The notes under the pieces: model-generated | What the model was told of the DNA's origin: nothing | Databases searched by the model: none | Seen by the model: the letters and a program-made list of their open reading frames with translations, nothing else | Shown here: positions 1-36,558 of the stretch, in pieces | How positions within the stretch are numbered: position 1 is the stretch's first letter | How the letters are laid out: each line of letters starts with the position of its first letter | Source of the DNA: a virus | Taxonomy: Duplodnaviria; Heunggongvirae; Uroviricota; Caudoviricetes | Length of the DNA: 36,558 nucleotides | IMG/VR virus record: IMGVR_UViG_2778261416_000006 | Coordinates: 1 to 36,558 of that record | Strand: one strand, 5' to 3' | Program-made: the position numbers and the translations under genes

Positions 1-273
1 TCATAAGAGATGTATCAATCTTGCGAGACTCTCACGGATTTTATCGCCGTCATAAATAGCAATCTCTTCAATATTGTTACCAATGAAAGTTTCAGCTGCC
101 TGGATGGCTATCAGTTCAGACATACCAACGTTATCAGCCAGCTGGCGTGCTGCAATGACCTTGCTTTCAAGAGTTAGGATGACCGGCCTGTAGCCTGCGC
201 GTTTGATTTTGATACAGTGTGAAATCAATTTCTCCATAGGTGCGGTGGTCACTTGGAATGCAGTCGTACCCAC
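1..273 (-). CDS. hypothetical small protein (90 aa), function unknown
   Basis: Complete ORF in track with stop codon at 1-3 (tca on + strand). No recognisable motif. Upstream region 274-1100 has no ORF of 60 aa or more, so this may be the surviving end of a decayed gene. Confidence 0.3.
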   Translation of the reverse strand: MGTTAFQVTTAPMEKLISHCIKIKRAGYRPVILTLESKVIAARQLADNVGMSELIAIQAAETFIGNNIEEIAIYDGDKIRESLARLIHLL

Positions 274-1112
274 CTGAAAGGCCCCTTCACGGTCAATGTG
301 TGGATCATTAGCATTGGCCCTGCGACTACTGATTTTAACATCTAGGGAAACGTAGCTGATGTTTGGCTTCGATAAGATTCTGTAGCACCGCCTCAGTGGG
401 GTTGTCAGAACATTCCGCTGCCGCCTTAAGAATATCGCTTACTAGAGATGAAACTGGTTGATTGTAATCCCGGTCGACCGTTACTCTATGTTTATCCGGA
501 TAATTTTGGCGTACACATTAAGTGAAGAAAACTTCAAAGTGATTTGAAACAGATGTTGTATTCACTGGCTCATTTACATTAACTTGAGTGTTGTTCAGCA
601 CATGTTGAAACGCAGCTGTAAGGAAGATGATACAGCCAAGATGTATCCTTCATTATGGGGATTGGCGCGATGACCACCACGGCTTAGCCCGATTGATTAT
701 TTGGAAATTGATTAGAATGCATAATCTGGGCTGAGCTCACTTAAAGTCTCTAATGTTTGACTTGGAGATTTGGGGGGCAGTGGCTTTCAGTTTTGTTAAC
801 TCTAACATCTGGTTTACGTTCCTTTTGGAACAAGAAGCAGAGGTCTGCTAAGTAATGGTTGTACTGCTTGTGATAGGTATGACTGCATGTTCAGCGAGCA
901 AGAATGGCTTAAAAGTTCTGTTACTGAGCACCCCATGAAGTTAGAACGATGTCATAACGTGCACGTAACCGTTGAACTGTTCTCTTACAGATAATCTCTA
1001 CATAGCTATTATTGCTTAGGCGGTAGCTATGTAGATGGTTTTTGTAATATTATATTAAAAGTTCATACAGCGACTATAGCATCATTGCGAAAAATATCAG
1101 GAGGTGAGTTTA

Positions 1113-2567
1113 ATGTTACGAAAAAGCAAACTTACAGAGATATATAAAAGGTTTGGTTTTACTGAAGAAAATACAGGTAACGAAAGTATTGCTGTATATT
1201 CTATTAAAACAGGGCACTACCATAACGCGGACATACTTCCACTAAATAATGAGGTTAATGTAAATCAAACCTTTGAAGAATATAGGCAGTTAGGTTATGC
1301 ATGTCAAATTAAAAAATATCAGTCTTATGAAGAAGCACATAAGGAATTATTTAATGGCTTCTTTAGCGTCGATTCAACTAAAGAAAGGTTGATTAAAGAT
1401 TATAATACTTTCACAGATTCAATTGTAAAAATTCACTCACCTACTGCAACTTATTCCTACATAAATTCAAAATATTACTTAAATGGTGTTATTGGCGAAG
1501 CTAATGTTGTTACGGAAATATTAGAGAGAATACAACATAGGCGTCCAATTCTGTTTTTGATTGAGGCTGCAGCCGGTTTTGGAAAGACTTGCACGGCGTA
1601 TGAATTATTGAGGGAGATTATAGTTAACAATATAGGGAAAATACCATTATTTTCAGAACTATCAAGGAATAGGCAAGCAAAAATATTCAGGTATGTACTA
1701 TTAGATGAAATTGATAGAAGTTTTCCTTTGTTAAGCTCAGCCTTAGTAAGGAATGAAATAAGAGCAGGAAATGTACCAGTTATACTTGACGGGTTTGATG
1801 AACTATTGCATGAAAGTACAAACGGAATTGAAAATAATTATGAAAAAACAGAGCCAATGCTGGAAATAATAAGTGAGCTTCTAACTGATAGTGCAAAAGT
1901 GGTTTTGACAACTCGAAGAACAGCTATATTTGACGGAGATGAATTCCATCAGTGGATAGCATCACATCAAGAAGATTTTGATGTGATAAGAATAAGAATT
2001 CATGAACCACAAATTGAAGACTGGCTTCCAGGTCAACGTTTAGATGAAATTTCATCGACAGGATTTCCTCTTAACAAATTATCAAACCCTGTACTGCTAT
2101 CATTTCTAAGATGCATCGACGACACCGACTTTAATAAAGTTATAAGCGACCCAACAACTATAGTGAGGAAGTATTTTGATTCAATGCTTGAGCGAGAAAG
2201 AAAAAGACAAGATTTATTAATGTCTATTGAAGATCAATATACTATACTAAAAATAATAGCTGACGACATGGTCGAGGGTAACTACACATCTGAGTCTAGA
2301 GAGTATATATCGTTAGTCATAACTGAAAAGAATCAACAACTCTTGGAGGCTACAAGAAAGCTTTATACTGTAGATGAAAGACCAACTACTGACGAATTAG
2401 TTAATAAATTAGCATCGCATGCTCTATTAGATCGGTCAGGCTCAGAAAACCAAGGTATTGGATTTGTTAATGAATTTGTTCTTGGTAATTTTGTTTCTGA
2501 AAATATTATTAATGATAAGTCAAATGAATGGATTGGTGATAAACGTTTTATAGAACCAGCAGTGTAA
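1113..2567 (+). CDS. NACHT-type STAND P-loop NTPase
   Basis: Walker A-like AAAGFGKT, Walker B VPVILDGFDELL (hhhhDGxDE) about 70 aa later, then VVLTTRR matching the NACHT hhhT[ST]R motif. AGGAGG at 1098-1103 precedes ATG 1113; track start 1104 is a GTG. AT-rich codon usage. Confidence 0.65.
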   Translation: MLRKSKLTEIYKRFGFTEENTGNESIAVYSIKTGHYHNADILPLNNEVNVNQTFEEYRQLGYACQIKKYQSYEEAHKELFNGFFSVDSTKERLIKDYNTFTDSIVKIHSPTATYSYINSKYYLNGVIGEANVVTEILERIQHRRPILFLIEAAAGFGKTCTAYELLREIIVNNIGKIPLFSELSRNRQAKIFRYVLLDEIDRSFPLLSSALVRNEIRAGNVPVILDGFDELLHESTNGIENNYEKTEPMLEIISELLTDSAKVVLTTRRTAIFDGDEFHQWIASHQEDFDVIRIRIHEPQIEDWLPGQRLDEISSTGFPLNKLSNPVLLSFLRCIDDTDFNKVISDPTTIVRKYFDSMLERERKRQDLLMSIEDQYTILKIIADDMVEGNYTSESREYISLVITEKNQQLLEATRKLYTVDERPTTDELVNKLASHALLDRSGSENQGIGFVNEFVLGNFVSENIINDKSNEWIGDKRFIEPAV

Positions 2568-2573
2568 TCTTAT

Positions 2574-3218
2574 ATGCCGAGGATCGATGATGAAAAAGAA
2601 TTACTTTGGCATAGCTTAGAGTTTGCTTTATATTTTATGTCAGGTAATGATAAAATCCTTTATAGTCATTTGCTTATAGGAAAAGTTCCATTAGATTTAA
2701 AAAATGATAGTGTTGAGCAATTGTCTATATCAAAACTTTCTTTAGGCGATATAAATATAATACATGATACTATCTTTGTTGATTGTTCGTTTTTTAGCAG
2801 CATATTTACCTGTGGTAATTATAAAAACGTTACATTCGTGAACTGTTCTTTTATAGATTGTAGTTTTAACGAATTAAGTGGTAGGGAAGATATTTATTTT
2901 TTGGGATGTGAATGTGACAATGATGCTATTAATAAAAAATCTGTCGAGATAAACAGTGAAAATGATCACGATATTACAGATTGTGATATTTACATCTTAG
3001 AGAAGTTCTGTCCCAGAGGGAGTGTTAGCTATCATAAGCATCGGCCTATAAAAGGCTTATGTTCTAACAACAATCAATTTCAGTTAAGTGAAATACTCCA
3101 TTCTTTAGATAAATTGAGGAAAGACGGTCTTTTACTTACGCCAGACAAGCGTTCGTTCCTTGAACTTAACATGGCAAGAATATCAGAGATTAAAGCAATT
3201 CTTGGGAGGAATTTCTGA
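2574..3218 (+). CDS. pentapeptide-repeat-like protein
   Basis: Seven consecutive 5-residue units with an aromatic at the same position (FVDCS FFSSI FTCGN YKNVT FVNCS FIDCS FNELS). Starts 7 nt after upstream stop; its stop overlaps the next start (TGATG at 3216-3220). Confidence 0.55.
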   Translation: MPRIDDEKELLWHSLEFALYFMSGNDKILYSHLLIGKVPLDLKNDSVEQLSISKLSLGDINIIHDTIFVDCSFFSSIFTCGNYKNVTFVNCSFIDCSFNELSGREDIYFLGCECDNDAINKKSVEINSENDHDITDCDIYILEKFCPRGSVSYHKHRPIKGLCSNNNQFQLSEILHSLDKLRKDGLLLTPDKRSFLELNMARISEIKAILGRNF

Positions 3219-4123
3219 TGTATAACGGGAATGAATTGCGAATTATTCAAAGTTTGCAAAAAGATATAGAAGATGAACTTAATCGTATTGGATTACTTTA
3301 TCGTTTTTTTTCGAGGACAAAATCAGAAAGCTCAATAATTAAGAAATATGAAAAAGAGCCTAATAAATACTCAGAGGATGGTAAAAAAATTCAAGACTTA
3401 TTTGGGGTTAGGATAATATTATATTTTCCTGATGATTTATTTATTGCTCAAAAAACACTGGAGAAATTATTCGAAATTGAATCTAAAACCGTAGACGAAA
3501 CCACGGCTAATCTCTTTGCGGCAACTCGATGCAATTACGTCTTTAAGTTACCAGAAGTATTATCAAATGATAGTGTCTTATTAAAGAAATATTCTTATAT
3601 TGATACTACTTTTGAAGTCCAATTTAGAACTATTTTATCTGAAGGATGGCATGAAGTTGAGCATGATCTACGCTATAAGTGCAAAGAGGATTGGGTTGAG
3701 CATAATGACCTTAGTCGCGCGCTGAATGGAATTTACGCCTCTTTGGAAACATCTGATTGGGGAATAATGAAGTTATTTGAGGATTTAGCATATAGAAATT
3801 ATAAGTCAAGCGCATGGTCCGCTATGCTAAGAAATAAATTAAGATTGAGAATGGACGATAAGCTTGATGAAAAGATAATTTCAATAATTAATGAGAAAGA
3901 GCTTGGTAAAAAGTTTTATAGAATTGACAGAGATCGTTTGTTATCGTTAATGTTAGATTATAATATTGATATACCAATTAATCTTAATAATATAATTTAC
4001 CTTTGTAATTATTTTTTCATAAAATCTACGGAGCTTCAGGATATAGCCCCTGCTTTAATAATGAAAAAGCTTACAGATGCTGATGAAAAATTCAATAAAA
4101 ATACTATTTTAGCATCTAAATAA
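3218..4123 (+). CDS. RelA/SpoT-like nucleotidyltransferase (synthetase fold), possible toxSAS-type effector
   Basis: N-terminal motifs typical of RelA/SpoT synthetase domain: SRTKSESSIIKKYEK (RxKxxxSxxxK), DLFGVRIILYFPDD (DxxGxRii), EVQFRTILSEGWHEVEHDLRYK (ExQxRT...W...H...YK). C-terminal 130 aa unassigned. Translationally coupled to upstream gene. Confidence 0.65.
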   Translation: MYNGNELRIIQSLQKDIEDELNRIGLLYRFFSRTKSESSIIKKYEKEPNKYSEDGKKIQDLFGVRIILYFPDDLFIAQKTLEKLFEIESKTVDETTANLFAATRCNYVFKLPEVLSNDSVLLKKYSYIDTTFEVQFRTILSEGWHEVEHDLRYKCKEDWVEHNDLSRALNGIYASLETSDWGIMKLFEDLAYRNYKSSAWSAMLRNKLRLRMDDKLDEKIISIINEKELGKKFYRIDRDRLLSLMLDYNIDIPINLNNIIYLCNYFFIKSTELQDIAPALIMKKLTDADEKFNKNTILASK

Positions 4124-4140
4124 TAACTATCTCCGGCTAT

Positions 4141-4170
4141 TAAGTAGGCCTTGTATTTTAGGCCTACTTA
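4141..4170. terminator. perfect 10-bp inverted repeat (taagtaggcc / ggcctactta) with 10-nt loop, putative operon terminator
   Basis: Read directly; lies 18 nt after the stop of the RelA/SpoT-like gene. No clean T-tract follows, so it could be a protein-binding palindrome instead. Confidence 0.35.
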
Positions 4171-5175
4171 AAAAGTTTCATTATGTGAAGTGATGATGAT
4201 AGCAAATCTGATATCTTTATGGTTGGATGCGAGAAAATATTTTTATCCCGACACAACAACTGGTAATGATAGAAAATTTAAACCCAAAAATGCTACAGTA
4301 GCCTCAGCTCACAAACGGAGTATAAAGTGGCGGTTACTCTTTAGTGGGAATACTGTAGATAGTTGATAAACTGGGCTGGATTTTCTTTTCTAACCGAAGG
4401 GAAGAAAAGCAAGGGGAACCCAAAGAAACAAGCGCAGCGGCTTCGTAGGGTTAGCCCTTGCTTCTTTTATAATTGGCATTATTCATTCAAGAACAATAGG
4501 ATCTTCGCTTGTACAAGCGAAGCTATAATAAAAAATCAATTAATTATTTTAAAAGTATTAAGCAAGAGCCTATTGACATTCGTAAAATAAAAGTTATTTT
4601 TAATGTATGCCATAAATAAAAAGTTTTATGTCATATGTATCCTGCACTATGTGCAGTTAATGTGCCACTTGTCCCATATATGGGAATATTGGAAAGGTTA
4701 CTTTGTTTTGAAGTAGCCTTTCGTCCTTCAATATTCACGATTACTTATTGCTATTACCAAGTCCAGTCGAATCGAAGAACATCTTTTATCTGAAACGACT
4801 CCTAATACCAGGTTGAAGCCACAATATCTCTCGCATAAGTAGACCAAAGAAAAATTATGATATTAACTATGTGATTTTTTTTAGTGTTAAGTTGAATAAT
4901 TATATACTGGAGAGTTTTCTGTACACTACCAATTGCTGGTTCATCTGTTCTGCCGCTGATGTTTCTGACTAATCTCCCGGTGACACAGAACTGTCCCTCT
5001 CTACCAGCCTTTATTCGACTCAATGTCCGGCTGCTGATACGCAGTTATCCCTTCGTATCAATGACTGACTCTTAAACGCAATGCTTTGGTTGCTGGCGTA
5101 TCTGACAGCTTCTTCGGCGTGAAGGTCGTTGTGTAAGTATACTTCTTGGTTTATTTAGGCTATATAAAACCATGA

Positions 5176-6072
5176 CTATGACTGGCTGTTTTCAGTAAGA
5201 GTCTTATCATCCAAAGAATTTATTCTAGAAATTCTTTTTAACTCATTAAGATAATCAACCTCGTTTTCTAAGAACCAATGAAGAACTTTAGAGTTGCCAA
5301 GTAATTTATTAATATATGACTGGATTATAACGAATTTCAACATATCTGAACCATACTCGGTTTGAAGTTTTTTCGTTTCTTCCGAAGTTGTTGCCATTTC
5401 TTGTTCCAGACGAAGTATGGTTTTTTTTATGTCCTTTTTATAGGGAGTGTTTTTCCCTTTATTTACTATCATCGATGACGGTGTTGCATCCAAGATGCTC
5501 ATTGCAAATTTTTTACTATAATTATCAAAATTAATCATTGTACCGACTGCTTCAATTTGACGAATTGGCTTCATTTTCCTCAAAACGTCAAATGTAGCCT
5601 TAGGTATAGGTTTATCAGAAAGTTTCGCAATTACACTTGGATCTATGCCGTTCATCACATTAGCTTTATCTTTTATGGCATCAACAGATATGCCCAAAGC
5701 AGCACTAAGTTTTTCAATTGATACTTTTGCCAGAGACTTAATTATCATTCTATGTTCTTCAACTACATTTATATGATTCACTTGTTTGTTAGGAGTGAAA
5801 GCATCATCTATGCTCGAAAGTATACATGGAGCTTTTTCTATATCTAAGTCTTTTAAAGCCTCAACCCTTAAATGGCCATCAAGTATCTTAGTGACATCTT
5901 TATCTTTGTCATAGAATACTATTATTGGTTCAATAATACCCAAGCTTTCGATAGAGGTAACTATTTGATGATATTTATGGCTTCGCTTTACGTTTTCTAA
6001 TAATTCCTTAGATGGAATTAACTTATTAGTTTCCAGGTAAATAAAATTTTTGCCAAAACGTATCTGAATCAT
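5176..6072 (-). CDS. ParB/sulfiredoxin-fold protein
   Basis: N-terminal ParB-like region with ILDGHLRVEAL (GxxRxxA-type box). ATG at 6072-6070; 4-nt overlap with upstream gene. AT-rich. Confidence 0.55.
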   Translation of the reverse strand: MIQIRFGKNFIYLETNKLIPSKELLENVKRSHKYHQIVTSIESLGIIEPIIVFYDKDKDVTKILDGHLRVEALKDLDIEKAPCILSSIDDAFTPNKQVNHINVVEEHRMIIKSLAKVSIEKLSAALGISVDAIKDKANVMNGIDPSVIAKLSDKPIPKATFDVLRKMKPIRQIEAVGTMINFDNYSKKFAMSILDATPSSMIVNKGKNTPYKKDIKKTILRLEQEMATTSEETKKLQTEYGSDMLKFVIIQSYINKLLGNSKVLHWFLENEVDYLNELKRISRINSLDDKTLTENSQS

Positions 6073-6965
6073 TTTGATACCTCTTTGTTTACTGGGTTTA
6101 ATATCTGAGATGGTAGTTCTGAAAGATTCTCTTGTTCAAGTATATTTTGAAAGCTTTTATTCATCATTATGATGTTAAAAATCTCATTTATTATTAGTAG
6201 ATTGGTTTTTATAAATTTCGAGTTGTTATAAACAGATTTATGTTCAGCGATACTATTTTCATAAAGCTCAATCAACTCCTCTGCAGTCATCCTTTTTGAT
6301 GGTTTGTGATAATAAAATCCGGCTGCTTTTGCACCTTTATTCCCAACTGTTCTTTGATTTAGAATGTATTTTATCTTTATAATGTCCCGACTTTTTATTA
6401 ATTTTTTATCATATGCTTCGGTAAGAATATCTTGTGCTTCCTCAGTTTCACATCTTGCAAATTGCACTGCGAGATACAGAGGCAAATTACCCCGTTCGAC
6501 TGCTGAGAGAAGTTTATGCTCTCCCTTATCAAGAAGCATATTAATACTGCTCACCCAGTTCGATGAATATCCAGTAATCTCACTTATTTCGGAGTCTGAA
6601 AGTCCTCTGATTTTCATGTCTTTAATCACCTGTAATAACTCATTAGAACGTGGTCTTCTCCTTGCAATGTTTTCAACTAAACTCATAACGTAAGCATCTT
6701 CTTCTGATACATCTCTTATAATTGCTGGAATAATAGTTTCACCTAATGCAACAAGAGCCTCTATTCTCCCTTGACCACAAATTAAAGCATATTTGAAATC
6801 GTCTTCATCAATAGCTCTTACGCTTATAGGCTTGCTTAATCCTCTTTTTTTTATGCTTTCCTTTATTTCTTCATGCACTACCTTATTTCTTGTTCGTGGG
6901 TTAAGAAATTTTATTTTTGCAATCTCAATTTGAATTATTGGGAATTCATTTTTTTCAGGCAGCAT
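6069..6965 (-). CDS. ParB-like protein with HTH
   Basis: ParB box-like CGQGRIEAL and LVENIARRRPR, followed by helix-turn-helix-like GLSDSEISEITGYSSNWVSSI. ATG at 6965-6963; overlaps recombinase gene end. Confidence 0.6.
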   Translation of the reverse strand: MLPEKNEFPIIQIEIAKIKFLNPRTRNKVVHEEIKESIKKRGLSKPISVRAIDEDDFKYALICGQGRIEALVALGETIIPAIIRDVSEEDAYVMSLVENIARRRPRSNELLQVIKDMKIRGLSDSEISEITGYSSNWVSSINMLLDKGEHKLLSAVERGNLPLYLAVQFARCETEEAQDILTEAYDKKLIKSRDIIKIKYILNQRTVGNKGAKAAGFYYHKPSKRMTAEELIELYENSIAEHKSVYNNSKFIKTNLLIINEIFNIIMMNKSFQNILEQENLSELPSQILNPVNKEVSK

Positions 6966-8511
6966 ATAGTTCCCTCACTTTCATGCGAGTAATAATTTGT
7001 AGAAATTTATCAAGATTATCAAATCTATAGAGATCTAACCGAATGTTGTTTGTTTCCATCATACACATTTTACTATATTCGTTTTCAATCTTTGGTATGA
7101 TATAAAAATCAAGAGGTGAAATATTTTGTGAATTCATTCGTATAACAATTGTTATGTCTGCTTTCTGTGAGTTATCAAACCGGACTTTCCATCTAAGTTT
7201 ACCTGATTTCATATGTATGCATTTAGTAACAAGGACGGAAATTAAAAACTCATCATTGATGTAAAGCATTGGGTAATATTTATACTCGTCTATATGACAG
7301 TTACTTTTTAATATTTCGCCCTTAAAATCCTCAATTATCTCTGAGTAAAATGATCTTAGTGCTTCATTTATTTGGAGATAGCTGTAATCATGTTCTGGCT
7401 TATAACCAATCAAAGTATATGCTCTTAAAAGACCACCAAATCGGGTTCTATAAACAGAAGATGAAGGGCCTGTATCATCTTCATCAATGATAAAGCCTGA
7501 TAGTTTTCCATTAGATTCTAATTTTTCTTTTAGCTTTTCTAATAGATCTTCATTAGTCAAATGAATGGATCGGAGCTGAATTATTTCTTGAGCTTTATTA
7601 TATTTTTTCTTTGAAATAATTGGTTTATATGCCTTGTCACATCTAATCCATTCATGTTTGGGGTTTTTTACAAGCTTACTTTTTAGTTTAGATGAGGTTT
7701 TGTTATATATGTTGTTTCCAATATATTTTTCATTTGTCAAAATTTGATGTATTTTTGCACGAGTCCATGATGTTCCATTTTCTGCAGGTATGCTCTGTTC
7801 ATTTAATCTCTCAGCAATAATGAATTCTGGGACGTTACTATCTATAAAGAGATCATAGATTCTATTTACAATTTTTATTTCATTTTTTGGTCCCGGAATT
7901 AATATTACCCTATCTGTTTGAATACTCTTTCTTTTGCGGAAATTCAATATTTCTTTAGCTATGCCATTTTCGTCTACTAAAAGACGTCTCAGCCCATAAC
8001 CAGCCATACCGCCTTGATGATAACCAAGCTTTATTAAATTTACTTGCCCTATAAATACCTTTTCAGATAGATTCCTGCTGTGATATGCAGCACTTGATCT
8101 TTTTATATTCAGTATAACAGAGGACTCTAAAGGGAAATCTTTAGTGGGTATAGGTTCGGAACAATATATAAGATCTACACCATTTCTTTCAAATAGAAAG
8201 GAATAATATGCAGCTTCATCACTATTTTGAAAACGACCAAAACGGCTCACATCATAAAATAATACAGCCTGTATATCTATTTTCTTTTGTTCTACATCGC
8301 TAAGTAACTGCTGCAAAGAATGCCTGCCTACGATACTGACTCCGCTCTTACCTGCATCATCGTAGGTATAAGCGATTTCCATATTGTTCTTTTCAGCATA
8401 ATCTTTGATATATTCAGACTGATTATGTAAAGAATATTGCTGATGGTCGGTAGACATCCTCAAGTACTGTGCGACCCTAACTCTATGATTTTTTTCATTT
8501 CCGCTAGCCAT
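6955..8511 (-). CDS. large serine recombinase
   Basis: N-terminal resolvase/invertase catalytic motifs: VAQYLRMSTDHQ (catalytic Ser), YDDAGKSG, LFYDVSRFGR. Length 518 aa fits the large serine recombinase class. Track start 8517 is TTG; ATG at 8511 is preceded by GAGG. Confidence 0.75.
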   Translation of the reverse strand: MASGNEKNHRVRVAQYLRMSTDHQQYSLHNQSEYIKDYAEKNNMEIAYTYDDAGKSGVSIVGRHSLQQLLSDVEQKKIDIQAVLFYDVSRFGRFQNSDEAAYYSFLFERNGVDLIYCSEPIPTKDFPLESSVILNIKRSSAAYHSRNLSEKVFIGQVNLIKLGYHQGGMAGYGLRRLLVDENGIAKEILNFRKRKSIQTDRVILIPGPKNEIKIVNRIYDLFIDSNVPEFIIAERLNEQSIPAENGTSWTRAKIHQILTNEKYIGNNIYNKTSSKLKSKLVKNPKHEWIRCDKAYKPIISKKKYNKAQEIIQLRSIHLTNEDLLEKLKEKLESNGKLSGFIIDEDDTGPSSSVYRTRFGGLLRAYTLIGYKPEHDYSYLQINEALRSFYSEIIEDFKGEILKSNCHIDEYKYYPMLYINDEFLISVLVTKCIHMKSGKLRWKVRFDNSQKADITIVIRMNSQNISPLDFYIIPKIENEYSKMCMMETNNIRLDLYRFDNLDKFLQIITRMKVRELYAA

Positions 8512-8793
8512 GCACAAAACCTCATGGATGATTCAATACAATGTAGAGGATAAAATTGATCAAATTTTAACCGAATTCAACTGTTTTATCATTGATTAGA
8601 GCGAATTTGGTAGTTCTTCGAGGTGTATGATAATCGAGAAGAGATGTGAATTATTTAGCTGATATGACCGACAGCTTTCGTTATGTGGCCTCAAGGTACC
8701 CATTTGTAAATGGCTATGCTTAGTCCACATAGGTTAATGGTGTGATCATTAATTCTTCAAATAAATCAAGATAGTTAACCCATCATGGAAGAG

Positions 8794-10023
8794 TTATGCG
8801 GCAATAACTTTGTATTTTTGAGACGAAACATAGTCACTCCACCATTGCATGAGAACCACACGTTCTGTGAGATACTCTGCACGATTGTAGGCTGCAATTA
8901 TTTCATCTTTTTTCGAGTGGGCAAGGGCGGCTTCTAAGACATCAGTTCTAAACTTGCCACACTCCTCAGCCGCCGTTCTAGCGATTGATCGCATACCATG
9001 AGCTACAAGCTCACCTCCGAAGCCCATACGGATTATAGCCGCATTAGCTGTTTGTTCATGCATGTGATTGAGTGGAGCTTTGATACTGGGAAAAACCCAC
9101 TCTCTATGCCCGCTGATGGCTTTCATTGAATCCAAGACTCGCAAAGATTCTTTGCTCAGTGGAACTTTGTGAGGCTTCTTCATTTTCATAAACTCCGCCG
9201 GGATGTTCCACATGCTGGTTTCTATATCAATATCTGACCATCTTGTGCGAACAGCTTCACCAGGGCGAACCCATGTGAGAAGTTGCCACTCAATCAGTAG
9301 CCTTGTTTCTAAACGGATAGAAGCATTGTTTAGAGCAACCAGGAAGCGGGGGAGTTCGGAAGGGGGTAATGCTGGCATATTCTGTTTTTTTGGCTTGCTG
9401 AACCGTTGCCCCAGGTTGTCAGCCGGATTGAATTCTATGAGTTCTTCTGTTGCTGCATAGCGGAAAATTTCATTCAGGCGGGATATGACGCGGCGAAGTG
9501 TTTCAAGGACACCTCGTTTTTCTATGGGGTCTAAATGCTGTTTAAGCATTTTAGGGCGAATCTCCTTAATGGGGGTATCACCCAACGTTGGAAAGATATT
9601 TCTCTCTAGGCTTCGCCAGATGTCGTTAGCATGATCCTGGGAGATGCCTGACGTTTTGACTTTCTCATCAAGCCACTTCTTGGCTACTGCTTGAAATGTA
9701 TGTTCCGTTGCATCCTTAAGGGCATTGGCTTTGTGGGTGTTATGAACTTGTGGGTCTATACCATTTGCAAGCAACGACAAGTACTCATCACGTAAAGCTC
9801 GTGCCTTCGCAAGTGTAAGGTGAGGATAGGTTCCTAAGCTCACCTTAGTTCGCTTTTTGGTCACAGGCACTGCATATCTGAAATACCAATTTTTCTTTCC
9901 TCCCTTCGCTAAGGGGGCGATTCGCAGGAGCAAACCATCGCCGTCAAAAAGGTTAACCTCTTTCTCGGCAGGTTTGGTGCTTTTGATTTCAGTGTCAGTG
10001 AGCTTCTTAGCGATTTTTGCCAT
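8794..10023 (-). CDS. P4-type tyrosine integrase (IntA/CP4-57-like)
   Basis: N-terminus MAKIAKKLTDTEIK and overall pattern resemble E. coli IntA as I recall it. C-terminal HGMRSIARTAA (HxxR) and AYNRAEYLTERVVLMQWW. Start placed at ATG 10023 rather than track start 10167. Confidence 0.8.
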   Translation of the reverse strand: MAKIAKKLTDTEIKSTKPAEKEVNLFDGDGLLLRIAPLAKGGKKNWYFRYAVPVTKKRTKVSLGTYPHLTLAKARALRDEYLSLLANGIDPQVHNTHKANALKDATEHTFQAVAKKWLDEKVKTSGISQDHANDIWRSLERNIFPTLGDTPIKEIRPKMLKQHLDPIEKRGVLETLRRVISRLNEIFRYAATEELIEFNPADNLGQRFSKPKKQNMPALPPSELPRFLVALNNASIRLETRLLIEWQLLTWVRPGEAVRTRWSDIDIETSMWNIPAEFMKMKKPHKVPLSKESLRVLDSMKAISGHREWVFPSIKAPLNHMHEQTANAAIIRMGFGGELVAHGMRSIARTAAEECGKFRTDVLEAALAHSKKDEIIAAYNRAEYLTERVVLMQWWSDYVSSQKYKVIAA

Positions 10024-10189
10024 GTTTGGGACCCTCATGTTTTGGACCCTTTGTGTTGGGTCCCAAAAAGGGTGCCATAACGAGTAGATTCTAGCAATTC
10101 TCGGTAGACTACTATAGACGTAAAAAAGCCCGCAAGGCTGGTTCCATGCGGGCTTGATAGACTTCACTGAACTTCAATATATCAAAAAT

Positions 10190-10218
10190 TGGTGGAGCTG
10201 GCGGGAGTTGAACCCGCG
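10190..10218 (-). repeat. ssrA: 29-nt copy of the 3' end of the tmRNA gene ssrA (attachment-site core)
   Basis: Minus strand reads CGCGGGTTCAACTCCCGCCAGCTCCACCA, matching the T-arm, 3' acceptor strand and CCA end of E. coli ssrA as recalled. Sequence beyond (10219 onward) is not ssrA. Lies about 165 bp from the integrase start. Confidence 0.7.
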
Positions 10219-10289
10219 TTCTTTTTACTTTATCTTTATGTTTTATAAGAGTTTTACAGGGCGCTGATACGATGCGTAGCTTTAACGGA

Positions 10290-11060
10290 TCTTTATTGCA
10301 GGATATATCCTAAAATGACTAGGCTGTGTCCCTTAATTACGTAACCGTTGATAAAAGAATCGGATGCAGCCAGTTTTAGCATCGCCAGATAATTTCTCGC
10401 CGTTTTGTCGTAACGCATAGCAATGCGGCGGTATTCTTTCAGGCGACCAAAACACCGTTCAACGACGTTGTGATTGCGATACGCATCACGATCAATCCGT
10501 GCACGTCCATCTGATGCCATTTTTTTCATTTGAGTTTCGGGGGATGATTGCCTTTATGCCTTTATTTTTCAGCTCGTTACGCGAACTAGCTTTCATGAGA
10601 CTGCCCGGGGCTTAGTACGATATTTAACGGGAGGCCGCTTCCGTCTGTTGCCAGATGGATTTTGGTGCCCAAACCGCCTCGAGAGCGACCCTGCCCATTA
10701 TCTCCGTCGATATTGGGATGTTTTTTTGAGCCCCGTCGGCGCATTTAAACGCCCGGATATTACTACCATTCAGCGCTGTGGCAGACCAGTCAACAAAGCT
10801 GTTCGCATCAAGTAGTGAAAGCAATCTGTTGAAAATGATGTTAATTACGCCTGACTTTGACCAACTGTTAAAGCGGTTATAAACGGTTTACCATGGCCCA
10901 TATCGTTCGGGTAAATCGCGCCATGGTGTGCCGGAACACAACACCAGAACATGCCATTGATGATTTTACGATGCTCTGCCCATGAGATACCTGCCCGTCG
11001 TGTGACAGGTTCTGGGGCAACAAGGGGGTGATGATGGTCTATACTTCATCGGGGAGGTCG
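10290..11060 (-). mobile_element. degraded IS5-family (IS427-like) transposase remnant
   Basis: Minus-strand translations give GRSRGGLGTKIHLATDGSGLPLNIVLSPGQSHES and DRDAYRNHNVVERCFGRLKEYRRIAMRYDKTARNYLAMLKLAA, typical of IS5-family DDE transposases, but split over several frames with in-frame stops. Boundaries approximate. Confidence 0.6.
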
Positions 11061-11324
11061 TAGCGAGCCATGATTCAATATGTTGTGGAAACAGGCCGTT
11101 ACTATAGATCAAGCTATTACGGGACACAGCCTTAAGTTATTTTATCGATTGACGATATATTTTAAAGAGAATGGTGATTTTATTATCAATAAAAACAATA
11201 AATTAAACGTTACTGCTTTTTTAACGGTTAAGCAACATCTCTTGAAAAATAAGTTTATAGTCATTATTATACGCCAACTTAGCTGGCCCTTGGATGGGTT
11301 ATTCTGCAAAATTAGAAGAATAAG

Positions 11325-11894
11325 ATGAACCAGTGCACACAGTGGTTGGGGTATCATGGCACCAGTGTTTTATGTGCTAATTCAATCATTAATACAAATT
11401 TTAATGTCAGTAGACAAGAAAATGATTGGCTTGGTACCGGAGCCTATTTTTTCATTGAGTCGCCGGGATTGTTGGCCCCAGAAGAAAAAGCGGCTCAATG
11501 GGCTAACATTAGGGCTAGTAATGCGAGACCTAACTATACTAATCTAGCAGTGTTAGAAGCTACCATTGAAGTTGAGCAGTATCTTGACTTAGACAATGAT
11601 GAGCACATAGCCGCTCTCAACAAAGTGAGAGAGGTTTACATGGAAATCATGAAGTCTGAGGGTAAGAAACCAACTGGTAACAGATTGTTTGACAAATGCT
11701 GTTTTTGTAACTATGTAATGCATGAGCATGGTATTGACGCCCTGATACGTAAAGAGTATATCAAAACTACAAGAGAGGAGCTTGATTATGGTTTTGAAGG
11801 GGGAGTTCCTAACTGCAGAGTCTTATGCGTTAAAGACCCTAAAGCGAGTGTTAAGTCCATACGATTCGCGGTCGAGAGAAGGAGAGTACGATGA
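11325..11894 (+). CDS. putative ADP-ribosyltransferase-fold (H-Y-E class, PARP/DarT-like) toxin candidate
   Basis: YHGTSVLCANSIINTNF followed by WLGTGAYFF resembles the HG[ST]...GxGxYF signature of H-Y-E ADP-ribosyltransferases; assignment by eye only. AT-rich; stop overlaps next start (ATGA). Confidence 0.45.
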   Translation: MNQCTQWLGYHGTSVLCANSIINTNFNVSRQENDWLGTGAYFFIESPGLLAPEEKAAQWANIRASNARPNYTNLAVLEATIEVEQYLDLDNDEHIAALNKVREVYMEIMKSEGKKPTGNRLFDKCCFCNYVMHEHGIDALIRKEYIKTTREELDYGFEGGVPNCRVLCVKDPKASVKSIRFAVERRRVR

Positions 11895-12256
11895 ACATCA
11901 ATTTATGGCTCGAAAAGACCTTGGACTCTATAAGGTCAACTGATCCGAAAGCTCTCATGGTGAGGATGGAGCGGTATGGATTGATTGAAGATGATGTTAA
12001 TAAAAATAAGGAAATGTCTCATTCTGGTTATGAATATACAGTTTGTGAGGATCTTCCTAGAGAGGTTCCTTTTGCGTCCTATTTTTTCATTGATAACGCT
12101 TCGTATCATGAAGAATCTATAAATGCTTTATCCGTGCAGTTGACTTTCACAACAGCGCCGCGTGAAGCGGCGTTTTCATTGGCTTCACGTCCAGTGTTTT
12201 ATACATCAGAGATTGCTTGTGGAAATTCTCTGGATCATATTGCCCAGGCTGCTTAA
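11891..12256 (+). CDS. hypothetical protein, candidate antitoxin or adaptor
   Basis: ATG 11891 preceded by AAGGAG; coupled to flanking genes. No motif recognised. Confidence 0.45.
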   Translation: MNINLWLEKTLDSIRSTDPKALMVRMERYGLIEDDVNKNKEMSHSGYEYTVCEDLPREVPFASYFFIDNASYHEESINALSVQLTFTTAPREAAFSLASRPVFYTSEIACGNSLDHIAQAA

Positions 12257-12257
12257 T

Positions 12258-12644
12258 ATGAAATTTCAATTAAATAAGAATCAAATAGAAAAGTTAAGTA
12301 TTGAACATTTTATAAATGAATCATCTATTAAAAACAGTTTTTCATTTTCACATACATGCAAGTATGATGAAGAAAAGAATAATGAGTTTATCATTTCTTT
12401 TAAATTTGAACTTACATCTGACAATGGTTTTAAACTTATTTTTACGCATAATTTCTTTTTTGAATGCGATGAACCAATTACAGAAGAGTTTTTACAGTCA
12501 CATTACACATCAGTGAACGCTCCTGCTATTGCCTATCCTTATGTAAGAGCATTTGTGGCAACATTACTTTTAAACGCAGGCTTAGAGTCTGTTTTATTGC
12601 CTGCTGTTAATTTTGTTGAGCATGCTAAATCGCAAGATAAATGA
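12258..12644 (+). CDS. SecB-like chaperone
   Basis: C-terminal AIAYPYVRAFVATLLLNAGLESVLLPAVNF parallels SecB [30 protein letters not shown]. ATG sits 1 nt after upstream stop; the track ORF 12162-12644 is treated as an N-terminal over-extension. Confidence 0.6.
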   Translation: MKFQLNKNQIEKLSIEHFINESSIKNSFSFSHTCKYDEEKNNEFIISFKFELTSDNGFKLIFTHNFFFECDEPITEEFLQSHYTSVNAPAIAYPYVRAFVATLLLNAGLESVLLPAVNFVEHAKSQDK

Positions 12645-12649
12645 TTAAA

Positions 12650-12674
12650 ATGAGAGCAAATAAATTGCTCTCAT
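12650..12674. terminator. bidirectional hairpin terminator between convergent genes
   Basis: 9-bp stem atgagagca / tgctctcat with 7-nt loop, flanked by A-run upstream and T-rich downstream; overlaps integrase stop codon. Confidence 0.5.
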
Positions 12675-13840
12675 TTATACATGATATCATTTATGGTATT
12701 TTCGTTATCGTACTCTTTTAAATATCTTCCATAATGCCTAAATAGCATTTCTGGTCCTTTATGTCCCATTTGTCCAGCAAGCCAAAATAGGTTCGCCCCT
12801 TGACTGATATGGCGAGTAGCGAATGTGTGTCTCGTTTGATATGGATTACGGTATCTGATTCCTGCTTTTCTCAATATTGGCACCCATGCTTTTTTCCTAA
12901 TTGCATCAGCACTTGCCCAGGGTTTATTGGTCTTTGGATCTTCAAAGACAGTAGCATTCTTTATGAATGTAAATGGCTTCTGGTTTATCAACGCCAACAT
13001 TGCTTCTTCAGTCAGTTCAACTTTACGGGTACCGGCTTTTGTCTTTGTTCCTTTGATAACTCCGACAACACTTGCGCTCTGAACATGGGCTGTTTTTCCA
13101 ACAAAGTCGATATCATGCCATCGTAGGGCACATAATTCAGAACTACGCAGGCCTGTATGTATGGCGAACCGGAACAGATTTTCCCATTGTTTGTTTCCGG
13201 CTGCTGCTAGTAATGCATCAACTTCTGCTGGTGATAGCGGATCAACTAAGTAGCTGCTTTCTGCTTCTGACTTATCACTTTGGTAGCGCGAAGCTGTTAC
13301 TAACGATACGGGGTTAATTTGAAGTACCCCATCGGTCACGGCTTCATCAAGTGCTGACCGCAGGAAAGATAACTGGTTGCGAATGGTTTTTAAGGTCGTT
13401 TTCTGGCTTTGAATCCACGCTTTCAGGGTTGCTGGTGTTAATTCACTTGCAGGGCAAATGTGAAGTGAGGCTAACGCACTACGGCATTTTTTATAACCAC
13501 CGATCGTGGATGGTGAAAGTTTCCTCGTTTCGCAGATTTCAAGATATTCGTCTAGGTACATTTTTACCGTTTTGCCAGCGGCAGCATTACCAAAAATTTT
13601 CAAACGAGCAGAACGGGGAAAATATTCTGCATAAATGAATGTTCCCCTTTCGATCTTATTATGGATTTCGCCGAGTGTACGCTCGGCGTATTTAATGTTC
13701 TTTGGTGTTACTTCCAGATTGGAAAGCGGCTCACGACATCTAACTCCTTTGTAGGTGAAAGTTATATTGATCGTTTCTCCTTGGCGGTGTTTCCTGATTG
13801 TTACGCCGCGCGGTAGTTTGAGCAGTTTTGTCTGGCCCAT
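12671..13840 (-). CDS. lambda-type tyrosine integrase
   Basis: C-terminal catalytic region RHTFATRHISQG (HxxR) and MLFRHYGRYL (Tyr); N-terminal arm-binding-like region. ATG at 13840. Confidence 0.85.
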   Translation of the reverse strand: MGQTKLLKLPRGVTIRKHRQGETINITFTYKGVRCREPLSNLEVTPKNIKYAERTLGEIHNKIERGTFIYAEYFPRSARLKIFGNAAAGKTVKMYLDEYLEICETRKLSPSTIGGYKKCRSALASLHICPASELTPATLKAWIQSQKTTLKTIRNQLSFLRSALDEAVTDGVLQINPVSLVTASRYQSDKSEAESSYLVDPLSPAEVDALLAAAGNKQWENLFRFAIHTGLRSSELCALRWHDIDFVGKTAHVQSASVVGVIKGTKTKAGTRKVELTEEAMLALINQKPFTFIKNATVFEDPKTNKPWASADAIRKKAWVPILRKAGIRYRNPYQTRHTFATRHISQGANLFWLAGQMGHKGPEMLFRHYGRYLKEYDNENTINDIMYK

Positions 13841-14007
13841 TTTGCAACCTCACTAAGATCAATCCACCTCTCCTTAACGCCTTCAACCTTTAAAACCTGA
13901 ACACCTTCACGCCAAACACCGCGCTGTACACGTTTGTTTATTGCTTCAGGAGTTTCGCCAGTTTCTTTGCAATAAGTTGAGATAGGAACACAATCGAGGT
14001 TCAGCAT
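13801..14007 (-). CDS. putative excisionase
   Basis: Small basic protein directly upstream of int, overlapping it by 40 nt. GGAG precedes ATG 14007; track start 14019 is a GTG. Confidence 0.55.
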   Translation of the reverse strand: MLNLDCVPISTYCKETGETPEAINKRVQRGVWREGVQVLKVEGVKERWIDLSEVAKWARQNCSNYRAA

Positions 14008-14066
14008 ATGTTTCTCCACTTAGCCCGCTGCACACGGGCAGTAATATCAAATTTCAGTCCTGATAA

Positions 14067-14282
14067 TTAATTTTGTTCTCTGGTTGCTACCTGTTTAATT
14101 GGCCTGATGCTGTCCAGGAGCAGTCGGCGGCGCGTATTTTCTGCAAAGTGGCGGCGTCCGGTTTCTTTGTGGTAAAACTCGTTTTTTCCGACGACCCACA
14201 TCCGCTTTGTCTGGTGCAGTTTTTTTACCTGCGGACCGTTTCGGGTAATAACAATTCCTGTATGAGTTTTTATCACGCTCAT
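14067..14282 (-). CDS. phage early protein, function unknown
   Basis: ATG-initiated ORF coupled to the upstream gene; position corresponds to yfdT in the CPS-53 yfdP-Q-R-S-T order. Confidence 0.45.
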   Translation of the reverse strand: MSVIKTHTGIVITRNGPQVKKLHQTKRMWVVGKNEFYHKETGRRHFAENTRRRLLLDSIRPIKQVATREQN

Positions 14283-14641
14283 TTCTTATTCTCCGGTGCT
14301 TTCGGCATTACTGCCCAGTGAGTGATATTGACGTTTTCAAGGTCCCCGACCTGAAATGTCCACTGCCATTCTCCGGTTTCTTTTTGTCCCCAGGTGTACC
14401 AGAGAGAACGCCAGCCAATTAGCCAGCCTTCTCCGTTAGCATCAAATAACAGAACACTTTCATTTGCAGGTGGCAGTTCAGCTGACACTGGTATTATTTT
14501 GTTTTCCAGTGCCGCACATTTAGCTTCAAGCGCGTCGAATTTACGTACCAGGTACTCAGCATTTGTTTCGTTCACTTTCAGATCTCGCGGTACACATTTC
14601 CCGCGAAGAAACCCTTCCATTTCGAAAACATTCATGCGCAT
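14279..14641 (-). CDS. phage early protein (YfdS-like), function unknown
   Basis: 120 aa, same size and position as yfdS in CPS-53 as recalled; coupled to flanking genes. Confidence 0.5.
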   Translation of the reverse strand: MRMNVFEMEGFLRGKCVPRDLKVNETNAEYLVRKFDALEAKCAALENKIIPVSAELPPANESVLLFDANGEGWLIGWRSLWYTWGQKETGEWQWTFQVGDLENVNITHWAVMPKAPENKK

Positions 14642-15168
14642 TTGCGTAACTCCGATAACTCGTTAAAACGTTCCATAAACATCCCATAGGCATGGCCCGG
14701 TGCCAGTGGAATAACTTTGAACATATCTGTTGCCGGGATACCTTCCAGTACAGGCCAGAAAGAGCCATCATCAAGCCCGAGATCGCGGCGTTCAGTTGCC
14801 AGCATGATGAGATCGGCATATTTCACGGGCGTGCTCATAACCGGGGGTAACCCGTATTTCTCACGGATTACGGCGTCTATTTTTTCTTCCATCCGTTTAT
14901 AGTCAGGAAGAAGGCGTTTCAGTGGAGCGGGAATATCCTGGCAATACGCTTCTGTTGCATCATGCATTAACGCTTCAAAAGCAAATTCCTGCGGTACCAG
15001 TTGGCTGCAAAGCACCGCATGTTGGGCGACGCTGTAGAAGTGTGAAAGATGTCCTGCAAAGCGACAGATATTTGAAAGGGAAACCGCGATATCGTTAATA
15101 ACGATGTCGTCTTTATTTATCTTGTCATAATAAAAATGCTTCCCGGAAAAAGTTTTAATAAATGACAT
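14632..15168 (-). CDS. HD-domain phosphohydrolase (YfdR-like 5'-deoxynucleotidase)
   Basis: HD signature LSNICRFAGH ... EALMHDATEAY. ATG 15168 preceded by GGAG gives 178 aa; track start 15195 is a GTG. Confidence 0.7.
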   Translation of the reverse strand: MSFIKTFSGKHFYYDKINKDDIVINDIAVSLSNICRFAGHLSHFYSVAQHAVLCSQLVPQEFAFEALMHDATEAYCQDIPAPLKRLLPDYKRMEEKIDAVIREKYGLPPVMSTPVKYADLIMLATERRDLGLDDGSFWPVLEGIPATDMFKVIPLAPGHAYGMFMERFNELSELRKCA

Positions 15169-15295
15169 TTTGTTCTCCACGTATATGCGCTGCACCGCGC
15201 TGAATTCTGGTAAAAGGAAGCCCTCACCATCCGGCGATTATTGAGTAAATTATGTTTCCATAAATGCCCCCGCAGGGGCATTTGCAGTAATGAAA

Positions 15296-16120
15296 TCAGG
15301 CGGTGAAAGTACCAATAAAGGTTTCTACTTTGCTGTCTTTAAATTTCTCAACAAGCAGATCACGAAATTCGTTAGCCATTTCTTCCTGCACCGCTTCCAG
15401 CTGAATAATGCGCAGAACCAGTACAGGACGATCGCCAGTGATAATGCTGAGGCGTAATTTAAACGGACGTTCTTTCAGGCCTTCAAACGGAACGCATTTA
15501 AATTCAAATGCCACTGGCATAATGTCTTTGGTCTTCGCTTCGACAGACTCCATCAGGGAGCGTTTGCCGCTGAAGTCATTGTCTTCAAAATCAGCGGTCT
15601 GGTTCGCTTCAATTGTGATTTTACGGATCGCCGCAGCCGCTTTGGTTGCCTGAATGGCGTCACCATTAGCATCAAAGCCCACAAGGTAGTCGGCCCAGTC
15701 TTCAATCCATTCTGCCAGTGACTTTTGGGAGTTACGCTCGCCATTAACAGACAACAGAGCAGAGAACGGTGCTGTCTTTTTCAGTTTGAGAGTGGCGGTG
15801 TTATCTGCGTGACCTGGTTCATCAATAGTACCCAGGTTAAGCACACTGACGGCACGCATATTATCGGCATCGATAAAGCAGCGGGTGCCTTCATCTGCAA
15901 GATCTTTAGAATAACGGGTAAAGTCATCGATGCTGGCAGTGGAAAGCGCACCACGGAAACGGAAGCGATTTAAATTAAATTTTTCCAGATCATGAATGCG
16001 GAAATTCTCAGGCAATGCCACAGCATCGGCACCAATCTTACTGATAATTTCATTAACACCCTGAGCAGAAATAAGGGCATGGATTTGATTAATTGCGGTT
16101 GCGTCTAAGTTCTGAGACAT
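15296..16120 (-). CDS. YfdQ-like prophage protein, function unknown
   Basis: 274 aa, ATG with GAGGA upstream; size and neighbours match yfdQ of CPS-53 as recalled. Confidence 0.55.
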
Positions 16121-16185
16121 AATAAGTCCTCACTATATAAAGATATTCAGTGATGAGATAAATAATCAGTTAATTAAGAACGATA

Positions 16186-16548
16186 TTAATGACCTGCTGC
16201 GCGTAGTTTTCCGTCAGGTTCACCGGCAAGAGTCAGTAATTGTCCCTGGTCTTCCTGCAGAATAGTCAGGCGACCACCGCGATTGACATACATCGGTGTT
16301 TCGGTGGTGTCTTCTTCGGAAATTTTCCCGCGGTTAGTCGGGCGAACATATGAGAGTTTGTGTTTGATTTTCACACGGTTCTCATCAAATGGTTCGATTT
16401 CCAGGTTGAGCGAGACCTTACCTTTGGTTTTCGTGTTCATCACACCGGAAGCGACTTCACTGAGAACTGCGCCGATTTTGGTTTCAAATACGCCGCCGTC
16501 CAGCTCCCCGATAAATGCCTGCACATCAGTACTGCGTTCGCTAGCCAT
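16186..16548 (-). CDS. YfdP-like prophage protein (120 aa)
   Basis: Start placed at ATG 16548 (MASERSTDVQ...) preceded by GAGGAG; the track N-terminal extension to 16734 is Cys/Arg-rich and unlikely to be coding. Confidence 0.5.
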   Translation of the reverse strand: MASERSTDVQAFIGELDGGVFETKIGAVLSEVASGVMNTKTKGKVSLNLEIEPFDENRVKIKHKLSYVRPTNRGKISEEDTTETPMYVNRGGRLTILQEDQGQLLTLAGEPDGKLRAAGH

Positions 16549-17201
16549 TTTGCTGCTCCTCATCATATCGACCCTGCAAGGTCGGTTAGTTTCTCCACAA
16601 AACAGAGAAGAACACCTGCGGTGGCAGCCGCCCGGATGGATTGGGTTATGAGCCCGTCGTCCGGTGATGCTCTTCTCTGTTTTGTAAAAAGAGCGGTACC
16701 AGCCGGAAGCAAGTGTACAAACTGGTACCGCCAAAGCAGTGGCTGTTGTGGTGACCGGTGCTGATCTCCGGCTTGCGGTTATTTCAGACTCTCACGGGCG
16801 TTTAATTGCCCCGCCGAACAGCTCTTTTCCGCAATAGCTGCAATGTCTTTCGCGCATCAGCCTGCGCATTCACCACAACGCTGAGAGCACTTAGCCAGTT
16901 ACGGCACCACACTTTGTCGCGGTTCCATAAATGCCCTCATCGTTGCACCCTGGTCTCTTCCCAGGCGTCAAACCGAATCGCCACGCTGGTTAGGCGTCTT
17001 ATCAGCATCATCATTGACTTGCACATTCCGGCTACCTGGTTTGTTTGCCCGAGCAAGGAGTGGATTGTCCCCTTTAACGTCACCAGACCGCTAACGACGC
17101 ATGTGCCATACGCCGTGTTACAACCAAATTTTGTTTTAATCTTGCCTGTAACATGTTTCTTTTAGATACATTATGTATCTCAAGGGTACATTGTCAAGTA
17201 T

Positions 17202-17223
17202 AAAAAAACCTGCCGAAGCAGGT
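17202..17223 (-). terminator. rho-independent terminator after the repressor gene
   Basis: Hairpin cctgc cgaa gcagg followed on the minus strand by a 7-nt T-run, 13 nt after the CI-like stop. Confidence 0.5.
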
Positions 17224-17235
17224 TATAAATATTGA

Positions 17236-17910
17236 TTAGGCCTTTATTTTGTATCTTCTTGGTTTTCCTGAGAAAATTACTGTACCAATTATAGAGCAAT
17301 TACCGTTGATCTTAATGTAAGGTTCAGGCCAGTTTGGGTTTAATGCTTTGAGGTAACGCTGTGTTCCATCTTCTATCAACCGCTTAAAGGTGGTTTCGCC
17401 TGTATCGTGCATCAATGCAATAACGTCGTCACCGTGGCAGGCAGGGACTTCAGGATCTACAAAAATCATGTCTCCCGGGCGGTACTCATCAATCATTGAA
17501 TCACCAATCACCCGCAAGATATAAGTCATTTCGCCACAGGGTACAGGGCAGGGATAAGTTTCTGCTGTGCTCAAATCAACCTCAGAATAGCCAACTTCTT
17601 TCCATGCTCCGGCCTGTACCCATGATATGACAGGGACTAACGTTATTTGTTTGTTAGTGATTGAAACATCAGGTTTTTTTGTGATGTTCGTGGTCTGGTG
17701 TTCTTGATCAAGCCATCCGACAGGCAGGTCGAAACATTTTTCAATGTGCCTTGCCATGCTGTCACCGATATTTTTAGTAGCACCATCTCCCATAAACCTG
17801 CTGGTCTGGGTTGGCTCGCGATCAATCATGGTGGCAAAGGAAGAATTCCCGCCAACACCATCTCTCAGTTTTCTGGCGTTAGACCGCCGGATGTCATGGA
17901 CTGTTTTCAT
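17236..17910 (-). CDS. CI-like phage repressor (HTH plus S24 LexA-type peptidase domain)
   Basis: C-terminal VIGDSM (catalytic Ser) and TFKRL (Lys) motifs; N-terminal DNA-binding region; divergent from the Cro-like gene. Confidence 0.8.
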   Translation of the reverse strand: MKTVHDIRRSNARKLRDGVGGNSSFATMIDREPTQTSRFMGDGATKNIGDSMARHIEKCFDLPVGWLDQEHQTTNITKKPDVSITNKQITLVPVISWVQAGAWKEVGYSEVDLSTAETYPCPVPCGEMTYILRVIGDSMIDEYRPGDMIFVDPEVPACHGDDVIALMHDTGETTFKRLIEDGTQRYLKALNPNWPEPYIKINGNCSIIGTVIFSGKPRRYKIKA

Positions 17911-18000
17911 AAAGAAATTAAAACCTTTGTACCGATAAGGTACAAGTATCTTGAAGGTTCATCTTAATCATGTAATATGTATATCGGAGGTACATATTGT
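17911..18000. promoter_or_regulatory. immunity switch region with operator-like palindromes
   Basis: 19-bp palindrome TTGTACCgataaGGTACAA at 17927-17945 and TACAtatTGTA at 17990-18000 between the divergent CI and Cro genes. A similar palindrome AGATACAttATGTATCT lies at 17164-17180. Confidence 0.4.
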
Positions 18001-18201
18001 ATGAAAGCGTATTGGGACTCTTTAACCAAAGAACAGCAGGGCGAGTTGGCCGGAAAAGTTGGCTCAACACCAGGCTACTTACGGCTGGTTTTCAATGGTT
18101 ATAAAAAAGCCAGTTTTGTGCTGGCTAAAAAACTTGAGCAATGCACGTCAGGTGCAATTACGAAATCTGACTTAAGACCGGATATCTATCCGAAAGATTA
18201 A
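18001..18201 (+). CDS. Cro-like HTH regulator
   Basis: 66 aa from ATG 18001 with GGAGG about 10 nt upstream; divergent from the repressor. Confidence 0.6.
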   Translation: MKAYWDSLTKEQQGELAGKVGSTPGYLRLVFNGYKKASFVLAKKLEQCTSGAITKSDLRPDIYPKD

Positions 18202-18232
18202 CAGAACACCTTCAATTTTTAACCACAGAACG

Positions 18233-18796
18233 ATGAGGCTAACCGTGGGTAAGCATCACTGGAAAGTAGAAAAACAGCCTGAGTGGTACCTGAAAGCTGT
18301 CAGAAAAACTATCGCGGCGTTGCCGGGGGGTTACGCTGAAGCTGCTGAGTGGCTGGATGTAACAGAGAACGCTTTATTCAACCGCCTTCGTGCAGATGGC
18401 GATCAGATTTTCCCGCTGGGATGGGCAATGATTTTACAGCGCGCGGCTGGCACTCACTACATTGCGGATGCTGTCGCACAGTCTGCTGGTGGGGTGTTTG
18501 TATCGCTTCCTGAAATTGAGGAAGTAGAGAACGCCGATATAAACCAGCGCCTGCTGGAAGTCATCGAACAGATCGGGAGTTACTCAAAGCAGATTCGTTC
18601 GGCAATCGAAGATGGGGTAGTGGAGCCACACGAGCAGACAGCAATTAATGATGAGTTGTATCTGTCAATTTCGAAGCTCCAGGAGCATGCAGCACTGGTC
18701 TACAAAATCTTTTGCGCTCCAGAAAAGAGTGACGCCCGCGAGTGTGCAGCTCCGGGCGTCGTGGCGTTTTGTGTCTGTGGAGAAACTAACGCATGA
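18233..18796 (+). CDS. CII-like phage regulatory protein (YmfL-like)
   Basis: Position right of Cro and size similar to e14 ymfL; assignment by synteny and weak recall. Start may be GTG 18245. Confidence 0.4.
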   Translation: MRLTVGKHHWKVEKQPEWYLKAVRKTIAALPGGYAEAAEWLDVTENALFNRLRADGDQIFPLGWAMILQRAAGTHYIADAVAQSAGGVFVSLPEIEEVENADINQRLLEVIEQIGSYSKQIRSAIEDGVVEPHEQTAINDELYLSISKLQEHAALVYKIFCAPEKSDARECAAPGVVAFCVCGETNA

Positions 18797-19629
18797 ACAG
18801 TTTAACGGCAAATAACCGTTTGTCGCAACAGCTGGTGGTCAGCGTCGCTGAACACCTGTTGTTACGGCATGAATGCAGATTACCAAATCACCTGGCTGTA
18901 AGTAACCACAGAGAACTTTATCTGACTGTGGGGGGCGAGTTGTGCAGGAACTTAACCGCTGGTTTCGTGACGGAAGAGGGCTTTATGTCCATGTTATTCG
19001 TTGGGAGCCAGAAACACAGCGCGTTATCTATCTTCGCAAAGACTACCCGCATGAGTGCTTTAGTCCTTTGTGGAAATTCAGGCGTGATTTTGTTGAGTGT
19101 GAAGGACCACCAGCACATTGATTCTGCCATTCCGGGACGTTACACTGTTCAGGCACCTTATAAAGCGGGTGCCGGGATTGGCGTCCTGGAATTGCATACG
19201 GCGACAATTGGCGCGTTAGCGTCTTTTTTGTTGCTACAACTCAGCTATACCCAAATTATGGTGGGCTGGGTGGGGGCACCGAAAGGTGCGCCGGTTTCCG
19301 TATGCGCCGGTTACGCCAACCCTGCTCAGTTCACCACCAGCGAAATTGGCGTTTCCGGTGGTGGAAGTTATCCATTGCATACGGAGGCTGCCATCATGGC
19401 TACTGTCCCAGCCCTCTCTCGTCTGAATGATGACGACTTACATAAACTCAGTTATGTAACAACTGCACTACGTGCTCTGCGCAAGGTAACTCTTTCGGAT
19501 CCGCAGGCGCATCAGGTTCTGGTAGAAACCCTTCTTAACTTGCAGGCTGAACGTATTCGTCTGGCGGATAAGGCTAATTTTCATATTCACCGTCTCCTGA
19601 ATATCAGCGGAGGGCATCGTCATGCTTAA
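18793..19629 (+). CDS. hypothetical phage protein
   Basis: 278-aa ORF with ATG overlapping upstream stop (ATGA) and GGAG upstream; composition is unusual (Leu/Ser/Ala/His-rich), so coding status is uncertain. Confidence 0.35.
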   Translation: MNSLTANNRLSQQLVVSVAEHLLLRHECRLPNHLAVSNHRELYLTVGGELCRNLTAGFVTEEGFMSMLFVGSQKHSALSIFAKTTRMSALVLCGNSGVILLSVKDHQHIDSAIPGRYTVQAPYKAGAGIGVLELHTATIGALASFLLLQLSYTQIMVGWVGAPKGAPVSVCAGYANPAQFTTSEIGVSGGGSYPLHTEAAIMATVPALSRLNDDDLHKLSYVTTALRALRKVTLSDPQAHQVLVETLLNLQAERIRLADKANFHIHRLLNISGGHRHA

Positions 19630-19858
19630 TCCGGTGATTCTCAATATTTGCCGTTTGATTCAGCGTAAAAAAACATCAATTCCTACAGTTGGGCAGTGGT
19701 ACACCACGCCTGCAGGGCATGTTCTACGTGTTAGCCTGGTTGACCGTGAATGTCAGAAGGTGATTTGTGAACCGCTGGGCCGTAATTACCGCGTCAGTAT
19801 GCCGCTTATAGCCTTTCGCTCCGGAAAAAACATGAAGCATCTCGGAGGTGCAGCATGA
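19622..19858 (+). CDS. small hypothetical phage protein
   Basis: ATG with GGAGGG 9 nt upstream; coupled to neighbours. Confidence 0.4.
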   Translation: MLNPVILNICRLIQRKKTSIPTVGQWYTTPAGHVLRVSLVDRECQKVICEPLGRNYRVSMPLIAFRSGKNMKHLGGAA

Positions 19859-20673
19859 GTATGGAGCTGATGGTTAAAGCGATGAAAATTCGAGTGGGTA
19901 ATCCATTGCGAAAACTGGTTCTGATCAAGCTGGCTGATAATGCCAGCGATCAGGGTGAGTGCTGGCCCAGCTACCAACATATTGCTGACCAGTGCGAGAT
20001 TAGCAAACGTTCTGTGATGAATCATATTGCGGCCCTTTGTGAGTCCGGGCTGGTAAAAAAAGTCACCCGGAAAGGTGAAAAAGGTAACTCAAGTAATATC
20101 TATCTCCTTCATCTTGATGGTGCAGGAGATTCACTAGGGGGTAGTGCAAATAATTCACTATCTGGTGCAGCAAATTCACCAGGTAGTGCAGGAGTTGCAC
20201 CAGGGGGTAGTGCAGGAGATTCACCCAGAACCAGTCACTCTTTTGAACCAGTCAAAGAACCAGTCAATGAACCAATAGCTGTTGGTGCATCTGCTGATGA
20301 GTCTGTGCGAGTTCGTTCAAACCGACCGGAATACTCTCCGGAGTTTGAGCAGGCATGGCTGGCCTATCCCAAACGTGCTGGTGGCAATTCAAAATCTGCA
20401 GCCTTCAAAGCCTGGAAAGCCCGTTTGAATGAGGGGGTAAACCCCGAAACCATGCTGGAAGGTGTGAAACGCTACGCGGGCTGGGTATCTGCGATGGGTA
20501 ACAGCGGCACACAATTTGTGAAACAGGCTGTCACGTTCTTTGGTCCGGATCGTCATTTCGAAGAATCCTGGGAAGTTCCAGCAGTATCTGCAGCCAGACG
20601 CGAGGACCCGTACTTCAAAGCCAGTTACGACAACGTGGACTACAGCCAGATCCCGGCAGGATTCAGGGGGTGA
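19855..20673 (+). CDS. replication initiator / replisome organiser (O-like, winged-HTH N-terminus)
   Basis: N-terminal LVLIKLADNASDQGECWPSYQHIADQCEISKRSVMNHIAALCESGLV resembles the HTH of phage replication proteins; contains internal iterons. GGAGG 6 nt upstream of ATG. Confidence 0.6.
   Translation: MSMELMVKAMKIRVGNPLRKLVLIKLADNASDQGECWPSYQHIADQCEISKRSVMNHIAALCESGLVKKVTRKGEKGNSSNIYLLHLDGAGDSLGGSANNSLSGAANSPGSAGVAPGGSAGDSPRTSHSFEPVKEPVNEPIAVGASADESVRVRSNRPEYSPEFEQAWLAYPKRAGGNSKSAAFKAWKARLNEGVNPETMLEGVKRYAGWVSAMGNSGTQFVKQAVTFFGPDRHFEESWEVPAVSAARREDPYFKASYDNVDYSQIPAGFRG
20116..20226. repeat. five tandem 21-24 bp iterons, putative origin of replication
   Basis: Direct repeats with consensus near GGTAGTGCAGGAGATTCACYA, encoding a GGSA/GSAG-rich linker inside the replication gene, as in lambda O. 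Confidence 0.55.
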
Positions 20674-20688
20674 TTATGAGTCTTTTGA

Positions 20689-21063
20689 ATGAAGTTCAGA
20701 AATTCATTGAAGCCCATGCGTTACATCATGAAGCATGCCAGTGCCATGCGTGATAAAGGCGGGCGCTATGTTTTCCTGATCAAAGCTGCCACCAGCGAAG
20801 TGTGGTGGCCGGAAGATGCAGATCATATTGCTTTTATTCGCGGGCGTATTGGTTTTGAACTGCCTGCCTGGTTTATCCCGAAGGATGAGAAGCAGGTGCC
20901 GACAGGCGCTTTCTTCGCTGGTGCTATTGCTGTTTTCGACAAGACCTGGAAGGGACCGGCAATCAGCTACATCGGGCGCGATGAACTTGAGGCATGTGGT
21001 GAGGCGTTTCTGGCGCAGGTTCGCCAGCAGGCGGAAAAACTGGTCAGGGAGATGGCGGCATGA
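20689..21063 (+). CDS. hypothetical phage protein
   Basis: ATG-initiated ORF in the early-right operon; no motif recognised. Confidence 0.4.
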   Translation: MKFRNSLKPMRYIMKHASAMRDKGGRYVFLIKAATSEVWWPEDADHIAFIRGRIGFELPAWFIPKDEKQVPTGAFFAGAIAVFDKTWKGPAISYIGRDELEACGEAFLAQVRQQAEKLVREMAA

Positions 21064-21386
21064 CGACATTAACTCAATGCCAGCAGCAGGTGCTGGATAT
21101 GCTGATTTCTTATCAGAAAGAACGTGGCTTCCCGCCAACTAATCAGGAGGTGGCAACCATGCTGGGATACCGTTCGGTGAATGCAGCGGTGGAGCATCTT
21201 CGCGCACTGGAGAAAAAAGGCGTCATCACGATAAAGCGTGGCGTGGCCCGGGGGATAACGCTTCATACCGCGGTGAAGGACGACGACAGCGAGGCTGTCG
21301 GGATTATCCGCTCACTGCTTGCCGATGAGGAAAACGCAAGGCTGCGTGCAACCCACTGGTTACATGAGAGAGGCCTGAAAGCATGA
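21060..21386 (+). CDS. LexA DNA-binding-domain-like protein lacking the peptidase domain
   Basis: LTQCQQQVLDMLISYQKERGFPPTNQEVATMLGYRSVNAAVEHLRALEKKGVITIKRGVARGI parallels the LexA N-terminal winged HTH; protein ends at 108 aa with no S24 domain. Confidence 0.6.
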   Translation: MTTLTQCQQQVLDMLISYQKERGFPPTNQEVATMLGYRSVNAAVEHLRALEKKGVITIKRGVARGITLHTAVKDDDSEAVGIIRSLLADEENARLRATHWLHERGLKA

Positions 21387-21772
21387 AGCTGATCCTGCCT
21401 TTTCCGCCCAGCGTGAACACGTACTGGCGACACCCCAACAAAGGGGCGTTTGCTGGTAAGAGCCTGATAAGCGCGGCGGGGCGAAAATTCCAGAGCGCGG
21501 CGTGTGCAGCAATAGTTGAGCAGTTACGTCGTCTGCCAAAACCAACGTCGGCACCTGCTTCAGTGGAGATCGTGTTGTTTCCTCCGGATAACCGGATCCG
21601 CGATCTGGACAACTATAACAAGGCGCTGTTTGACGCCCTGACCCACGCGGGTGTGTGGGAAGACGACAGTCAGGTGAAAAGAATGCTGGTGGAGTGGGGA
21701 CCGGTTATCCCGGAAGGGAAGGTCGAGATCACTATCAGTAAGTACGAGAAAACGGCGGGTGCAGCCGCCTGA
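21383..21772 (+). CDS. rusA: RusA-type Holliday junction resolvase
   Basis: LPFPPSVNTYWRH and RIRDLDNYNKALFDALTHAGVWEDDSQV match RusA; 129 aa. Confidence 0.8.
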   Translation: MKLILPFPPSVNTYWRHPNKGAFAGKSLISAAGRKFQSAACAAIVEQLRRLPKPTSAPASVEIVLFPPDNRIRDLDNYNKALFDALTHAGVWEDDSQVKRMLVEWGPVIPEGKVEITISKYEKTAGAAA

Positions 21773-21791
21773 TTAAGAGGAGAAACGAAGT

Positions 21792-22634
21792 ATGAATAAT
21801 CTGATGGTCATTGATGGTATTGAAGTTCGTCGTGATGCTTATGGACGTTACAGCCTGAACGATCTGCATCGCGCAGCAGTAGCATCTGGTGCAAATGCCA
21901 GAACCAAGGAGCCGGGAAAGTTTCTTTCCAGCCAACAGATTACTGAGCTGGTTCAGGAATTGATCGATACCCAAAATCTGGGTATCGGTTCATTCAATGA
22001 AACTACCCAAAATTTGGGTAGTAAACCTGTCAGTAAAATAGAAGGGCGGAATGGCGGAACATATGTCTGTAAGGAACTGGTGTATGCCTATGCAATGTGG
22101 ATCAGCCCGTCATTCCATCTGAAGGTGATCCGCACTTTCGACATGGTAACCAGCGCACCGGAAAAATTATCCGGGCAGGCTGCTGACAAGATGCAGGCTG
22201 GCGTGATTCTGCTGGACTTTATGCGCCGGGAGTTAAATCTGTCTAACTCATCAGTGCTTGGTGCCTGTCAGAAACTTCAGGAGGCTGTTGGCTTACCGAA
22301 TCTGGCACCGCGCTATGCCATTGATGCTCCTGCTGATGCACACGATGGCTCAAGTCGCCCGACACTGTCACTGAGTGCACTGCTGAAACAGTATGGTATA
22401 CGCCTGACGGCTAATCAGGCATATCACCAGATGGTGAAACTGGGGATCGTCGAGCAGCGCGAACGATACAGTCGTACCGCGATTAACAACATCAAAAAAT
22501 TCTGGTCGCTGACAGCGAAAGGTTGCATGTTCGGCAAGAACATCACCAGTCCCGCAAATCCGCGCGAGACGCAGCCGCATTTCTTCGAATCCCGATTCCC
22601 TGAGCTGTTAAAGCTGCTCGATACCGTTCATTGA
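21792..22634 (+). CDS. KilA-N domain protein (possible antirepressor)
   Basis: N-terminal MVIDGIEVRRDAYGRYSLNDLHRAA is KilA-N-like; AGGAG upstream. Confidence 0.5.
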   Translation: MNNLMVIDGIEVRRDAYGRYSLNDLHRAAVASGANARTKEPGKFLSSQQITELVQELIDTQNLGIGSFNETTQNLGSKPVSKIEGRNGGTYVCKELVYAYAMWISPSFHLKVIRTFDMVTSAPEKLSGQAADKMQAGVILLDFMRRELNLSNSSVLGACQKLQEAVGLPNLAPRYAIDAPADAHDGSSRPTLSLSALLKQYGIRLTANQAYHQMVKLGIVEQRERYSRTAINNIKKFWSLTAKGCMFGKNITSPANPRETQPHFFESRFPELLKLLDTVH

Positions 22635-22641
22635 GGTGACC

Positions 22642-23631
22642 GTGAGAGCACTACTGACCCCTGAAATAGCCCCGCGTATGGGGATCGTATTGTTCAGGCC
22701 AGGTTCAGAGCTGATGCCCCTGTTTATGCAGGGGCGTGTCCTGCTGGAGCCTGAGCCGGAGCGTTATTCATCTTTCGCCAGTGGTGCCGTTCCGGCGGCA
22801 TCACAACCGCTGGCGGATGATCCTGCCGTTCGGGCCGTGTTCCGCAATGAGGCAGTGATCCGTCGTGCTGGTGGCGTGGAATGTCTTGAAAGCTGGTTAC
22901 TTCGTGAAAAAGGCTGCCAGTGGCCTCATTCCGACTGGCACAGCGAGAACATGACCACAATGCGACACGCTCCGGGTGCAATCCGTCTGTGCTGGCACTG
23001 CGATAACCAGCTGCGCGATCAGTTCACGGAACGGCTGGAATCAATGGCAACGGATAACTGTGCCCGCTGGGTGTTGTCTGTTGTGCGTCGGGATCTCGGT
23101 TTTGATGACAGTCACGTTGTGACAATGCCGGAACTGTGCTGGTGGCTGATTCGTAATGACCTGGCGGATGCCTTACCGGAAAGTGCAGCCCGTAAGGCAC
23201 TGAGATTACCGAAGCCTGTTGTGCCGTCTGCTACCCGGGAAAGTGACCTTGTGCCTTCGGTTCCTGCCACCAGCATCATCCAGGATAAGGCGAAAAAGGT
23301 GCTGGCGCTGAAAGTGGATCCGGAGTCGCCGGAGTCTTTTATGTTACGCCCAAAACGTCGCCGCTGGGTTAATGAAAAGTACACGCGCTGGGTTAAGACA
23401 CAGCCGTGTGCATGTTGTGGAAAGCCCTCTGATGATCCCCACCACCTGATAGGTCACGGTCAGGGTGGAATGGGAACAAAAGCGCATGACCTTTTTGTGT
23501 TGCCTTTGTGCAGAAAGCATCACGACGAGCTGCATGCGGATACCGTGGCATTTGAAGAGAAGTATGGCTCTCAGCTGGAGCTGATATTTCGTTTTATCGA
23601 TCGTGCGCTGGCAACTGGCGTACTGGGCTGA
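22642..23631 (+). CDS. DUF968/HNH-like phage protein (YdfU-like)
   Basis: C-terminal CACCGKPSDDPHHLIGHG ... LPLCRKHHDELHAD is Cys/His-rich and HNH-like. Start is uncertain: GTG 22642 with GAGG upstream, or track GTG 22636. Confidence 0.5.
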   Translation: MRALLTPEIAPRMGIVLFRPGSELMPLFMQGRVLLEPEPERYSSFASGAVPAASQPLADDPAVRAVFRNEAVIRRAGGVECLESWLLREKGCQWPHSDWHSENMTTMRHAPGAIRLCWHCDNQLRDQFTERLESMATDNCARWVLSVVRRDLGFDDSHVVTMPELCWWLIRNDLADALPESAARKALRLPKPVVPSATRESDLVPSVPATSIIQDKAKKVLALKVDPESPESFMLRPKRRRWVNEKYTRWVKTQPCACCGKPSDDPHHLIGHGQGGMGTKAHDLFVLPLCRKHHDELHADTVAFEEKYGSQLELIFRFIDRALATGVLG

Positions 23632-23648
23632 TGTTGTGGAGAAAGTTG

Positions 23649-23990
23649 ATGCGTGACATGTATGAAGTTTTGGACCGCTGGGGAGCATGGGCTGCAGCAG
23701 ATAACAGTAGTGTGGACTGGCAGCCGATAGCAGCAGGCTTCAAGGGGCTTTTACCTCATGGTAAAAAAACACGTCTCCAGTGTGATGATGATGAAGGGAT
23801 CATGATAGACGGTTGTGTCGCACGGTTACGTAAATATAAACAAGAAGAATATGAGCTAATAATTGCCCACTTTGTTATTGGTATTTCATTACGCGCCATT
23901 GCGAAGAAGCGTAAGTGTTCTGATGGGACAATTAGAAAAGATATGCAAACAGCATTAGGTTTTGTTAGTGGTGTGCTATCAATGCTATGA
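23649..23990 (+). CDS. late-gene antiterminator Q (QuuD-like)
   Basis: MRDMYEVLDRWGAWAA ... WQPIAAGFKGLL ... QCDDDEGIMIDGCVARL resembles DLP12 QuuD as recalled. Start at ATG 23649 with GGAG upstream. Confidence 0.75.
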   Translation: MRDMYEVLDRWGAWAAADNSSVDWQPIAAGFKGLLPHGKKTRLQCDDDEGIMIDGCVARLRKYKQEEYELIIAHFVIGISLRAIAKKRKCSDGTIRKDMQTALGFVSGVLSML

Positions 23991-23994
23991 TTAT

Positions 23995-24014
23995 AAGAGG
24001 CCTTAGGGCCTCTT
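23995..24014. terminator. hairpin between convergent Q and cargo genes
   Basis: 8-bp stem aagaggcc / ggcctctt with 4-nt loop; no clean T-tract. Confidence 0.4.
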
Positions 24015-24016
24015 TA

Positions 24017-24760
24017 CTAAATTACTTGGATGATGAAAGAAACAATCAATGTTGCTAAACCACCAATAGCAGATACTTTAAATTCCGAACCACGAAATAC
24101 CATCTTCCCATTGACCTTTATATTATTTGCAATGAATGGTGATATTCCAACGGCCGCACTCATGAAATATAAAGAAGAAATCATTTTCTTTTGAAACTCA
24201 TTCAAGTCTGGCATTAACAGTGTAATTGATAAAAAAATACAAAAACTTAAAAATCCAATAATAGCAGTGACAATTAATTTCCAATTCATTGGGGTACCTA
24301 TAGTAAATCCATCGATTGGCAATTTTCGAGACTCAAATTCCGCAATAATAGCGGTGTAAATATCTTTTGATGAGTACTTTTTAATGATTCTTTGGATGTT
24401 TGATAGACCATCTTTGCTATACAATACAATATTGTCTGGATCAATTTTTAGGTGTTTAATGTTTGCCACCATCATGTCGTAGTATTCTAAATAAGTTTCC
24501 AGAACTGCTCGACAGTCTCCAGCTAACGAAATGGCGAATGTCTTATTGTCATCCAGTTTACATAAATCTACTTTTTGAACTAACTTAACAGCGGTATTAA
24601 AATATTTTGAAGCATGCTGCTGAACTTCATGTAGGTCAGCAAGGTTTGATATACCGCCATTACGCACGTATGGCTGAATACCACGTAAAAATCTTTCCTT
24701 TGCAGAAGTCAGCTCCGACGTTACTTCGTCGGGGCTGATCTGAAACACATCATTATTCAT
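24017..24760 (-). CDS. membrane protein with two C-terminal transmembrane segments (cargo gene)
   Basis: Hydrophobic stretches WKLIVTAIIGFLSFCIFLSITLLMP and VSAIGGLATLIVSFIIQVI; AT-rich; opposite strand to phage late genes; start overlaps upstream gene stop. Confidence 0.5.
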   Translation of the reverse strand: MNNDVFQISPDEVTSELTSAKERFLRGIQPYVRNGGISNLADLHEVQQHASKYFNTAVKLVQKVDLCKLDDNKTFAISLAGDCRAVLETYLEYYDMMVANIKHLKIDPDNIVLYSKDGLSNIQRIIKKYSSKDIYTAIIAEFESRKLPIDGFTIGTPMNWKLIVTAIIGFLSFCIFLSITLLMPDLNEFQKKMISSLYFMSAAVGISPFIANNIKVNGKMVFRGSEFKVSAIGGLATLIVSFIIQVI

Positions 24761-25020
24761 TTTTGTTTTGGTGCCAGCATTCTTAATGCAGTGTTAAGAT
24801 CAGAGTTGTCCACACTTTCAGTGATTAAGAATTGGGTATTGGGAACATGACGGCTGATAATGCCTTGGAGCATGCTACGACTTATAACTTTACCACTTTG
24901 AAGCGCGGAGTTAATGTCATTTTGTATCAAAGTGATTTCACGCTCGGTACAGGGGAAACCCCACCGAGTAACATTTGCATATTCACCAATTTTTTTCTTA
25001 AATTCTAGGTAGTTACTCAT
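24757..25020 (-). CDS. small soluble protein (87 aa), first gene of the cargo cassette
   Basis: ATG-initiated, AT-rich, coupled to the membrane-protein gene. Confidence 0.45.
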   Translation of the reverse strand: MSNYLEFKKKIGEYANVTRWGFPCTEREITLIQNDINSALQSGKVISRSMLQGIISRHVPNTQFLITESVDNSDLNTALRMLAPKQK

Positions 25021-25138
25021 TGCAGTTCTCCTTGTTTGTAACCACGTTAATCATATCAAAAAGCAAAATAATAAAAAACTAACGCGTACGCAAAAAGTAT
25101 TGTATCGTGTTAAGAGTGGTTACTTCGCCACGCAGCTT
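25021..25138. promoter_or_regulatory. putative late promoter (pR'-like) region, also the divergent promoter region of the cargo cassette
   Basis: Inference from position between Q and the lysis genes; TTGTAA/TTGTAT -35-like hexamers present but no promoter could be defined precisely. Confidence 0.3.
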
Positions 25139-25162
25139 AAACCCGTCGATGAGCGGGTTTTG
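25139..25162 (+). terminator. tR'-like hairpin terminator
   Basis: aaacccg tcgatgag cgggttt followed by tg and T-rich sequence, upstream of the holin gene. Confidence 0.4.
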
Positions 25163-25311
25163 TCGTCTCTGGCCCGGCTGTTAGTTGGGCTTGGCCTATC
25201 CCGCAGTTATCCATTTGCTCGGCTTCTTTGACGTTTCCGCTTCTGATTTGCGGTTCCTGATATTCCCTCAATTTGCACCTGCTGTATCAGCAAGGTGAGA
25301 GATAACTATAA

Positions 25312-25638
25312 ATGCCTCATAACCCAAATACCTGGCTGGAGTTGCTCCAGAGCTGGTGGCGTGGAGACACACCGCTGGGCGCAGTGATTATGTCGATCGT
25401 TATGGCTGGTTTGCGCATCGCCTATTTTGGCGGTGGTGGTGGCTGGAAGCGAAAAACGCTCGAGATTTTGCTATGTGGCGCTCTGACGCTGACCTTTGCA
25501 TCCGCTCTTGAGTATGTCGGATGGCCTAAATCGCTTTCTGTTGCCATTGGTGGTGGCGTGGGGCTGATCGGTGTCGATGCTATTCGTGGGGCTGCAATGC
25601 GAGTAATCGGTAACAAATTTGGTAGCTCGAAGGAGTAA
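25312..25638 (+). CDS. holin (lambda S-like)
   Basis: 108 aa with hydrophobic segments and Gly-rich stretch, directly upstream of the endolysin; resembles lambda S. Confidence 0.65.
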   Translation: MPHNPNTWLELLQSWWRGDTPLGAVIMSIVMAGLRIAYFGGGGGWKRKTLEILLCGALTLTFASALEYVGWPKSLSVAIGGGVGLIGVDAIRGAAMRVIGNKFGSSKE

Positions 25639-25641
25639 TTT

Positions 25642-26118
25642 ATGCAGGCACTAAATTCCCAGCGTAAAGCTTTCCTGGATATGGTGGCATGGTCAGAAGG
25701 AACGGATAACGGGCGACAGCCGACACGTAACCACGGTTATGATGTTATTGTTGGTGGCGAACTGTTCACTGATTACTCCGATCACCCTCGCAAACTTGTC
25801 ACGCTAAACCCCAAACTCAAATCAACAGCTGCCGGACGTTACCAGCTTCTTTCACGCTGGTGGGATGCTTACCGTAAACAGCTTGGCCTGAAAGATTTTT
25901 CTCCAGAAAGCCAGGACGCTGTAGCTCTGCAGCAGATTAAAGAGCGTGGTGCTTTACCGATGATTGACCGCGGCAGTATTCGTCAGGCAATCGACCGTTG
26001 CAGCAATATCTGGGCGTCGTTACCTGGTGCAGGTTACGGTCAGTATGAACATAAAATCGGTGACCTGATTGCCCGATTTAAAAAAGCTGGTGGGGTAGTA
26101 AATGAAGCTGAGATATAA
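25642..26118 (+). CDS. R: endolysin, lambda R-type lytic transglycosylase
   Basis: Near-identity over long stretches with lambda R as recalled (NSQRKAFLDM..AWSEGTDNGRQ.TRNHGYDVIVGGELFTDYSDHPRKLVTLNPKLKST.AGRYQLLSRWWDAYRKQLGLKDFSP); AGGAG 6 nt upstream. Confidence 0.9.
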   Translation: MQALNSQRKAFLDMVAWSEGTDNGRQPTRNHGYDVIVGGELFTDYSDHPRKLVTLNPKLKSTAAGRYQLLSRWWDAYRKQLGLKDFSPESQDAVALQQIKERGALPMIDRGSIRQAIDRCSNIWASLPGAGYGQYEHKIGDLIARFKKAGGVVNEAEI

Positions 26119-26620
26119 GCTGGTTATTGTTGCCTTCGTTGTTAGCGTCATTGGTTCCTTCATCTGGTCTGCTGGGCATTACTACAGCAAATATCAGCAC
26201 GAAAAGGAGCGTGCTGATGAGGCTGTACGAAATGCTGAATCAGCAACTGCCATTACCCGTAACGTTCTGCAATCACTGCAAATCATCAATACAGTTATAG
26301 AGGCTAACCAGCATGCAAAACAGCAGATCGCACTGGAGTCACAGAGAACCCAGGAAGATATCAAAGTGGCTGTTGCGGATGATGATTGTGCTTCACGTCA
26401 TGTGCCTGCTGCCGCTGCTGACCGGTTGCGGAAGTACGCGAACAGTTTACGTACCGATTCCGGCGGTAATCAAGTAGGGTTATTGAGTGGTAAAGTTTGT
26501 GCTGAATGTAGGAGAGAATATGAAGAAAATGTTTATATTGTTGTTGGCTGCAGGACTGCCATTAAACTCCTTTGCGAAGCCAGTAACGGAAAAGCAGCTT
26601 GCTACATACTTTATAGATAA
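26102..26620 (+). CDS. Rz-like i-spanin with foreign C-terminus, probably disrupted
   Basis: N-terminal transmembrane segment and Rz-like body up to about codon 122; from about 26468 the frame runs into AT-rich DNA encoding unrelated Cys-rich sequence. Confidence 0.45.
   Translation: MKLRYKLVIVAFVVSVIGSFIWSAGHYYSKYQHEKERADEAVRNAESATAITRNVLQSLQIINTVIEANQHAKQQIALESQRTQEDIKVAVADDDCASRHVPAAAADRLRKYANSLRTDSGGNQVGLLSGKVCAECRREYEENVYIVVGCRTAIKLLCEASNGKAACYILYR
26382..26477 (+). pseudogene. Rz1-like o-spanin remnant (lipoprotein signal then premature stop)
   Basis: Embedded +1-frame ORF MIVLHVMCLLPLLTGCGSTRTVYVPIPAVIK with lipobox LTGC but only 16 residues after the Cys, ending at the AT-rich junction. 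Confidence 0.4.
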
Positions 26621-27008
26621 CGTTAAAACTTCAGCAGATAAGAATATAGATCTAGATGTAGGGGGAATAAATAGACTGTCTGTAATATGCCCAGCAAAGT
26701 CGGCAAGTGGAACTCTTTTAATAAAAAAAGCATCCTACGAGTTTAATAAAGGCATTGGTGTTTTTGATTTTGAAAATAACTCACAATCTGCACCATTGGC
26801 TTTTATTGTACCAATTAGTGAGGATGAAAATAACTTTGACTCGGAAATTATTGGTTTCTCTTTTGCATTTAAAATGCCAAGAGGGCAATTCTTTGTTGAT
26901 GTTACGAAATCAGGGAAGGTAAAGGCTGGCGTAAATATTAGTGGTGAAAGCGGAATTACTTATTCATCATGTAGAATAGATACTCATAATGTTGATTATG
27001 ATCTTTAA
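26520..27008 (+). CDS. secreted protein with Sec signal peptide (cargo gene)
   Basis: MKKMFILLLAAGLPLNSFA signal-like N-terminus; AGGAGAG upstream of ATG 26520; AT-rich; own terminator downstream. Confidence 0.55.
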   Translation: MKKMFILLLAAGLPLNSFAKPVTEKQLATYFIDNVKTSADKNIDLDVGGINRLSVICPAKSASGTLLIKKASYEFNKGIGVFDFENNSQSAPLAFIVPISEDENNFDSEIIGFSFAFKMPRGQFFVDVTKSGKVKAGVNISGESGITYSSCRIDTHNVDYDL

Positions 27009-27023
27009 TTTTATTACCTAATA

Positions 27024-27053
27024 AAAAACCGCGTTTACACGCGGTTTTTATTT
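27024..27053 (+). terminator. rho-independent terminator
   Basis: aaaaccgcg tttaca cgcggtttt followed by tatttg. Confidence 0.6.
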
Positions 27054-27064
27054 GAGGTGACGCC

Positions 27065-28438
27065 ATGGATTTTTCTCATATTTCTTCGTACCTATCCTCT
27101 GATTCTCGAAGTGGCTGGCGTGAAAAGCTACTTGAAGCATCATTTCGAGGTGTGCCGTTTAAGGTTGAAGAAGAAAGTGCGGGAACCGGTCGCCGTGTGG
27201 AAACACATGAATACCCGAACCGCGACAAGCCATATACCGAAGATCTGGGAAAAGTCACTTTCCGCCCGTCCATCACAGCTTATGTGGTGGGCGATGACTG
27301 CTTTGACCAGCGCGATCGCCTGATTGACGCGCTGAATAAACCTGGTCCCGGCACGCTTGTCCATCCGACATACGGTGAGATGAAAGTCTGTGTTGACGGG
27401 GAAGTTCGGGTCAGCACATCGAAAAGTGAAGGGCGTATTGTCCGCTTTGACCTGAAGTTTGTCGAAGCAGGAGAACTCTCTTACCCCACATCAGGTGCGG
27501 CGACGGCGCAGACGCTGATGTCATCCTGTTCTGCACTGGATGACTGCATCAGTGACAGCTTCAGCGGTTTCAGTATCGATGGTGTGGCGGATTTCGTGCA
27601 GAACGACGTTATCGGTAATGCCAGCATAATGCTGGGGTATGTTTCTGATGCGATGAAAGTGGTGGATTCTGCCGTATCGGATGCCGCCAGGCTGTTGCAG
27701 GGGGATATCTCGGTACTTCTGCCGCCGCCATCGTCAGGCAAAAATTTCGTTGAGCAGGTGCAGAAAATGTGGCGTACCGGGAAACGCCTTTATGGTAACG
27801 CCAGCGACCTGGTCATCATGATCAAAACGCTTTCCGGTGTCAGCCTCGGCAGCGATCTGCAACCGCGCGGCGTCTGGAAAACGGACAGTAAAACCACCGC
27901 CACGGCGACGCAGCAGCGTAACGTGGTTGCCAGCACACTTCGTACGACCGCAATCAGCGAAGCGGCGTATGCCGTCACCCGATTGCCTGCGCCAACAACT
28001 TCCGCGGTGATGCAGAATTCCGCAGTGGGGCAGGCAACAACACCCGCGCAGAGCACTGGCTGGCCTTCCGTCACGCATCCGGCACTGAACAATGCACCGG
28101 CGGTGAAAAACACGGTTGACCTGCCGACGTGGGAAGAACTGACTGACATTCGCGACACACTGAATACGGCAATTGATAAGGAGTTGTCCCGTACAACCAG
28201 CGATGCGCTGTTTCTGGCGCTGCGCCGGGTGAAAGAAGATCTGAATGCGGATATCAACACGCGCCTTGAACAGTCTGCACGGATCATTCAGCGCACACCG
28301 GATGAGGTTTTACCCGCGCTGGTGCTGGCGGCGACCTGGTTTGATAACGCGGCGCGTGACGCGGACATTATCCGGCGTAATGCCATTACGCATCCCGGCT
28401 TTGTGCCGGTGATCCCTCTGAAGGTGCCAGTGCAATGA
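27065..28438 (+). CDS. Mu N-like DNA circulation / tail protein
   Basis: Size, position ahead of baseplate genes and sequence character resemble Mu gpN-family proteins in e14/Mu-like tails; GAGGTGA upstream. Confidence 0.6.
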   Translation: MDFSHISSYLSSDSRSGWREKLLEASFRGVPFKVEEESAGTGRRVETHEYPNRDKPYTEDLGKVTFRPSITAYVVGDDCFDQRDRLIDALNKPGPGTLVHPTYGEMKVCVDGEVRVSTSKSEGRIVRFDLKFVEAGELSYPTSGAATAQTLMSSCSALDDCISDSFSGFSIDGVADFVQNDVIGNASIMLGYVSDAMKVVDSAVSDAARLLQGDISVLLPPPSSGKNFVEQVQKMWRTGKRLYGNASDLVIMIKTLSGVSLGSDLQPRGVWKTDSKTTATATQQRNVVASTLRTTAISEAAYAVTRLPAPTTSAVMQNSAVGQATTPAQSTGWPSVTHPALNNAPAVKNTVDLPTWEELTDIRDTLNTAIDKELSRTTSDALFLALRRVKEDLNADINTRLEQSARIIQRTPDEVLPALVLAATWFDNAARDADIIRRNAITHPGFVPVIPLKVPVQ

Positions 28439-29514
28439 ACGACAATGTCACGCTACGGGTAAATGGCCGGGAGTGGAATGGCTGGACATCGGTGCGCATC
28501 GGTGCCGGTATTGAACGGCTGGCGCGGGATTTCAGTGTGGAGATCACCCGCCAGTGGCCGGGAGATGAGGGTATTACCACGCTTCAGCCGCGCATTAAAA
28601 ACGGTTCAAAAGTGGAGGTGCTGATTGGTGATGAGCTGGTGATCACCGGCTGGGTGGAGGCGACGCCCGTTCGTTACGATTCCCGTTCGGTCAGCACCGG
28701 TATTGCCGGACGCAGTCTGACCGCTGACCTGATTGACTGTGCAGCCGAACCGACACAGTTTAACGGACGATCGCTGGTACAGATTGCGCAGGCGCTTGCT
28801 GCGCCTTTCAGCATTGAGGTGGTGAACAACGGTGCGCCGTCGGGTGTTATTCCTGATGTTCAGCCTGATCACGGTGAAACGGTGATTGAGGTAATCAACA
28901 AAATACTCGGTCAGCAGCAGGCACTGGCTTACGACGACCCGCACGGCAGGCTGGTGATTGGCGGTATTGGCTCAACGCGGGCACATACTGCGCTGGTACT
29001 CGGGGAAAACATCCTTTCCTGCGATACGGAGAAGAGTATCCGGGAGCGGTTTTCTGTTTACCAGGTGGCGGGGCAGCGTGCCGGAAACGACGATGATTTC
29101 GGTGAGGCCACCACCACCGCGCTGCGGGCCCGCACAGAGGACGCATTTATTGCCCGTTACCGTCCGATGTATATCAGGCAGACAGGGCAGGCTACGGGGG
29201 CAGGCTGTATTGCCCGTGCGGACTTTGAAGCCCGACAACGGGCGGCGCGGACGGATGAAACCACCTATGTGGTGCAGGGCTGGCGACAGGGTAACGGTAC
29301 GCTGTGGCAGCCCAACCAGCGGGTGATTGTCTTTGATCCGGTCTGTGGTTTCGACAATACCGAACTGCTTGTTTCGGAAGTCACGTTTACTCAGGACCAG
29401 AACGGCACCCTGACGGAAATCCGTGTCGGCCCGCCTGATGCTTATCTGCCTGAACCCGAAGCCCCCGGCGCGCGGAAAAAGAAAAAAGCCAGAGTACAGG
29501 AGGACCCGTTCTGA
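28435..29514 (+). CDS. Mu P-like baseplate hub protein
   Basis: Synteny (N, P, V, W, J) and recalled similarity; start overlaps upstream stop. Confidence 0.6.
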   Translation: MNDNVTLRVNGREWNGWTSVRIGAGIERLARDFSVEITRQWPGDEGITTLQPRIKNGSKVEVLIGDELVITGWVEATPVRYDSRSVSTGIAGRSLTADLIDCAAEPTQFNGRSLVQIAQALAAPFSIEVVNNGAPSGVIPDVQPDHGETVIEVINKILGQQQALAYDDPHGRLVIGGIGSTRAHTALVLGENILSCDTEKSIRERFSVYQVAGQRAGNDDDFGEATTTALRARTEDAFIARYRPMYIRQTGQATGAGCIARADFEARQRAARTDETTYVVQGWRQGNGTLWQPNQRVIVFDPVCGFDNTELLVSEVTFTQDQNGTLTEIRVGPPDAYLPEPEAPGARKKKKARVQEDPF

Positions 29515-30062
29515 TGAGGACGATTGAAGCCATGCAGCGACAACTCCTCGGCCTGATTGGGCGGGCCGTGGTGAAAAGCATCAGTGCCGCCACGAAATGT
29601 CAGACCGTGGATGTGTCCCTGATTGCCGGTGAACCCAAAGCCGGGGTTGAACATCTTGAACCCTACGGTTTTACCGCAAGGGCAAACAGCGGTGCGGAAG
29701 CGGTGGTGTTGTTTCCGGATGGCGACCGTTCTCATGCGGTGGTTGTTACGGTGTCGGACCGGCGCTACCGCCTGAAAGGGCTGCAGACGGGTGAGGTGGC
29801 GGTCTATGACGATCAGGGGCAGTCCGTGACGCTGACCCGGGAGGGGATCGTGGTGGACGGTGCAGGTAAAACGATCACGTTTCGTAATTCACCTAAAGCA
29901 CGTTTTGAAATGGACCTGGAAGTGACAGGACAGGTGAAAGACCTGTGCGACTCCGGCGGCACCACCATGTCAGCGATGCGGCTTGCCTATAACGGGCATC
30001 GTCACAGAGAGAACGGTCAGGGCAGTAACACCGACAAACCTGATAAAGCGATGGAGGCATGA
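29514..30062 (+). CDS. baseplate spike/assembly protein V-like (Mu gp45-like)
   Basis: Synteny; TGATG-coupled start. Confidence 0.55.
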   Translation: MRTIEAMQRQLLGLIGRAVVKSISAATKCQTVDVSLIAGEPKAGVEHLEPYGFTARANSGAEAVVLFPDGDRSHAVVVTVSDRRYRLKGLQTGEVAVYDDQGQSVTLTREGIVVDGAGKTITFRNSPKARFEMDLEVTGQVKDLCDSGGTTMSAMRLAYNGHRHRENGQGSNTDKPDKAMEA

Positions 30063-30487
30063 TGGAACTGTGGCTGACGGTGAACGGTAAACGCACCTGC
30101 GCCAGCGCACCGATGGATCCGCTGACCCGTGCCGTGGTGATTTCCCTGTTCACCTGGCGGCGGGCTGAACCTGATGACAATGCCGACGTCCCGATGGGAT
30201 GGTGGGGGGATACCTGGCCTGCGGTACAGAATGACCGTTACGGCTCCCGACTGTGGCTGCTTCAGCGCAGCAAACTGACCAATCAGCTGGTGCAGACGGT
30301 AAGGGGATATATCCGCGAATGCCTGCAATGGATGATTGATGACGGCGTGGTGTCCCGTATTGATCTGGATATCCGCCGCACCGGGATTAATGAGCTGGGG
30401 AACAGTATCACCCTCTGGCGTCGTGACGGACCGGTAATGATTTCTTTTGATGATCTGTGGAGTGCGATAACGCATGGCGGACAGTGA
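30059..30487 (+). CDS. Mu gp46-like baseplate protein
   Basis: Synteny and size (142 aa). Confidence 0.55.
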   Translation: MMELWLTVNGKRTCASAPMDPLTRAVVISLFTWRRAEPDDNADVPMGWWGDTWPAVQNDRYGSRLWLLQRSKLTNQLVQTVRGYIRECLQWMIDDGVVSRIDLDIRRTGINELGNSITLWRRDGPVMISFDDLWSAITHGGQ

Positions 30488-31532
30488 ATTTCAGCGCCCG
30501 ACGCTGGCAGAAAATATCAGTATGCTCCGTAACGATTTATTCGCCAGGCTGGACGTCAGCGACACGCTCCGGCGCATGGATGAAGACGTGCGGGCAAAGG
30601 TGTATGCGGCGGCGCTGCATACGGTTTACGGGTACATCGATTATCTGGCAATGAACATGCTGCCTGACCTGTGCGATGAGTTCTGGCTGGCGCGACATGC
30701 TGCGATGAAACGGTGTCCGCGCAAGGGGGCCACGGCTGCCAGCGGGTATATGCGCTGGGAAGGTGTCAGCGATGGCCTGAAGGTGACTGCCGGGAGCGTG
30801 ATTCAGCGCGATGACCTGGTTCAGTACACGGCAACTGCCGATGCAACCAGCTCCGGTGGTGTCCTGCGCGTGCCGATCGCCTGCTCAAGTGCAGGCGCGG
30901 TCGGTAACGCTGACGACGGTACGTCATTAATCCTGGTCACGCCGGTGAATGGTCTGCCGTCTTCCGGTGTGGCTGACACCCTGACAGGCGGATTTGATAC
31001 TGAAGAGCTGGAAACGTGGCGCGCCCGCGTCATTGAGCGGTATTACTGGACGCCGCAGGGCGGGGCTGACGGGGACTATGTCGTCTGGGCTAAAGAAGTG
31101 CCCGGCATTACCCGCGCATGGACATACCGACACTGGATGGGAACGGGGACTGTCGGTGTGATGATTGCCAGCAGTGACCTGATTAATCCCATTCCGGAAG
31201 AGTCAACGGAAACGGCGGCAAGACAACATATCGGGCCACTGGCCCCGGTGGCAGGCTCTGATTTGTATGTATTCAGGCCGGTGGCGCATAAAGTGGATTT
31301 TCATATCCGCGTGACGCCGGACACACCGGAAATACGGGCTGCCATCACCGCCGAGTTGCGTTCGTTCCTGCTGCGTGATGGTTATCCGCAGGGAGAACTG
31401 AAGGTGTCACGTATCAGTGAAGCGATTTCCGGTGCGAACGGGGAATACAGCCATCAGTTGCTTGCCCCGGCGGACAATATCTCCATTGCAAAAAATGAGC
31501 TGGCAGTTCTGGGGACGATTTCATGGACGTGA
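30474..31532 (+). CDS. baseplate J-like protein (JayE-like)
   Basis: Synteny with e14 jayE and size (352 aa). Confidence 0.65.
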
Positions 31533-32107
31533 CAAACGATGATTATATCCGTCTGTTGTCGGCACTGTTGCCGCCCGGTCCGGCGTGGTCAGTCAGCGAT
31601 CCGGCGATTGCCGGTGCGGCACCGTCATTAACCCGCGTTCATCAGCGTGCGGATGCCCTGATGCGGGAGCTGGATCCGCGCACCACCACTGAACTGATAA
31701 ACCGCTGGGAGCGTCTGTGCGGTCTGCCGGATGAATGTATTCCGGCAGGGACACAGACCCTTCGCCAGCGTCAGCAACGGCTGGATGCGAAGGTTAATCT
31801 GGCGGGCGGCATCAATGAGGATTTTTACCTTGCACAGCTTGCTGCCCTGGGCAGACCAGACGCCACTATCACGCGATACGATAAAAGCACGTTCACCAGC
31901 TCATCGGCCTGTACTGACGCGGTGAATGCGCCGGAATGGCGGTATTACTGGCAGGTCAACATGCCAGCCGCCACCAACACCACCTGGATGACATGTGGCG
32001 ATCCCTGTGATTCCGCACTTCGTATCTGGGGCGACACCGTTGTCGAGTGCGTGCTTAACAAACTCTGCCCTTCGCATACCTACGTAATTTTTAAATATCC
32101 GGAGTAA
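31523..32107 (+). CDS. Mu gp48-like tail protein (YmfQ-like)
   Basis: Position immediately before the tail-fibre gene, as ymfQ in e14. Confidence 0.55.
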
Positions 32108-32110
32108 TCC

Positions 32111-32695
32111 ATGCATCGTATAGACACGAAAACCGCGCAGAAGGATAAGTTCGGCGCGGGTAAGAACGGTTTTACCCGTGGTAACCCCCAGACCGGCACA
32201 CCTGCCACCGATCTGGATGATGACTACTTTGACATGTTGCAGGAAGAACTTTGCAGCGTGGTGGAGGCCTCCGGTGCCAGCCTGGAGAAAGGGCAGCATG
32301 ATCAGCTGCTTACCGCACTTCGTGCGCTGCTGTTAAGCCGCAAGAATCCGTTTGGCGATATCAAATCGGATGGCACGGTGAAAACGGCTCTCGAAAACCT
32401 TGGTTTGGGAGAAGGTGCTAACTGGGTTATGTTACCTGGAGGAATGATAATTCAGCGTGTTTATCTTGGATTTCCTGTCGGCACCAATGTAAGACACATA
32501 ACTTTCCCCCGGTCGTTTACAACAACGAACTATTCCATCTCAATTAACTGGAATGATATCGGTACTGTAACAACTGAAACACAATCGCCAGCAAATGTGG
32601 CGGTTGTTCATCAAACAAAATCATTAACAGGGGCCAGCATCTGGCAGGCAGGTCCCGGGGGATTTAATGTGGACATTATAGCGGTGGGGTATTGA
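32111..32695 (+). CDS. side tail fibre protein, constant N-terminus plus invertible C-terminal segment
   Basis: N-terminus [60 protein letters not shown] matches e14-type tail fibres as recalled; crossover site inside the gene. Confidence 0.75.
32388..32413. repeat. left crossover site of the invertible tail-fibre segment
   Basis: 26-mer ctctcgaaaaccttggtttgggagaa is the inverted repeat (20 of 26 identical, 14-bp perfect core) of the site at 34224-34249. Confidence 0.5.
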
Positions 32696-32696
32696 T

Positions 32697-33125
32697 ATGT
32701 ACGTATGGAGCGCTAAAGCAAATGGCTTTTTCCCCATATCGGAGAAAGAAAAATTTGAGGCATCAGGTCTGTGGCCTGATGATGGTGTAATAGTCAGTGA
32801 GGAAGAACATAAAAAGTTATTTACGGATATTCCACCAGGAAAACAGATTGGAACACTGAATGGAAAACCAGCACTGATAGATATTCCTCAGCCGACCAAA
32901 AAGGAATTAATAGCTATTGCTGAAGTTAAAAAATCCCAATTACGGGAAAAAGCTGACAGTGAAATATCCTGGCGTCAGGATGCTGTTGATGCTGATATCG
33001 CAACTGATGAAGAAACTTCAACTCTCACCGAATGGAAGAAATACCGTGTGCTGCTGATGCGTGTTGATACTTCAACAGCACCCGATATTGAATGGCCTAC
33101 GCCTCCGGCAGTTCAGGCCAGATGA
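32697..33125 (+). CDS. tail fibre assembly protein
   Basis: C-terminal [25 protein letters not shown] is typical of tail fibre assembly proteins. Confidence 0.65.
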
Positions 33126-33702
33126 CATCCGGCGTGGTGCTGGTATCTGTTACCGTCACCGCGTCAATGTAATCCAGCACGGCGTTAAGTCGGGTTGTTT
33201 CTGCCTGCGTCAGCTTCCGCCCGGCCTGTAATTTCAGTTGAATCAGACTGATGGAAGCCATTGCAGCATCAATCAGCGACTGGCGCTGTGCTTCTGCCGC
33301 GTCTACTGCGGCACTATGCTGTGCCTCAGTATCTGTCACCCATTTCTCACCATCCCATTTATCGTATGGCGTTAACGGGACGATAGTGGTTGTATTTTCA
33401 GGGTAATCACCCGGAGCTGTGATTTCTTTTGATTCTCCCGTTTCGGTGTTATAGACAACTTCACCGCGATGGTCTGGCACATATTCCCATGAGTTAAAAT
33501 CTGCAGAACGGCAGATTGCATAACCAGCCTTATGTGTGCCAGGAGTATCTAAACAGGAATATGCAGGGATACCGACACCCACAGCAAGATATTCAGTTGA
33601 TGCAGAAATATACTCCCGTGTCTCACTGTCATAGTTATAAACGGTAATCTCTCCTGCCTTTGTGGCAATAAATTTATTATTTAAGATGGCGTTATACATC
33701 AT
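33097..33702 (-). CDS. alternative tail fibre assembly protein (inverted orientation)
   Basis: C-terminal [28 protein letters not shown] has the same signature; convergent with the + strand copy. Confidence 0.6.
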
Positions 33703-34277
33703 GCAGCCCTCACAATGTAATTAAATGAAATATTACGTGGGCGTGTCTCTGCTGCACCGACAATACTGGTACTCAACCCCGTTGCCGTTCGTTTGTTATT
33801 TTTATTTCCTTCAATCAGACAGTTGTAATCATCATTACCAATTAACGAATTGGTGGCATCAATACTGTCCGGGGACAAGGCATTAGTTGTGGAACTTAAA
33901 GTCAGCATCTCGTCTGAACTTGGAAGATTTTTTAATGGTGTTTCATTGCGTGAAATACCCGCGTAAAAAAAGGACTCATGCCTGTGAGCTTCAAAAGAGT
34001 CATTCTGAAGACTTAGCAAGGCTCGCCCCGCATCCACTCCACGTCCATCATCCCAGCCACGAATAAATTCACCGCGTAAATCAGGCAATTTATTGGTCGG
34101 GTAAGCCTTTGCCAGTTCCGGGTATTCTTCAGCAGAAAAAGCCGCACCATTGCATTTCAGCCAGCCTGTTGGCGGAGTGGCTGAAGGCCACGGAACAGGC
34201 ACCCCAACCGGTAATGCAGAGCCTTCTCCCAAACCAACGTTTATGAAAATGTAGAAATAACGAGCAAATGGCATCAT
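33699..34277 (-). CDS. alternative tail fibre C-terminal segment (expressed only after inversion)
   Basis: Begins at the GLGEG crossover junction, contains a tail-collar-like region (LPDLRGEFIRGWDDGRGVDAGR ... NISFNYIVRA), and has no promoter-proximal constant part of its own. Confidence 0.55.
   Translation of the reverse strand: MMPFARYFYIFINVGLGEGSALPVGVPVPWPSATPPTGWLKCNGAAFSAEEYPELAKAYPTNKLPDLRGEFIRGWDDGRGVDAGRALLSLQNDSFEAHRHESFFYAGISRNETPLKNLPSSDEMLTLSSTTNALSPDSIDATNSLIGNDDYNCLIEGNKNNKRTATGLSTSIVGAAETRPRNISFNYIVRAA
34224..34249. repeat. right crossover site of the invertible segment, adjacent to pin
   Basis: ttctcccaaaccaacgtttatgaaaa; resembles hix/gix/cix sites (TTCTTGAAAACCAAGGTTTTTGATAA) at 20 of 26 positions. 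Confidence 0.5.
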
Positions 34278-34303
34278 TCCTGCTTTTGTCAGGGAGATCT
34301 ACC

Positions 34304-34666
34304 ATGCTTATTGGCTATGTACGTGTGTCAACAAATGACCAGAACACAGATCTACAACGTAATGCGCTGAACTGTGCAGGATGCGAGCTGATTTTTGAAG
34401 ACAAGATAAGCGGTACAAAGTCCGAAAGGCCGGGACTGAAAAAACTGCTCAGGACATTATCGGCAGGTGATACGCTGGTGGTCTGGAAACTGGATCGACT
34501 GAGGCGCAGTATGCGGCATCTTGTCGTGCTGGTGGAGGAACTGCGCGAAAGAGGCATCAACTTTTGCAATCTGACGGATTCAATTGATACACAGTATCTT
34601 GTTAACACCAACACATGGCTGCAGGAGGGATATTATCGGTACCCGATTTCAGGATACAGCGCCTGA
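34304..34666 (+). pseudogene. pin: truncated DNA invertase (Pin/Hin/Gin family)
   Basis: MLIGYVRVSTNDQNTDLQRNALN ... VVWKLDRLRRSMRHLVVLVEELRERGINF matches the catalytic domain of Pin; similarity ends near residue 96 (about 34592) and the C-terminal HTH is absent. GGGAGA upstream of ATG. Confidence 0.7.
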
Positions 34667-34725
34667 TTAGACTAAAGAGGGGCTATATTGTAGAGTTTGC
34701 TAAAGTTTTTTATAGGGTTAAGCAA

Positions 34726-35796
34726 ATGACAGTCAGGAACTACACTAATTTAAATTTAGATCGGACAACTATTGAGGCTACGTCTAGGGCATTTATTGAA
34801 AATAAAAACTATTCCGTCCATTCAATTGGACCAATGCCTGGTGCAAGAGCAGGACTTCGGGTTGTGTTTGCTAAACCAGGAGAAGCTTTGGCAACTGTTA
34901 ACATTTTCTATAATAACGGAGGGACGTCTACAGTCCAGTATCAAACAGGAGCTAATCATAATCTTGGAAAAGAGTTGGCTGATGATCTCTATGAAACCAT
35001 CAATCCTGCAGAATTTGAACAGGTAAATATGGTGTTACAAGGGTTCGTTGAAGCGAACGTTTTATCTGTACTTCAGCTCTCAGCAGAGCAGCCACATATA
35101 CAATTTTACGAATACTTACGGAACACTCATACAACGGTGTGGAAAATTCATTCGCCAGAATTTCAGGATGAGTTGACAGTTAGTCTGCATCACAGAAATG
35201 GAACACTACAAATACAAGGGCGTCCATTGTCATGTTATAGAGTGTTTATATTCAACTTGTCAGAGCTACTCGATTTACAAGGACTGGAAAAAGTTCTCAT
35301 TCGTCAGGATGATGGCAAAGCGTATATAGTTCAGAAAGAAGTTGCTCGCTCACATCTAGAGTGTGAAATGGGGGATGCGTACCCACTATTGCATAAGAAT
35401 GTTGAAAAATTGCTCGTTTCTGGGCTGTGTGTTAAACTCGCCGCCCCCGATTTACCCGATTACTGTATGTTGTTGTATCCTGAATTACGTTCAATTGAGG
35501 GAGTACTTAAATCAACAATGTACCGATATGGCATGCCAATCACGCAGGATGGTTTCGGGCCTTATTTTGATAAAATTGGGAGTGAATTTATTCTGAAACA
35601 ACAATTTGGATGCAATTTATCGTCAGCTAAGGTTAAGACCATTAATGATGCCTATACTTTCTTTAACAGAGAACGTCATGGCCTGTTTCATATGGAGATA
35701 GTTGTCGACACAAGCCGTATGGTTTCTGACATGGCACGACTGATGACTAAGGCCAGACAGGCATGGGGAATTATTAAGGATTTGTATATTGTTTGA
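34726..35796 (+). CDS. rnlA: RnlA-like toxin (endoribonuclease of the RnlA-RnlB system)
   Basis: 357 aa from ATG 34726; N-terminus MTVRNYTNLNLD and internal segments such as EKLLVSGLCVKLAAPDLPDYCMLLYPELR and WGIIKDLYIV match E. coli RnlA as recalled. AT-rich. Confidence 0.65.
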   Translation: MTVRNYTNLNLDRTTIEATSRAFIENKNYSVHSIGPMPGARAGLRVVFAKPGEALATVNIFYNNGGTSTVQYQTGANHNLGKELADDLYETINPAEFEQVNMVLQGFVEANVLSVLQLSAEQPHIQFYEYLRNTHTTVWKIHSPEFQDELTVSLHHRNGTLQIQGRPLSCYRVFIFNLSELLDLQGLEKVLIRQDDGKAYIVQKEVARSHLECEMGDAYPLLHKNVEKLLVSGLCVKLAAPDLPDYCMLLYPELRSIEGVLKSTMYRYGMPITQDGFGPYFDKIGSEFILKQQFGCNLSSAKVKTINDAYTFFNRERHGLFHMEIVVDTSRMVSDMARLMTKARQAWGIIKDLYIV

Positions 35797-36151
35797 AATA
35801 ACAGGTGTTAACGTCTCAGGGGCTCTCATTGCCGTCGTTATGGCGACTGGCTACGAGAACCCCTTGACTTCAGTTCACGAAATCGAGAAGAGGCTTTCTG
35901 TTATACTGGGCAATTCACAGGCTACAGGTGAGGTTTTGTTTGACCTTTTGTGTTCTAATGGTCCAGAGTGGAATCGCTTTGTTTCGCTGGAAATAAGGTG
36001 TGGCAGTATTTTGCTGGATACTGCCAAAATTGTGGATGAGCAAGAAATTCCAGCGCAGATCTTGAGACATCAGAGAGATGTATTACGTAACCACCCTGAG
36101 TACGTAGAAGACTCTGTGTTAACACCAGATGATGTTCTTTGTATTCTCTAG
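35789..36151 (+). CDS. rnlB: RnlB-like antitoxin
   Basis: FEITGVNVSGAL ... LFDLLCSNGPEWNRF ... LRNHPEY resembles RnlB as recalled; start appears to be TTG overlapping the rnlA stop. Confidence 0.6.
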   Translation: MFEITGVNVSGALIAVVMATGYENPLTSVHEIEKRLSVILGNSQATGEVLFDLLCSNGPEWNRFVSLEIRCGSILLDTAKIVDEQEIPAQILRHQRDVLRNHPEYVEDSVLTPDDVLCIL

Positions 36152-36288
36152 CTAAGAAATTTTGCACGAGAGGATTTTAACCTCCTCCCCGACAGACATG
36201 ACAGTGCCCAAATGTCTTAAGAACGTATGTACTTGAAATGGACATTGCTAATACCACTGGGTATTGATTAATTTGGGGCTGGTAAGCA

Positions 36289-36558
36289 TTACAAACCAAT
36301 AATCTGGAATAGCGCGGTTGCTGCTGCAGACAATGCTGCAAATGAATTGTACTTAGATTGAAGCCGCGCAGTGGCGAAGAAATCATGGAGATTCACGTTA
36401 AGTTCGGGATCTTCATACGTAACCATGACAATTTTTTTGCCTAACTCAACTTTTGCTGTAGCAGATTTAATCCATAAAATTGCAGATAAGACGCCAAAAG
36501 TTAATGACATCACATGATGATCTTTAATCCAACACATCACAAAAAGTAGATTTTCCAT
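36289..36558 (-). CDS. hypothetical protein, possibly N-terminally truncated by the window edge
   Basis: ORF runs to the last base of the window (cat at 36556-36558); no motif recognised. Confidence 0.25.
   Translation of the reverse strand: MENLLFVMCWIKDHHVMSLTFGVLSAILWIKSATAKVELGKKIVMVTYEDPELNVNLHDFFATARLQSKYNSFAALSAAATALFQIIGL

Follow-up and report, generated by a model that had tools for sequence, protein, structure and literature searches.

The viral DNA analysed here (IMGVR_UViG_2778261416_000006, 36,558 nucleotides, referred to as the window) carried a locus of two genes at positions 1113 to 4123, one for a NACHT sensor protein and one for a RelA/SpoT-like enzyme, and not three genes. 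The pair was a probable anti-phage cassette. We put the probability at about 0.6 that the two genes form an NLR-like abortive-infection system with a pyrophosphokinase output, a reading in which defence as the function, the signalling direction, the docking domain and the substrate are all inferred. The copy in the window, that of an E. coli strain, was probably inactivated by a nonsense mutation at Gln485 of the NACHT gene.

Gene structure and the premature stop

Three open reading frames were read on the plus strand of the window, at 1104/1113-2567, 2574-3218 and 3218-4123. These coordinates agreed with the initial annotation, which had taken them for three tightly coupled genes. The 7-nt gap and the 1-nt overlap that it described were literally present, the latter as TGATG at 3216-3220, where the NACHT stop overlaps the effector start. 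The count of three genes did not hold, as the first two frames ('gene 1' and 'gene 2') shared a common frame and were separated solely by TAA 2565-2567. The following features were assigned to the cassette:

984..1012, plus strand: candidate sigma-70 promoter CTTACA-17-TATTAT, from a consensus scan only, about 100 nt upstream of the NACHT start
1099..1107, plus strand: Shine-Dalgarno sequence AGGAGGTGA of the NACHT gene, as seen in the sequence itself, with a strong AGGAGG at 1099-1104
1113..3218, plus strand: NACHT (bacterial NLR-like) gene, 701 codons when intact, here with a premature stop at codon 485
2565..2567, plus strand: premature stop TAA (ancestral CAA, Gln485), which makes 'gene 1' and 'gene 2' look like separate genes
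2574..3218, plus strand: 'gene 2' ORF, corresponding to the last 214 codons of the NACHT gene (aa 488-701) and opened by an incidental in-frame ATG
3204..3209, plus strand: Shine-Dalgarno sequence GGGAGG for the effector gene, lying within the NACHT gene at its 3' end, likewise seen in the sequence itself
3218..4123, plus strand: RelA/SpoT-fold pyrophosphokinase gene (301 aa), presumed trans-encoded effector, its start overlapping the NACHT stop

The NACHT start was placed at ATG 1113 and not at GTG 1104 because of the Shine-Dalgarno sequence at 1099-1107. Promoter-consensus matches in the region were about as numerous as expected from shuffling, and the candidate at 984..1012 was weak.

The intact counterpart of the NACHT gene in E. 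coli FDAARGOS_1248 (NZ_CP069542) was a single coding sequence for 701 aa, WP_000944877.1, named 'NACHT domain-containing protein' in RefSeq. Two of 3201 bases differed between this genome and the window (99.9% identical), C>T at 1867 and C>T at 2565, the second changing CAA (Gln485) to the TAA of the window. The exact window sequence was present in none of the 60 complete E. coli genomes carrying the stretch, 58 of which differed by one base. The NACHT homologues listed were all about 700 aa long and covered the stop site, with 100% coverage. We regard the separate 'NACHT' and 'pentapeptide' genes as an illusion that arose from a nonsense mutation, Gln485 to TAA, in a private lineage.

The initial annotation had predicted a split STAND architecture with sensor, switch and effector on three proteins. 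This prediction was not supported, as sensor and switch were one polypeptide cut by the nonsense mutation. A genuine three-component system, in which a 484-aa NTPase, a 214-aa pentapeptide protein restarted at ATG 2574 and the RelA/SpoT enzyme cooperate, is highly improbable. Although an in-frame ATG lay 7 nt past the stop and the 214-aa ORF was called as a protein in several assemblies, the stop differed from CAA by one base, in a background of 99.9% identity. It fell within the conserved block RFIEPAVQSYxPR of the homologue alignment and cut a helix predicted at 477-487 in the AF2 model, not a domain boundary. Among the related loci, 52 held an intact single ORF, none of 59 was split at the Gln485 site and four split loci were broken at scattered positions. 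The Met at the start of 'gene 2' was not conserved, being I/L/V/M in the aligned homologues, and direct reading of the sequence showed no Shine-Dalgarno ahead of ATG 2574. The 214-aa fragment was also called as a separate protein after several different lesions in other E. coli, and its occurrence behind unrelated frameshifts and an IS1 insertion argues that it is a by-product of gene decay.

The NACHT gene was broken independently many times in E. coli, by IS1, by IS2/ISVsa5, by three different 1-nt deletions and by two different nonsense codons. The effector ORF was intact beside NACHT-null alleles in many E. coli. Viability of the effector without NACHT could partly reflect polar loss of expression.

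Domains of the NACHT protein and the RelA/SpoT-fold enzyme

From N to C terminus, the intact NACHT protein comprised an NA-iREase2 domain, a NACHT NTPase with winged helix, a helical linker, a short predicted pentapeptide-type beta-helix and a small C-terminal domain. The domains and motifs of both proteins were located as follows:

1128..1481, plus strand: NA-iREase2 domain (NACHT-associated inactive restriction-endonuclease fold), aa 6-123, Pfam PF22723, E 8e-34
1488..2537, plus strand: NACHT NTPase module with helical and winged-helix subdomains, aa ~126-475
1575-1589, plus strand: Walker A, GFGKT aa 155-159 (AAAGFGKT aa 152-159)
1788-1802, plus strand: Walker B, DGFDE aa 226-230 (ILDGFDEL aa 224-231)
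1908-1919, plus strand: TTRR motif, aa 266-269
2688..2957, plus strand: predicted pentapeptide-type right-handed beta-helix, aa ~526-615, putative sensor surface
2958..3215, plus strand: small C-terminal alpha/beta domain, aa 616-701, with H623-632, E643-645, H658-670, E682-685 and H687-696 in the model
3311..3688, plus strand: synthetase catalytic core, aa 32-157, with R33/K35/K43, D60/G63/R65, loop R104-C105-N106, E133/Q135/R137 and H145/H149/D150/K154
3695..4120, plus strand: C-terminal domain of the effector, aa 160-301, conserved and all-helical, with many invariant Arg/Lys

The NA-iREase2 domain had been missed by the initial annotation. It scored 117 bits against a PF22723 cutoff of 27 and was matched by 59 of 59 family members. 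The acidic residue of its (D/E)xK motif was replaced by Q/K/T/R, the aligned position reading C-[Q/K/T/R]-x-[K/R]. An adaptor or effector-docking function is proposed for the domain, and docking of the effector through it is a conjecture.

The Walker A, Walker B and TTR motifs claimed for the first frame were recovered at the positions listed above. G-[FY]-G-K-T, D-G-F-D-E and TTR were present in all 52 intact homologues. The Walker B sequence DGFDE represents the D[GAS]hDE form that is a NACHT-specific signature (Kibby et al., bioRxiv 10.1101/2022.07.19.500537). With Pfam PF05729, the NACHT profile that the initial annotation had named as a check, the window protein reached 19.1 bits and stayed below the gathering threshold of 26.7, but 58 of 59 family members matched at E<=0.01 (best 1.4e-6). 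The AF2 model (pLDDT 83.8) had NLRP2, NLRP14, NAIP5, NLRC4 and Avs4 as top Foldseek matches, with E values from 5e-9 to 1e-6. A NACHT-type STAND NTPase with a predicted NLR-like NBD-HD-WHD fold is supported.

The pentapeptide assignment was supported as a predicted structural element and not as a standalone gene. Pentapeptide_4 was below the gathering cutoff in the window protein (E 4e-4, 20.7 bits against 38). At family level and E<=0.01, it matched 33 of 59 members, Pentapeptide_3 16 of 59 and PF00805 4 of 59. LD_SV2 was matched by 22 of 59 members, and Beta_helix at 1e-4 in a homologue of 89% identity. The model showed short stacked strands at 533-597 with a pLDDT of about 90, amounting to only about 4-5 coils. 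The predicted beta-helix was the most variable region, with 24% mean pairwise identity. The C-terminal regions ranged from 24 to 26% against 44% in the NTPase, a sensor-like variability. 'Gene 1' had appeared to have no obvious repeat sensor because it was truncated by the premature stop. The domain at aa 616-701 had no Pfam match, and the motif LEKFWPKGxxxxxKHRP was conserved in its alignment.

The effector matched the PF04607 profile above threshold and showed the synthetase fold, and the RelA/SpoT identity proposed by the initial annotation was borne out. RxKxxxSxxxK, DLFGVR (DxxGxR), EVQFRT (ExQxRT) and HxxYK were all present. R33, K35, D60, R65, N106, E133, Q135, R137, H145, H149, D150 and K154 were found in 52 of 52 distant homologues. 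Judged by such invariant catalytic residues, the NACHT protein and the effector of this family both look active.

SAS enzymes have an acceptor G-loop of the GYRSLH type with a conserved base-stacking Tyr (PMC11782079). In the alignment of the effector family, this GYRSLH or GY motif was not conserved and the loop was remodelled. It read A-T-R-C-N-Y-V-F, with N106 invariant, Y/F/L at position 107 and F109 at least 90% conserved. The acceptor substrate is not predictable because of this remodelling. The C-terminal domain contained the invariant residues R205, K207, R209, R211, K231, R235 and R238, and neither a Pfam match nor a structural (PDB) match covering aa 160-301 was found. For residues ~25-195, the best sequence and structure matches were RelP/RelQ, at about 20% identity. 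The sequence profile reached RelP and RelQ at 2e-9 and no toxSAS structure; structural matches to CapRel and Tas1 were obtained. By sequence and fold, the catalytic core resembled housekeeping (p)ppGpp synthetases more than it did validated toxSAS enzymes.

Genomic context, pairing and proposed function

The cassette lay in an AT-rich, integrase-bearing island, as the initial annotation had described. The island features were:

1..10219, no strand: part of a low-GC integrative island at the ssrA site, carrying the cassette, 99.94% collinear with NZ_CP069542
1-273, minus strand: DUF4928 fragment (Pfam)
5176-6965, minus strand: two ParB/RepB-like genes (Pfam)
6955-8517, minus strand: serine recombinase (Pfam)
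8794-10167, minus strand: tyrosine integrase (Pfam)

GC content was 0.30-0.35 over 1-8.5 kb against 0.45-0.58 elsewhere in the window. Collinearity with NZ_CP069542 reached as far as the 3' end of ssrA, about 30 nt of which it included, and the ssrA island carried integrase, recombinase and relaxase.

Of 72 informative loci, which spanned Proteobacteria, Bacteroidota, Firmicutes and Cyanobacteria, 59 (82%) had a NACHT-family gene immediately upstream of the effector. In Pseudomonas, Vibrio and Idiomarina, the NACHT gene preceded RelA_SpoT directly, with unrelated flanks. Pairwise divergence of the two proteins was correlated (r=0.89). The remaining 13 loci held an effector homologue without NACHT gene. 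The homologues in Blautia were standalone, and since they sit in conserved housekeeping chromosomal synteny without NACHT, the enzyme family is not intrinsically a NACHT-dependent toxin. The cassette was sporadic and strain-specific, being present in 76 of 5426 E. coli genomes (1.4%), and also occurred on Yersinia, Pantoea and Klebsiella plasmids. Neighbouring genes at cassette loci included AbiE, SIR2-like, methylase and reverse-transcriptase genes. The flanking-gene survey gave a moderate defence/mobilome signal only, with many housekeeping genes.

In the proposed mechanism, the variable C-terminal beta-helix and the C-terminal domain would sense a phage- or infection-derived cue, upon which the NACHT module would be freed to oligomerise in an NTP-dependent manner. 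Once clustered, the N-terminal iREase domains would recruit or de-repress the RelA/SpoT enzyme, which would move pyrophosphate from ATP onto an acceptor. With a purine nucleotide as acceptor, the product would be a toxic alarmone; alternatively, the acceptor may be the 3' end of an RNA, as it is for the toxSAS enzymes that target tRNA. Growth would be arrested and the infection would abort.

The NACHT protein is probably an activator rather than an antitoxin, because many E. coli carry NACHT-null alleles beside an intact effector ORF. Such alleles should be lethal were NACHT the antitoxin, and a toxin-antitoxin-like module, pairing a constitutively toxic toxSAS enzyme with NACHT as antitoxin or immunity partner, is very unlikely. 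Its conserved overlapping bicistronic layout is the signature by which Jimmy et al. found toxSAS pairs (PMC7229694), and the structural match to CapRel and Tas1 fits such a toxin. However, none of the known toxSAS antitoxins resembles a STAND NTPase of 700 aa whose ATPase site is invariant, neither a pseudo-Zn-finger nor a small-alarmone-hydrolase (SAH) partner was present, and the Blautia homologues stand alone. Pairing in 82% of loci across phyla, the start/stop overlap and the co-divergence make it improbable that the two genes function independently, as a self-contained CapRel-like effector auto-inhibited by its own C-terminal domain and a bNACHT01-like single-gene NACHT defence. The large conserved C-terminal domain could be regulatory, the effector occurred without NACHT in 13 loci and Kibby et al. 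(bioRxiv 10.1101/2022.07.19.500537) found most bNACHT genes to work on their own. Yet the C-terminal domain consists of helices only and does not resemble the CapRel pZFD, and the NACHT protein lacks an active effector domain of its own because its N-terminal domain is an inactive nuclease fold.

A non-immune regulatory pair is possible but unlikely. Here, the STAND NTPase would sense an endogenous or environmental cue and switch on a (p)ppGpp- or (p)ppApp-type synthetase for stress or growth control, and bacterial STANDs also serve as signal-dependent regulators (PMC7159879). The catalytic core was nearest to housekeeping RelP, RelQ and Rel, many neighbourhoods were housekeeping and orphan homologues kept their chromosomal synteny in Blautia. 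The sporadic, strain-specific distribution on islands and plasmids, the hypervariable sensor region and the frequent loss are more typical of conflict systems, and NA-iREase2-NACHT falls in a clade of which bNACHT09, bNACHT34 and bNACHT69, the members tested, had other N-termini and were examined for antiphage activity. We tentatively consider that the intact cassette is a new class of bacterial NLR system, which is possible but unlikely. A dead nuclease-fold adaptor would activate a separate RelA/SpoT enzyme, whose remodelled loop and basic C-terminal domain would steer pyrophosphate to a substrate other than GDP/GTP. Such a substrate could be an RNA end or an unusual nucleotide and, if true, would make for a new immune output or messenger.

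Relation to known systems

Existing catalogues already contain the architecture of the NACHT protein (Pfam PF22723; Kibby et al. clade 15). NA-iREase2+NACHT+Pentapeptide proteins such as V. cholerae WP_142737953.1 belong to clade 15 (Kibby et al. 2022/2023). The protein shared with this clade the domain order, the D[GAS]hDE signature, the NLR-like predicted fold and a sporadic, mobile gene. Its family included a V. cholerae homologue (P0168, ~60% identity) and a locus (L026) of Paenibacillus daejeonensis, from which Kibby's WP_020618620.1 also comes. The clade-15 members that have been tested, bNACHT09 (TIR), bNACHT34 and bNACHT69, differ in their N-termini and lack a RelA/SpoT partner, whereas the N-terminal domain of the cassette was catalytically dead and the presumed enzymatic output was encoded downstream by a conserved gene of its own. 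Protection against phage is established for bacterial NACHT proteins from several clades, and the effector classes listed as fused to such proteins include alarmone synthetases (Kibby et al., bioRxiv 10.1101/2022.07.19.500537). A literature search found no phage-protection experiment for the NA-iREase2-NACHT-pentapeptide subfamily.

In PADLOC-DB v2.0.0, the NACHT halves had no match and the effector had only a partial match to the candidate PDC-S33 (E 8e-5, aa 8-84). No defence-database model or paper was found that covers the conserved pairing of NACHT with a trans-encoded RelA/SpoT effector, in line with the initial annotation, which had recognised no named system in the locus.

Avs proteins such as Avs4 (Foldseek 8dgf, E 2e-8) are likewise STAND NTPases with a C-terminal sensor and an N-terminal output module. 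The NACHT protein belonged to the NACHT clade, not to the Avs clades, and matched no PADLOC Avs model. Avs proteins carry their effector as a fusion, either an active nuclease or another enzyme, whereas in the cassette the fused nuclease fold was inactive and a separate gene encoded the enzyme. Judged by architecture, bacterial CARD-NLR/gasdermin systems and eukaryotic inflammasomes may share the concept of an NLR switch whose non-catalytic N-terminal adaptor activates a separate effector. The cassette differed from them in its proposed adaptor, an inactive REase fold in place of a Death-fold/CARD, and in its presumed effector, a pyrophosphokinase in place of a protease or pore-former.

With toxSAS enzymes (FaRel, FaRel2, PhRel, CapRel; Tas1), the effector shared the synthetase fold and all donor-site and catalytic motifs. 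Its gene was likewise bicistronic, overlapping and mobile, and an abortive-infection role is plausible. In contrast to toxSAS, the cassette had no small antitoxin, SAH or fused pseudo-Zn-finger domain, the partner being a 701-aa NACHT protein. The effector also differed in its remodelled acceptor (G-) loop with invariant N106 and no conserved GY, in its extra basic helical C-terminal domain and in the persistence of its ORF despite loss of the partner. Compared with RelP/RelQ (SAS1/SAS2), it had an added C-terminal domain of ~140 aa and a G-loop in which GYRSLH was not conserved, and its gene was strain-specific, island-borne and coupled to a NACHT gene.

Structure of the NACHT gene and the premature stop codon

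ORF calling of the window detected the three ORFs that the initial annotation had proposed as an operon of three tightly coupled genes. All of them were located on the plus strand, and the sequence motifs quoted for them were present.

1104/1113-2567, plus strand: first ORF ('gene 1'); NACHT gene start at ATG 1113, with the strong Shine-Dalgarno sequence AGGAGGTGA at 1099-1107
2574-3218, plus strand: second ORF ('gene 2')
3216-3220, plus strand: TGATG, the 1-nt stop/start overlap of the last two ORFs, read from the sequence
3218-4123, plus strand: third ORF, the gene of the RelA/SpoT-fold effector, with its own Shine-Dalgarno sequence GGGAGG 8 nt upstream of the start, read from the sequence

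The GTG at 1104 was rejected as the NACHT start because it lies inside the Shine-Dalgarno region of ATG 1113. In Escherichia coli FDAARGOS_1248 (NZ_CP069542), the same DNA was annotated as two genes. WP_000944877.1, a single 701-aa 'NACHT domain-containing protein', spans window positions 1113-3218 and is followed by a 301-aa 'RelA/SpoT domain-containing protein'. The two genes are referred to as the cassette. The window differed from this genome at two of 3201 bases. A C>T change at 2565 converted CAA (Gln485) to TAA, and a C>T change at 1867 converted ACA to ATA (Thr252Ile). Genes 1 and 2 share a frame, and thus what was reported as a 7-nt gap between them is a premature stop with an incidental ATG in frame behind it. 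The ORFs and the overlap of the initial proposal stand, but its first two genes are one reading frame interrupted by TAA.

The comparison with homologues agreed with a single gene. Listed homologues from Citrobacter, Morganellaceae, Pectobacterium, Vibrio, Photobacterium, Pseudomonas, Moritella, Idiomarina and others had about 700 aa and aligned over 100% of the 701-aa protein. The stop is positioned within RFIEPAVQSYxPR, among the best-conserved blocks of the family alignment, and within the predicted helix 477-487 of a confident structure model. The start methionine of gene 2 corresponded to I, L, V or M in the aligned homologues. A 71-nt stretch around the stop was present in 60 complete E. 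coli genomes; none matched the window exactly and 58 showed a one-base difference. Intact alleles were found in, for example, E. coli FDAARGOS_1248, NCTC9100 and MRE162.

A sequencing error is possible for the window itself, but the exact 484-aa product was recorded as WP_244589021.1 on another contig, so the TAA allele is probably real. One TAA allele common to the 22 or more contigs with a 214-aa ORF was ruled out, as the upstream lesions differed among them. The NACHT copy of the window is a nonsense-disrupted example of the cassette, and the locus is probably dead. Thr252Ile affected an invariant column of the NACHT family alignment (T252, motif EPMLETI); judging from the alignment, it may additionally damage the copy of this strain.

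Conservation of the gene pair across bacteria

A scan of GTDB with the effector alignment, using one genome per species, yielded 187 loci. The best 80 were analysed with HMMs derived from the family alignments of both proteins.

NACHT-family gene next to the effector gene in the best 80 of 187 loci
Intact single ORF immediately upstream on the same strand, touching or overlapping the start of the effector gene: 52 loci
Present, cut by contig end: 3 loci
Split, with scattered break points near residues 79, 105, 300 and 642: 4 loci
Absent: 13 loci
Upstream sequence too short to judge: 8 loci

The pair was thus present in 59 of the 72 informative loci among these 80. Paired loci originated from Gamma-, Beta-, Delta- and Epsilonproteobacteria, Bacteroidota, Firmicutes, Cyanobacteria and Myxococcales. 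None of the 80 loci was split near residue 485; the family as such therefore does not have a three-gene architecture. The headline idea of the initial annotation, a 'split STAND' with sensor, switch and effector on three proteins, was an artefact of one nonsense mutation; the practical message of the window is caution.

The two genes were neighbours in Pseudomonas phytophila, Vibrio campbellii and Idiomarina (46-60% identity), where they overlapped or were 2 nt apart and where their surroundings were entirely different. Pairwise divergence of the NACHT protein and the effector was correlated (r=0.89). A conserved third gene downstream, such as an antitoxin or hydrolase, was not found, as downstream genes differed in every neighbourhood examined; the ORFs at window positions 4190-4793 are short. 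The nearest flanking proteins (n=135 from 40 loci) included AbiEii/AbiEi, SIR2-like proteins, DNA methylase, integrase and conjugation proteins together with many housekeeping proteins, a moderate and not decisive association with defence and the mobilome. Relatives of the cassette were also located on Yersinia, Pantoea and Klebsiella plasmids; essentially none were found in phage genomes. On the Yersinia hibernica plasmid pCFS1934 (locus L093), genes for an RNA-directed DNA polymerase and an N-6 DNA methylase flanked the cassette (2342-3562 and 7184-7972), a defence-island-like context. Beyond the 187 loci of the scan, the family comprised thousands of homologous proteins in five or more phyla, among them Bacteroidota and Firmicutes of the gut.

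The 13 loci of the best 80 without a NACHT neighbour showed several arrangements. In Blautia spp. (L070-L074, L078 and L080), the effector homologue had about 40% identity, about 329 aa and a short N-terminal extension. No NACHT gene was present, and the neighbourhood was a conserved housekeeping synteny of P-type ATPase, CutC and pyridine-nucleotide oxidoreductase genes. This suggests a non-immune or self-regulated role of the Blautia branch. The upstream ORFs of about 700 aa at these loci were considered as divergent STAND proteins and rejected, as they are P-type ATPases. In Clostridiales/Oscillospiraceae, a small ORF of 165-210 aa without a Pfam match preceded the effector homologue with a 3-nt gap (L065 5404-5898, L066 5287-5916, L068 2950-3447 and L069 5390-5902). 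This toxin-antitoxin-like arrangement could provide an alternative partner or an antitoxin. In one Prevotella, the effector homologue followed a Cache-HAMP-SpoIIE-HATPase sensor protein. The loci without NACHT genes indicate that the enzyme family is modular and not an intrinsically NACHT-dependent toxin.

Domain composition and putative function of the two proteins

The Pfam search identified an N-terminal NA-iREase2 domain (PF22723, E 8e-34), which the initial annotation had missed. Its NACHT and pentapeptide assignments stayed below threshold for the protein of the window and were supported at the family level. NA-iREase2 matched all 59 family members, NACHT 58 of 59, and the pentapeptide-type models Pentapeptide_4, Pentapeptide_3 and LD_SV2 most of them. 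The Walker B sequence DGFDE fits the NACHT-specific signature D[GAS]hDE (Kibby et al., bioRxiv 10.1101/2022.07.19.500537) and was invariant in 52/52 distant homologues, as were G[FY]GKT and T[TS]R. The alignment showed Q, K, T or R in place of the (D/E)xK acidic residue of the REase-like domain, in agreement with the 'inactive' label.

The AlphaFold2 model of a Citrobacter orthologue (89% identity, pLDDT 83.8) predicted, from the N- to the C-terminus, an alpha/beta domain, a P-loop NTPase that includes helical and winged-helix parts, a linker made of helices, a short beta-helix with strands at 533-597 and a small alpha/beta domain. The top PDB matches of the model were NLRP2, NLRP14, NAIP5, NLRC4 and the bacterial antiviral STAND protein Avs4. 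The isolated C-terminal domain had no Pfam match. Mean pairwise identity was 24-26% for the linker, beta-helix and C-terminal domain versus 44% for the NTPase. Such variability would be expected for a ligand-sensing region under diversification.

The RelA/SpoT assignment of the effector held, with PF04607 matching at 56.8 bits (cutoff 27). In 52 effector homologues with about 41% mean identity, the donor-site and catalytic residues R33, K35, D60, R65, E133, Q135, R137, H145, H149, D150 and K154 were invariant, which makes the family experimentally tractable. The effector family profile matched RelQ and RelP at 2e-9 and none of the structures of toxic small alarmone synthetases (toxSAS). In contrast to RelP and RelQ, whose G-loop is GYRSLH, the effector family had a different acceptor loop, in which Asn106 was invariant and a GY was not conserved. 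Unlike known small alarmone synthetases, the effector possessed an additional, well-conserved, all-helical C-terminal domain (aa 160-301), which contained seven invariant Arg/Lys residues and had no match in Pfam or PDB. The acceptor may be a nucleotide, as the similarity to RelP and RelQ would suggest, while the altered acceptor loop and the basic character of the C-terminal domain point to another acceptor, possibly RNA.

The NACHT family has already been catalogued. The combination NA-iREase2+NACHT+Pentapeptide appears in clade 15 of Table S1 of Kibby et al. on antiphage bacterial NACHT (bNACHT) proteins, which includes proteins of V. cholerae and Paenibacillus daejeonensis. The family described here included the V. 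cholerae homologue P0168 (about 60% identity) and the P. daejeonensis locus L026. The clade-15 members tested in that study, bNACHT09, bNACHT34 and bNACHT69, were different proteins cloned as single genes. bNACHT69 and bNACHT34 were ruled out as tested orthologues because their N-terminal sequences differ and single genes were cloned. The same authors described bNACHT genes as only rarely present in operons, which were poorly conserved, and mentioned alarmone synthetases only as a fused effector-domain class. RefSeq already names both cassette genes by domain. As initially proposed, the system is unnamed: PADLOC v2 had no model for the NACHT-effector pair, and targeted literature searches (NA-iREase2, toxSAS+NACHT, RelA-SpoT+NACHT+phage) returned no description of it. 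Nor was the pairing described in the toxSAS census (PMC7229694), in surveys from the Aravind laboratory (PMC7159879) or in a STAND survey of 2026 and its supplements, and both protein accessions were absent from searchable papers.

The intact cassette, a mobile unit of two genes, is classed here as a putative NLR-related system of bacteria whose RelA/SpoT-fold effector is encoded in trans. If it works like characterised NLR/STAND systems and toxSAS enzymes (PMC11782079, PMC9712102), an infection cue would be recognised by the variable C-terminal module of the NACHT protein, followed by NTP-dependent oligomerisation of the NACHT module. The non-catalytic N-terminal REase-fold domains may then serve as the output platform through which the RelA/SpoT enzyme is recruited or de-repressed. 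The effector would pyrophosphorylate a purine nucleotide, yielding a toxic alarmone, or an RNA 3' end, and growth would halt. Should the intact cassette prove protective against phage, the effector repertoire of bacterial NLR-related proteins would gain a pyrophosphokinase or alarmone-type output, with an enzyme encoded in trans and not fused, linking the active fields of STAND/NLR immunity and toxic RelA/SpoT homologues. The conserved pairing, with its putative function, is a worthwhile experimental lead.

Recurrent decay in Escherichia coli and the genomic surroundings

The window is E. coli chromosome. Of 5426 complete E. coli genomes, 76 contained stretch 1000-4200 at an identity of at least 99%, in every case on the chromosome. 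The cassette region had a GC content of 0.30-0.35 versus 0.45-0.58 elsewhere in the window, as the initial description of AT-rich genes implied. In E. coli, the cassette was part of a low-GC island at ssrA with a tyrosine integrase, a serine recombinase, two ParB/RepB-like genes and a relaxase. Scans for tRNA/tmRNA and Rfam families detected nothing within the cassette.

1-273, minus strand: C-terminal part of a DUF4928 protein, cut off by the window start
5176-8517, minus strand: two tandem ParB/RepB-like genes (298 aa each, stop/start overlap), then a large serine recombinase (520 aa), between the cassette and the tyrosine integrase

The tandem ParB/RepB module is partition-like and unusual for a chromosomal island. 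The DUF4928 gene beside the cassette in NZ_CP069542 was itself split and marked as a pseudogene, indicating general decay of the island. The protein cluster of the E. coli NACHT protein contained many truncated forms, and the lesions were independent on a background of at least 99.9% identity.

NACHT lesions
Window: Gln485 to stop
L090: nonsense, codon 416
L089: 1-nt deletion, codon 347
L091: 1-nt deletion, codon 463
L092: 1-nt deletion, codon 478
L088: IS1 insertion
RM10410: IS2 and ISVsa5 insertions
P0243 protein form (141 contigs): N-terminal ~218 residues replaced

A Yersinia plasmid copy of the cassette was 5'-truncated beside an IS1. In the complete genomes, 22 of the 60 copies covering the stop region were annotated as 'hypothetical protein' and not as NACHT; the stretch was absent from a further 16 of the 76 E. 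coli genomes. These lesion counts are small and raw, without normalisation to gene length, and preferential loss of the NACHT gene is not claimed. The effector ORF was intact in all six aligned loci (L088-L092 and the window); elsewhere, a truncated 126-aa form was found on 155 contigs. An intact effector thus appears to be tolerated without a functional NACHT protein, a cautious reading possibly confounded by polar loss of effector expression, although the effector gene has its own Shine-Dalgarno sequence. Such tolerance argues against the NACHT protein as an antitoxin and for an activator or a self-inhibited effector.

The window was collinear with NZ_CP069542 until roughly 30 nt inside the ssrA 3' end, the att repeat; ARAGORN and Rfam detected no intact tmRNA gene in the window. 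A second mobile element followed the island in tandem.

10190-36558: prophage-like region, with its own tyrosine integrase at 12671-13840, minus strand
19153-19229, plus strand: isrK Hfq-binding sRNA (Rfam)
19254-19341, plus strand: C4 antisense RNA (Rfam)
34615-35796, plus strand: RnlA (RNase LS) toxin gene of full length, all four Pfam domains present
35789-36151, plus strand: 120-aa ORF overlapping the RnlA gene

Both RNAs lie inside the prophage-like element, and the pairing of isrK and C4 is typical of P1/P7-type phage immunity regions. The 120-aa ORF occupies the position expected for the RnlB antitoxin and, together with the RnlA gene, would represent a known anti-phage toxin-antitoxin pair at the far end of the window.

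Follow-up and report, generated by a model that had tools for sequence, protein, structure and literature searches.

A 214-residue pentapeptide-repeat reading frame is the C-terminal part of a NACHT gene interrupted by a nonsense codon

The pentapeptide-repeat ORF at 2574..3218 of the viral record IMGVR_UViG_2778261416_000006 is not an independent gene. Instead, it encodes the C-terminal domain of the neighboring NTPase, freed by a nonsense mutation. (We use "the window" for the whole stretch of DNA that was analyzed, which is 36,558 nucleotides long; all of the features described here are on its + strand.) The best explanation overall, to which we give a probability of about 85%, is that 2574..3218 is codons 488–701, or the 3′ third, of a single NLR-related gene that was split by a C>T change. 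An ATG-started ORF of 214 amino acids is indeed present at exactly the positions given in the preliminary description of this region. The description placed a protein of its own between the genes for an NTPase and an effector. The ORF is indeed flanked by an ORF with NA-iREase2 and NACHT domains and by a RelA/SpoT ORF, but it is in frame with the NACHT ORF and is not a separate gene.

If intact, the NLR-like reading frame (1113..3218) would have 701 codons. In the window it contains one nonsense codon, an ochre stop (TAA) at codon 485 (2565..2567), where the intact allele has CAA (Gln). This stop is the sole separator between the upstream ORF (from 1104 or 1113 to 2567) and the residual ORF at 2574..3218 (residues 488–701 of the NACHT protein); the two share one frame. 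E. coli FDAARGOS_1248 has a 99.9%-identical locus in which codon 485 is CAA and RefSeq annotates a single CDS of 701 amino acids (WP_000944877.1, named NACHT domain-containing protein). Relative to this allele, the E. coli strain of the window has a C>T transition at position 2565. As a result, a gene caller or a reader sees a 484-amino-acid "NTPase," followed by a 214-amino-acid "pentapeptide protein" that begins at the next in-frame ATG.

Only two nucleotides differ between the window and the intact allele across 2.1 kb. The other difference, at window position 1867, is a missense change in codon 252 (1866..1868), which is ATT (Ile) in the window and ACT (Thr) in FDAARGOS_1248. Two homologue alignments, one of 113 and one of 70 sequences, show T252 to be invariant. 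The 214 codons of 2574..3218 have no amino-acid changes at all. Of the 60 complete E. coli genomes that carry the 61-mer around the stop, none is 100% identical to the window there, and all 60 have one annotated CDS across the 2565 site (for 59 of them, the placement of the single mismatch at 2565 was deduced and not read directly).

The ATG at 1113 is preceded by a strong Shine-Dalgarno sequence (AGGAGG), and the RelA/SpoT gene's ATG at 3218 is preceded by GGGAGGA. We looked for a Shine-Dalgarno sequence upstream of the ATG at 2574 and found none. No internal promoter for this ATG was supported either: a scan for promoters and terminators gave only background-level matches to the consensus. 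A separate cistron should have start signals of its own and more than an in-frame stop between it and its neighbor, and ORF 2574..3218 has neither. Because the ATG is only 6 nt downstream of the stop, some termination-reinitiation is possible.

Homologues of the full-length protein are intact across this junction. A search with the 701-amino-acid protein found 1,603 homologues at E ≤ 1e-3. The best 120 of these are almost all of 696–720 amino acids, with 100% coverage that includes the junction. For instance, a homologue from Vibrio (P0001) spans the junction and reads ...EPAIQAYVAR..., and another from V. cholerae (P0049) is 59% identical. We also compared the 214 amino acids alone to 1.84 billion representatives with phmmer, which gave 98 matches, and retrieved 97 of them for length analysis. 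Over half (51/97) have at least 600 amino acids and match through their C-terminal end; the other 46 are shorter. (The phmmer and full-length searches replaced a word-indexed search with the 214 amino acids alone, whose single match was a Vibrio fragment and which overlooked even the identical protein of E. coli.) We checked five of the shorter matches as candidates for a natural split, and all five are remnants or fragments. P0172 is a 5′-deleted remnant whose frame extends upstream of the called ATG; P0175 is a copy that was split by an insertion sequence; P0179 and P0149 are both at contig ends; and P0152 starts with a residue other than Met. We found no genuine split homologue, either in over 1,600 relatives or in the five short matches that were checked.

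This gene has been broken repeatedly in E. coli. Elsewhere among E. coli assemblies, the identical 214-amino-acid ORF remains after at least six further lesions, namely an insertion of IS1, three distinct deletions of a single nucleotide, and two additional nonsense codons. TOE17 has a 5′-deleted NACHT allele, and a 5′ deletion allele is present in about 22 of the 76 complete genomes that have the locus. Many E. coli assemblies have yielded a deposited "hypothetical protein" that is this 214-amino-acid product (one count gave 22 contigs). The ORF is present in 41 blocks of the assembly collection; we read 24 contigs, and each case that we examined was what remained of a disrupted NACHT gene. 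Such repeated inactivation in E. coli, by a 5′ deletion and by several independent point lesions, may point to a fitness cost. The RelA/SpoT gene was full length in all nine of the NACHT-disrupted E. coli alleles that we inspected. An intact RelA/SpoT gene next to a disrupted NACHT gene may merely mean that the lesions are recent (0–1 nt differences).

We considered two other explanations for the broken reading frame. If the strain truly has CAA, then the TAA would be an error in the contig; in favor of this, just one base differs, and no other genome in the comparison shares the change. However, the same allele (a 484-amino-acid product that includes T252I, followed by the 214-amino-acid ORF) is found in GCA_002521955.1 and also in an independent Logan assembly of the read set SRR3971774. 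Furthermore, substitution errors are uncommon in a short-read consensus, and many E. coli assemblies have other lesions in the NACHT gene that look real. A sequencing or assembly artefact is extremely improbable. Alternatively, the split might be functional: translation would reinitiate at the ATG at 2574, and the 214-residue fragment would assemble in trans with the 484-residue NACHT fragment, to give a system of three polypeptides. This would fit with the short distance from the stop to the ATG, with the unchanged 214 codons, with the intact RelA/SpoT gene, and with the recovery of the allele from both the deposited assembly and the independent assembly of reads. But with only two differences in 2.1 kb, no selection can be read from the unchanged codons downstream, and the ATG has no Shine-Dalgarno sequence. 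Codon 485 lies within a predicted helix (residues 477–487 of the full-length AF2 model), so the cut would be inside a helix and not at a domain linker. A functional split also seems inconsistent with the lack of split homologues, with the T252I change at an invariant residue, and with the same ORF having arisen from six or more unrelated lesions, a pattern of decay and not of design. We consider it very unlikely that the two fragments work together.

We return to the explanation that the nonsense mutation broke a single gene. The NACHT allele in the window was most likely inactivated recently, and the β-helix is most likely a sensor domain for defence. Because the sensor is lost and because an invariant residue is changed (T252I), the immune system encoded by the window's allele is most likely non-functional.

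The intact protein has, in order, NA-iREase2, the NACHT NTPase, a helical linker, the pentapeptide β-helix, and a winged helix. NA-iREase2 (NACHT-associated inactive restriction endonuclease 2, PF22723) is at 1128..1481, with a score of 117 bits against a cut-off of 27, and was present in all 70 of the homologues that we scanned with Pfam (70 of the 113 homologues). The NACHT/STAND NTPase module (1491..2522) was identified from its Walker motifs and from the matches of its homologues. Walker A (AAAGFGKT) is at about 1575..1589 and Walker B (LDGFDE) is at about 1785..1802; GFGKT and DGFDE are invariant in the homologue alignments. Pfam's NACHT model gives the window's protein 19.1 bits, under its cut-off of 26.7, and matches 66 of the 70 homologues at E ≤ 0.01 (the best at 7.4e-8). 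The best matches of the full-length AF2 model are to NOD2 and NLRC4, and also to NLRP proteins, with E of about 1e-9. The NACHT module is followed by two α-helices (2586..2678, ORF residues 5–35 in the AF2 model) that extend the helical region. Between the β-helix and the C-terminal domain is a variable acidic linker (2919..2978, ORF residues 116–135), which was modelled with low confidence (pLDDT down to about 53) and has an entropy of 3.0 bits; its net charge is −3 in the ORF, and the family mean is −4.6. The C-terminal domain (2979..3215, ORF residues 136–214) is winged-helix-like and basic (+5.1 ± 1.6 in homologues), with the conserved motif EKFWPxG...KHRPIK...PDKxSFLELN.

The repeat region itself is predicted to form a right-handed quadrilateral β-helix at 2694..2918 (ORF residues 41–115, or residues 528–602 of the protein), with about 15 pentapeptide units in about 3.75 coils. 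Seven consecutive five-residue units with an aromatic residue had been noticed in the sequence, and these proved to be real: HDTIF VDCSF FSSIF TCGNY KNVTF VNCSF IDCSF, at 2763..2867 (ORF residues 64–98), with the DCSF, NCSF, and DCSF motifs as described. Each unit closes with the aromatic residue. When the residues of the ORF were shuffled 200,000 times, a run of seven aromatics with a period of five was reached only once, which puts the run far beyond chance. In the AF2 model of the ORF (pLDDT 89.4), there are short strands every five residues from about 41 to 115, and there are four repeats per coil, as in a quadrilateral β-helix. The fold proposed in the preliminary description is thus the fold that is predicted. 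The β-helix has two irregularities, a bulge of one residue at about position 60 and a loop that spans 99–106.

We used the Pfam models of the pentapeptide superfamily (PF00805, PF13599, and PF13576). The ORF's match to Pentapeptide_4 is below the Pfam gathering threshold (20.7 bits, with E = 4.4e-4, where the cut-off is 38). In the family, 45 of 70 homologues match this model at E ≤ 0.01 (the best at 4.4e-7); for Pentapeptide_3 and Pentapeptide the tallies are 14/70 and 7/70, respectively. The published consensus is (A/C/S/V/T/L/I)(D/N/S/K/E/I/R)(L/F)(S/T/R/E/Q/K/V/D)(G/D/E/N/R/Q/K), and membership in the superfamily is defined by at least eight contiguous repeats (PMC8145042). The ORF has eight in-register units, centred on residues 63–98, with F or Y at position i in seven of them. 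The 15 units fit the consensus at 56 of 75 positions; several units fit at only 2–3 of 5, and the bulge and the loop interrupt the series.

Cysteine makes up 4.2% of the ORF (9 of 214 residues), and the repeats had been described as atypical for this reason. However, the conserved cysteines are at position i−2, where the consensus allows A, C, S, V, T, L, or I (PMC8145042). Four cysteines, all at i−2, are conserved in 88–92% of homologues: C71, C91, and C96, which point inward within the seven units, and C112. The intervals between them are whole coils (71/91/112, and 96 with 76). We set aside the idea that they are metal or redox ligands, given their inward position and their replacement by Ser or Thr in a minority of homologues. 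Judging from the sequences, the conserved cysteines behave as core-packing residues.

Of the folded parts of the protein, the β-helix varies most, with a column entropy of 2.22 bits, versus 1.04 for the NACHT core. Within it, the outward positions (2.55 bits) are more variable than the inward positions (1.55 bits). The β-helix is also acidic, with a net charge (a count from the sequence, not a surface calculation) of −8 over 75 residues in the ORF and −7.2 ± 3.0 in 113 homologues.

This acidity bears on the suggestion that the ORF encodes a mimic of DNA, like Qnr or MfpA. As a domain of the NACHT protein, the acidic β-helix might be bait for a DNA-binding protein of a phage, or might occupy the protein's own winged helix as a pseudo-substrate. 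MfpA, Qnr, and AlbG have the same right-handed quadrilateral fold and are also acidic, with F or L at position i and a small residue at i−2, and here the acidic β-helix is followed by a basic winged helix. However, Qnr, MfpA, and AlbG are stand-alone proteins of about 180–220 amino acids that are nearly all repeats and form dimers, while we found about 15 repeats inside a 701-amino-acid STAND protein. Qnr and MfpA are dimeric rods of 8–10 coils, which is far longer than the roughly 3.75 coils here. The Qnr models of NCBIfam give the ORF about 17 bits (17.2 for QnrVC and 16.8 for QnrS), as compared to cut-offs of 460, and the exhaustive phmmer search of 1.84 billion representatives retrieved no Qnr- or MfpA-type protein. 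The closest structural match to the β-helix is luminal domain 4 of SV2A and SV2C (PDB 4jra, 5jlv, and 8jlg), a surface that binds proteins and does not mimic DNA. (SV2 is a eukaryotic glycoprotein and toxin receptor, with no evolutionary or functional link to this family beyond the repeat fold.) Furthermore, the repeat consensus in general allows acidic side chains at i−1 and i+2 (PMC8145042). The acidic β-helix is the only trait that is shared with a Qnr/MfpA-type mimic, and we consider mimicry of DNA unlikely.

A more elaborate version is that the acidic β-helix sits on the winged helix as a nucleic-acid-like decoy, until a DNA- or RNA-binding protein of a phage pulls it away or a nucleic-acid or oligonucleotide ligand takes its place; the NACHT module would then oligomerize and switch on the RelA/SpoT toxin. 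Displacement of the decoy by a ligand would be similar to the gating of HalA by oligonucleotides (PMC13434031). If true, an NLR would here use molecular mimicry for sensing and would signal via an enzyme that makes alarmones or pyrophosphorylates tRNA; the literature that we searched shows neither step in an NLR-like protein. We view this as very unlikely, and speculative. The ORF is not itself a member of the HalA family, as its score is 21 bits and the cut-off is 250. HalA (PDB 9nyi), which the Hailong anti-phage system uses as its effector, forms a tetrameric transmembrane channel that is gated by oligo-dA (PMC13434031), whereas the NACHT protein has no transmembrane region.

Our preferred explanation, that the repeats are part of a NACHT protein, agrees with previous work. 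In the portions of their study that we consulted, Kibby et al. (bioRxiv 10.1101/2022.07.19.500537; Cell 2023) list "NA-iREase2+NACHT+Pentapeptide" in clade 15, with Vibrio cholerae WP_142737953.1 as the example (NA-iREase2 at 4–125, NACHT at 127–446, and Pentapeptide at 554–585). The order and positions agree with those in our protein (about 6–123, about 127–470, and 528–602). The repeat therefore belongs to a domain architecture that is already catalogued, and is not new. The intact allele and all of the homologues that we examined have the pentapeptide repeats C-terminal to NACHT on one polypeptide. Unlike the clade-15 proteins as listed there, the window's copy is interrupted by a nonsense codon (at 485), and the passages covered do not state the winged helix after the β-helix or the obligatory RelA/SpoT neighbor. 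The same portions of Kibby et al. describe pentapeptide repeats as C-terminal sensors of bacterial NACHT proteins, and alarmone synthetases as their effectors. So the idea in the preliminary description that the repeat protein is a sensor or regulator of the NTPase is plausible, by analogy. In Table S1, no clade-15 member with NA-iREase2 has a bNACHT designation; the designated clade-15 proteins are bNACHT09 (with TIR), bNACHT34, and bNACHT69 (Kibby et al., 10.1101/2022.07.19.500537).

The presumed effector is the RelA/SpoT-like nucleotide pyrophosphokinase of 301 amino acids that is encoded just downstream (3218..4123; PF04607, 56.8 bits against a cut-off of 27). Its start codon overlaps the stop codon of the NACHT gene (ATGA). 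Its relatives in the PDB are the small alarmone synthetases RelP, RelQ, and YjbM (E = 2e-5), and its sequence contains FGVRI, EVQFRT, and HDLRYK, which we take to be the catalytic motifs of the RelA/SpoT family. It also has an uncharacterized extension of about 140 amino acids at its C-terminus. In its synthetase domain, which is above the Pfam threshold, and in its motifs, it resembles the small alarmone synthetases and toxSAS enzymes (RelP/RelQ, FaRel, FaRel2, and CapRel). ToxSAS enzymes are growth-arresting effectors in defence (PMC11245113, PMC9712102), but they are paired with an antitoxin or fused to a sensor, while the window's enzyme is partnered with a NACHT protein. In Morganellaceae, Vibrio, Pseudomonas, and Idiomarina, the NACHT gene is directly followed by a RelA/SpoT gene, and the two-gene cassette is conserved in these four distant lineages with unrelated flanking genes.

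PADLOC gave only a weak match of the RelA/SpoT protein to PDC-S33, and PADLOC-DB 2.0 had no model that matches the NACHT protein and nothing for the 214-amino-acid ORF. Our literature search found no paper with an experimental NACHT + RelA/SpoT system, and no experimental report of phage defence by the NA-iREase2+NACHT+Pentapeptide sub-family. "NA-iREase2" had no match in the main texts that were searched, and the main text of a 2026 survey of STAND proteins (PMC13581612) does not mention pentapeptide repeats.

By analogy with characterized STAND and NLR defence proteins, we propose how the intact system might work. The variable and acidic β-helix, perhaps together with the basic winged helix, would be the C-terminal sensor; this role for the β-helix is suggested by its position, its variability, and the analogy. 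The sensor would keep the NACHT module off until it binds a cue that derives from the phage. NTP-dependent oligomerization would then switch on the co-encoded RelA/SpoT-type pyrophosphokinase, which might make a toxic alarmone or pyrophosphorylate the 3′ ends of tRNAs, and growth would arrest. That the effector by itself seems to be tolerated, as it is intact in nine disrupted alleles, fits with NACHT being its activator and not its antitoxin.

For annotation, this is a clear case of a defence gene with a point mutation being mistaken for an additional small gene. An independent, Cys-rich regulator that mimics DNA, as was first proposed, is not made noteworthy by these results. What is of biological interest is the two-gene cassette, which is widespread in γ-proteobacteria and pairs an NLR-like protein that has a β-helix and a winged helix with a RelA/SpoT-type enzyme. 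Although this cassette was catalogued already, it is a reasonable target for studying how bacterial NLRs couple to effectors in trans.

The preliminary description placed a cysteine-rich pentapeptide-repeat protein between an NTPase gene and an effector gene. The sequence features behind this idea are real. An ATG-started ORF of 214 amino acids lies at 2574..3218 (+), and its residues 64-98 form seven consecutive pentads (HDTIF VDCSF FSSIF TCGNY KNVTF VNCSF IDCSF), each closing on F or Y; the reported cysteine motifs (DCSF, NCSF, DCSF) are all present. A period-5 aromatic run of seven arose in just 1 of 200,000 shuffles of the ORF's own residues, so the repeat is not due to chance. The neighbors are also as described: the ORF on the 5' side has an NA-iREase2 domain (117 bits) and a weak match to NACHT, and the ORF on the 3' side matches RelA_SpoT (56.8 bits).

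Comparison of sequences indicates, though, that 2574..3218 is not a gene of its own: its product is the C-terminal tail of a nonsense-mutated NACHT gene (1113..3218, + strand). Because 1104 and 2574 are both multiples of 3, the NACHT ORF and the 214-aa ORF are in the same frame, and 1104..3218 translates to a continuous protein with a single stop (...RFIEPAV*SYMPRIDD...). The locus matches 76 complete E. coli genomes at 99.9% identity. E. coli FDAARGOS_1248 (RefSeq) encodes a single "NACHT domain-containing protein" of 701 amino acids (WP_000944877.1), with the RelA/SpoT gene directly downstream of it and nothing in between. At the junction, the sole difference is TAA in the window versus CAA in FDAARGOS_1248. 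The first 10.2 kb of the window differ from FDAARGOS_1248 at only six positions, and two of these are inside the NACHT gene: 1867 (T252I) and 2565 (Q485*). The 61-mer centered on the stop was found in 60 complete genomes, none identical to the window (58 have one mismatch and 2 have two), and in all 60 a single CDS is annotated across the junction.

Could the TAA be a sequencing error? This is extremely unlikely: the window allele (484 + 214 + 301 amino acids, with T252I) is also carried by GCA_002521955.1 and by a separate, independent assembly of SRR3971774, which counts against assembly error. We also considered that the window strain might have a split but functional version of the system, which seems very unlikely. 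No Shine-Dalgarno sequence was found 5' of the ATG at 2574 (the upstream sequence is ...CCAGCAGTGTAATCTTAT); AGGAGG precedes the ATG at 1113 and GGGAGGA precedes the ATG at 3218. Codon 485 is within a helix (477-487) in the predicted full-length model of a Citrobacter orthologue. Furthermore, the T252I missense change (codon 1866..1868, + strand, relative to FDAARGOS_1248) affects a threonine that is the same in every sequence of two alignments, with 113 and 70 homologues, so besides the nonsense codon, the allele has a second change that is probably damaging.

Homologues also point to a nonsense-mutated NACHT gene. A search with the read-through protein gave 1,603 homologues. Nearly all of the best 120 have 696-720 amino acids and 100% query coverage; they come from Enterobacterales, Vibrio, Photobacterium, Pseudoalteromonas, Pseudomonas, Cellvibrio, and Idiomarina. 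An exhaustive phmmer search with the 214 residues alone, against 1.84 billion representatives, gave 98 matches. Of the 97 retrieved, 51 have at least 600 amino acids and match the query near their residues 490-705; the other 46 are shorter. We checked five short proteins as candidate stand-alone genes: P0172 is a 5'-deleted remnant whose frame runs on 5' of the called ATG, P0175 is interrupted by an IS, P0179 and P0149 are fragments at contig edges, and P0152 is a fragment with a non-Met start. No bona fide stand-alone version was found among the 1,603 homologues or these five. (With the 214-aa query, a word-indexed protein search gave a single Vibrio fragment and overlooked a 100%-identical E. 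coli cluster that the full-length query recovered; negatives from such searches with short queries should not be trusted.)

Many assemblies have contributed records of the exact 214-aa sequence, named "hypothetical protein [Escherichia coli]", and many independent inactivations of the NACHT gene (the equivalent of 1113..3218) are seen in E. coli. Eight loci with the 214-aa ORF, aligned to the intact CDS, show different lesions upstream of it: an insertion of IS1, the loss of 1 nt at codon 347, 463, or 478, and a premature stop at codon 416 or 447. In strain TOE17, a 5' deletion fused the gene to a relaxase remnant, giving a 483-aa product that is on record for 141 contigs. The CDS under the 61-mer is named "hypothetical protein" in 22 of the 60 genomes, and 22 of the 76 lack contiguous coverage of the locus; deletions of this kind, as checked in TOE17 alone, probably account for both. 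The RelA/SpoT gene (3218..4123, +) is full length in all nine NACHT-disrupted alleles checked.

The expected beta-helix was returned by structure prediction. The AlphaFold2 model of the 214 residues (from a 114-sequence alignment; mean pLDDT 89.4) has two helices at ORF residues 5-35, short strands every five residues from ~41 to ~115, a low-confidence loop, and finally a helix-strand-helix-helix-strand-helix unit. The PDB entries that Foldseek ranked highest were SV2C/SV2A luminal domains, MfpA, EfsQnr, AlbG, QnrB1, and HalA, and the family profile matches AlbG, HalA, MfpA, SV2A, and Qnr sequences over the same segment (E = 1e-4 to 1e-2). The full-length model of the Citrobacter orthologue (89% identical; pLDDT 85.1) best matches NOD2 and NLRC4 (E ~1e-9). 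At the profile level, the window sequence falls below Pfam's threshold for Pentapeptide_4 (20.7 versus 38 bits), but 45 of 70 homologues match it at E<=0.01. The suggested Qnr- or MfpA-like DNA mimicry has no support. By score, the ORF belongs neither to the Qnr families (17 bits versus a cut-off of 460) nor to HalA (21 versus 250).

Nor are the cysteines atypical for the positions they occupy. The hydrophobic center (i) is at ORF positions 42, 47, 52, 57, 63, 68 ... 98; F68 never varies, and conservation of F73, F88, and F93 is 94-99%. C71 (92%), C91 (88%), and C96 (90%) are at i-2, where the consensus quoted from PMC8145042 permits A/C/S/V/T/L/I; the repeat fits that consensus at 56 of 75 positions. 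C112 (92%) comes after a loop. A minority of homologues have Ser or Thr instead. From this register, we infer that the conserved cysteines simply help to fill the solenoid core.

In Morganellaceae, Vibrio campbellii, Pseudomonas phytophila, and Idiomarina, the ~700-aa NACHT gene always has a RelA_SpoT gene of 295-299 amino acids on its 3' side, overlapping it or 2 nt away, and the flanking genes are unrelated. By this gene-order evidence, the two genes travel together as a mobile cassette. Among small alarmone synthetases, RelP, RelQ, and YjbM are similar to the RelA/SpoT protein, which retains the motifs FGVRI, EVQFRT, and HDLRYK. Its residues ~160-301 (3700..4120) form a ~140-aa C-terminal extension without a Pfam match, which may be the domain that docks the NACHT protein; partner length is conserved in other lineages (295-307 amino acids).

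The surrounding island has DUF4928, two ParB-like genes, a serine recombinase, and an integrase (8794..10167). Two adjacent 298-aa ParB/RepB-like genes and the 520-aa recombinase (5176..8517, -) lie between cassette and integrase; other E. coli that have the island keep all three, which may serve island maintenance or form another defense module. Up to 10219, the window runs collinear with the ssrA-adjacent island of FDAARGOS_1248, and from 10220 it diverges; ARAGORN found no tmRNA or tRNA in the window. Around and beyond this point we sampled 10150..14500 and 24000..34000. The stretch after 10220 matches a second integrase/IS5/SecB-like region, and 24-34 kb shares ~97% identity with the genes for tail and baseplate in SfIV-like myoviruses (Mu-type tail), so a prophage adjoins the defense island.

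The architecture is already catalogued: clade 15 entries in Table S1 of Kibby et al. include "NA-iREase2+NACHT+Pentapeptide" proteins from Vibrio cholerae, Paenibacillus, and Ignavibacteriales, and the layout of V. cholerae WP_142737953.1 (domains at 4-125, 127-446, and 554-585) matches our NACHT protein. The clade 15 entries with bNACHT designations (bNACHT09, 34, and 69) have other N-termini. Our literature search turned up no experiments on this sub-family or on any pairing of NACHT with RelA/SpoT.

Across the family, no folded region varies more than the beta-helix (column entropy of 2.22 bits, versus 1.04 for the NACHT core), with 2.55 bits at outward-facing positions and 1.55 at inward ones. 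Over 2694..3215, mean charge across the family is -7.2 +/- 3.0 for the acidic beta-helix, -4.6 for the linker, and +5.1 +/- 1.6 for the basic winged helix. This conserved split suggests either an electrostatic latch within the protein or a module that binds nucleic acids. Kibby et al. count pentapeptide repeats as "antigen-receptor-type" C-terminal sensors of bacterial NACHTs, and alarmone synthetases as effectors of these proteins. From the variability, the charge, the cassette, and these roles, we infer the usual STAND logic: the beta-helix and winged helix would sense a phage cue, the NACHT module would oligomerize on NTP, and the RelA/SpoT enzyme would then be switched on, causing growth arrest. 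The intact RelA/SpoT gene in nine disrupted alleles would fit an activator role, not an antitoxin role, for the NACHT protein, but this is weak evidence because the lesions are recent. What is left of the finding is a caveat for annotation, and a pointer to an experimentally unexplored cassette of an NLR plus RelA/SpoT.

Follow-up and report, generated by a model that had tools for sequence, protein, structure and literature searches.

Positions 5176 to 8511 of the window, by which we mean the whole 36,558-nucleotide stretch of DNA analyzed here, contained a minus-strand operon encoding an unusual large serine recombinase (LSR), followed by two ParB-like DNA-binding proteins that we call ParB-A and ParB-B. 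The window is E. coli DNA, and the trio of genes sits in a mobilizable genomic island associated with ssrA. The operon is real and far beyond chance: of 5426 complete E. coli genomes, 657 (about 12%) carried it, the order LSR, ParB-A, ParB-B was kept in 74 of 80 loci of other species (with overlaps of 1 to 11 nt), and the three genes had dN/dS values of 0.05 to 0.17 relative to diverged alleles. No description of the trio or of its function was found in the literature searched. We tentatively favor the idea that the trio is a self-moving recombinase cassette assisted by its ParB proteins.

Gene layout and features of the recombinase

The ORFs of the trio were all on the minus strand and spanned positions 5176 to 6072 (298 amino acids [aa]), 6069 to 6965 (298 aa), and 6955 to 8517 (520 aa). 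The LSR was 520 aa long when read from a TTG codon at 8517 and 518 aa long when read from an ATG codon at 8511, which is the start of the gene in RefSeq. The LSR and ParB-A genes overlapped by 11 nt, and the ParB-A and ParB-B genes overlapped by 4 nt. These calls bore out an earlier reading of the DNA, made from the sequence alone, which had described three overlapping minus-strand genes of 518, 298, and 298 aa. That sequence-only reading had also assigned a serine recombinase and ParB-fold proteins, and both assignments were supported by our profile searches with PF00239, PF07508, PF02195, and PF07506.

The LSR gene (6955 to 8511, minus strand) encoded a Resolvase catalytic domain (residues 16 to 154; PF00239, 78.4 bits), a Recombinase domain (residues 212 to 314; PF07508, 78.4 bits), and a conserved C-terminal region (residues 315 to 518). 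The protein has the arrangement of a large serine recombinase, namely, a Resolvase catalytic domain followed, after a long helix, by a PF07508 domain. Residues Y16, R18, S20, Q24, D87, R90, and R93 were invariant in 41 diverse homologues, and the catalytic motifs YxRxS..Q and DVSRxGR, as well as the C-terminal motifs, were kept in 88 homologues. The catalytic motifs of the LSR are thus intact. The best PHROG match was the integrase family phrog_95 (234.6 bits), and weak matches to CcrB/CcrC, to the N-domains of solved LSRs, and to the recombinase domain of SprA were observed; every score against the NCBIfam equivalogs was far under the cut-off. The dN/dS of the LSR gene was 0.12 to 0.25. A single-sequence structure model of the LSR had a pLDDT of 31 and was discarded, and a further homologue search returned only sequences that were 95 to 100% identical, which added no diversity.

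Phage and transposon LSR integrases, such as phiC31, Bxb1, A118, SPbeta SprA, TnpX, and CcrB, likewise have Resolvase and Recombinase domains, but the trio LSR differed from them in several respects. The zinc-ribbon/coiled-coil domain (PF13408, Zn_ribbon_recom) had no match in the LSR at an E value of ≤0.01 in the Pfam search, whereas the same model did match another LSR in a neighboring locus. The C-terminal half contained a single nearly invariant cysteine, and no conserved cysteine pairs were seen in the homologue alignments. Residues 315 to 518 form a different conserved domain, which has no zinc ribbon and matched no known family. In addition, the partners of the trio LSR are two co-translated ParB-like proteins instead of a separately regulated directionality factor, and no att sites were found for it in the block ends and flanks that we examined.

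Features of ParB-A and ParB-B

ParB-A (6069 to 6965, minus strand) contained a ParB N-terminal NTP-binding domain, a helix-turn-helix (HTH), and a RepB-type C-terminal part; it matched ParB_N (PF02195) with 50.9 bits (cut-off, 26.3), RepB with 31.2 bits (cut-off, 30), and TIGR00180 with 61.7 bits, which was over the cut-off. ParB-B (5176 to 6072, minus strand) contained a degenerate ParB/Srx-like N-domain and a strong RepB-type HTH/C-terminal domain; its RepB (PF07506) match scored 85.8 bits and its ParB_N (PF02195) match scored 24.2 bits, which was just below the 26.3 cut-off. ParB-B also matched the SerK kinase model and ParB-methyltransferase models weakly, and its homologues formed 107 clusters at 50% identity (E ≤ 1e-30). 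The two proteins are only distant paralogues (30% identity over 63 aa; E = 0.003), yet they share the same length and domain order. ParB-A aligned to Spo0J (1vz0) and the ParB-B profile matched Noc (7ol9), in both cases through the HTH region. The sequence-only reading, which had noted an HTH in one of the two proteins, was therefore right that one was present and understated the number.

Among members of the ParB-CTPase family (ParB/Spo0J, Noc, KorB, and VirB), Spo0J, Noc, and KorB aligned with ParB-A over the N-domain and HTH. Like the ParB-CTPase clamps, ParB-A keeps motifs resembling Boxes I, II, and III at the sequence level, and the boxes NPR, GQGR (replacing GERR), and ENxxRR were conserved in 99 homologues. 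The conserved motifs in the ParB-B alignment were S-x-KY-x-QI and DGHLR. At the position of the canonical GERRxR CTP-binding box (Box II), alignment placed a conserved GQGR in ParB-A and a conserved GHLR in ParB-B instead of GERR. The trio also differed from this family in having no ParA or KorA partner, and its two paralogues were always together and always coupled to a recombinase. Relative to diverged alleles, dN/dS was about 0.05 to 0.07 for ParB-A and 0.06 to 0.09 for ParB-B; all three trio genes are under purifying selection.

Distribution of the trio

The E. coli carriers included BL21, other E. coli B strains, and ML35. All of the trio ORFs were intact (coverage of at least 80%) in 619 of the 657 carriers, and the trio was almost always present as a single copy (659 places in 657 genomes). 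Outside E. coli, the trio was found in Enterobacterales, in Alpha- and Betaproteobacteria, and in a Thermoanaerobaculia MAG; 103 plasmids carried it, and the IMG/VR loci had the same gene order wherever the contig allowed. Some copies were broken by IS elements, and degraded fragments were present in Sinorhizobium pSymA. Apparent second copies in Sinorhizobium were rejected as frameshifted ParB-B remnants.

In E. coli, the trio was stably co-inherited with one integrase lineage. In several strongly diverged trio lineages of the Enterobacterales, a co-oriented P4-type integrase was located 280 to 500 bp upstream, and these lineages had LSR identities of 47 to 51% and integrase identities of 33 to 37%. 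In locus L036, the order was tRNA-Arg, integrase, and trio.

The region upstream of the LSR gene contains a conserved palindrome

A 282-bp spacer (8512 to 8793, minus strand) separated the stop codon of the integrase gene from the start of the LSR gene and held a promoter-like site and a palindrome. The same 282-bp spacing was found in Enterobacter, Kluyvera, Leclercia, and Phytobacter loci. The 16-bp palindrome, AAATTTGATCAATTTT (8552 to 8567), was located about 50 bp upstream of the LSR start and had one exact copy within the window. It overlapped the -10 hexamer of a weak σ70-like match on the minus strand (-35 at 8592 to 8587, -10 at 8569 to 8564) that scored 9/12; promoter-like matches in the spacer region were no commoner than in shuffled sequence. 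An identical palindrome at an equal distance was found in lineages whose LSRs were only 46 to 47% identical (L022, L038, L039, L042, L045, and L116), and other lineages had their own palindromes at -30 to -60 relative to the LSR. The palindrome resembles parS or KorB operators, and we take it to be a putative operator or ParB loading site of the operon.

The host island and the ends of the trio block

The P4-type tyrosine integrase of the island (8794 to 10023, minus strand; 409 aa, as annotated in RefSeq for identical strains; NF007246, 444.6 bits) was co-oriented with the trio and directly upstream of it, and it adjoined ssrA in other strains. The 457-aa GTG ORF in the ORF list was over-extended. 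As had been proposed, then, the island carries both a tyrosine integrase and a serine recombinase. A second tyrosine integrase, at 12671 to 13840, belongs to a neighboring prophage. No tRNA or tmRNA was found within the window, and an Rfam search of window positions 3900 to 11500 found nothing. The ssrA island of K-12 is CP4-57, which is a different island and presumably has no trio.

On the other side of the trio, a 51-bp conserved tail (5125 to 5175, minus strand) followed the ParB-B stop codon and formed the right-hand end of the E. coli-type block. The tail was present in all E. coli-type alleles, subtypes diverged just past it, and homology breakpoints fell at window positions 5125/5128 in loci L003, L011, and L012. 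Beyond the tail was a gene-poor stretch (4383 to 5124), about 740 bp without an intact gene, in which the annotation of some strains shows an IS3-family transposase remnant. In most E. coli carriers, this stretch was co-inherited with the integrase and the trio, with the variable cargo starting past it. In the left flank, window positions 4383 to 5170 alone were common to most of 613 matching genomes, and sharing with other genera began at window positions 4370 to 4382.

Evidence for and against movement of the block

The trio behaved as a discrete block of 3.4 to 3.9 kb with sharp ends that was located in the cargo slots of islands, Tn7-like elements, prophages, and megaplasmids. Loci L015 and L020 (Scandinavium and Erwinia, respectively) were 97% identical over 3.56 kb and had unrelated flanks; the L042/L045 and L031/L037 blocks were 91% identical and also had unrelated flanks. 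About 20 Rhodobacteraceae loci had a common right end of the block. In Agrobacterium, a 3.9-kb block flanked by direct copies of a 27-bp motif was 96.9% identical across two plasmid contexts. Furthermore, a duplicated integrase 3' end flanked the trio in L003, L011, L012, and L090, with weaker relics in L037 and L038. This is the pattern that Campbell-type insertion would produce; the integrase relic can also be explained by tandem islands followed by deletion. Neighboring AbiE, SoFic, and VapBC cassettes without a recombinase were bounded just as sharply and, on Agrobacterium plasmids, had the same junction motif, so sharp ends need not involve the trio's own LSR.

The nested mobile element suggested by the sequence-only reading had partial support from the discrete block of about 3.5 kb, its sharp ends, and the duplicated integrase 3' end in some islands, but other expected marks of such an element were not found. 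There were no att-like terminal repeats and no convincing terminal inverted half-sites at the block ends, no terminal overlap indicative of a circular form in any contig under 9 kb, no multicopy genome among the complete E. coli genomes, and no trio-less empty site in E. coli. Integrase-only E. coli matches were rejected as empty sites, being IS1 deletions or different islands, and the Hxs/TIGR04141 cargo was always accompanied by the trio in E. coli. When flanking direct repeats in 83 loci were scored against mismatched upstream/downstream pairs, no signal emerged (top score, 14; null maximum, 13), with a scoring scheme that would miss diverged repeats. The LSR was rejected as an alphaproteobacterial prophage integrase; the trio was not terminal in the IMG/VR loci, Fic was located beyond it, and in several contigs the trio was internal. 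In Paracoccus, 11 similar serine recombinases have been clustered, and their att sites were not identified (PMC6536676).

A precedent comes from Dehalococcoides, in which the integration module of ssrA islands includes the DsiB LSR, DsiA, a RecF-like protein, a ParBc protein, and Mom (PMC3146451). Both systems involve mobilizable ssrA islands with variable cargo, and the conserved Dehalococcoides module joins a ParB-domain protein to a CcrB-like LSR of approximately 540 aa. That module, however, comprises six genes, among them those for a second, small serine recombinase and a 210-aa ParBc protein, along with an embedded tRNA-like locus, and its LSR overlaps attL and is the integrase of the island (PMC3146451). 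The trio has two 298-aa ParB_N-plus-RepB proteins and no small recombinase, and in E. coli a tyrosine integrase belonging to the island itself separates ssrA from the trio. Given this different gene content and the intervening tyrosine integrase, the trio is not a Dehalococcoides-type module. More generally, the trio belongs to the conserved portion of an island family, and we found no established function that would make it a known element.

Alternative roles for the trio

The neighborhood of the trio looks like a defense island, and it is conceivable, if doubtful, that the trio is an anti-phage or anti-mobile-element conflict system carried as cargo like the defense genes around it. In such a system, the ParB pair would detect, or be loaded onto, invading DNA or a competing element, and the LSR would be an effector that breaks, inverts, or mis-integrates invading DNA or that switches its target by recombination. 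A new system in which the ParBs are nucleotide-gated clamps that recognize foreign or competing DNA and license the zinc-ribbon-less LSR to break or rearrange it seems rather unlikely. In favor of a conflict system, the trio occupies a cargo slot that holds Gabija in E. coli CB209, directly after a 91%-identical integrase, and the adjoining cargo is varied and defense-like (NACHT and RelA/SpoT in the window; TIGR04141 and Hxs, or patatin and helicase, elsewhere). SoFic accounted for 8 of 51 upstream genes in proviral loci and for 2 downstream genes in genome loci; other neighbors were AbiE, GajB-like, ThsB, HipA, VapBC, and ParE. In alphaproteobacterial proviruses, the trio was located between tail/lysis genes and SoFic/AbiE, which is the usual position of accessory genes. 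The ParB/Srx-type N-domain and GxxR/DGHxR-like motif of the trio are probably shared with ParB/Srx-fold defense and modification proteins such as GmrSD DUF262, DndB, DpdB, and Osa; the trio itself lacks a partner with nuclease or modification activity. A conflict system of this kind may have escaped notice, since at least one defense-discovery pipeline discards recombinase-containing candidates (10.1101/2025.01.08.631966), and a recent report links serine invertases to phage resistance (PMC12529663). Against this idea, no PADLOC-DB v2 family matched the LSR or ParB-A, and ParB-B had a single, weak match (23.9 bits), which covered just the ParB domain of a Type II methyltransferase model. We know of no LSR-based defense system, and a carrier of the trio, E. 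coli B/BL21, is the classical permissive host of T phages. Mobilome genes are also enriched in defense islands, so the neighborhood is weak evidence for a gene set that contains a recombinase, and the conserved element beside the E. coli integrase is the trio itself, with the variation lying in the genes farther out. The ParB-nuclease defense module raised by the sequence-only reading was neither borne out nor contradicted; the surroundings look like a defense island, but no PADLOC system matched and there was no sign of nuclease activity.

A maintenance or stabilization module for the host island, prophage, or plasmid is distinctly unlikely. Here, the LSR would resolve multimers or tandem arrays, and the ParB pair, on a centromere-like or operator site, would keep an excised element or silence neighbors as KorB does. 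The homology to ParB/RepB partition proteins, the occurrence on plasmids, the palindrome that resembles KorB/ParB operators, and the adjacent toxin-antitoxin stabilization genes (with VapBC in the same slot of a sister plasmid) are consistent with such a role; so are the diverged LSR and integrase pairs of the Enterobacterales, which look like an old backbone pairing, the gene order in L036, and the location of the E. coli ssrA islands in tandem with prophages. The pairing with ParE and VapBC neighbors is also reminiscent of RK2 parCBA-parDE, in which a serine recombinase is paired with stability genes, although the ParA protein of RK2 is a small resolvase and its ParB protein is of the thermonuclease type, without the ParB/Srx fold. 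Two points count against maintenance: the multimer resolvases known so far belong to the small serine or the tyrosine recombinases rather than to the LSRs, and the block moves independently of any single backbone. The trio has the ParB N-terminal domain and HTH that partition systems require, and its ParBs share the RepB-type C-terminal domain (PF07506) of repABC RepB. A classical partition role is nevertheless unlikely, and the partition module of the sequence-only reading was not supported, because none of the 25 Pfam families seen most often in 116 upstream and 128 downstream neighbors was of the ParA/CbiA type, the window has a single palindrome and no centromere array, and the repABC RepB equivalog TIGR03454 scored 37 bits against a cut-off of 201.5. 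No ParA/RepA Walker ATPase ORF adjoined the trio in the window, and the trio lacks repA and repC genes. Finally, the single copy number, the IS-disrupted copies, and the pSymA fragments might suggest that the trio is an inert, no longer functional relic of a degraded element. This is highly improbable; the idea is already contradicted by the purifying selection, and the ORFs are intact in most E. coli carriers and keep their catalytic and binding motifs over deep divergence.

Proposed model

We return to the self-moving cassette, which is favored by the strict gene order, the purifying selection, the kept catalytic motifs and C-terminal half of the LSR, the sharp block ends, the Agrobacterium block, the duplicated integrase 3' end, the palindromes, and the Dehalococcoides precedent. 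The single copy number, the stable co-inheritance with one integrase lineage in E. coli, the equally sharp ends of neighboring cassettes that have no recombinase, and the failure to find an empty site, circles, terminal inverted half-sites, or general flanking repeats argue against it. According to this model, the trio would be one autoregulated operon and a self-contained, horizontally exchanged cassette of about 3.4 to 3.9 kb, in which a promoter carrying a palindromic operator precedes the LSR, ParB-A, and ParB-B genes and a short tail follows them. The cassette would ride in the cargo slot of other mobile elements, which in the window would be the slot directly behind the tyrosine integrase of the ssrA-associated mobilizable island. 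ParB-A, with apparently intact nucleotide-binding boxes, and ParB-B, with a degenerate N-domain and a RepB-type dimerization domain, may assemble into a hetero-complex that recognizes similar sites as well as the palindrome ahead of the operon and serves as an NTP-gated DNA-binding or bridging factor. This complex would supply site recognition and synapsis control, the usual job of the zinc-ribbon/coiled-coil domain, and the LSR, catalytically intact by its motifs, would then cut and rejoin DNA. The favored outcome would be movement of the cassette between host elements as a small nested "hitcher." We infer the binding of the ParBs to the palindrome, the ParB-LSR complex, and the role of the LSR as the mover of the block.

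Significance

ParB-fold proteins, as CTP-gated clamps, and LSRs, as genome-engineering integrases, are both intensively studied, and the obligate, widely conserved pairing of the two has no description in the literature that we searched. If the trio proves to be a defense system, it would represent a new effector logic and the first immune system built on an LSR, one missed earlier since at least one screen removes such candidates. Should the ParB pair take over site choice and directionality from the zinc-ribbon/coiled-coil domain, this would be a new way to program a serine recombinase. The trio could also represent a new class of minimal mobile elements, one whose members nest beside the integrases of other elements.

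Gene content and conserved motifs of the trio

The sequence-only reading had placed three overlapping minus-strand genes at 5176-8511, a large serine recombinase (LSR) gene followed by two ParB-like genes, and ORF calls and Pfam matches bore this out. The LSR gene (6955-8517, minus strand) coded for 520 aa when read from a TTG codon and 518 aa when read from the ATG at 8511, which is the start used by RefSeq. The ParB-A gene (6069-6965, minus strand) overlapped the LSR gene by 11 nt, the ParB-B gene (5176-6072, minus strand) overlapped the ParB-A gene by 4 nt, and each coded for 298 aa. The profile searches that the same reading had proposed yielded Resolvase and Recombinase matches in the LSR (78.4 bits each), ParB_N (50.9 bits) and RepB (31.2 bits) matches in ParB-A, and a RepB match (85.8 bits) in ParB-B, for which ParB_N was sub-threshold (24.2 bits; cut-off, 26.3). 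ParB-A was also a member of the generic ParB/RepB/Spo0J domain model of NCBIfam, and none of the three proteins had an NCBIfam equivalog assignment. The two ParB-like proteins were only remote paralogues. A helix-turn-helix (HTH) had been ascribed to one of them; the HTH was present, but not in one alone, as both ParB-A and ParB-B aligned through the HTH region of solved ParB/Noc structures.

The catalytic residues YxRxS..Q and DVSRxGR were invariant among LSR homologues, and the LSR appears to be catalytically intact. Its C-terminal half (residues 315-518) was strongly conserved, with W441, R458, D468, P473, and N488 invariant; Pfam found no zinc-ribbon match in this half, and the homologue alignment held no conserved cysteine pairs. 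The domain that is missing from the trio LSR normally recognizes att sites and controls synapsis. ParB-A kept the NPR, GQGR, and ENxxRR boxes, and ParB-B kept the S-x-KY-x-QI and DGHLR motifs. Compared with diverged alleles, dN/dS was 0.12-0.17 for the LSR gene and 0.05-0.09 for the ParB genes, and the value for the neighboring integrase gene was similar. This purifying selection contradicted the idea that the trio is an inert remnant; all three proteins are predicted to be functional.

Distribution and neighborhoods

The window DNA was E. coli DNA, and its positions 5000-8700 matched numerous complete E. coli chromosomes at 100% identity. The block was present in 657 of 5426 complete E. coli genomes, always on the chromosome and essentially in single copy. 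A ParB-B homologue profile was used to collect 80 loci from one-genome-per-species contigs. The three genes had the same order and strand in 74 of these, with overlaps across loci typically of 1-11 nt; of the remaining six, five were truncated at a contig boundary, and L034 had only ParB-B. The trio was found in many Enterobacterales, Alpha- and Betaproteobacteria, Nevskia, and one Thermoanaerobaculia MAG, as well as on 103 plasmids (e.g., Agrobacterium pAtC58 and a Piscinibacter plasmid) and in 70 IMG/VR contigs. An exhaustive search placed ParB-B relatives (E <= 1e-30) in 107 clusters at 50% identity.

Upstream of the trio, co-oriented P4-type integrases were found in 8 of 58 genome loci, and other upstream neighbors in genome loci were TniQ of Tn7-like elements (three loci), ParE toxins (five loci), and AbiE. 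Downstream neighbors were heterogeneous, with SoFic, GajB-like helicases, DUF6119, and transposases among them. In alphaproteobacterial proviral contigs, the trio was located between tail/lysis genes and SoFic, AbiE, or HipA genes, which is a cargo or defence-island position. In alphaproteobacterial proviruses L141, L143, L145-L147, L149, and L150, a SoFic-type Fic gene was the first or second gene upstream of the trio, and SoFic also flanked the trio in Agrobacterium pAt plasmids; this recurrence reflects either shared lineage or a functional link.

In 17 loci, mostly alphaproteobacterial, the LSR gene was directly preceded by a conserved small gene in divergent orientation, which may regulate the trio or be its fourth component. 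It belonged to no Pfam family and was absent from the E. coli version of the trio. The small gene (e.g., L004 4083-4490, minus strand) coded for 130-240 aa, with a DeoR-type winged HTH in some versions.

A palindrome upstream of the LSR gene

A 16-bp palindrome, AAATTTGATCAATTTT, was located at 8552-8567, about 50 bp upstream of the LSR start, and was single copy in the window. It overlapped the -10 hexamer of a weak promoter-like match; because such matches were no more frequent here than in shuffled sequence, a promoter upstream of the LSR gene is only suggested. The identical palindrome occurred at the identical distance in lineages whose LSR was only 46-47% identical, and other lineages had their own palindromes at -30 to -60. 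By analogy with ParB and KorB, we infer that one or both ParB proteins bind the palindrome through their HTH, which would make it an operator or a ParB loading site.

Island context in the window and in E. coli

A P4-type tyrosine integrase gene (8794-10023, minus strand) lay 282 bp upstream of the trio on the same strand, so the earlier suggestion that one island carries both a tyrosine integrase and a serine recombinase held. The integrase ORF as listed (8794-10167, 457 aa, GTG start) was over-extended; the integrase annotated in identical strains has 409 aa (8794-10023). In E. coli strains including ML35, BL21, and SH19PTE6, ssrA (tmRNA) was followed by the integrase, the trio, and variable genes; the fuller islands also had a relaxase/mobilization gene and ypjA beyond the variable genes. 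The trio island is mobilizable and occupies the tmRNA hotspot described for E. coli (PMC10121019). In the window, ssrA was absent and IS fragments and a prophage were found beyond the integrase instead; therefore, island and prophage are in tandem, an arrangement also seen in strain 300709. Specifically, IS transposase fragments (10293-10824) lay to the right of the island integrase, followed by the prophage (12671-36151). The prophage encoded the second tyrosine integrase of the window (12671-13840), a CI-like repressor (17236-17910), and an HNH endonuclease, and it also had an O-like replication gene and baseplate genes with a GC content of 58%.

For about 790 bp leftward from the trio there was no intact gene; a gene with a RelA/SpoT domain (3218-4123) came next, and beyond it a gene annotated as NACHT. 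This cargo was present in only 58 of 613 matching E. coli genomes, and most shared just the integrase, the trio, and the ~790 bp; thus, in E. coli the trio is the conserved integrase-proximal part, and the cargo beyond it varies. The variable cargo was TIGR04141 and HxsABCD in CH468 and patatin and a DEAD helicase in GIMC1405, and the region had an IS1-associated deletion in BL21. In strain CB209 (L089 4972-8885), Gabija (ATP-dependent nuclease and UvrD-like helicase) came directly after the integrase, exactly in the trio's position, in a sister ssrA island whose integrase was 91% identical to that of the window.

The window cargo (1104-4123, plus strand) comprised a 487-aa ORF, a 214-aa ORF that weakly matched pentapeptide repeats, and a 301-aa RelA/SpoT-domain protein, with starts that abutted or overlapped. 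The first two ORFs were annotated as a single NACHT-domain protein in strain 300709, and the cargo looks like a candidate NACHT and small-alarmone-synthetase-like defence pair.

Block ends and evidence for mobility

In pairwise DNA comparisons between loci, the homologous DNA was approximately the operon itself. The Scandinavium and Erwinia loci were 97% identical over 3.56 kb, from ~227 bp upstream of the LSR gene to ~25-50 bp past ParB-B, with unrelated flanks; the blocks of L042 and L045 (-79 to +5) and of L031 and L037 were each 91% identical. In about 20 Rhodobacteraceae loci, the block always ended on the right in a GC-rich hairpin ~235 bp after ParB-B. In L079 (~11050-11094) and at the equivalent positions of about 10 Rhodobacteraceae loci, the hairpin had a perfect, GC-rich 13-bp stem, GGGCGTGTCGGAG...CTCCGGCACGCCC, and coincided exactly with the right boundary of the conserved block; it may be either a terminator or a site of recombination. 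The tail after ParB-B in these loci also contained a small conserved antisense ORF.

The Agrobacterium block (3.9 kb; divergent small gene and trio) was 96.9% identical in pAtC58 and pAt1D1460, in different contexts, and a 27-bp motif that could be a cassette-exchange or att-like site occurred in direct orientation on both sides of it. Copies were located at 4047-4073 and 7929-7955 in L004, 5004-5030 and 8886-8912 in L164, and 7053-7079 and 7942-7968 in L165, with no tRNA gene near them. The same slot in pAtCFBP5877 held VapBC between two copies, and Fic and AbiE modules likewise ended in the motif; therefore, sharp ends are general to these accessory regions. Sharp block ends do not establish that the LSR of the trio generated them. 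The motif sequence was CCTTGAnnGGnATCGAACCnTnGnCC; its reverse complement resembles a tRNA T-arm and acceptor, and in Agrobacterium and Rhizobium plasmids the motif was found at junctions of AbiE, VapBC, Fic/SoFic, and trio cassettes.

In four E. coli-type loci, an integrase C-terminus relic was present 30-50 bp after ParB-B (L003 11715-11996, L011 10947-11231, L012 4337-4624, and L090 7991-8200). The relic spanned approximately residues 314-409 (~95 residues) of the P4-type integrase at 62-71% identity, so in these loci the integrase 3' end is present on both sides of the trio as a diverged direct repeat. This is compatible with Campbell-type insertion of a circle carrying the integrase 3' end or with tandem islands followed by deletion. 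Weaker relics were found in L037 and L038. Variable cargo began immediately past the relic in the four loci. The sequence-only reading had proposed a flank search for short att sites and a comparison with related genomes lacking the module; a general search of the trio loci for flanking repeats gave no signal, and the E. coli genomes yielded no empty site without the trio. No circular contigs were found.

Possible functions of the trio

The LSR was always co-translated with the two ParB-like proteins, and the three probably act together, as a predicted complex. The ParB pair are predicted sequence-specific DNA-binding proteins, possibly nucleotide-gated. To our knowledge, nearly every characterized LSR moves or excises DNA. 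Because LSRs generally do so, and because this one appears catalytically intact, is without the att-recognition domain, and always comes with two predicted DNA-binding proteins, we tentatively favored a recombination machine, assisted by the ParB pair, that moves the cassette between host elements. The ParB pair would assist an LSR that is itself without the usual att-recognition/synapsis domain, and recombination by the LSR would carry the cassette from one host element to another.

The sequence-only reading had proposed a ParB-nuclease defence module or the integration/partition module of a nested element. We regarded a defence or conflict system as a serious rival, somewhat less probable than the favored reading. 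PADLOC had no model for the trio. At least one defence-discovery pipeline explicitly drops recombinase-containing candidates (10.1101/2025.01.08.631966). A module that maintains or resolves the host element was a serious rival too, though less probable still, and partition in the classical sense is unlikely because there is no ParA, only one predicted binding site, and a RepB equivalog score far below threshold.

No description of the trio turned up in the literature searched. The nearest precedent for the trio is the integration module of Dehalococcoides ssrA islands, which, like the trio, combines an LSR (CcrB-like) with a ParBc protein but differs in gene composition (PMC3146451). A study of Paracoccus prophages grouped 11 similar serine recombinases in one cluster, for which att sites could not be identified (PMC6536676); these recombinases may be the LSR of the trio. 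The trio is an LSR module with ParB-fold partners, and it is of note because it is common, conserved, uncharacterized, and present in BL21.

Follow-up and report, generated by a model that had tools for sequence, protein, structure and literature searches.

Stacking of integrative elements at the tmRNA gene, ssrA, is ordinary and already well described, as illustrated by CP4-57 and by the Islander arrays. The classic description of such arrays at ssrA is reportedly that given by Williams in 2003 (J Bacteriol, 'Traffic at the tmRNA gene'). In E. coli K-12, CP4-57 carries the integrase gene intA and is bounded by an attL site in ssrA and by an attR site equivalent to psaA, and its excision was reported to delete T357 of ssrA, inactivating tmRNA (PMC10107115). 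Tandem arrays at tRNA and tmRNA genes form a category recognised by Islander, with the tmRNA gene as the most enriched target (PMC4383910), and ssrA is also a listed integration site of lambdoid (Stx) phages (PMC8065619). The record of a free phage, Escherichia phage LLS (PQ299149), annotates a 'tmRNA pseudogene' together with an attP site downstream of int; this attP joins the 3' end of ssrA to a segment of ~140 nt that is similar to the native downstream DNA of the gene and ends in a terminator.

The DNA considered here, hereafter the window, is the whole stretch of 36,558 nt that was analysed (IMG/VR virus record IMGVR_UViG_2778261416_000006, positions 1 to 36,558). It very probably represents an E. 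coli ssrA hotspot occupied by two stacked integrative elements, an island and a lambdoid prophage, with a fragment of ssrA as their shared att junction (Table 1). The window strand is opposite to that of ssrA, the two elements are arranged head to tail, and the window contains two tyrosine integrases that are unrelated to one another.

Table 1. Coordinates of the features of the window, numbered from its first base
Feature	Position	Strand	Basis or remark
Inner part of the ~20.5-kb ssrA island	1..8793	.	99.98% identity to NCTC9100 over 10,219 nt
NACHT gene of the island	1113-3218	+	Interrupted by TAA at 2565-2567
RelA/SpoT-domain gene of the island	3218-4123	+	
Two ParB genes of the island	5176-6965	-	
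Large serine recombinase of the island	6955-8517	-	Pfam Resolvase and Recombinase domains
P4/IntA-type tyrosine integrase of the island, 409 aa	8794..10023	-	Pfam, NCBIfam, identity to IntA
Island-supplied DNA directly downstream of the ssrA end	10024..10189	-	Same sequence behind intact ssrA in L001 and L006
Displaced ssrA 3' fragment, 30 nt (T-arm, 3' acceptor strand, ACCA)	10190..10219	-	Alignment, tmRNA model
AT-rich phage-side arm beside the core	10220..10332	-	Identical in >10 prophage copies with differing downstream neighbours
IS5-family transposase remnant, in the prophage cargo region	10333..11035 (about)	-	RefSeq annotation, Pfam fragments
Three-gene cargo (189 aa, 121 aa, SecB-like 128 aa)	11325..12644	+	PADLOC, Pfam SecB
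Tyrosine integrase of the prophage, 389 aa, Arm-DNA-bind_2 type	12671..13840	-	Pfam
Excisionase of the prophage, 68 aa	13801..14007	-	88% to putative LLS excisionase
Remainder of the defective lambdoid prophage	14008..36558	.	PHROGs
CI-like repressor	17236-17910		PHROGs
Truncated pin invertase remnant	about 34223-34596		
RnlA/RnlB toxin-antitoxin pair	34615-36151		
89-aa gene	36289-36558		ATG exactly at window end

The displaced ssrA end and the island integrase

The 29-mer TGGTGGAGCTGGCGGGAGTTGAACCCGCG has a single exact occurrence in the window, on the + strand at 10190-10218. The initial annotation had taken it for a copy of the ssrA 3' end that lies about 165 bp upstream of a P4-type integrase in the arrangement of CP4-57 at ssrA, with the rest of ssrA absent on the other side, and each part of this reading was borne out. 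Alignment with RefSeq-annotated ssrA genes identified the 29-mer as the reverse complement of the ssrA 3' end and lengthened the exact identity by one base, to 30 of 30 nt (10190-10219), a match that spans the whole T-arm, the 3' strand of the acceptor stem and ACCA. A permissive Rfam scan aligned the bases of the fragment alone with the 3'-terminal part of the tmRNA model, at 29 bits (gathering score 47), and neither ARAGORN nor an Rfam search at the gathering level found a tmRNA gene in the window. The fragment is a stub, and the remainder of ssrA is absent from the window.

A search for more copies of the 29-mer, also proposed in the initial annotation, was run on the window and gave none besides that at 10190-10218. 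No second copy of TGGTGGAGCTGGCGGGAGTTGAACCCGCG with up to three mismatches was present in the window, shorter versions (a 15-mer with two mismatches and the 13-mer delta-T form) revealed no further copy there, and none of 100 dinucleotide-preserving shuffles contained a match. The permissive Rfam scan also gave a match to IsrM (42 bits, gathering score 376), but this hit is the terminator hairpin and was not accepted as an sRNA.

The integrase gene next to the fragment lies on the same strand as the fragment and starts with the ATG at 10023, leaving a measured gap of 166 nt to the repeat. Its product is the same protein as RefSeq WP_001384082.1, and an open reading frame that reaches 10167 is an upstream GTG extension of the gene. 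The protein contains the Pfam domains Arm-DNA-bind_3, Phage_int_M and Phage_integrase, and scores 445 bits against NCBIfam NF007246/PRK09692 (cut-off 434). Over 401 aa, its identity to K-12 IntA is 49%, and the RPxEA, HGxRS and AYNR motifs align. Its position and orientation relative to ssrA agree with those of CP4-57.

Within the gap is an intrinsic terminator (stem at 10126-10155, followed by a T-run), which serves ssrA where the island is directly attached to the gene and is orphaned in the window. Three TTTGGGACCC-like repeats at 10021-10072, two direct and one inverted, straddle the start codon of the island integrase. In K-12, an analogous trio of TAGGCCCA-like repeats is found upstream of intA in CP4-57, and both sets may represent binding sites for Int or for a regulator.

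Junctions in other genomes and in a free phage

Tandem elements at a single hotspot had been suggested from the window alone, and the same architecture was found in two complete genomes, P13-6 and 23AR1101. The layout in P13-6 is smpB, ssrA, prophage, 30-nt fragment and the same island as in the window, while that in 23AR1101 is ssrA, a 39-kb prophage, the 30-nt fragment and a CP4-57-like island, the int-end cargo of this prophage being that of the window. Both the outer fragment and the intact tDNA of an Islander-type array are present in genomes with this architecture.

Junctions were compared among P13-6, 23AR1101 and other loci, together with ten more contigs that carry the cargo gene of the window. 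An identical phage arm and core were followed by seven distinct sequences: the native flank where the prophage occurs alone, the CP4-57 flank, the island of the window, two further islands of P4 type, a P2-like prophage and a P4-like satellite. All of these junctions break right after CCACCA, and the phage arm begins exactly 30 nt before that point. Because both edges were constant across the seven flanks, the 30-nt length is a property of the phage attP, and the fragment owes its length to the prophage and not to the island. Furthermore, the 30 nt are the sole sequence that is shared with ssrA as completed by the island and, thus, the phage crossover presumably took place within them. The fragment is therefore a junction common to both elements, being for the prophage its int-proximal att site and for the island the att site on the ssrA side.

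The exact junction of island flank, core and phage arm was absent from 5,426 complete E. coli genomes. The same genome search returned 5,426 places in 5,168 genomes, with up to four in a genome, showing that extra copies of the ssrA end are not rare. In lysogens of this prophage family, the native-like flank seen in the LLS attP was found behind the intact ssrA gene, which indicates that the phage supplies a new ssrA end and terminator. In five genomes, the ATG of the 89-aa gene of the window and the ssrA 3' end are exactly 300 nt apart, and the sequence between them is a phage-type flank. By synteny, an intact ssrA gene would be expected ~300 nt beyond the right end of the window, at about 36859-37221 on the minus strand.

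The ssrA island

In many E. coli genomes, the DNA directly next to intact ssrA has 99.98-100% identity to positions 1-10219 of the window. Such DNA is present at loci L001 and L006, the latter being that of NCTC9100, from which the window differs by two SNPs in 10,219 bases. One of these SNPs is a C-to-T change that converts CAA to TAA at 2565-2567 and splits the 701-aa NACHT gene into 1113-2567 and 2574-3218. The NCTC9100 island is ~20.5 kb in length, extends from ssrA to beside ypjA, and carries genes for an integrase, a serine recombinase, two ParB proteins, a RelA/SpoT-domain protein, a NACHT protein, a DUF4928 protein, an ankyrin-repeat protein and a relaxase. By comparison with this genome, the island would be expected to run ~10.3 kb beyond window position 1, with the relaxase and other genes in that part, and the element looks like a relaxase-bearing mobilisable island and not like a CP4-57-like cryptic prophage.

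At the far end of the NCTC9100 island, the sequence reads CGCCAGC-CCACCA and continues with ATCATGATTGGACGG..., in agreement with the published T357 deletion. This 13-nt delta-T remnant, which lacks T357, and its flank beside ypjA are the same in the NCTC9100 island and at psaA, the CP4-57 end in K-12 (L006 9722-9734 and L007 23473-23486). Their occurrence with unrelated occupants suggests that one old displaced ssrA end was reused or retained as the occupants changed. No delta-T distal remnant was found inside the window, and synteny would place the far-end repeat of the island ~10 kb to the left of window position 1. The length of the 29-mer had also been considered as the core of the island itself, a candidate that was rejected on the grounds that the distal repeat of the island in relatives is ~13-14 nt and that the 30-nt boundary does not vary where the phage arm is concerned.

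The prophage and its cargo

The DNA from 10220 onward is a lambdoid prophage with its own integrase and excisionase. An IS remnant and a lambdoid prophage had been noted on this side of the repeat from the outset, and both were recovered, the one through DDE_Tnp_1 and DDE_Tnp_1_2 fragments that are disrupted by frameshifts and stops, and the other through PHROGs matches. RefSeq annotates the same IS5 remnant in a 98%-identical stretch of 23AR1101. The prophage integrase is 85% identical to the Int protein of phage LLS and 90% identical to that of phiNP, with no meaningful similarity to IntA, and the layout of the LLS and phiNP type is present in the window, with the core at 10190-10219 followed by cargo at 10333-12644 and then by int.

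The third protein of the cargo matched PADLOC PD-T4-9_C (3.7e-35) and Pfam SecB, and the first matched PD-T4-9_A weakly (0.007); the 189-aa and 121-aa proteins had no match in Pfam, NCBIfam or PDB. The three genes look like a toxin-antitoxin-chaperone defence system that resembles PD-T4-9, with a diverged first component.

The interval that separates the att core from the 3' terminus of the phage int gene (window 10220-12670) is a variable cargo slot in this prophage family, located elsewhere at L002 22220-23688, L028 5177-6053 and L029 5171-6958. The slot is occupied by DarTG in P13-6, by an AAA ATPase in phiNP and by a single unknown gene in LLS, while other genomes have STAS-like genes, an AAA ATPase plus RloB, or hypothetical genes. 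A cargo swap also exchanges roughly the last 58 nt of int, and the phage-side arm beside the core differs among cargo variants.

Further into the prophage, PHROGs matches identified CI-like, CII-like, O-like, RusA, Q-like and endolysin genes, followed directly by baseplate and tail-fibre genes. Relative to the 23AR1101 prophage, ~12.5 kb from terminase to tape measure is missing, and the absent genes are those for terminase, portal, protease, capsid, connectors, sheath, tube and tape measure; at about 26217-27113, the lysis genes are followed almost at once by a baseplate hub/DNA circularization gene. Judged by its gene content, the prophage is defective, with an incomplete virion module. Rfam matches at the gathering level were obtained on the + strand for isrK (19153-19229) and C4 antisense RNA (19254-19341), inside or overlapping an open reading frame for a 278-aa regulator (18793-19629) in the early-right region. 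At the right end, the module formed by the truncated pin gene, RnlAB and the 89-aa gene is found again at the termini of siphovirus-type lambdoid prophages that occupy several other att sites. An exact-protein look-up gave no identical copy of the window RnlA, and in K-12, rnlAB is situated inside CP4-57, at the same chromosomal locus.

Alternative explanations

A possible, although rather unlikely, alternative is that the array was assembled by homologous recombination, through transduction or conjugation and RecA, between strains with different ssrA occupants, and that the fragment was simply inherited. The same phage end does occur with many neighbours, the same island occurs with different cargo variants of the prophage, and both the ~140-nt native-like flank and the 30-nt core provide homology for such exchanges. 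However, all junctions fall precisely on the ssrA 3' end and the 30-nt boundary, a pattern characteristic of site-specific events at some stage in the past, and reassortment would alter the recent history only, not the identity of the fragment. It is improbable that one or more further elements, such as a second prophage remnant that owns the module of truncated pin, RnlAB and the 89-aa gene, lie between the window and ssrA, giving an array of at least three elements. This would fit with the resemblance of that module to siphovirus-type lambdoid prophage ends at several other sites and with the finding of up to four ssrA-end copies per genome, but the 89-aa gene stands exactly 300 nt from ssrA with phage-type flank between them in five of the ten matches listed, and 10220-36558 contains neither an extra ssrA fragment nor a third integrase. 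The recurrence of the module at other sites also makes a rearrangement between the window end and ssrA conceivable.

Two other readings concern the origin of the fragment itself. That it is the stump of a real ssrA gene left by an IS5-mediated deletion, the locus then having no functional tmRNA gene, is very improbable: an IS5-family remnant does lie ~115 nt from the fragment and the window contains no tmRNA gene, yet the remnant does not abut the fragment, the identical breakpoint and AT-rich arm are present in more than ten genomes in which ssrA is intact or other flanks follow, and the attP of the free phage LLS is built in the same way. A chance or tRNA-derived resemblance that has nothing to do with ssrA can be given hardly any weight, as the short length of the 29-mer is all that favours it, against a 30/30 match to ssrA, 0/100 shuffles, a hit to the tmRNA model at its 3' end, and flanks identical to those of genuine ssrA junctions.

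Proposed history and its possible consequence for ssrA

Sequential integration of the two elements is the simplest history. The ~20.5-kb P4/IntA-type island would have sat directly on ssrA at first and would have provided the terminal bases of ssrA together with a terminator. The next arrival would have been a lambdoid phage with an integrase of the LLS/phiNP type, its attP made up of ~30 nt from the 3' end of ssrA, a native-like downstream flank of ~140 nt and a terminator; this site would have recombined with the last 30 nt of the regenerated ssrA gene. As a result, ssrA would have gained a phage-borne 3' end and terminator, now beyond the window, while its old 3' end and the orphaned terminator of the island would have been stranded between the int end of the prophage and the integrase of the island. 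The upstream edge of the fragment would thus have been fixed by the phage attP and its downstream edge, right after CCACCA, by the island. This order of events is inferred, as is the view that either element may still be able to excise.

A more tentative proposal, less probable than the history itself, is that the prophage insulates ssrA, such that the order of the elements may decide whether a tmRNA 'rescue switch' exists. Where the island or CP4-57 sits directly on ssrA, its excision would join the gene to the delta-T357 remnant, inactivating tmRNA. If the prophage separates the island from ssrA, the recombination that excises the island would involve only the stranded 30-nt fragment and the remnant, leaving the phage-completed ssrA gene unaffected, and the delta-T lesion would reach ssrA only upon later excision of the prophage. 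Prophage excision would rejoin ssrA to ATTTTTGATATATTG.... If this is true, tandem insertion uncouples excision of the island from the known ssrA-inactivating delta-T357 switch.

Comparison with known systems

The main value of the locus is for annotation, in that the fragment gives the exact boundaries of two mobile elements and illustrates that a repeat need not belong to the integrase closest to it. The locus is a further case of the ssrA hotspot gathering interchangeable elements with defence genes, and it opens no new question.

Like CP4-57, the island has a P4-type integrase just downstream of ssrA and co-oriented with it, supplies the ssrA 3' end and terminator, and in its NCTC9100 copy has the same delta-T357 remnant beside ypjA. 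The integrases are, however, only 49% identical, megablast detected no DNA similarity to CP4-57, and the island has a cargo of its own, with a serine recombinase, two ParB genes, NACHT and RelA/SpoT genes and a relaxase. In contrast to CP4-57, the window island no longer touches a functional ssrA gene.

The prophage shares with LLS and with Citrobacter phage phiNP its integrase (85-90%) and excisionase (88%), a syntenic int-xis early-left region with yfdP/yfdQ/yfdR-like genes, and the arrangement in which attP consists of the ssrA 3' end and native-like flank and a cargo slot lies between int and attP. It differs from these phages in its cargo, which comprises the IS5 remnant and the system resembling toxin-antitoxin-chaperone modules, in the loss of ~12.5 kb of head and tail genes, and in the separation of the two attP-derived halves as prophage junctions, only one of which is inside the window. 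The Stx-converting and other lambdoid prophages at ssrA have a lambdoid backbone of regulatory, replication and lysis genes in common with the window, in which no stx genes were seen and the tail module is Mu-like (baseplate hub/DNA circularization protein). From the tandem arrays of Islander there is no essential difference: the outer fragment and intact tDNA would here lie beyond the window and, as in those arrays, two elements with their own integrases occupy one tDNA, with a co-oriented 3' fragment between them.

What the first reader, a model, noticed from the sequence alone, without database searches (positions are those of the whole stretch)
24017..25020. AT-rich two-gene cargo cassette (small protein plus membrane protein) between Q and the late promoter
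This is a classic cargo position in lambdoid phages. The cassette is on the opposite strand, AT-rich, and encodes an 87-aa soluble protein translationally coupled to a 247-aa protein with two C-terminal transmembrane helices, an architecture common in abortive-infection and superinfection-exclusion systems.
Basis: partly seen in the sequence, partly recalled or inferred. Interest (0 to 1): 0.6.

Follow-up and report, generated by a model that had tools for sequence, protein, structure and literature searches.

The report
Uncharacterised prophage membrane module, likely defence
A real, conserved two-gene cassette (a small soluble protein plus a three-helix membrane protein) sits in a cargo hotspot of an E. 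coli prophage; it belongs to a widespread family with no known function that travels with mobile elements and defence islands, making it a good untested candidate for a new anti-phage system.

Summary
Two reverse-strand ORFs of 87 aa and 247 aa overlap by ATGA, have 36% GC against 53-56% in the flanks, and lie between antiterminator Q and the holin.

One detail differs: the membrane protein has three C-terminal hydrophobic segments, not two.

Neither protein matches Pfam, NCBIfam, PADLOC, PDB sequences or any specific fold. They match only two PHROGs of unknown function.

The pair is an ancient module. In 40 of 40 genome loci from several phyla, the large gene is directly preceded by one to three small paralogs with an invariant DNSDL-type C-terminal motif.

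Its relatives occupy:
- the same Q-proximal slot in Klebsiella and Citrobacter prophages;
- the Z/fun hotspot of P2-like phage DC1;
- integrase islands;
- positions beside Gabija, Hachiman, type I R-M and gop-beta-cII genes.

In sibling E. coli prophages the same slot holds at least ten alternative reverse-strand cassettes, including TIR+caspase and DUF262+HEPN.

The best reading is a new family of mobile membrane-effector module, probably abortive infection or exclusion. The small protein would regulate the large protein's cytosolic domain.

Function is inferred from context only. Nothing has been tested, and a DC1 lysogen had no reported protection.

The parts
24757..25020 (-). Small subunit gene (87 aa): soluble, four predicted helices, invariant C-terminal VDNSDLNTALR motif
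   Evidence: ORF. AAGGAG Shine-Dalgarno at 25028-25033, 7 nt before the ATG. AF2 pLDDT 75.7. Homologs directly upstream of every large-gene homolog examined. Motif conservation. PHROG 31842, E=1.8e-7.
24017..24760 (-). Large subunit gene (247 aa): N-terminal helical cytosolic domain plus three hydrophobic segments
   Evidence: ORF. 100% identical to cluster P0001, named 'hypothetical protein' everywhere. PHROG 5814, E=4.4e-15. No Pfam, NCBIfam or PADLOC family.
24296..24760 (-). Codons 1-155: all-alpha N-terminal domain, the conserved core of the family (YFN, (A/G)(E/D)C..(V/I)L, Q123-R, LP..GF motifs)
24020..24283 (-). Codons 160-247: membrane region with three hydrophobic segments (162-180, 193-211, 229-247); predicted N-in / C-out
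   Evidence: Hydropathy across the family. AF2 helices 160-182, 188-210, 232-246. The TM2-TM3 loop is the most basic (4 K/R here; family mean 2.6).
23996..24013 (.). 7-bp GC-rich hairpin (AGAGGCC-TTAG-GGCCTCT) filling the 26-nt gap between the convergent Q and large genes; candidate bidirectional terminator
   Evidence: Read from the sequence. Not flagged by the consensus scan, which requires a longer T-run. Inference.
25050..25058 (-). Extended -10-like element TGATATGAT about 30 nt upstream of the small gene's ATG; candidate cassette promoter, back-to-back with the late-promoter region
   Evidence: Read. An equivalent TGnTAnnnT element is kept at the same place in the E. coli variant, Klebsiella and Citrobacter loci (alignment). 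Not detected by the two-hexamer scan. Inference.
23631..23990 (+). Left flank of the slot: antiterminator Q gene (PF06530), convergent with the cassette
   Evidence: The RefSeq relative is annotated as 'antiterminator Q family protein'.
25079..25311 (+). Right flank of the slot: conserved non-coding segment with a hairpin plus T-run at about 25140-25165, upstream of the holin; inferred late promoter (pR'-like) and short-transcript terminator
   Evidence: 94% identity to unannotated segments of Stx2a phages. Conserved among E. coli, Klebsiella and Citrobacter loci while adjacent sequence is not. The function is inferred, not tested.

Best explanation
The cassette is an autonomous, horizontally mobile module carried as prophage cargo, and most likely an anti-phage (abortive-infection or exclusion) system of a family not described before. 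Proposed mechanism, all inferred: the cassette is transcribed from its own promoter, divergent from the late promoter, so it can be expressed in the lysogen. The 247-aa protein inserts in the inner membrane with its 155-aa helical domain in the cytoplasm. The 87-aa protein, made in excess by translational coupling, binds that domain through its invariant C-terminal DNSDL helix and holds or tunes it. An infection cue that alters this complex then lets the three-helix membrane region, with its Gly-rich third segment, oligomerise and compromise the membrane. That would stop the incoming phage at the cost of the cell, or block entry. What is shown: the genes, their coupling, the family, the strict small-large linkage, the mobile and defence contexts, and the hotspot. 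What is inferred: expression in lysogeny, physical interaction, the membrane effector role, and the anti-phage phenotype.
For: (1) Strict genetic linkage. One to three small paralogs lie directly upstream of the large gene in 40/40 genome loci and in all 9 earlier lineages, and are never found elsewhere in those loci. The paralogs cluster by position across lineages, so they are ancient distinct subunits. (2) Mobility. Proteins 63-82% identical occur in Zeta-, Gamma-, Beta- and Epsilonproteobacteria. (3) Guilt by location. The same Q-holin slot in sibling prophages holds at least ten other cassettes, including TIR+caspase, DUF262+HEPN nuclease+cytosine methyltransferase, a metallophosphoesterase and an MBL-fold hydrolase. 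P2-like phage DC1 carries the module between tail-fibre assembly and sheath genes, the fun locus that Vassallo et al. call a defence-enriched P2 locus (PMC9519451; preprint 10.1101/2024.10.15.618418). (4) Guilt by association. The module sits after a Gabija-like pair and a TIR protein, next to integrases and a SMODS nucleotidyltransferase (L026). It sits next to HsdR, a Schlafen-like ATPase and RadC (L021), next to Hachiman HamA on a plasmid, and in an integrase/AlpA/Toprim-VapE island (L019). Of 150 nearest neighbours, 7 are integrases, 3 GajA (E to 1e-206), 3 each gop-beta-cII beta and cII, 2 KAP NTPases and 2 HEPN/Toprim. (5) The same window prophage also carries a CmdTAC-like chaperone hit and an RnlA toxin. 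(6) Effector-like variability: a few members replace or extend the C-terminus with an alpha/beta-hydrolase or other domains. (7) The cassette evolves faster than the adjacent Q: 47-57% against 87% aa identity, and dN/dS 0.24-0.5 against 0.09. (8) Transmembrane partners are the usual suicide effectors of known systems (PMC9122126).
Against: No sequence or fold similarity to any known defence protein. No experiment exists. In Rousset et al., only the AC1 lysogen of four P2-like phages is reported as protective, so the DC1 lysogen, which carries a 22%-identical homolog, gave no reported protection against eight phages. Hotspots also carry non-defence cargo (CDT in P2; iss/bor near lysis genes). 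Some loci lie beside housekeeping genes. The neighbour census has no formal background control, and its three GajA hits may come from related Pseudomonas loci. The promoter and terminator were read by eye and not found by the scanner.
Confidence: 0.5

Rival explanations
1. A toxin-antitoxin or addiction module. The membrane protein is a toxin and the small upstream protein its labile antitoxin. Its main role is to stabilise the prophage or island, with no dedicated phage sensing.
For: Antitoxin-first order with a 4-nt overlap. Exclusively on mobile elements. Neighbouring VapB and HigBA genes in two loci. Retained intact in a prophage that has lost its head and tail genes.
Against: Two or three anciently diverged small paralogs per locus are atypical for antitoxins. 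No HTH/RHH or other antitoxin domain was found. pI varies from 4.7 to 10.4. TA and Abi functions are not mutually exclusive.
Confidence: 0.15
2. Non-suicidal superinfection exclusion. The inner-membrane protein blocks genome entry of incoming phages, in the manner of membrane exclusion proteins of other prophages, and the small protein is an assembly or stability factor.
For: Inner-membrane protein encoded by prophages in positions that hold exclusion genes; P2 fun sits at the same P2 locus. Reverse-strand cargo with a putative own promoter, compatible with expression in lysogeny.
Against: Most family members are in non-phage islands of very diverse bacteria. There, a phage-specific entry block would have to work against unrelated phages. 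The large conserved cytosolic domain and its cytosolic partners suggest intracellular sensing.
Confidence: 0.15
3. A membrane signalling or envelope function unrelated to phages (anti-sigma-like sequestration of a small cytosolic regulator, or a lysogenic-conversion fitness factor).
For: The architecture (cytosolic domain, then TM, then in some members an extracytoplasmic domain such as DUF3298/RsiV-like or an alpha/beta-hydrolase) resembles transmembrane signalling proteins. The partner gene lies immediately upstream, as for sigma/anti-sigma pairs.
Against: The small proteins are too short for sigma factors and match no sigma, HTH or regulator family. Most members lack any extracytoplasmic domain. 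Strong association with mobile elements and defence genes.
Confidence: 0.08
4. A phage-own accessory function in late gene or lysis control (antiholin-like, or a Q modulator), given its constant place beside Q and the lysis genes in enterobacteria.
For: Always adjacent to a PF06530 Q and upstream of the holin in E. coli, Klebsiella and Citrobacter.
Against: It is on the opposite strand, outside the late transcript. Q alleles 85-88% identical carry unrelated cargo instead. Homologs occur in a P2-like tail-gene hotspot and in non-phage islands without Q or lysis genes.
Confidence: 0.03
5. Counter-defence cargo: the module inhibits a host defence system rather than providing one.
For: Phage hotspots carry anti-defence genes as well as defence genes (preprint 10.1101/2024.10.15.618418).
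Against: Most members are chromosomal or island-borne next to defence genes in non-phage contexts. A membrane protein with its own promoter on the non-late strand is unusual for anti-defence genes.
Confidence: 0.05

Closest known systems
Lambda RexA/RexB abortive-infection pair (comparison from my own knowledge of the system)
   Same: A prophage-encoded two-gene module with one soluble and one inner-membrane protein. It lies outside the late operon and is presumed to be expressed in the lysogen. The proposed logic is a cytosolic partner controlling a membrane effector.
   Different: No sequence match to any Pfam or PADLOC model. Different genome position (Q-proximal, not the immunity region). 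The soluble partner is tiny (87 aa) and comes in 1-3 ancient paralogs. The membrane protein carries a 155-aa cytosolic domain and three, not four, hydrophobic segments.
P2/P4 hotspot systems with transmembrane partners (HAD-hydrolase + TM protein; AC1 TIR + TM proteins; P2 fun), Rousset et al. 2022 PMC9122126 and Vassallo et al. 2022 PMC9519451
   Same: Short, reverse-oriented, AT-rich cargo in phage diversity hotspots. A homolog of this module sits in the P2 fun-type locus of phage DC1. TM proteins are proposed there as suicide effectors.
   Different: No homology to the PADLOC models of those systems. There is no enzymatic or signalling partner (no TIR, hydrolase or RT), only small helical proteins. 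The DC1 lysogen was not reported as protective.
Type II toxin-antitoxin operons
   Same: A small upstream gene overlapping a larger downstream gene (ATGA), located on mobile elements.
   Different: No recognisable antitoxin DNA-binding domain. Multiple ancient small paralogs. The putative toxin is a polytopic membrane protein with a large cytosolic domain.
PHROG 5814 and PHROG 31842 (phage protein clusters of unknown function)
   Same: The two proteins match these clusters (E=4.4e-15 and 1.8e-7).
   Different: The clusters carry no functional annotation, so membership gives a label, not a function.
RsiV-type anti-sigma factors (relevant only to variant members such as P0069)
   Same: N-in cytosolic domain, membrane span, and an extracytoplasmic DUF3298/RsiV-like domain in one family member.
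   Different: The hit is weak (E=1e-4, far below the cut-off) and confined to a C-terminal extension that the window protein lacks. There is no sigma factor partner.

Membership tests
PHROG 5814 (large) / PHROG 31842 (small) | Significant profile match over most of the protein | tested here: met
   E=4.4e-15 over residues 11-221 of 247, and E=1.8e-7 over residues 7-80 of 87. Both clusters are 'unknown function'.
Any known or candidate anti-phage system in PADLOC-DB v2.0.0 | Profile match of either protein to a system component | tested here: not met
   Only a spurious DndH hit at E=0.007 for the large protein and none for the small one. None for the distant members P0017, P0105, P0099 or their small partners.
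Any known or candidate anti-phage system in PADLOC-DB v2.0.0 | Experimentally shown protection against phage | not testable with these tools
   No experiment is available. The only related data point is indirect: the DC1 lysogen was not reported as protective.
Defence-island / MGE-hotspot cargo (operational class) | Occupies a variable slot between conserved phage genes that holds unrelated cassettes in sibling genomes | tested here: met
   At least ten alternative cassettes between the same Q family and holin.
Defence-island / MGE-hotspot cargo (operational class) | Homologs recurrently adjacent to known defence genes or recombinases | tested here: met
   Gabija-like pair, TIR and SMODS. HsdR and SLFN. 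HamA. Census: 7 integrases, 3 GajA, 3 beta/cII, 2 KAP, 2 HEPN_Toprim among 150 neighbours. No background control was run.
Type II toxin-antitoxin | Adjacent co-directional genes with overlapping stop/start | tested here: met
   ATGA overlap at 24757-24760.
Type II toxin-antitoxin | Antitoxin with a recognisable DNA-binding or neutralising domain | tested here: not met
Type II toxin-antitoxin | Toxicity of the downstream protein, relieved by the upstream one | not testable with these tools
   Needs expression experiments.
Holin/antiholin or other lysis-cassette component | Encoded on the late transcript within the lysis cassette | tested here: not met
   Opposite strand, upstream of the holin and of the conserved late-promoter segment. 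Homologs occur without lysis genes.
Known membrane effector domains in Pfam (SLATT, Rex, Abi and similar) | Profile match of the TM region or N-domain | tested here: not met
   No Pfam family at E<=0.1 for the window protein. Across 66 family members only scattered weak TM-type hits appear.
Sigma/anti-sigma pair | Upstream partner with sigma-70 region 2/4 domains | tested here: not met
   The small protein has no sigma or HTH family match and is 77-88 aa long.

The most novel reading that the evidence does not exclude
This is the phage-streamlined form of a previously unrecognised, phylum-spanning multi-subunit membrane immune module. One to three anciently diverged small helical subunits, all ending in a DNSDL-type helix, would assemble on the cytosolic domain of a three-helix membrane effector. 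Together they would form a sensor/gate of a type with no counterpart among characterised defence systems.
Probability: 0.3. Interest if true: 0.65.

Novelty: new variant of a known kind. Interest (0 to 1): 0.55.

Why it matters
If the cassette protects against phages, it adds a new protein family to bacterial immunity. It has two domains of unknown fold relationship and an unusual set of small paralogous subunits. It would also establish the Q-to-late-promoter slot of this lambdoid prophage group as a defence hotspot that can be mined, as the P2 and P4 hotspots were: the sampled alternatives already include a TIR+caspase pair and a DUF262+HEPN set alongside several unknown cassettes. The module is small (1 kb) and easy to clone. 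It occurs in E. coli, Salmonella, Klebsiella, Citrobacter and Pseudomonas, so it bears on phage host range and on phage therapy.

Tried and rejected
- **Family libraries:** Pfam, NCBIfam and PADLOC scans of both proteins and of distant members gave no family.
- **PDB sequences:** profile searches with both alignments found nothing below E=0.1.
- **AFDB search:** the library was unavailable.
- **Tai tail-assembly interference system:** unrelated; it concerns phi80 orf63/64 in the late operon.
- **Stray JGI name** 'cell division ATPase FtsA' on a small-protein cluster: no domain support, so ignored.
- **H45** as a genome sharing the window's deletion: it was a joined match over adjacent prophages.
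Solved with sub-alignment A5.
- **Linking L026's GajA-like gene** to the three census GajA hits by tblastn: no similarity, so the loci behind those three hits were not identified. They may be three related Pseudomonas loci.
- **Literature:** searches for the RefSeq accessions and PHROG ids found no papers.
- **Promoter/terminator scanner:** it found no more sites than in shuffles and none of the elements I describe. Those are therefore marked as read by eye.

Full report
**1. Observation**

On the minus strand the small gene's TGA shares bases with the large gene's ATG (ATGA, 24757-24760). The small gene has a strong AAGGAG 7 nt before its ATG, while the large gene has no Shine-Dalgarno of its own, which fits translational coupling.

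The cassette has 35.9% GC (GC3 32-36%), against 55.7% for the DUF968 gene and 53.5% for the holin.

The neighbours are a PF06530 antiterminator Q (23631-23990, E=2.6e-45) on the left. On the right, after 290 nt, come a lambda-family holin, a lysozyme and an Rz-like gene.

A segment at about 25079-25161 is 94% identical to unannotated DNA of Stx2a phages. It is conserved in Klebsiella and Citrobacter relatives while the sequence next to it is not. It contains a hairpin followed by a T-run, which fits a late promoter with its short-transcript terminator; this is an inference.

**2. Anatomy**

- **Terminator candidate.** The 26-nt gap between the convergent Q and large genes holds a 7-bp GC hairpin (23996-24013), which could terminate both (read).
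- **Promoter candidate.** About 30 nt upstream of the small gene lies TGATATGAT (25050-25058, minus strand), an extended -10-like element. It has counterparts at the same place in the E. coli variant allele and in the Klebsiella and Citrobacter loci. The consensus scanner did not call either element, so both are readings by eye.
- **Large protein.** It models as an all-helical N-terminal domain (residues ~10-155, pLDDT 80-90) followed by helices at 160-182, 188-210 and 232-246. Hydropathy gives three segments in most of 66 family members. In the window protein the middle one passes only at a lower threshold. So 'two TM helices' should read three.
- **Topology.** Charge distribution (the TM2-TM3 loop is the most basic) suggests N-in, C-out.
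- **Small protein.** It models as four helices with a short beta element (pLDDT 75.7).

**3. The family**

The indexed search found only seven clusters for the large protein and eight for the small one. All are enterobacterial and all are 'hypothetical protein'.

An exhaustive profile search found 79 representatives at the 50% level. Most are 245-270 aa with the same full-length architecture and strong N-domain motifs: YFN, (A/G)(E/D)C..(V/I)L, MQR, LP..GF. Q123 and G151 are invariant, and K21, F54, C83 and P148 nearly so.

A few members extend or replace the C-terminus. P0091 has one TM segment followed by an alpha/beta-hydrolase. P0069 has a DUF3298/RsiV-like domain.

The decisive result is the linkage with the small gene:
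- Every lineage with enough upstream sequence has one to three small-family genes directly upstream on the same strand.
- In a scan of species-representative genomes this held for 40 of 40 loci: 27 with two, 3 with three and 10 with one, five of them cut by contig ends. No small-family gene occurs anywhere else in those loci.
- The paralogs group by position across lineages rather than by locus. They are therefore ancient, distinct subunit types, all keeping a C-terminal (V/L)D(N/T)(S/T)DL..L motif.
- The phage-borne versions (lambdoid prophages, P2-like DC1) carry a single small gene.
- One Pseudomonas locus has two whole modules in tandem, one with two small domains fused.

**4. Selection and tempo**

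Against the 92-93% identical E. coli allele, dN/dS is 0.24 for the large gene and 0.45-0.57 for the small one (few substitutions), compared with 0.09-0.10 for Q.

Between the window and the Klebsiella and Citrobacter loci, Q is 87% identical. The small and large proteins are only 47-52% and 53-57% identical. The module is constrained but evolves much faster than its neighbour.

**5. Context**

*Enterobacteria.* The pair always lies convergent with a PF06530 Q and upstream of the holin, even when the right flank differs. It is not tied to Q function. 353 of 5426 complete E. coli genomes carry this Q family, but only the 21 with a Q at least 90% identical have the cassette. Sampling the others showed that the same slot holds:
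- 273+160 aa (L023, L024, L081);
- 264 aa plus a methyltransferase (L028);
- a metallophosphoesterase of more than 986 aa (L082);
- a nucleoid-associated protein plus 392 aa (L083);
- 238+190 aa plus an MBL-fold hydrolase (L084);
- a cytosine methyltransferase plus a HEPN-like nuclease plus DUF262 (L085);
- 340+194 aa (L086);
- 292+128 aa (L087);
- a TIR-domain protein plus a caspase-family protein (L088).

Nearly all are on the reverse strand. TIR plus a caspase-like protease is the architecture of type IV Thoeris (10.1101/2024.10.24.620036; PMC13243611). For L088 this rests on RefSeq annotation only.

*P2-like phage DC1.* This is a viable phage isolated by Rousset et al.. It carries small+large on the opposite strand between the tail-fibre assembly gene (PF02413) and the sheath gene. 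That is the position of P2 fun, described as a second defence-enriched P2 locus (PMC9519451) and as the Z/fun hotspot.

*Other bacteria.* The module sits in several mobile or defence settings:
- an integrase/AlpA/Toprim-VapE island (L019);
- beside HsdR, a Schlafen-like ATPase, RadC, FRG and an IS66 element (L021);
- directly after a Gabija-like pair and a TIR protein, next to integrases and a SMODS nucleotidyltransferase (L026);
- next to an integrase (L027);
- beside HamA on a P. aeruginosa plasmid.

A census of the two nearest genes on each side of 43 loci (150 genes) found 7 tyrosine integrases, 2 resolvases, 2 IS91 transposases and 3 GajA (E to 1e-206). It also found 3 each of the gop-beta-cII beta and cII proteins, 2 KAP NTPases, 2 HEPN/Toprim and 3 ImmA/IrrE peptidases, with some housekeeping genes. 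There is no formal background control, and the three GajA hits may come from related Pseudomonas loci.

Proteins 63-82% identical occur in Zeta-, Gamma-, Beta- and Epsilonproteobacteria, which indicates horizontal transfer. Only one distant-subfamily member lies in a viral contig, against nine for the enteric version.

**6. What it is not**

- No Pfam, NCBIfam or PADLOC family.
- No PDB relative by sequence.
- No specific fold relative.
- Not part of the lysis cassette or the late transcript: wrong strand, and homologs occur without lysis genes.
- Not a sigma/anti-sigma pair: no sigma or HTH signature, and small-protein pI ranges from 4.7 to 10.4.

**7. Mechanism**

I commit to the following reading. 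This is a mobile membrane-effector module used in conflicts with phages. The small protein or proteins bind and gate the cytosolic domain of the membrane protein. An infection cue releases or switches the complex, and the three-helix region, with its Gly-rich last segment, compromises the membrane. The outcome would be abortive infection or, less likely, exclusion at entry.

The steps that are shown are the gene structure, the strict linkage, the conservation, the mobility and the hotspot/defence context. The steps that are inferred are expression in the lysogen, the physical interaction, the effector role of the TM region and the phenotype.

The main rivals are a plain addiction/TA module, non-suicidal exclusion, a signalling or conversion function, and counter-defence. 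A role in lysis or Q control is essentially excluded by the distribution.

A weak negative point: in Rousset et al. only the AC1 lysogen is reported as protective, so the DC1 lysogen gave no reported protection against eight phages.

**8. Comparison and novelty**

It works most like prophage two-gene systems with a soluble partner and a membrane effector (lambda RexAB, from my own knowledge) and like the TM-containing systems of the P2/P4 hotspots. It fails every sequence-based membership test for them.

I rate it a new variant of a known kind: a new protein family with an unusual set of small paralogous subunits, within the familiar class of MGE-borne membrane-effector modules. No paper mentions the proteins.

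**9. Side observations**

The window is rich in conflict genes:
- a hit to the CmdTAC (PD-T4-9) chaperone component preceded by two small ORFs (11325-12644);
- an RnlA-family toxin with a following small ORF (34615-36151);
- a second integrative element carrying an NA-iREase2 protein, an unknown protein and a RelA/SpoT-domain protein (1104-4123).

The prophage has lost about 13 kb (terminase to tape measure). Homology to an intact relative ends at 26468. A C4 antisense RNA and isrK lie at 19153-19341.

Noticed in passing
window 11325-12644 (+): ORF 12162-12644 (160 aa) matches the PD-T4-9 (CmdTAC) chaperone component at E=7.9e-35. It is preceded by ORFs of 189 aa (11325-11894) and 121 aa (11891-12256). 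This looks like a toxin-antitoxin-chaperone defence trio right beside the prophage integrase at 12671-13840.
   Followed up: partly
window 34615-36151 (+): A 393-aa protein with all four RnlA / RNase LS toxin domains (E to 1.5e-33), followed by an overlapping 120-aa ORF in the RnlB antitoxin position. It lies at the far end of the prophage after the tail-fibre genes, as a second cargo site with a known anti-phage TA type. PADLOC had no model hit.
   Followed up: partly
window 1104-10167: A separate integrative element to the left of the prophage. It carries an NA-iREase2 protein (487 aa, E=8e-34), an unknown 214-aa protein and a RelA/SpoT-domain protein (301 aa, E=3e-15) as a co-directional trio. 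It also has two ParB/RepB proteins, a large serine recombinase and a tyrosine integrase. The trio looks like an undescribed conflict system; PADLOC gives only a weak PDC-S33 hit.
   Followed up: partly
window 26102-27064: The prophage is deleted. Homology to the lysis region of an intact relative (L001) ends at 26468. The Rz-like ORF 26102-26620 has an aberrant C-terminus. The next genes are an AT-rich ORF (26487-27008, 35% GC, PHROG 5586, unknown function) and the Mu-type DNA-circularisation/baseplate genes. Relatives have about 13 kb of terminase, portal, capsid, sheath and tape-measure genes here.
   Followed up: partly
window 19153-19341 (+): Rfam matches to isrK (61 bits) and C4 antisense RNA (81 bits) side by side in the prophage early region. 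This is the P1/P7-type antisense immunity element.
   Followed up: no
L088 3900-5277; L085 3935-6793; L082-L084, L086, L087 (slot after Q): The same Q-holin slot in sibling E. coli prophages carries a TIR + caspase-family pair and a cytosine methyltransferase + HEPN-like nuclease + DUF262 set. It also carries a large metallophosphoesterase, an MBL-fold hydrolase trio, a nucleoid-associated-protein pair and several unknown pairs. This is a defence hotspot of this lambdoid group that could be mined.
   Followed up: partly
L068 4660-8639: Pseudomonas inefficax carries two complete modules in tandem. In the second, two small-subunit domains are fused into one ORF (7372-7914).
   Followed up: no
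proteins P0091, P0069, P0055, P0075 (family members): Some family members keep the N-terminal domain but have one TM segment followed by a PGAP1/DUF676-type alpha/beta-hydrolase (P0091). Others have three TM segments followed by extra C-terminal domains, one DUF3298/RsiV-like (P0069). With N-in topology these domains would be periplasmic.
   Followed up: partly
L023/L024/L081 slot cassette (e.g. L023 4426-5754): The most common alternative occupant seen is another 'soluble (273 aa) + small membrane-like (160 aa, weak DUF4064 match)' reverse-strand pair with no Pfam or PADLOC family. It is a second uncharacterised candidate of similar layout.
   Followed up: partly

Follow-up and report, generated by a model that had tools for sequence, protein, structure and literature searches.

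A probable internal deletion joins truncated spanin genes to a tail-module cargo gene in an SfV-like Escherichia coli prophage

The window (the whole stretch of viral DNA analysed here, 36,558 nt) contains an SfV-like Escherichia coli prophage with a lambdoid early region and a Mu-like contractile tail, in which the lysis cassette runs directly into an AT-rich gene for a putatively exported protein. With a probability that we put at roughly 90%, one internal illegitimate deletion explains this arrangement, as judged from alignments with intact relatives. Specifically, a single event of approximately 12.3 kb, in an SfV-like prophage that already carried the AT-rich gene (referred to as the cargo gene), would have cut the 3′ ends of both spanin genes together with 16 complete packaging, head and tail genes. 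The same event would have brought the lysis cassette next to the cargo gene, formerly located between the tape-measure and DNA-circularization genes. The cargo gene would then predate the deletion, and its present position behind Rz would be a by-product.

Results

Layout of the lysis cassette and its surroundings

The window was 100% identical to contig NOSF01000026.1 of draft assembly GCA_002521955.1. Around the junction it showed the following features:

25312..25638, + strand: holin of the lambda S family, intact (Pfam PF05106, E 3e-25)
25642..26118, + strand: lambda R-like endolysin, intact, 158 aa (as long as SfV R and the homologue in CFSAN061769)
26102..26620, + strand: chimeric i-spanin (Rz) ORF (PHROG 214 Rz-like spanin, E 2e-44; DUF2570)
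26313..26477, + strand: truncated o-spanin (Rz1/LysC), out of frame within the Rz-like ORF (PHROG 456, partial coverage)
26467..26468, no strand: putative deletion junction, TA common to both parental sides (left homology to 26468, right homology from 26467)
26469..26519, + strand: 51 bp leader of the cargo gene, formerly the intergenic region between tape-measure and cargo genes (same sequence as behind the tape-measure stop in THO-006 and CFSAN061769)
26520..27008, + strand: AT-rich cargo gene (moron), 162 aa (PHROG 5586, E 2e-82, full length)
27024..27049, + strand: terminator-like hairpin closing the cargo cassette (fold dG –20.4 kcal/mol, z –5.25)
27065..28438, + strand: DNA-circularization (Mu gpN-like) tail gene (Pfam PF07157, E 3e-34)

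The holin has the same length as that of the CFSAN061769 prophage, and relatives of the endolysin carry a GH24/GH104 annotation. The DNA-circularization gene is the first surviving gene of the tail module and is followed by baseplate genes up to about position 32107; this tail side shared 98% identity over 5.9 kb with its counterparts in the THO-006 and CFSAN061769 tail modules. Genes for packaging, head, sheath, tube or tape measure were found nowhere in the window. GC content amounted to 48.2% in the native part of Rz (26102-26468), 37.3% over positions 26469-26519, 34.6% (GC3 25.8%) in the AT-rich coding sequence (26520-27008) and 55.2% in the next gene (27065-28438).

Mapping of the breakpoint and extent of the missing DNA

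The left side of the junction was mapped by megablast of window positions 25300-27400 against phage SfV and E. coli prophages, in which the match stopped at query position 1169 (window 26468) in every case, with an identity of 99.3% to SfV and, over 25300-26468, of 99.8% to CFSAN061769. In a three-way alignment of the window, SfV and CFSAN061769, identity extended as far as ...CCGATTCCGGCGGTA, after which the window continued with ATCAAGTAGGG, and both SfV and the CFSAN061769 prophage with CCGTTGCCAGC. For the right side, blastn of window positions 26440-27080 against 5,426 complete E. coli genomes yielded matches that, among all those listed, started at query position 28 (window 26467) and reached the DNA-circularization gene. 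The only sequence common to both deletion ends was a 2 nt microhomology, TA. An earlier reading of this DNA from sequence only had noticed a switch in composition near 26465-26480, and this switch is indeed there (from approximately 48% to 35% GC), with homology breaking off after position 26468; the alignment with intact Rz and Rz1 homologues, which that reading had proposed as a check, mapped the breakpoint to the same nucleotide.

Both halves of the window occur in CFSAN061769 within one intact prophage, of which Rz (130 aa) and Rz1 are intact. The window aligned to it as two collinear blocks, i.e. the lysis side (22056-26468, 98.8% identity) and the tail side (26467-32412, 98.3% identity), and these blocks are 12,315 bp apart in CFSAN061769 (record positions 4564207-4576521 are missing from the window). 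The left end of the deletion maps within the overlap of Rz and Rz1 (LysC), and the right end 12–14 nt past the stop codon of the tape-measure gene, because of which the cargo gene has kept its 51 bp leader and Shine-Dalgarno sequence. Of the spanin genes, the window misses the 3′ 26 nt of Rz (last 8 codons) and the 3′ 183 nt of Rz1 (last 60 codons). Sixteen complete genes are missing as well, including those for an HNH endonuclease, the small and large terminase, a small ORF, the portal, the prohead protease, the major capsid protein, two connector proteins and a hypothetical protein, followed by the tail genes for the tail terminator, DUF2635, sheath, tube, tail assembly protein (chaperone) and tape measure. 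We infer the exact size of the deletion and its single-step origin from CFSAN061769, which is a reference of 98–99.8% identity and not the direct parent.

The junction showed neither target duplications nor inverted repeats, and beside the cassette no transposase or integrase gene was called. An imperfect 10/12 match (ATTCCGGCGGTA vs ATTCAGGCGATA) was present 14 nt ahead of the right breakpoint, at the tape-measure stop codon of THO-006. A mobile-element signature at the junction was nevertheless rejected, since only TA is shared and the 10/12 match does not coincide with the junction.

Frequency and age of the junction

A junction-spanning match occurred in none (0) of the 5,426 complete E. 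coli genomes, the junction was not found among the GTDB species representative genomes either, and only two recorded contigs contain the fused Rz ORF of 172 aa. Because the genes that survive match those of intact relatives in length and share 98–99.8% identity with them, these comparisons point to a recent, lineage-specific deletion. The prophage belongs to an island array, which adjoins ssrA in strain P13-6. The SfV-like prophage of P13-6 at this same site carries an independent and larger deletion, spanning from Q to the tail fibre, and decay by deletion therefore recurs there.

Truncation of both spanins

The Rz ORF (26102-26620) consists of 122 native residues of the SfV type (26102-26467), followed by 50 foreign residues (123-172) that include five Cys and correspond to an out-of-frame reading of the cargo leader and signal-peptide region. 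Its native part is identical to the CFSAN061769 Rz, and shows one change with regard to the SfV Rz (T15S). It retains the N-terminal hydrophobic segment of an i-spanin (LVIVAFVVSVIGSFIW) as a transmembrane stretch and a periplasmic helical domain homologous to the family, and the PHROG 214 match is confined to residues 3-123. Its C-terminus, however, is incomplete when compared with intact Rz of SfV and CFSAN061769, which is 130 aa long and ends in ...RTDSGGTVASKPDY: the native last eight residues (TVASKPDY) are absent from the window, with 50 unrelated residues in their place. The sequence-only reading had seen the Rz frame continue into foreign, Cys-rich sequence, and rightly so; this Cys-rich tail would be an accidental out-of-frame read.

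The window Rz1 (with internal alternative starts at 26379/26382) retains an o-spanin lipoprotein signal, as its lipobox LLTGC is intact and the stretch LLPLLTGC is identical to that of SfV Rz1. From the lipobox Cys onwards, the frame reads 16 residues and then stops (CGSTRTVYVPIPAVIK, followed by the stop codon), in agreement with what had been noted before; 14 of these residues are native and the last two are IK. Given that the intact mature Rz1 of SfV counts 74 residues, 19% (14/74) has been kept and 81% lost. Correspondingly, the window Rz1 aligned to positions 10-42 of the 102 positions in the PHROG 456 profile, vs positions 2-92 for SfV Rz1. From its sequence, the remaining stub does not appear to provide a periplasmic domain with which an o-spanin could reach its i-spanin partner and bind it. 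The earlier description of Rz1 as embedded in Rz applies to the chimeric ORF, within which it does lie, but not to the intact pair, which is overlapped (SfV Rz1 extends 157 nt beyond the Rz stop).

Both spanin genes are thus truncated, as had been supposed, with intact homologues encoding an Rz of 130 aa and a mature Rz1 of 74 aa. The truncation would have been refuted by full-length genes of a short variant class lacking a compositional breakpoint; instead, full-length homologues and a compositional breakpoint were both found. A naturally short spanin variant was ruled out, as in SfV and CFSAN061769 the identical sequences run on until Rz reaches 130 aa and mature Rz1 74 aa. The PGAP pseudogene flag on the CFSAN061769 Rz proved to be an annotation artefact, its translation giving an intact ORF.

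Expected consequences for lysis and particle formation

In phage lambda, stops at codons 151-152 of the 153 in Rz render lysis defective, as do nonsense mutations in Rz1 up to W46X (of 60 codons), while truncation of Rz1 is tolerated only back to codon 55 (PMC5295617). The SfV spanins have been catalogued, with the i-spanin grouped with that of SfIV and the o-spanin placed in the Mu family (PMC6139136). Extrapolating from lambda genetics to this SfV/Mu-type pair, the spanin complex would be dead and the spanin step of lysis would fail, because the o-spanin keeps 19% of its periplasmic part and the i-spanin lacks its C-terminus. The holin and endolysin genes are intact, and upon induction the inner membrane and cell wall should, judging from these genes, still be breached. 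Moreover, because terminase, portal, capsid, sheath, tube and tape measure are missing, the element would be incapable of packaging DNA, building heads or tail shafts and forming particles. Induction of such a spanin-less and head-less prophage, still equipped with holin and endolysin, would probably kill cells without phage release.

The cargo gene and its native slot

The gene immediately downstream of the junction had been credited with its own Shine-Dalgarno sequence, signal peptide and terminator, and each of these was recovered. The Shine-Dalgarno sequence AGGAG (26510-26514) precedes the ATG at 26520 by five bases. The signal peptide (MKKMFILLLAAGLPLNSFA/KP, the slash marking the predicted cleavage; residues 1-19, 26520-26576) starts with a charged n-region (MKK), followed by a hydrophobic h-region (FILLLAAGLPL, Kyte-Doolittle maximum 2.86) and small residues at –3 and –1 (S-F-A/K), which by this heuristic assignment makes it a Sec signal. 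It ends in ...LNSFA/KP without a Cys, and is thus of the signal-peptidase-I type with no lipobox. The hairpin behind the gene (AAAAACCGCGU-UUAC-ACGCGGUUUUU, 27024-27049) was equalled by 0 of 200 shuffled sequences; a terminator consensus scan did not pick it up, probably since its T-run is paired within the stem. No sigma-70-like promoter for the cargo gene was detected by a crude consensus scan of either the window or the intact THO-006 context.

The cargo gene was present in 112 of the 5,426 complete E. coli genomes (in 101 of them at 95–99.7% identity), which is approximately one tenth of the about 1,097 E. coli genomes with the tail module. In THO-006 and CFSAN061769, the two genomes inspected in full, it sits between the tape-measure and DNA-circularization genes. 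In THO-006 the prophage is complete: upstream it has genes for terminase, portal, protease, capsid, connector, sheath, tube and chaperone proteins, and its cargo protein of 162 aa is annotated as hypothetical. SfV lacks the cargo gene and has 45 bp between its tape-measure and circularization genes. A paralogue of 48% identity fills the same slot, immediately behind the tape-measure gene, on a contig from sequencing run SRR36308047, and the protein of this paralogue is named Shigella flexneri by NCBI. A contig with a distant family member also carried an IncFII RepA replication gene and a gene for a PemK-type toxin. Taken together, the patchy presence at one slot, the deviant composition (34.6% GC vs 48–55% in the flanks) and the terminator of its own are those of a moron, and the cargo gene behaves as such, being optional cargo of the tail module.

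Family and predicted structure of the cargo protein

The cargo protein matched PHROG 5586, a phage protein family without assigned function, over its full profile (E 2.1e-82, residues 1-161 aligned to all 161 profile positions). It had no match in Pfam, NCBIfam or PADLOC; 11 family members yielded no Pfam match at E up to 5, and a profile of the family returned nothing below E 0.2 from the PDB sequences. An exhaustive HMMER search of 1.84 billion proteins revealed 17 family representatives, and vB_EcoM-720R4 is the only deposited phage that encodes the protein. Full-length members carry a signal-peptidase-I-like signal peptide, an equivalent of which is kept in distant members, and two Cys are conserved, one within CPxxSASG close to the N-terminus, the other within xCK close to the C-terminus.

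AlphaFold2 modelling on six near-identical sequences was unusable (pLDDT 48), and distant homologues were added to the alignment for a second run. This run, on the mature 143 residues, yielded a model with pLDDT 88.4 and pTM 0.83, in which an N-terminal helix precedes an eight-stranded antiparallel beta-barrel. Foldseek revealed no significant relatives of this model (nothing with E < 0.03 in the PDB, nothing with E < 0.009 in BFVD). The idea of a PliC/MliC lysozyme inhibitor was not supported, as neither the Pfam MliC domain nor the inhibitory-loop motif was found. Most likely, the cargo gene continues to yield a periplasmic protein that is exported by Sec, disulfide-bonded and of the predicted beta-barrel fold. 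Going by its location and fold class, our guess is that it might act in the periplasm as a binding protein or an inhibitor, to the advantage of the lysogen. It seems rather doubtful that PHROG 5586 constitutes an unrecognised class of periplasmic lysogenic-conversion factors in a dedicated slot of SfV-like tail modules, acting as binders or inhibitors that protect the lysogen against an incoming phage, a lysozyme or a toxin, and kept here by selection, not chance, beside the intact holin and endolysin genes of a prophage that has lost so much else. A rare family of exported beta-barrels with a fixed slot in these tail modules holds a small residual interest.

Discussion

Weighing the alternatives

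The sequence-only reading had explained the junction differently, namely by insertion of the AT-rich secreted-protein gene at a bor-like slot in or after Rz/Rz1, with truncation of the spanins as its cost. It was built on a compositional switch and on truncated spanin ORFs, both of which are real, and cargo behind the spanins does occur in related prophages, such as a DUF2441 gene in THO-006. However, 101 intact-looking prophages have this very gene in their tail modules, flanked identically from 51 bp ahead of it up to and including the DNA-circularization gene. An insertion would moreover leave unexplained why a gene from the middle of the tail operon follows the cargo gene, and why the terminase, head, sheath, tube and tape-measure genes are lost; nor would it fit a junction devoid of target duplications, inverted repeats and an adjoining transposase or integrase gene. 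We therefore regard an insertion as scarcely credible. What survives of the notion that cargo was acquired at the cost of the spanins is the exported-protein cargo of foreign composition; the cargo would predate the deletion, and the loss covers 16 further genes. The supposed gain thus comes down to one large deletion that made the prophage defective. More generally, a compositional break beside truncated genes can mark a deletion that joined distant modules, and intact relatives settle the question.

A misjoin of two parts of an intact prophage in a draft contig seems only marginally less improbable than an insertion. The source (GCA_002521955.1) is indeed a draft assembly, and neither the 5,426 complete E. 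coli genomes nor the GTDB species representatives contain the junction. Such an assembly artefact is unlikely, however, because the 2 nt common to both sides are far too short to cause a k-mer misjoin; the fused ORF is, besides, on record in two contigs, and large deletions arose independently in the same-site prophage of P13-6. Illegitimate recombination between two co-resident SfV-like prophages, one contributing the lysis side and the other the cargo and tail side, deserves somewhat more credit and is still improbable. In its favour, the best matches differ between the two sides (CFSAN061769 at 99.8% on the left, THO-006 at 99.7% over the cargo gene on the right), and E. coli genomes can hold up to three copies of the tail module. 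Yet CFSAN061769 alone covers both sides at 98–99.8% identity within one collinear prophage, and mosaicism among these prophages suffices to account for different best matches. Recombination of this kind and an internal deletion would yield the same junction and the same gene losses.

Comparison with known systems

The cargo gene resembles known morons (lambda bor and lom, and the HK97 morons) in its AT-rich deviant composition, its own terminator, its patchy presence and its exported product; the crude scan detected no sigma-70-like promoter for it. Its likening to bor by position in the sequence-only reading did not hold, since its native slot lies between the tape-measure and DNA-circularization genes and not after the spanins. 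The cargo protein is also unrelated to Bor and is not a lipoprotein, having neither a lipobox nor a match to any Pfam family, that of Bor included. Calycin-like barrels (MoaF-like proteins, avidins, PliC/MliC) differ from the cargo protein as well, with 5–15% identity, no Pfam match and no shared functional motif.

The lysis cassette (S, R, Rz, Rz1) is that of the Shigella/E. coli phage SfV and its E. coli prophage relatives SfIV, SfII and CFSAN061769, to which the holin, the endolysin, codons 1-122 of Rz and the first 52 codons of Rz1 show 99.3–99.8% DNA identity. Unlike in the SfV cassette, the window Rz misses its last 8 residues and has gained a 50 aa nonsense tail, while Rz1 misses 60 of its 74 mature residues. 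The window furthermore lacks the HNH gene, the terminase genes and the intervening DNA, where SfV has its genome-end site.

The event is ordinary prophage decay by internal deletion, a well-known process of which the window offers a strain-specific example. DLP12 and e14 of E. coli K-12 are defective prophages in which a lysis cassette or remnants of an SfV-like tail persist. As is generally known of such cryptic prophages, and as in the window, morphogenesis genes were lost by internal deletion, with regulatory, lysis and some tail genes kept. The end points of the window deletion are unlike those of any complete genome searched, and, in contrast to cryptic prophages, the deletion looks recent, with flanks that are 98–99.8% identical to intact prophages and surviving ORFs that are undamaged.

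Possible variation within and next to the cargo gene

The cargo gene contains an A7 homopolymer at positions 26723-26729 of the window. In frameshifted variants (P0008-P0010) from public short-read assemblies, divergence starts exactly at this A7 tract, and these variants could reflect either sequencing errors or slippage-prone on/off variation. In those E. coli genomes that carry the SfV-like tail module but apparently lack the cargo gene, matches to the downstream DNA-circularization gene start only at its nucleotides 49-76 (compared with window 27065-27140). The cargo cassette may thus have a mosaic boundary that reaches into the 5′ end of this gene.

Other accessory genes of the prophage

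An ORF pair is located on the opposite strand, in the interval from the Q antiterminator gene (23631-23990) to the holin gene:

24017-25020, − strand, two AT-rich ORFs of 247 and 87 aa (35.9% GC)

Their matches are PHROG 5814 and 31842, both of unknown function. Because the closest intact SfV-like prophage, in E. coli CFSAN061769, also carries this pair, it is probably a second moron cassette.

In the CFSAN061769 locus L002, RefSeq/PGAP labels the Rz gene (4803-5198) as an incomplete pseudogene, apparently owing to its overlap with lysC. Since the ORF is intact at 130 aa, we rejected pseudogene status and consider the label an artefact that arises when spanin genes of the overlapped type are annotated.

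In the stretch 34268-36151, the tail-fibre invertase gene encodes only the resolvase N-terminal domain, with a product of 132 aa compared with 187 aa in CFSAN061769. After this shortened gene comes an RnlA/RnlB toxin-antitoxin pair (34615-36151), and this right end of the prophage may have undergone a second rearrangement.

Comparison with the P13-6 prophage

In E. coli P13-6, the same ssrA-linked site (NZ_CP080223.1, 1130004-1180000) harbors an SfV-like prophage with an independent and larger deletion, by which the region just after Q has been fused to a tail-fibre gene that is truncated. Deletional decay is therefore recurrent at this locus.

The NACHT-associated gene (1104-3218) is present in the window as two ORFs of 487 and 214 aa, whereas P13-6 carries a single gene of 701 aa. 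This split form may be a pseudogene that arose by a nonsense mutation or a frameshift; NCTC9100 and MRE162 are among several genomes in which it is 100% identical.

The integrase end of the prophage in the window holds the following set:

11325-12644, three small ORFs between the integrase genes 8794-10167 (− strand) and 12671-13840 (− strand)

The third of these, a SecB-like ORF (PF02556), has a match to the PADLOC model PD-T4-9_C (E 8e-35). P13-6 carries DarT/NADAR in the equivalent slot, suggesting that the integrase end is a variable slot for defence cargo.

Follow-up and report, generated by a model that had tools for sequence, protein, structure and literature searches.

Layout of the tail-fibre segment

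In the stretch of DNA analysed here (36,558 nucleotides, termed the window), a tail-fibre gene is divided between a constant 5' part and a distal part enclosed by two inverted crossover sites. The features of this region are as follows.

31523-32107, gene resembling Mu gp48, directly before the fibre gene
32111-32415 (+), 5' portion of the tail-fibre gene that stays constant, about 101 codons with ...ENLGLGEG at the end, outside the segment or at its edge
32111-32695 (+), fibre ORF in its present state, 194 aa, with a Gp53-like_C C-terminus
32388-32413 (-), pixL, left crossover site, 26 bp, TTCTCCCAAACC-AA-GGTTTTCGAGAG read on the minus strand
32416-32695 (+), fibre C-terminus A (Gp53-like_C; Pfam PF21882, E = 2.7e-5), ON, fused to the constant part
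32697-33125 (+), tfa assembly gene for C-terminus A, TfaP-like, 142 aa (Pfam Caudo_TAP, E = 1e-33)
33097-33702 (-), tfa assembly gene for C-terminus B, TfaE-like, 201 aa (Pfam Caudo_TAP, E = 1.4e-30), annotated as tfaE in relatives
33699-34277 (-), StfE-like ORF with the silent fibre C-terminus B, 192 aa (Pfam Collar, E = 1.6e-15)
34224-34249 (+), pixR, right crossover site, 26 bp, TTCTCCCAAACC-AA-CGTTTATGAAAA

The 16-mer TTGGTTTGGGAGAAGG, which is the inverted repeat of e14, has exactly two copies in the 36.5-kb window, at 32400-32415 (+) and 34222-34237 (-), with a chance expectation of none (0 of 100 shuffles); the inverted repeat around it lengthens to 21 nt at 95% identity. These copies overlap two inverted, imperfectly palindromic 26-bp sites having the conserved inner half-site and core of the Din family, and the pair spans 1862 bp (32388-34249). 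The right site is identical to the right 26-bp site of K-12 e14, and a search of the window allowing up to two mismatches revealed no third site.

Two alternative fibre C-termini, each with its cognate assembly gene, are contained between the sites, while the constant N-terminus lies outside and is found joined to either C-terminus among relatives. The StfE-like ORF begins with a 13-codon leader, from an ATG at 34277 outside the segment, and reads through pixR into C-terminus B, which also bears a weak match to the receptor-binding domain of the T4 short tail fibre. When the segment was inverted in silico both frames remained open, giving a 275-aa fibre, in which C-terminus B is joined to the constant part, and a 111-aa ORF fused to the leader; the 275-aa fibre is called as such in four related loci (L009, L027, L036 and L038). 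The repeat search and the Pfam assignments thus bear out the preliminary description of a 1.86-kb segment, flanked by inverted 26-bp sites and carrying two fibre C-termini and two assembly genes, and the e14 16-mer, the K-12 right site and the shared gene set sustain the likeness it drew to the Mu G, P1 C and e14 P segments. The locus is an e14 P-type (Din-family) invertible tail-fibre segment in a defective Escherichia coli prophage.

The prophage itself has Mu-like baseplate genes and is integrated beside ssrA in E. coli, with the switch at the prophage end; it is defective, genes for head, sheath, tube and tape measure being absent from it.

The invertase remnant and the adjoining rnlA-rnlB cassette

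To the right of the segment lie the remnant of an invertase gene, designated pin', and a toxin-antitoxin cassette.

34304-34591 (+), pin' codons 1-96, start ATG at 34304, serine-recombinase catalytic domain only
34320-34440 (no strand assigned), putative Fis-dependent recombinational enhancer within the 5' pin DNA, about 85-200 bp from the centre of pixR
34592-34666 (+), unrelated 24-codon tail of the pin' ORF, followed by a stop
34726-35796 (+), rnlA, RNase LS-type toxin, 356 aa, with four Pfam RnlA domains, 72% identical to K-12 RnlA
35789-36151 (+), rnlB, antitoxin, 120 aa (Pfam RnlB_antitoxin, E = 3.5e-24), 69% identical to K-12 RnlB
36289-36558 (-), conserved hypothetical gene of 89 aa, always found after rnlB

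Alignment by BLASTP of the pin fragment with K-12 PinE, 184 aa at full length, covers residues 1-96 only and shows 93 of 96 residues to be identical, the substitutions being G67R, R88C and S89N (3 nonsynonymous and 13 synonymous codon differences). The ORF product is 120 aa; its Pfam Resolvase match covers positions 2-106 of 145, its match to Gin crystal structures in the PDB is confined to residues 1-97 (E = 1e-46), and it has no Pfam match to the HTH_7 domain. Ser9, Arg7, Asp64, Arg65 and Arg68 are kept, and G67R falls in the conserved DRLGRS motif. No intact small serine invertase, with a catalytic domain followed by helix E and an HTH (about 184-193 aa in all), adjoins the segment; everything from the hinge onward is gone. 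It is at this hinge that helix E starts, and dimer and tetramer formation as well as strand exchange depend on it (PMC4513852). Lacking helix E and the HTH, pin' cannot supply invertase, and its product is, judged from its sequence, dead.

A hidden or relocated second half of the gene was sought by tblastn of PinE residues 97-184 over the window, which left no trace in any frame (best E = 5); the 3' part has therefore been deleted or replaced, and neither a frameshift nor faulty annotation accounts for its loss. The earlier statement that pin keeps its catalytic N-terminus and loses the HTH and all else after about residue 96 accordingly holds, and no full-length pin emerged from the window. 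The only other serine recombinase in the window, a large one of 520 aa at 6955-8517 (-) with Resolvase and Recombinase domains, is not of the Din type and belongs to a neighbouring island. We also discarded the reading of the window as a recombinant within 5' pin: the 98% match of MEI148-20EC that ends at 34428 represents another, shorter truncation joined to GmrSD. Look-up of a longer, 132-aa pin' ORF gave nothing on record.

The breakpoint in pin lies at 34592-34596, all matches to full-length E. coli pinE stopping at window positions 34594-34596, and homology to the K-12 rnlAB region begins at 34679; for positions 34595-34678 no source was found. That rnlAB stands in place of the 3' half of pin had been overlooked in the preliminary description. 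The encoded RnlA has N-terminal, N-repeat, DBD and HEPN domains above the Pfam cut-offs and its gene overlaps that of RnlB, features that identify the pair, on predicted domain content, as an RnlA/RnlB type II toxin-antitoxin cassette. ARAGORN, run on the window, predicted neither a tRNA nor a tmRNA; the ssrA gene of relatives is found about 300 nt past the position equivalent to the window end.

The pin'/rnlA junction is common to 72 of 5426 complete E. coli genomes, and G67R, R88C and S89N recur in L001 and L003, from which we conclude that the truncation was a single, old event. Most junction-bearing genomes have only a 197-bp pin fragment and no segment; L001 keeps pixR and pin codons 1-96, its left site being absent. 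The exact combination seen in the window occurs in no complete E. coli genome of the collection. A metagenome scan for the exact junction returned three loci only, none with an exact pixR, and yielded no orientation information.

Orientation of the segment and the probable source of inversion

Next to the same pin'/rnlA allele, with its identical 120-aa product, junction and spacer, a 100%-identical segment occurs in the window orientation in L008, L011 and L012 and in the inverted orientation in L009, L036 and L038. The L009 segment, when reverse-complemented, shows no mismatch to the window in 1806 nt, its left flank none in 2916 nt, and its junctions are exactly those predicted for crossover at pix. 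As a metagenome contig assembled with MEGAHIT, L009 could be a chimeric join, a weakness from which L036 and L038 are free: both are isolate assemblies with the same inverted junction and an identical spacer and pin'. Moreover, the short-read contigs L040 and L041 begin exactly at the position matching 34222 of the window, where the repeat has its inner edge, the expected mark of mixed orientation in the reads. The runs behind L008, L011, L012, L036, L038 and L041 are GCA_002521955.1, ERR3142720, SRR3971774, GCA_025880685.1, GCA_030510605.1 and ERR7366494. Inversion is thus documented at the population level, identical segments lying both ways beside identical pin'.

A second truncation, retaining approximately codons 1-45 of pin followed by GmrSD, is found at the e14/icd site, again with both orientations. 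Between L034 and L027 the segments match without a single difference in 1806 nt and the stubs are identical, but the orientation is opposite, and at least six complete genomes are listed for each orientation of the GmrSD allele, only listed matches at 98-100% coverage being used. The counts of 404 and 76 genomes obtained at 80% coverage are not allele-specific orientation frequencies, since a full-length pin could also reach that coverage. Both truncations retain pixR and the 5' pin DNA in which Din-family Fis enhancers lie.

Three arrangements of cargo at the pin end were observed: K-12 has McrA after an intact pinE, and in the truncated alleles pin is interrupted at about codon 45 by GmrSD or at codon 96 by RnlAB.

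The preliminary description had taken the truncation to signify a switch that is probably frozen. Under this explanation the invertase was destroyed and the segment, locked with the Gp53-like C-terminus ON, is decaying, other orientations either predating the truncation or having been imported later. It accords with a Pin' that has neither helix E nor HTH and carries a substitution in a conserved motif, with the dead ends among relatives (L001, without its left site, and the junction genomes that mostly hold only the 197-bp fragment), and with the locking of the P segment upon deletion of pinE in K-12 (PMC12529663). That deletion, however, took away the enhancer DNA as well, a stretch that the present locus has kept. 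Although the junction arose once and is old, it adjoins both orientations with no substitution over 1806 nt plus flanks; contigs break exactly at the repeat edge; a second truncated allele repeats the pattern; and the two alternative frames are open and the two tfa genes undamaged. A frozen switch is not supported by these observations from independent assemblies, and we regard it as unlikely.

Much less probable still is RecA-dependent homologous recombination in which no site-specific recombinase takes part, whether by exchange between the 16-21-bp repeats or by import of the segment through a double crossover. Mosaicism is high among the fibre and tfa modules, the same tfa pair recurs in the P2-like prophage L033, and variant segments (about 90% identical, with indels) adjoin the same pin' in L007, L013 and L014, where the orientation differences could reflect import by homologous recombination instead of flipping. 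Repeats of 16-21 bp, however, just reach or fall short of the length that RecA normally needs for efficient exchange, and would have had to support repeated flips at zero divergence in two alleles; import requires a donor with a 100%-identical segment; and the pix core region is exactly where the junctions lie. Finally, that both orientations are assembly artefacts is scarcely credible: one example is a metagenome contig and repeats may lead short-read assemblers to mis-join, but a 21-nt repeat is far below assembler k-mers, precise reciprocal junctions on both sides would be unexpected, and the inverted state recurs in the independent isolate assemblies L036 and L038 and, for the GmrSD allele, in several complete genomes.

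Identical copies in both orientations argue instead that invertases from other prophages most likely continue to flip the segment. We consider it quite probable that the locus is an e14 P-type, Fis-dependent switch that has lost its own invertase and is driven in trans, a reading suggested by the orientation polymorphism at zero divergence together with published trans-inversion of the e14 P segment: PinQ and PinR flip that segment in trans, as Fin inverts the Hin segment (PMC12529663). Genes of the pinR/pinQ type are present at ≥80% coverage in 2751 of 5426 complete E. coli genomes, and a pinE-type 5' match in 2353 of 5426. Both pix sites are intact in sequence, and the retained 5' pin DNA (34304-34440, nucleotides 1-135 of pin) differs from K-12 pinE at three positions. 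Homology and literature place a cis-acting Fis enhancer there, which this DNA probably carries: the Hin enhancer is a 65-bp element about 100 bp from hix (PMC3798978), and the title of Kahmann 1985, as cited in PMC3378877, puts the Mu enhancer inside the gin gene.

According to the mechanism we propose, recombination between the pix sites would join the 101-codon N-terminus to either the Gp53-like C-terminus, served by the 142-aa Tfa, or the Collar-type C-terminus, served by the 201-aa Tfa, the one not chosen staying fused to the 13-codon leader as an StfE-type ORF. The rnlA-rnlB cassette has taken the place of the 3' half of pin, removing codons 97-184 (helix E and HTH) and leaving a dead product, with the pix sites and the 5' pin DNA, bearing the presumed enhancer, persisting as cis elements. 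Din-family invertases of co-resident prophages (PinE, PinQ and PinR types) may then catalyse inversion in trans at this locus; if the source host has no such enzyme, the segment may be locked there.

It follows that a pseudogenised invertase beside an invertible segment should not be taken as a dead switch. Annotation pipelines label such stubs "incomplete recombinase", from which a reader infers a locked fibre, a conclusion that the comparative data contradict. If control in trans is general, phase variation of cryptic-prophage fibres, or of receptor masking, would be coupled to the full set of invertases that a genome encodes, and acquiring or losing one prophage could set variation going in another or bring it to a halt. 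Exchange of defence cassettes (RnlAB, GmrSD, McrA) at the 3' end of the invertase gene, at prophage ends, is documented by this locus as well. Possible, though on balance doubtful, is the broader proposal that the distal end of pin repeatedly receives anti-phage cargo, the stub being kept as the cis-regulatory element of an enzyme-less, trans-driven switch whose flipping serves the host and not virion host range; as the prophage is defective, flipping may benefit the host, for example through StfE2-like receptor masking of the kind shown for K-12 e14.

Comparison with known systems

The switch is of a known kind, represented here by a variant without its own enzyme. Its closest counterpart is the e14 P segment with PinE, in a cryptic prophage of K-12 (PMC12529663), which shares the 16-bp inverted repeat and an identical right 26-bp site, a constant N-terminus with Gp53-like and Collar-type C-termini, TfaP-like and TfaE-like chaperones, the StfE-type leader MMPFA.YF.IFINVGLGEG, and upstream ymfQ (gp48) and baseplate J genes, with pin codons 1-96 being 97% identical. 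In e14, however, PinE is complete at 184 aa and is followed by mcrA, at the icd site, whereas here pin homology ends at codon 96, the cargo is rnlAB and the element adjoins ssrA; the K-12 Gp53-like receptor-binding allele is also not that of the window. Among e14-like prophages at icd, the variants with pin(~1-45) and GmrSD (for example E. coli O18, MEI148-20EC and CP115173) have nearly the same segment, 9 of 1806 nt being different; they retain pixR together with the 5' stub of pin, occur in both orientations and have the rest of pin replaced by a defence gene, but they differ in breakpoint (about codon 45 versus 96), in chromosomal site and in bearing a convergent GmrSD type IV restriction gene instead of rnlAB.

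In the systems operating in trans, PinQ/PinR on the e14 P segment and Fin of Fels-2 on the Salmonella H segment, the invertase is likewise encoded elsewhere in the genome (PMC12529663), but the local PinE or Hin is intact and contributes; with the local enzyme gone, the present switch would rely wholly on supply in trans. The Mu G/Gin, P1 C/Cin and Salmonella H/Hin systems resemble it in their inverted 26-bp sites, adjoining small serine invertase gene and Fis-bound enhancer in or near the 5' end of that gene (the last being only probable in the window), and differ in having complete invertases; the Mu and P1 segments further differ in their longer fibre parts and functional phages, and inversion of the Salmonella H segment switches a promoter, not a fibre. 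The RnlA-RnlB pair of K-12 CP4-57 has the same four-domain RnlA with RnlB, overlapping genes and an ssrA-associated island, but the proteins are only 72% and 69% identical, a GmrSD fragment (yfjM) lies upstream in place of the pin stub, and the orientation relative to ssrA is opposite.

The invertible segment and its defective prophage

The DNA of the window is from E. coli, with mosaic matches of ~97% to E. coli chromosomes over the left 24 kb, and its exact right-hand combination occurs in no complete E. coli genome of the collection. The prophage portion extends rightwards from ~12.7 kb, with the features listed here.

Features of the prophage and the adjoining cassette (strand where noted)
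12671-13840 (-): tyrosine integrase, the first prophage gene
between integrase and lysis cassette: regulatory and replication genes
25312-26620: lysis cassette
after the lysis cassette: Mu-type baseplate genes DNA_circ_N, gp44/GpP, gp45, gp46, Baseplate_J and gp48 (ymfQ)
32111: start of the fibre gene, directly 3' of the gp48 homologue
32388-32413 (-): left crossover site, pixL
between the sites: Gp53-like_C C-terminus, now joined to the constant N-terminus as a 194-aa fibre
between the sites: tail-fibre assembly protein (Tfa), 142 aa
between the sites, opposite strand: Tfa, 201 aa
between the sites, opposite strand: Collar-domain C-terminus
34224-34249 (+): right crossover site, pixR
34304 (ATG) to 34666 (stop): truncated pin gene, encoding Pin'
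34726-35796: rnlA, all Pfam RnlA domains present
35789-36151: rnlB, Pfam RnlB present

The 16-mer TTGGTTTGGGAGAAGG, published as the inverted repeat of the P segment of e14, the cryptic K-12 prophage (PMC12529663), has exactly two copies in the window, at 32400-32415 (+) and 34222-34237 (-), where zero are expected by chance; the inverted repeat extends to 21 nt at 95%. The 26-bp sites have the inner half-site and an AA core in common and differ in their outer halves, and K-12 e14 has a right site of exactly the same sequence. Translation of the Collar C-terminus begins in a 13-codon leader that lies beyond the segment (ATG 34277), matching the layout of K-12 stfE (PMC12529663). Inverted in silico at the core, the segment keeps both frames open, yielding a 275-aa fibre and a 111-aa leader-fused protein, and naturally inverted relatives have called genes of exactly these sizes. 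Repeats, domain content and in-silico inversion thus bear out in every detail the anatomy proposed in the preliminary description: inverted 26-bp sites flanking two fibre C-termini and two assembly genes.

No terminase, portal, capsid, sheath, tube or tape-measure gene was found in the window prophage, whereas its close relatives L007 and L009 retain a tape-measure gene (633-635 aa) upstream of the same baseplate module; the window prophage is therefore defective. Within 25312-27065 the lysis cassette (holin, 158-aa ORF, DUF2570) directly adjoins the baseplate module, and a 134-nt overlap of ORFs 26102-26620 and 26487-27008 is probably the deletion joint of the lost head, sheath, tube and tape-measure genes.

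Several features lie to the left of the prophage. A low-GC block at 1104-4123 (0.29-0.35) holds three ORFs, of 487 aa with a NACHT-associated inactive restriction endonuclease domain (NA-iREase2), 214 aa with a weak pentapeptide match, and 301 aa resembling RelA/SpoT; the equivalent position of ETEC1716 is annotated with a NACHT protein and a RelA/SpoT protein, and the block looks like a defence-type module. The region 5176-10167 (-), with two ParB/RepB-like genes, a 520-aa large serine recombinase (Resolvase and Recombinase domains) and a 457-aa tyrosine integrase, is the integration/partition module of a separate island; its serine recombinase, the sole one in the window besides Pin', does not belong to the Din-type invertases. 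At 11325-12644, immediately beyond the prophage integrase, two ORFs without Pfam match and a SecB-like chaperone ORF possibly form a toxin-antitoxin-chaperone set. The otherwise collinear ETEC1716 has DarT and a NADAR antitoxin in this slot, which marks it as a second cargo-swap position.

Truncation of pin at the rnlAB cassette

Pin' is identical to residues 1-96 of K-12 PinE (184 aa) at 93 of 96 positions and then continues for 24 unrelated codons. A tblastn search of the window with PinE residues 97-184 gave no match in any frame, so the C-terminal half of pin has been lost by deletion and not through a frameshift. Among solved structures, Pin' matches residues 1-97 of Gin and the catalytic domains of resolvases. 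Helix E forms dimer and tetramer interfaces and participates in strand exchange (PMC4513852). Pin' is without both helix E and the HTH, and one of its three amino-acid differences from PinE, G67R, falls in the conserved DRLGRS motif. Judged from its sequence, the predicted product cannot act as an invertase, and the loss of everything after about residue 96, including the HTH, stands as first described.

The rnlA-rnlB toxin-antitoxin cassette follows the pin break. Its proteins are 72% (RnlA) and 69% (RnlB) identical to those of K-12 CP4-57, and DNA homology to the K-12 rnlAB region spans 34679-36135; the 84 nt from the pin breakpoint to the start of this homology (34595-34678) showed neither an IS end nor a repeat by which the arrival of the cassette could be explained. 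A conserved 89-aa gene comes after rnlB, with ssrA and smpB next in relatives, ~300 nt past the window end.

Among 5426 complete E. coli genomes, full-length pinE matches all end at window 34594-34596, and the same pin'/rnlA junction is present in 72. Most of these retain just a 197-bp doubly truncated pin fragment, directly 3' of a lambdoid stf-tfa pair and without the invertible segment; five keep pixR and pin(1-96), and the left site is absent from L001, the one of the five examined. Junction relatives have the changes G67R, R88C and S89N in common. The truncation is a single, old event, after which the left-hand neighbourhood was reshuffled.

In L001 (5CRE51, 3922-8368), a lambdoid prophage carries the same pixR, pin(1-96) and rnlAB beside one inverted C-terminus and tfa, its main fibre gene being annotated as lacking a C-terminus; the locus resembles a half-switch that is truly dead. 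L033 (CP148570, 3152-6092), a P2-like prophage (gpU, gpI, gpJ context), has the same 142-aa and 200-aa Tfa pair with a 529-aa fibre and a 115-aa headless C-terminus ORF, no invertase gene being called beside them, and looks like another enzyme-less cassette arrangement.

Orientation of the segment beside truncated invertases

When the exact 120-aa Pin' and exact RnlA products were looked up among public assemblies, this prophage end turned up many times, and exact 61-62-nt junction patterns sort the loci cleanly into two states. The window orientation is found in L008 (the record of L037), L011 (the record of L039) and L012, whose segments have 0 mismatches to the window in 1806 nt. The metagenome contig L009 is inverted, with 0 mismatches in 1806 nt of the reverse-complemented segment and 0 in 2916 nt of left flank; its junctions join the constant N-terminus with Collar, and the reverse-complemented Gp53-like part with the outer half of pixR, as predicted from crossover at pix. 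The isolates L036 (GCA_025880685.1) and L038 (GCA_030510605.1) share this inverted junction, with spacer, pin' and rnlA junction identical. Contigs L040 and L041 (the latter 2665 nt, with two similar places) begin exactly at the first inverted-repeat base, window 34222, which suggests an assembly-graph branch with both orientations in the reads.

L038 has no gp48 or baseplate-J genes called upstream of the fibre (1-1413), so the switch persists in a still more eroded prophage; an integrase-bearing element (5493-7471) follows its 89-aa gene in place of ssrA-smpB.

Many E. coli have an almost identical segment (9 differences in 1806 nt) at icd, the canonical site of e14. The pin stub beside it is cut at ~codon 45, and a GmrSD (DUF262) type IV restriction gene, convergent with the stub, comes next. 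Between L034 (complete genome CP115173) and L027 the stubs are identical and so are the segments (0 differences in 1806 nt), yet the orientations are opposite; with query coverage of 98-100%, the matches listed include at least six complete genomes for each state. Beside each of two independently truncated invertases, then, the segment is seen flipped at zero sequence divergence.

The switch had been thought likely to be frozen. The truncation is real, but identical segments in both orientations beside an identical pin' allele contradict freezing as a general reading of the allele; in this particular host the switch may be truly frozen, if the host has no Din invertase. RecA-mediated exchange or segment import could account for the differing orientations of the variant segments (L007, L013, L014), yet is hard to reconcile with identical segments that have flipped repeatedly at a repeat of 16-21 bp. 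The isolates and complete genomes among the examples exclude an assembly artefact.

Proposed inversion in trans, cargo exchange and known systems

For inversion, systems of the Din family need the invertase itself, a pair of sites and an enhancer that acts in cis and is bound by Fis. That of the Hin system is 65 bp long and lies ~100 bp from one hix site (PMC3798978); that of Mu, going by the title of Kahmann et al. (1985; cited in PMC3378877), lies within the invertase gene. The candidate enhancer DNA here, which spans ~135 nt at the 5' end of pin', has three differences from K-12 pinE and survives in both truncated alleles; by analogy, it would be a functional enhancer.

Exchange of enzymes between systems is documented: the e14 P segment is flipped by PinQ (Qin) and by PinR (Rac), the Mu G segment by PinE, and the Salmonella H segment by PinE and by Fin of Fels-2 (PMC12529663). 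Deletion of pinE locked the P segment despite the presence of pinQ (PMC12529663), which in our reading, not that of its authors, would fit a cis element in the deleted coding DNA. A pinR/pinQ-type gene (at least 80% coverage) is present in 2751 of the 5426 complete E. coli genomes and a pinE-type 5' match in 2353, so that a co-resident invertase is likelier to be present in the host than absent. A switch intact in cis, deprived of its own enzyme and most likely flipped in trans, is the best explanation, and we infer the enzyme to be a Din-family invertase of another prophage.

The DNA immediately distal to pin varies among the loci compared.

Cargo immediately distal to pin
K-12 and L030: McrA
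relatives: GmrSD
relatives: RnlAB
L028: two unknown ORFs
L026: DinI and integrase

With such varied cargo, this prophage end behaves as a defence-cargo exchange point, and exchange has twice consumed the 3' half of pin. In K-12 CP4-57 (L035, 12920-14762), yfjM, annotated as a GmrSD-domain fragment, lies immediately upstream of rnlA; GmrSD and rnlAB, both pin-truncating cargos elsewhere, are thus neighbours in the K-12 ssrA island. Stubs also survive without any switch, which argues for neutral persistence over selection for the stub's putative enhancer.

Genome annotations merely flag the stub as an 'incomplete recombinase', and no description of a pin stub fused to rnlAB was found in the literature. 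The window switch belongs with the e14 P-segment system, whose siblings are Mu G/Gin and P1 C/Cin, but one of the features that define that system, the complete adjacent invertase, is absent from the window; the switch is an e14-P-segment-like, enzyme-less variant.
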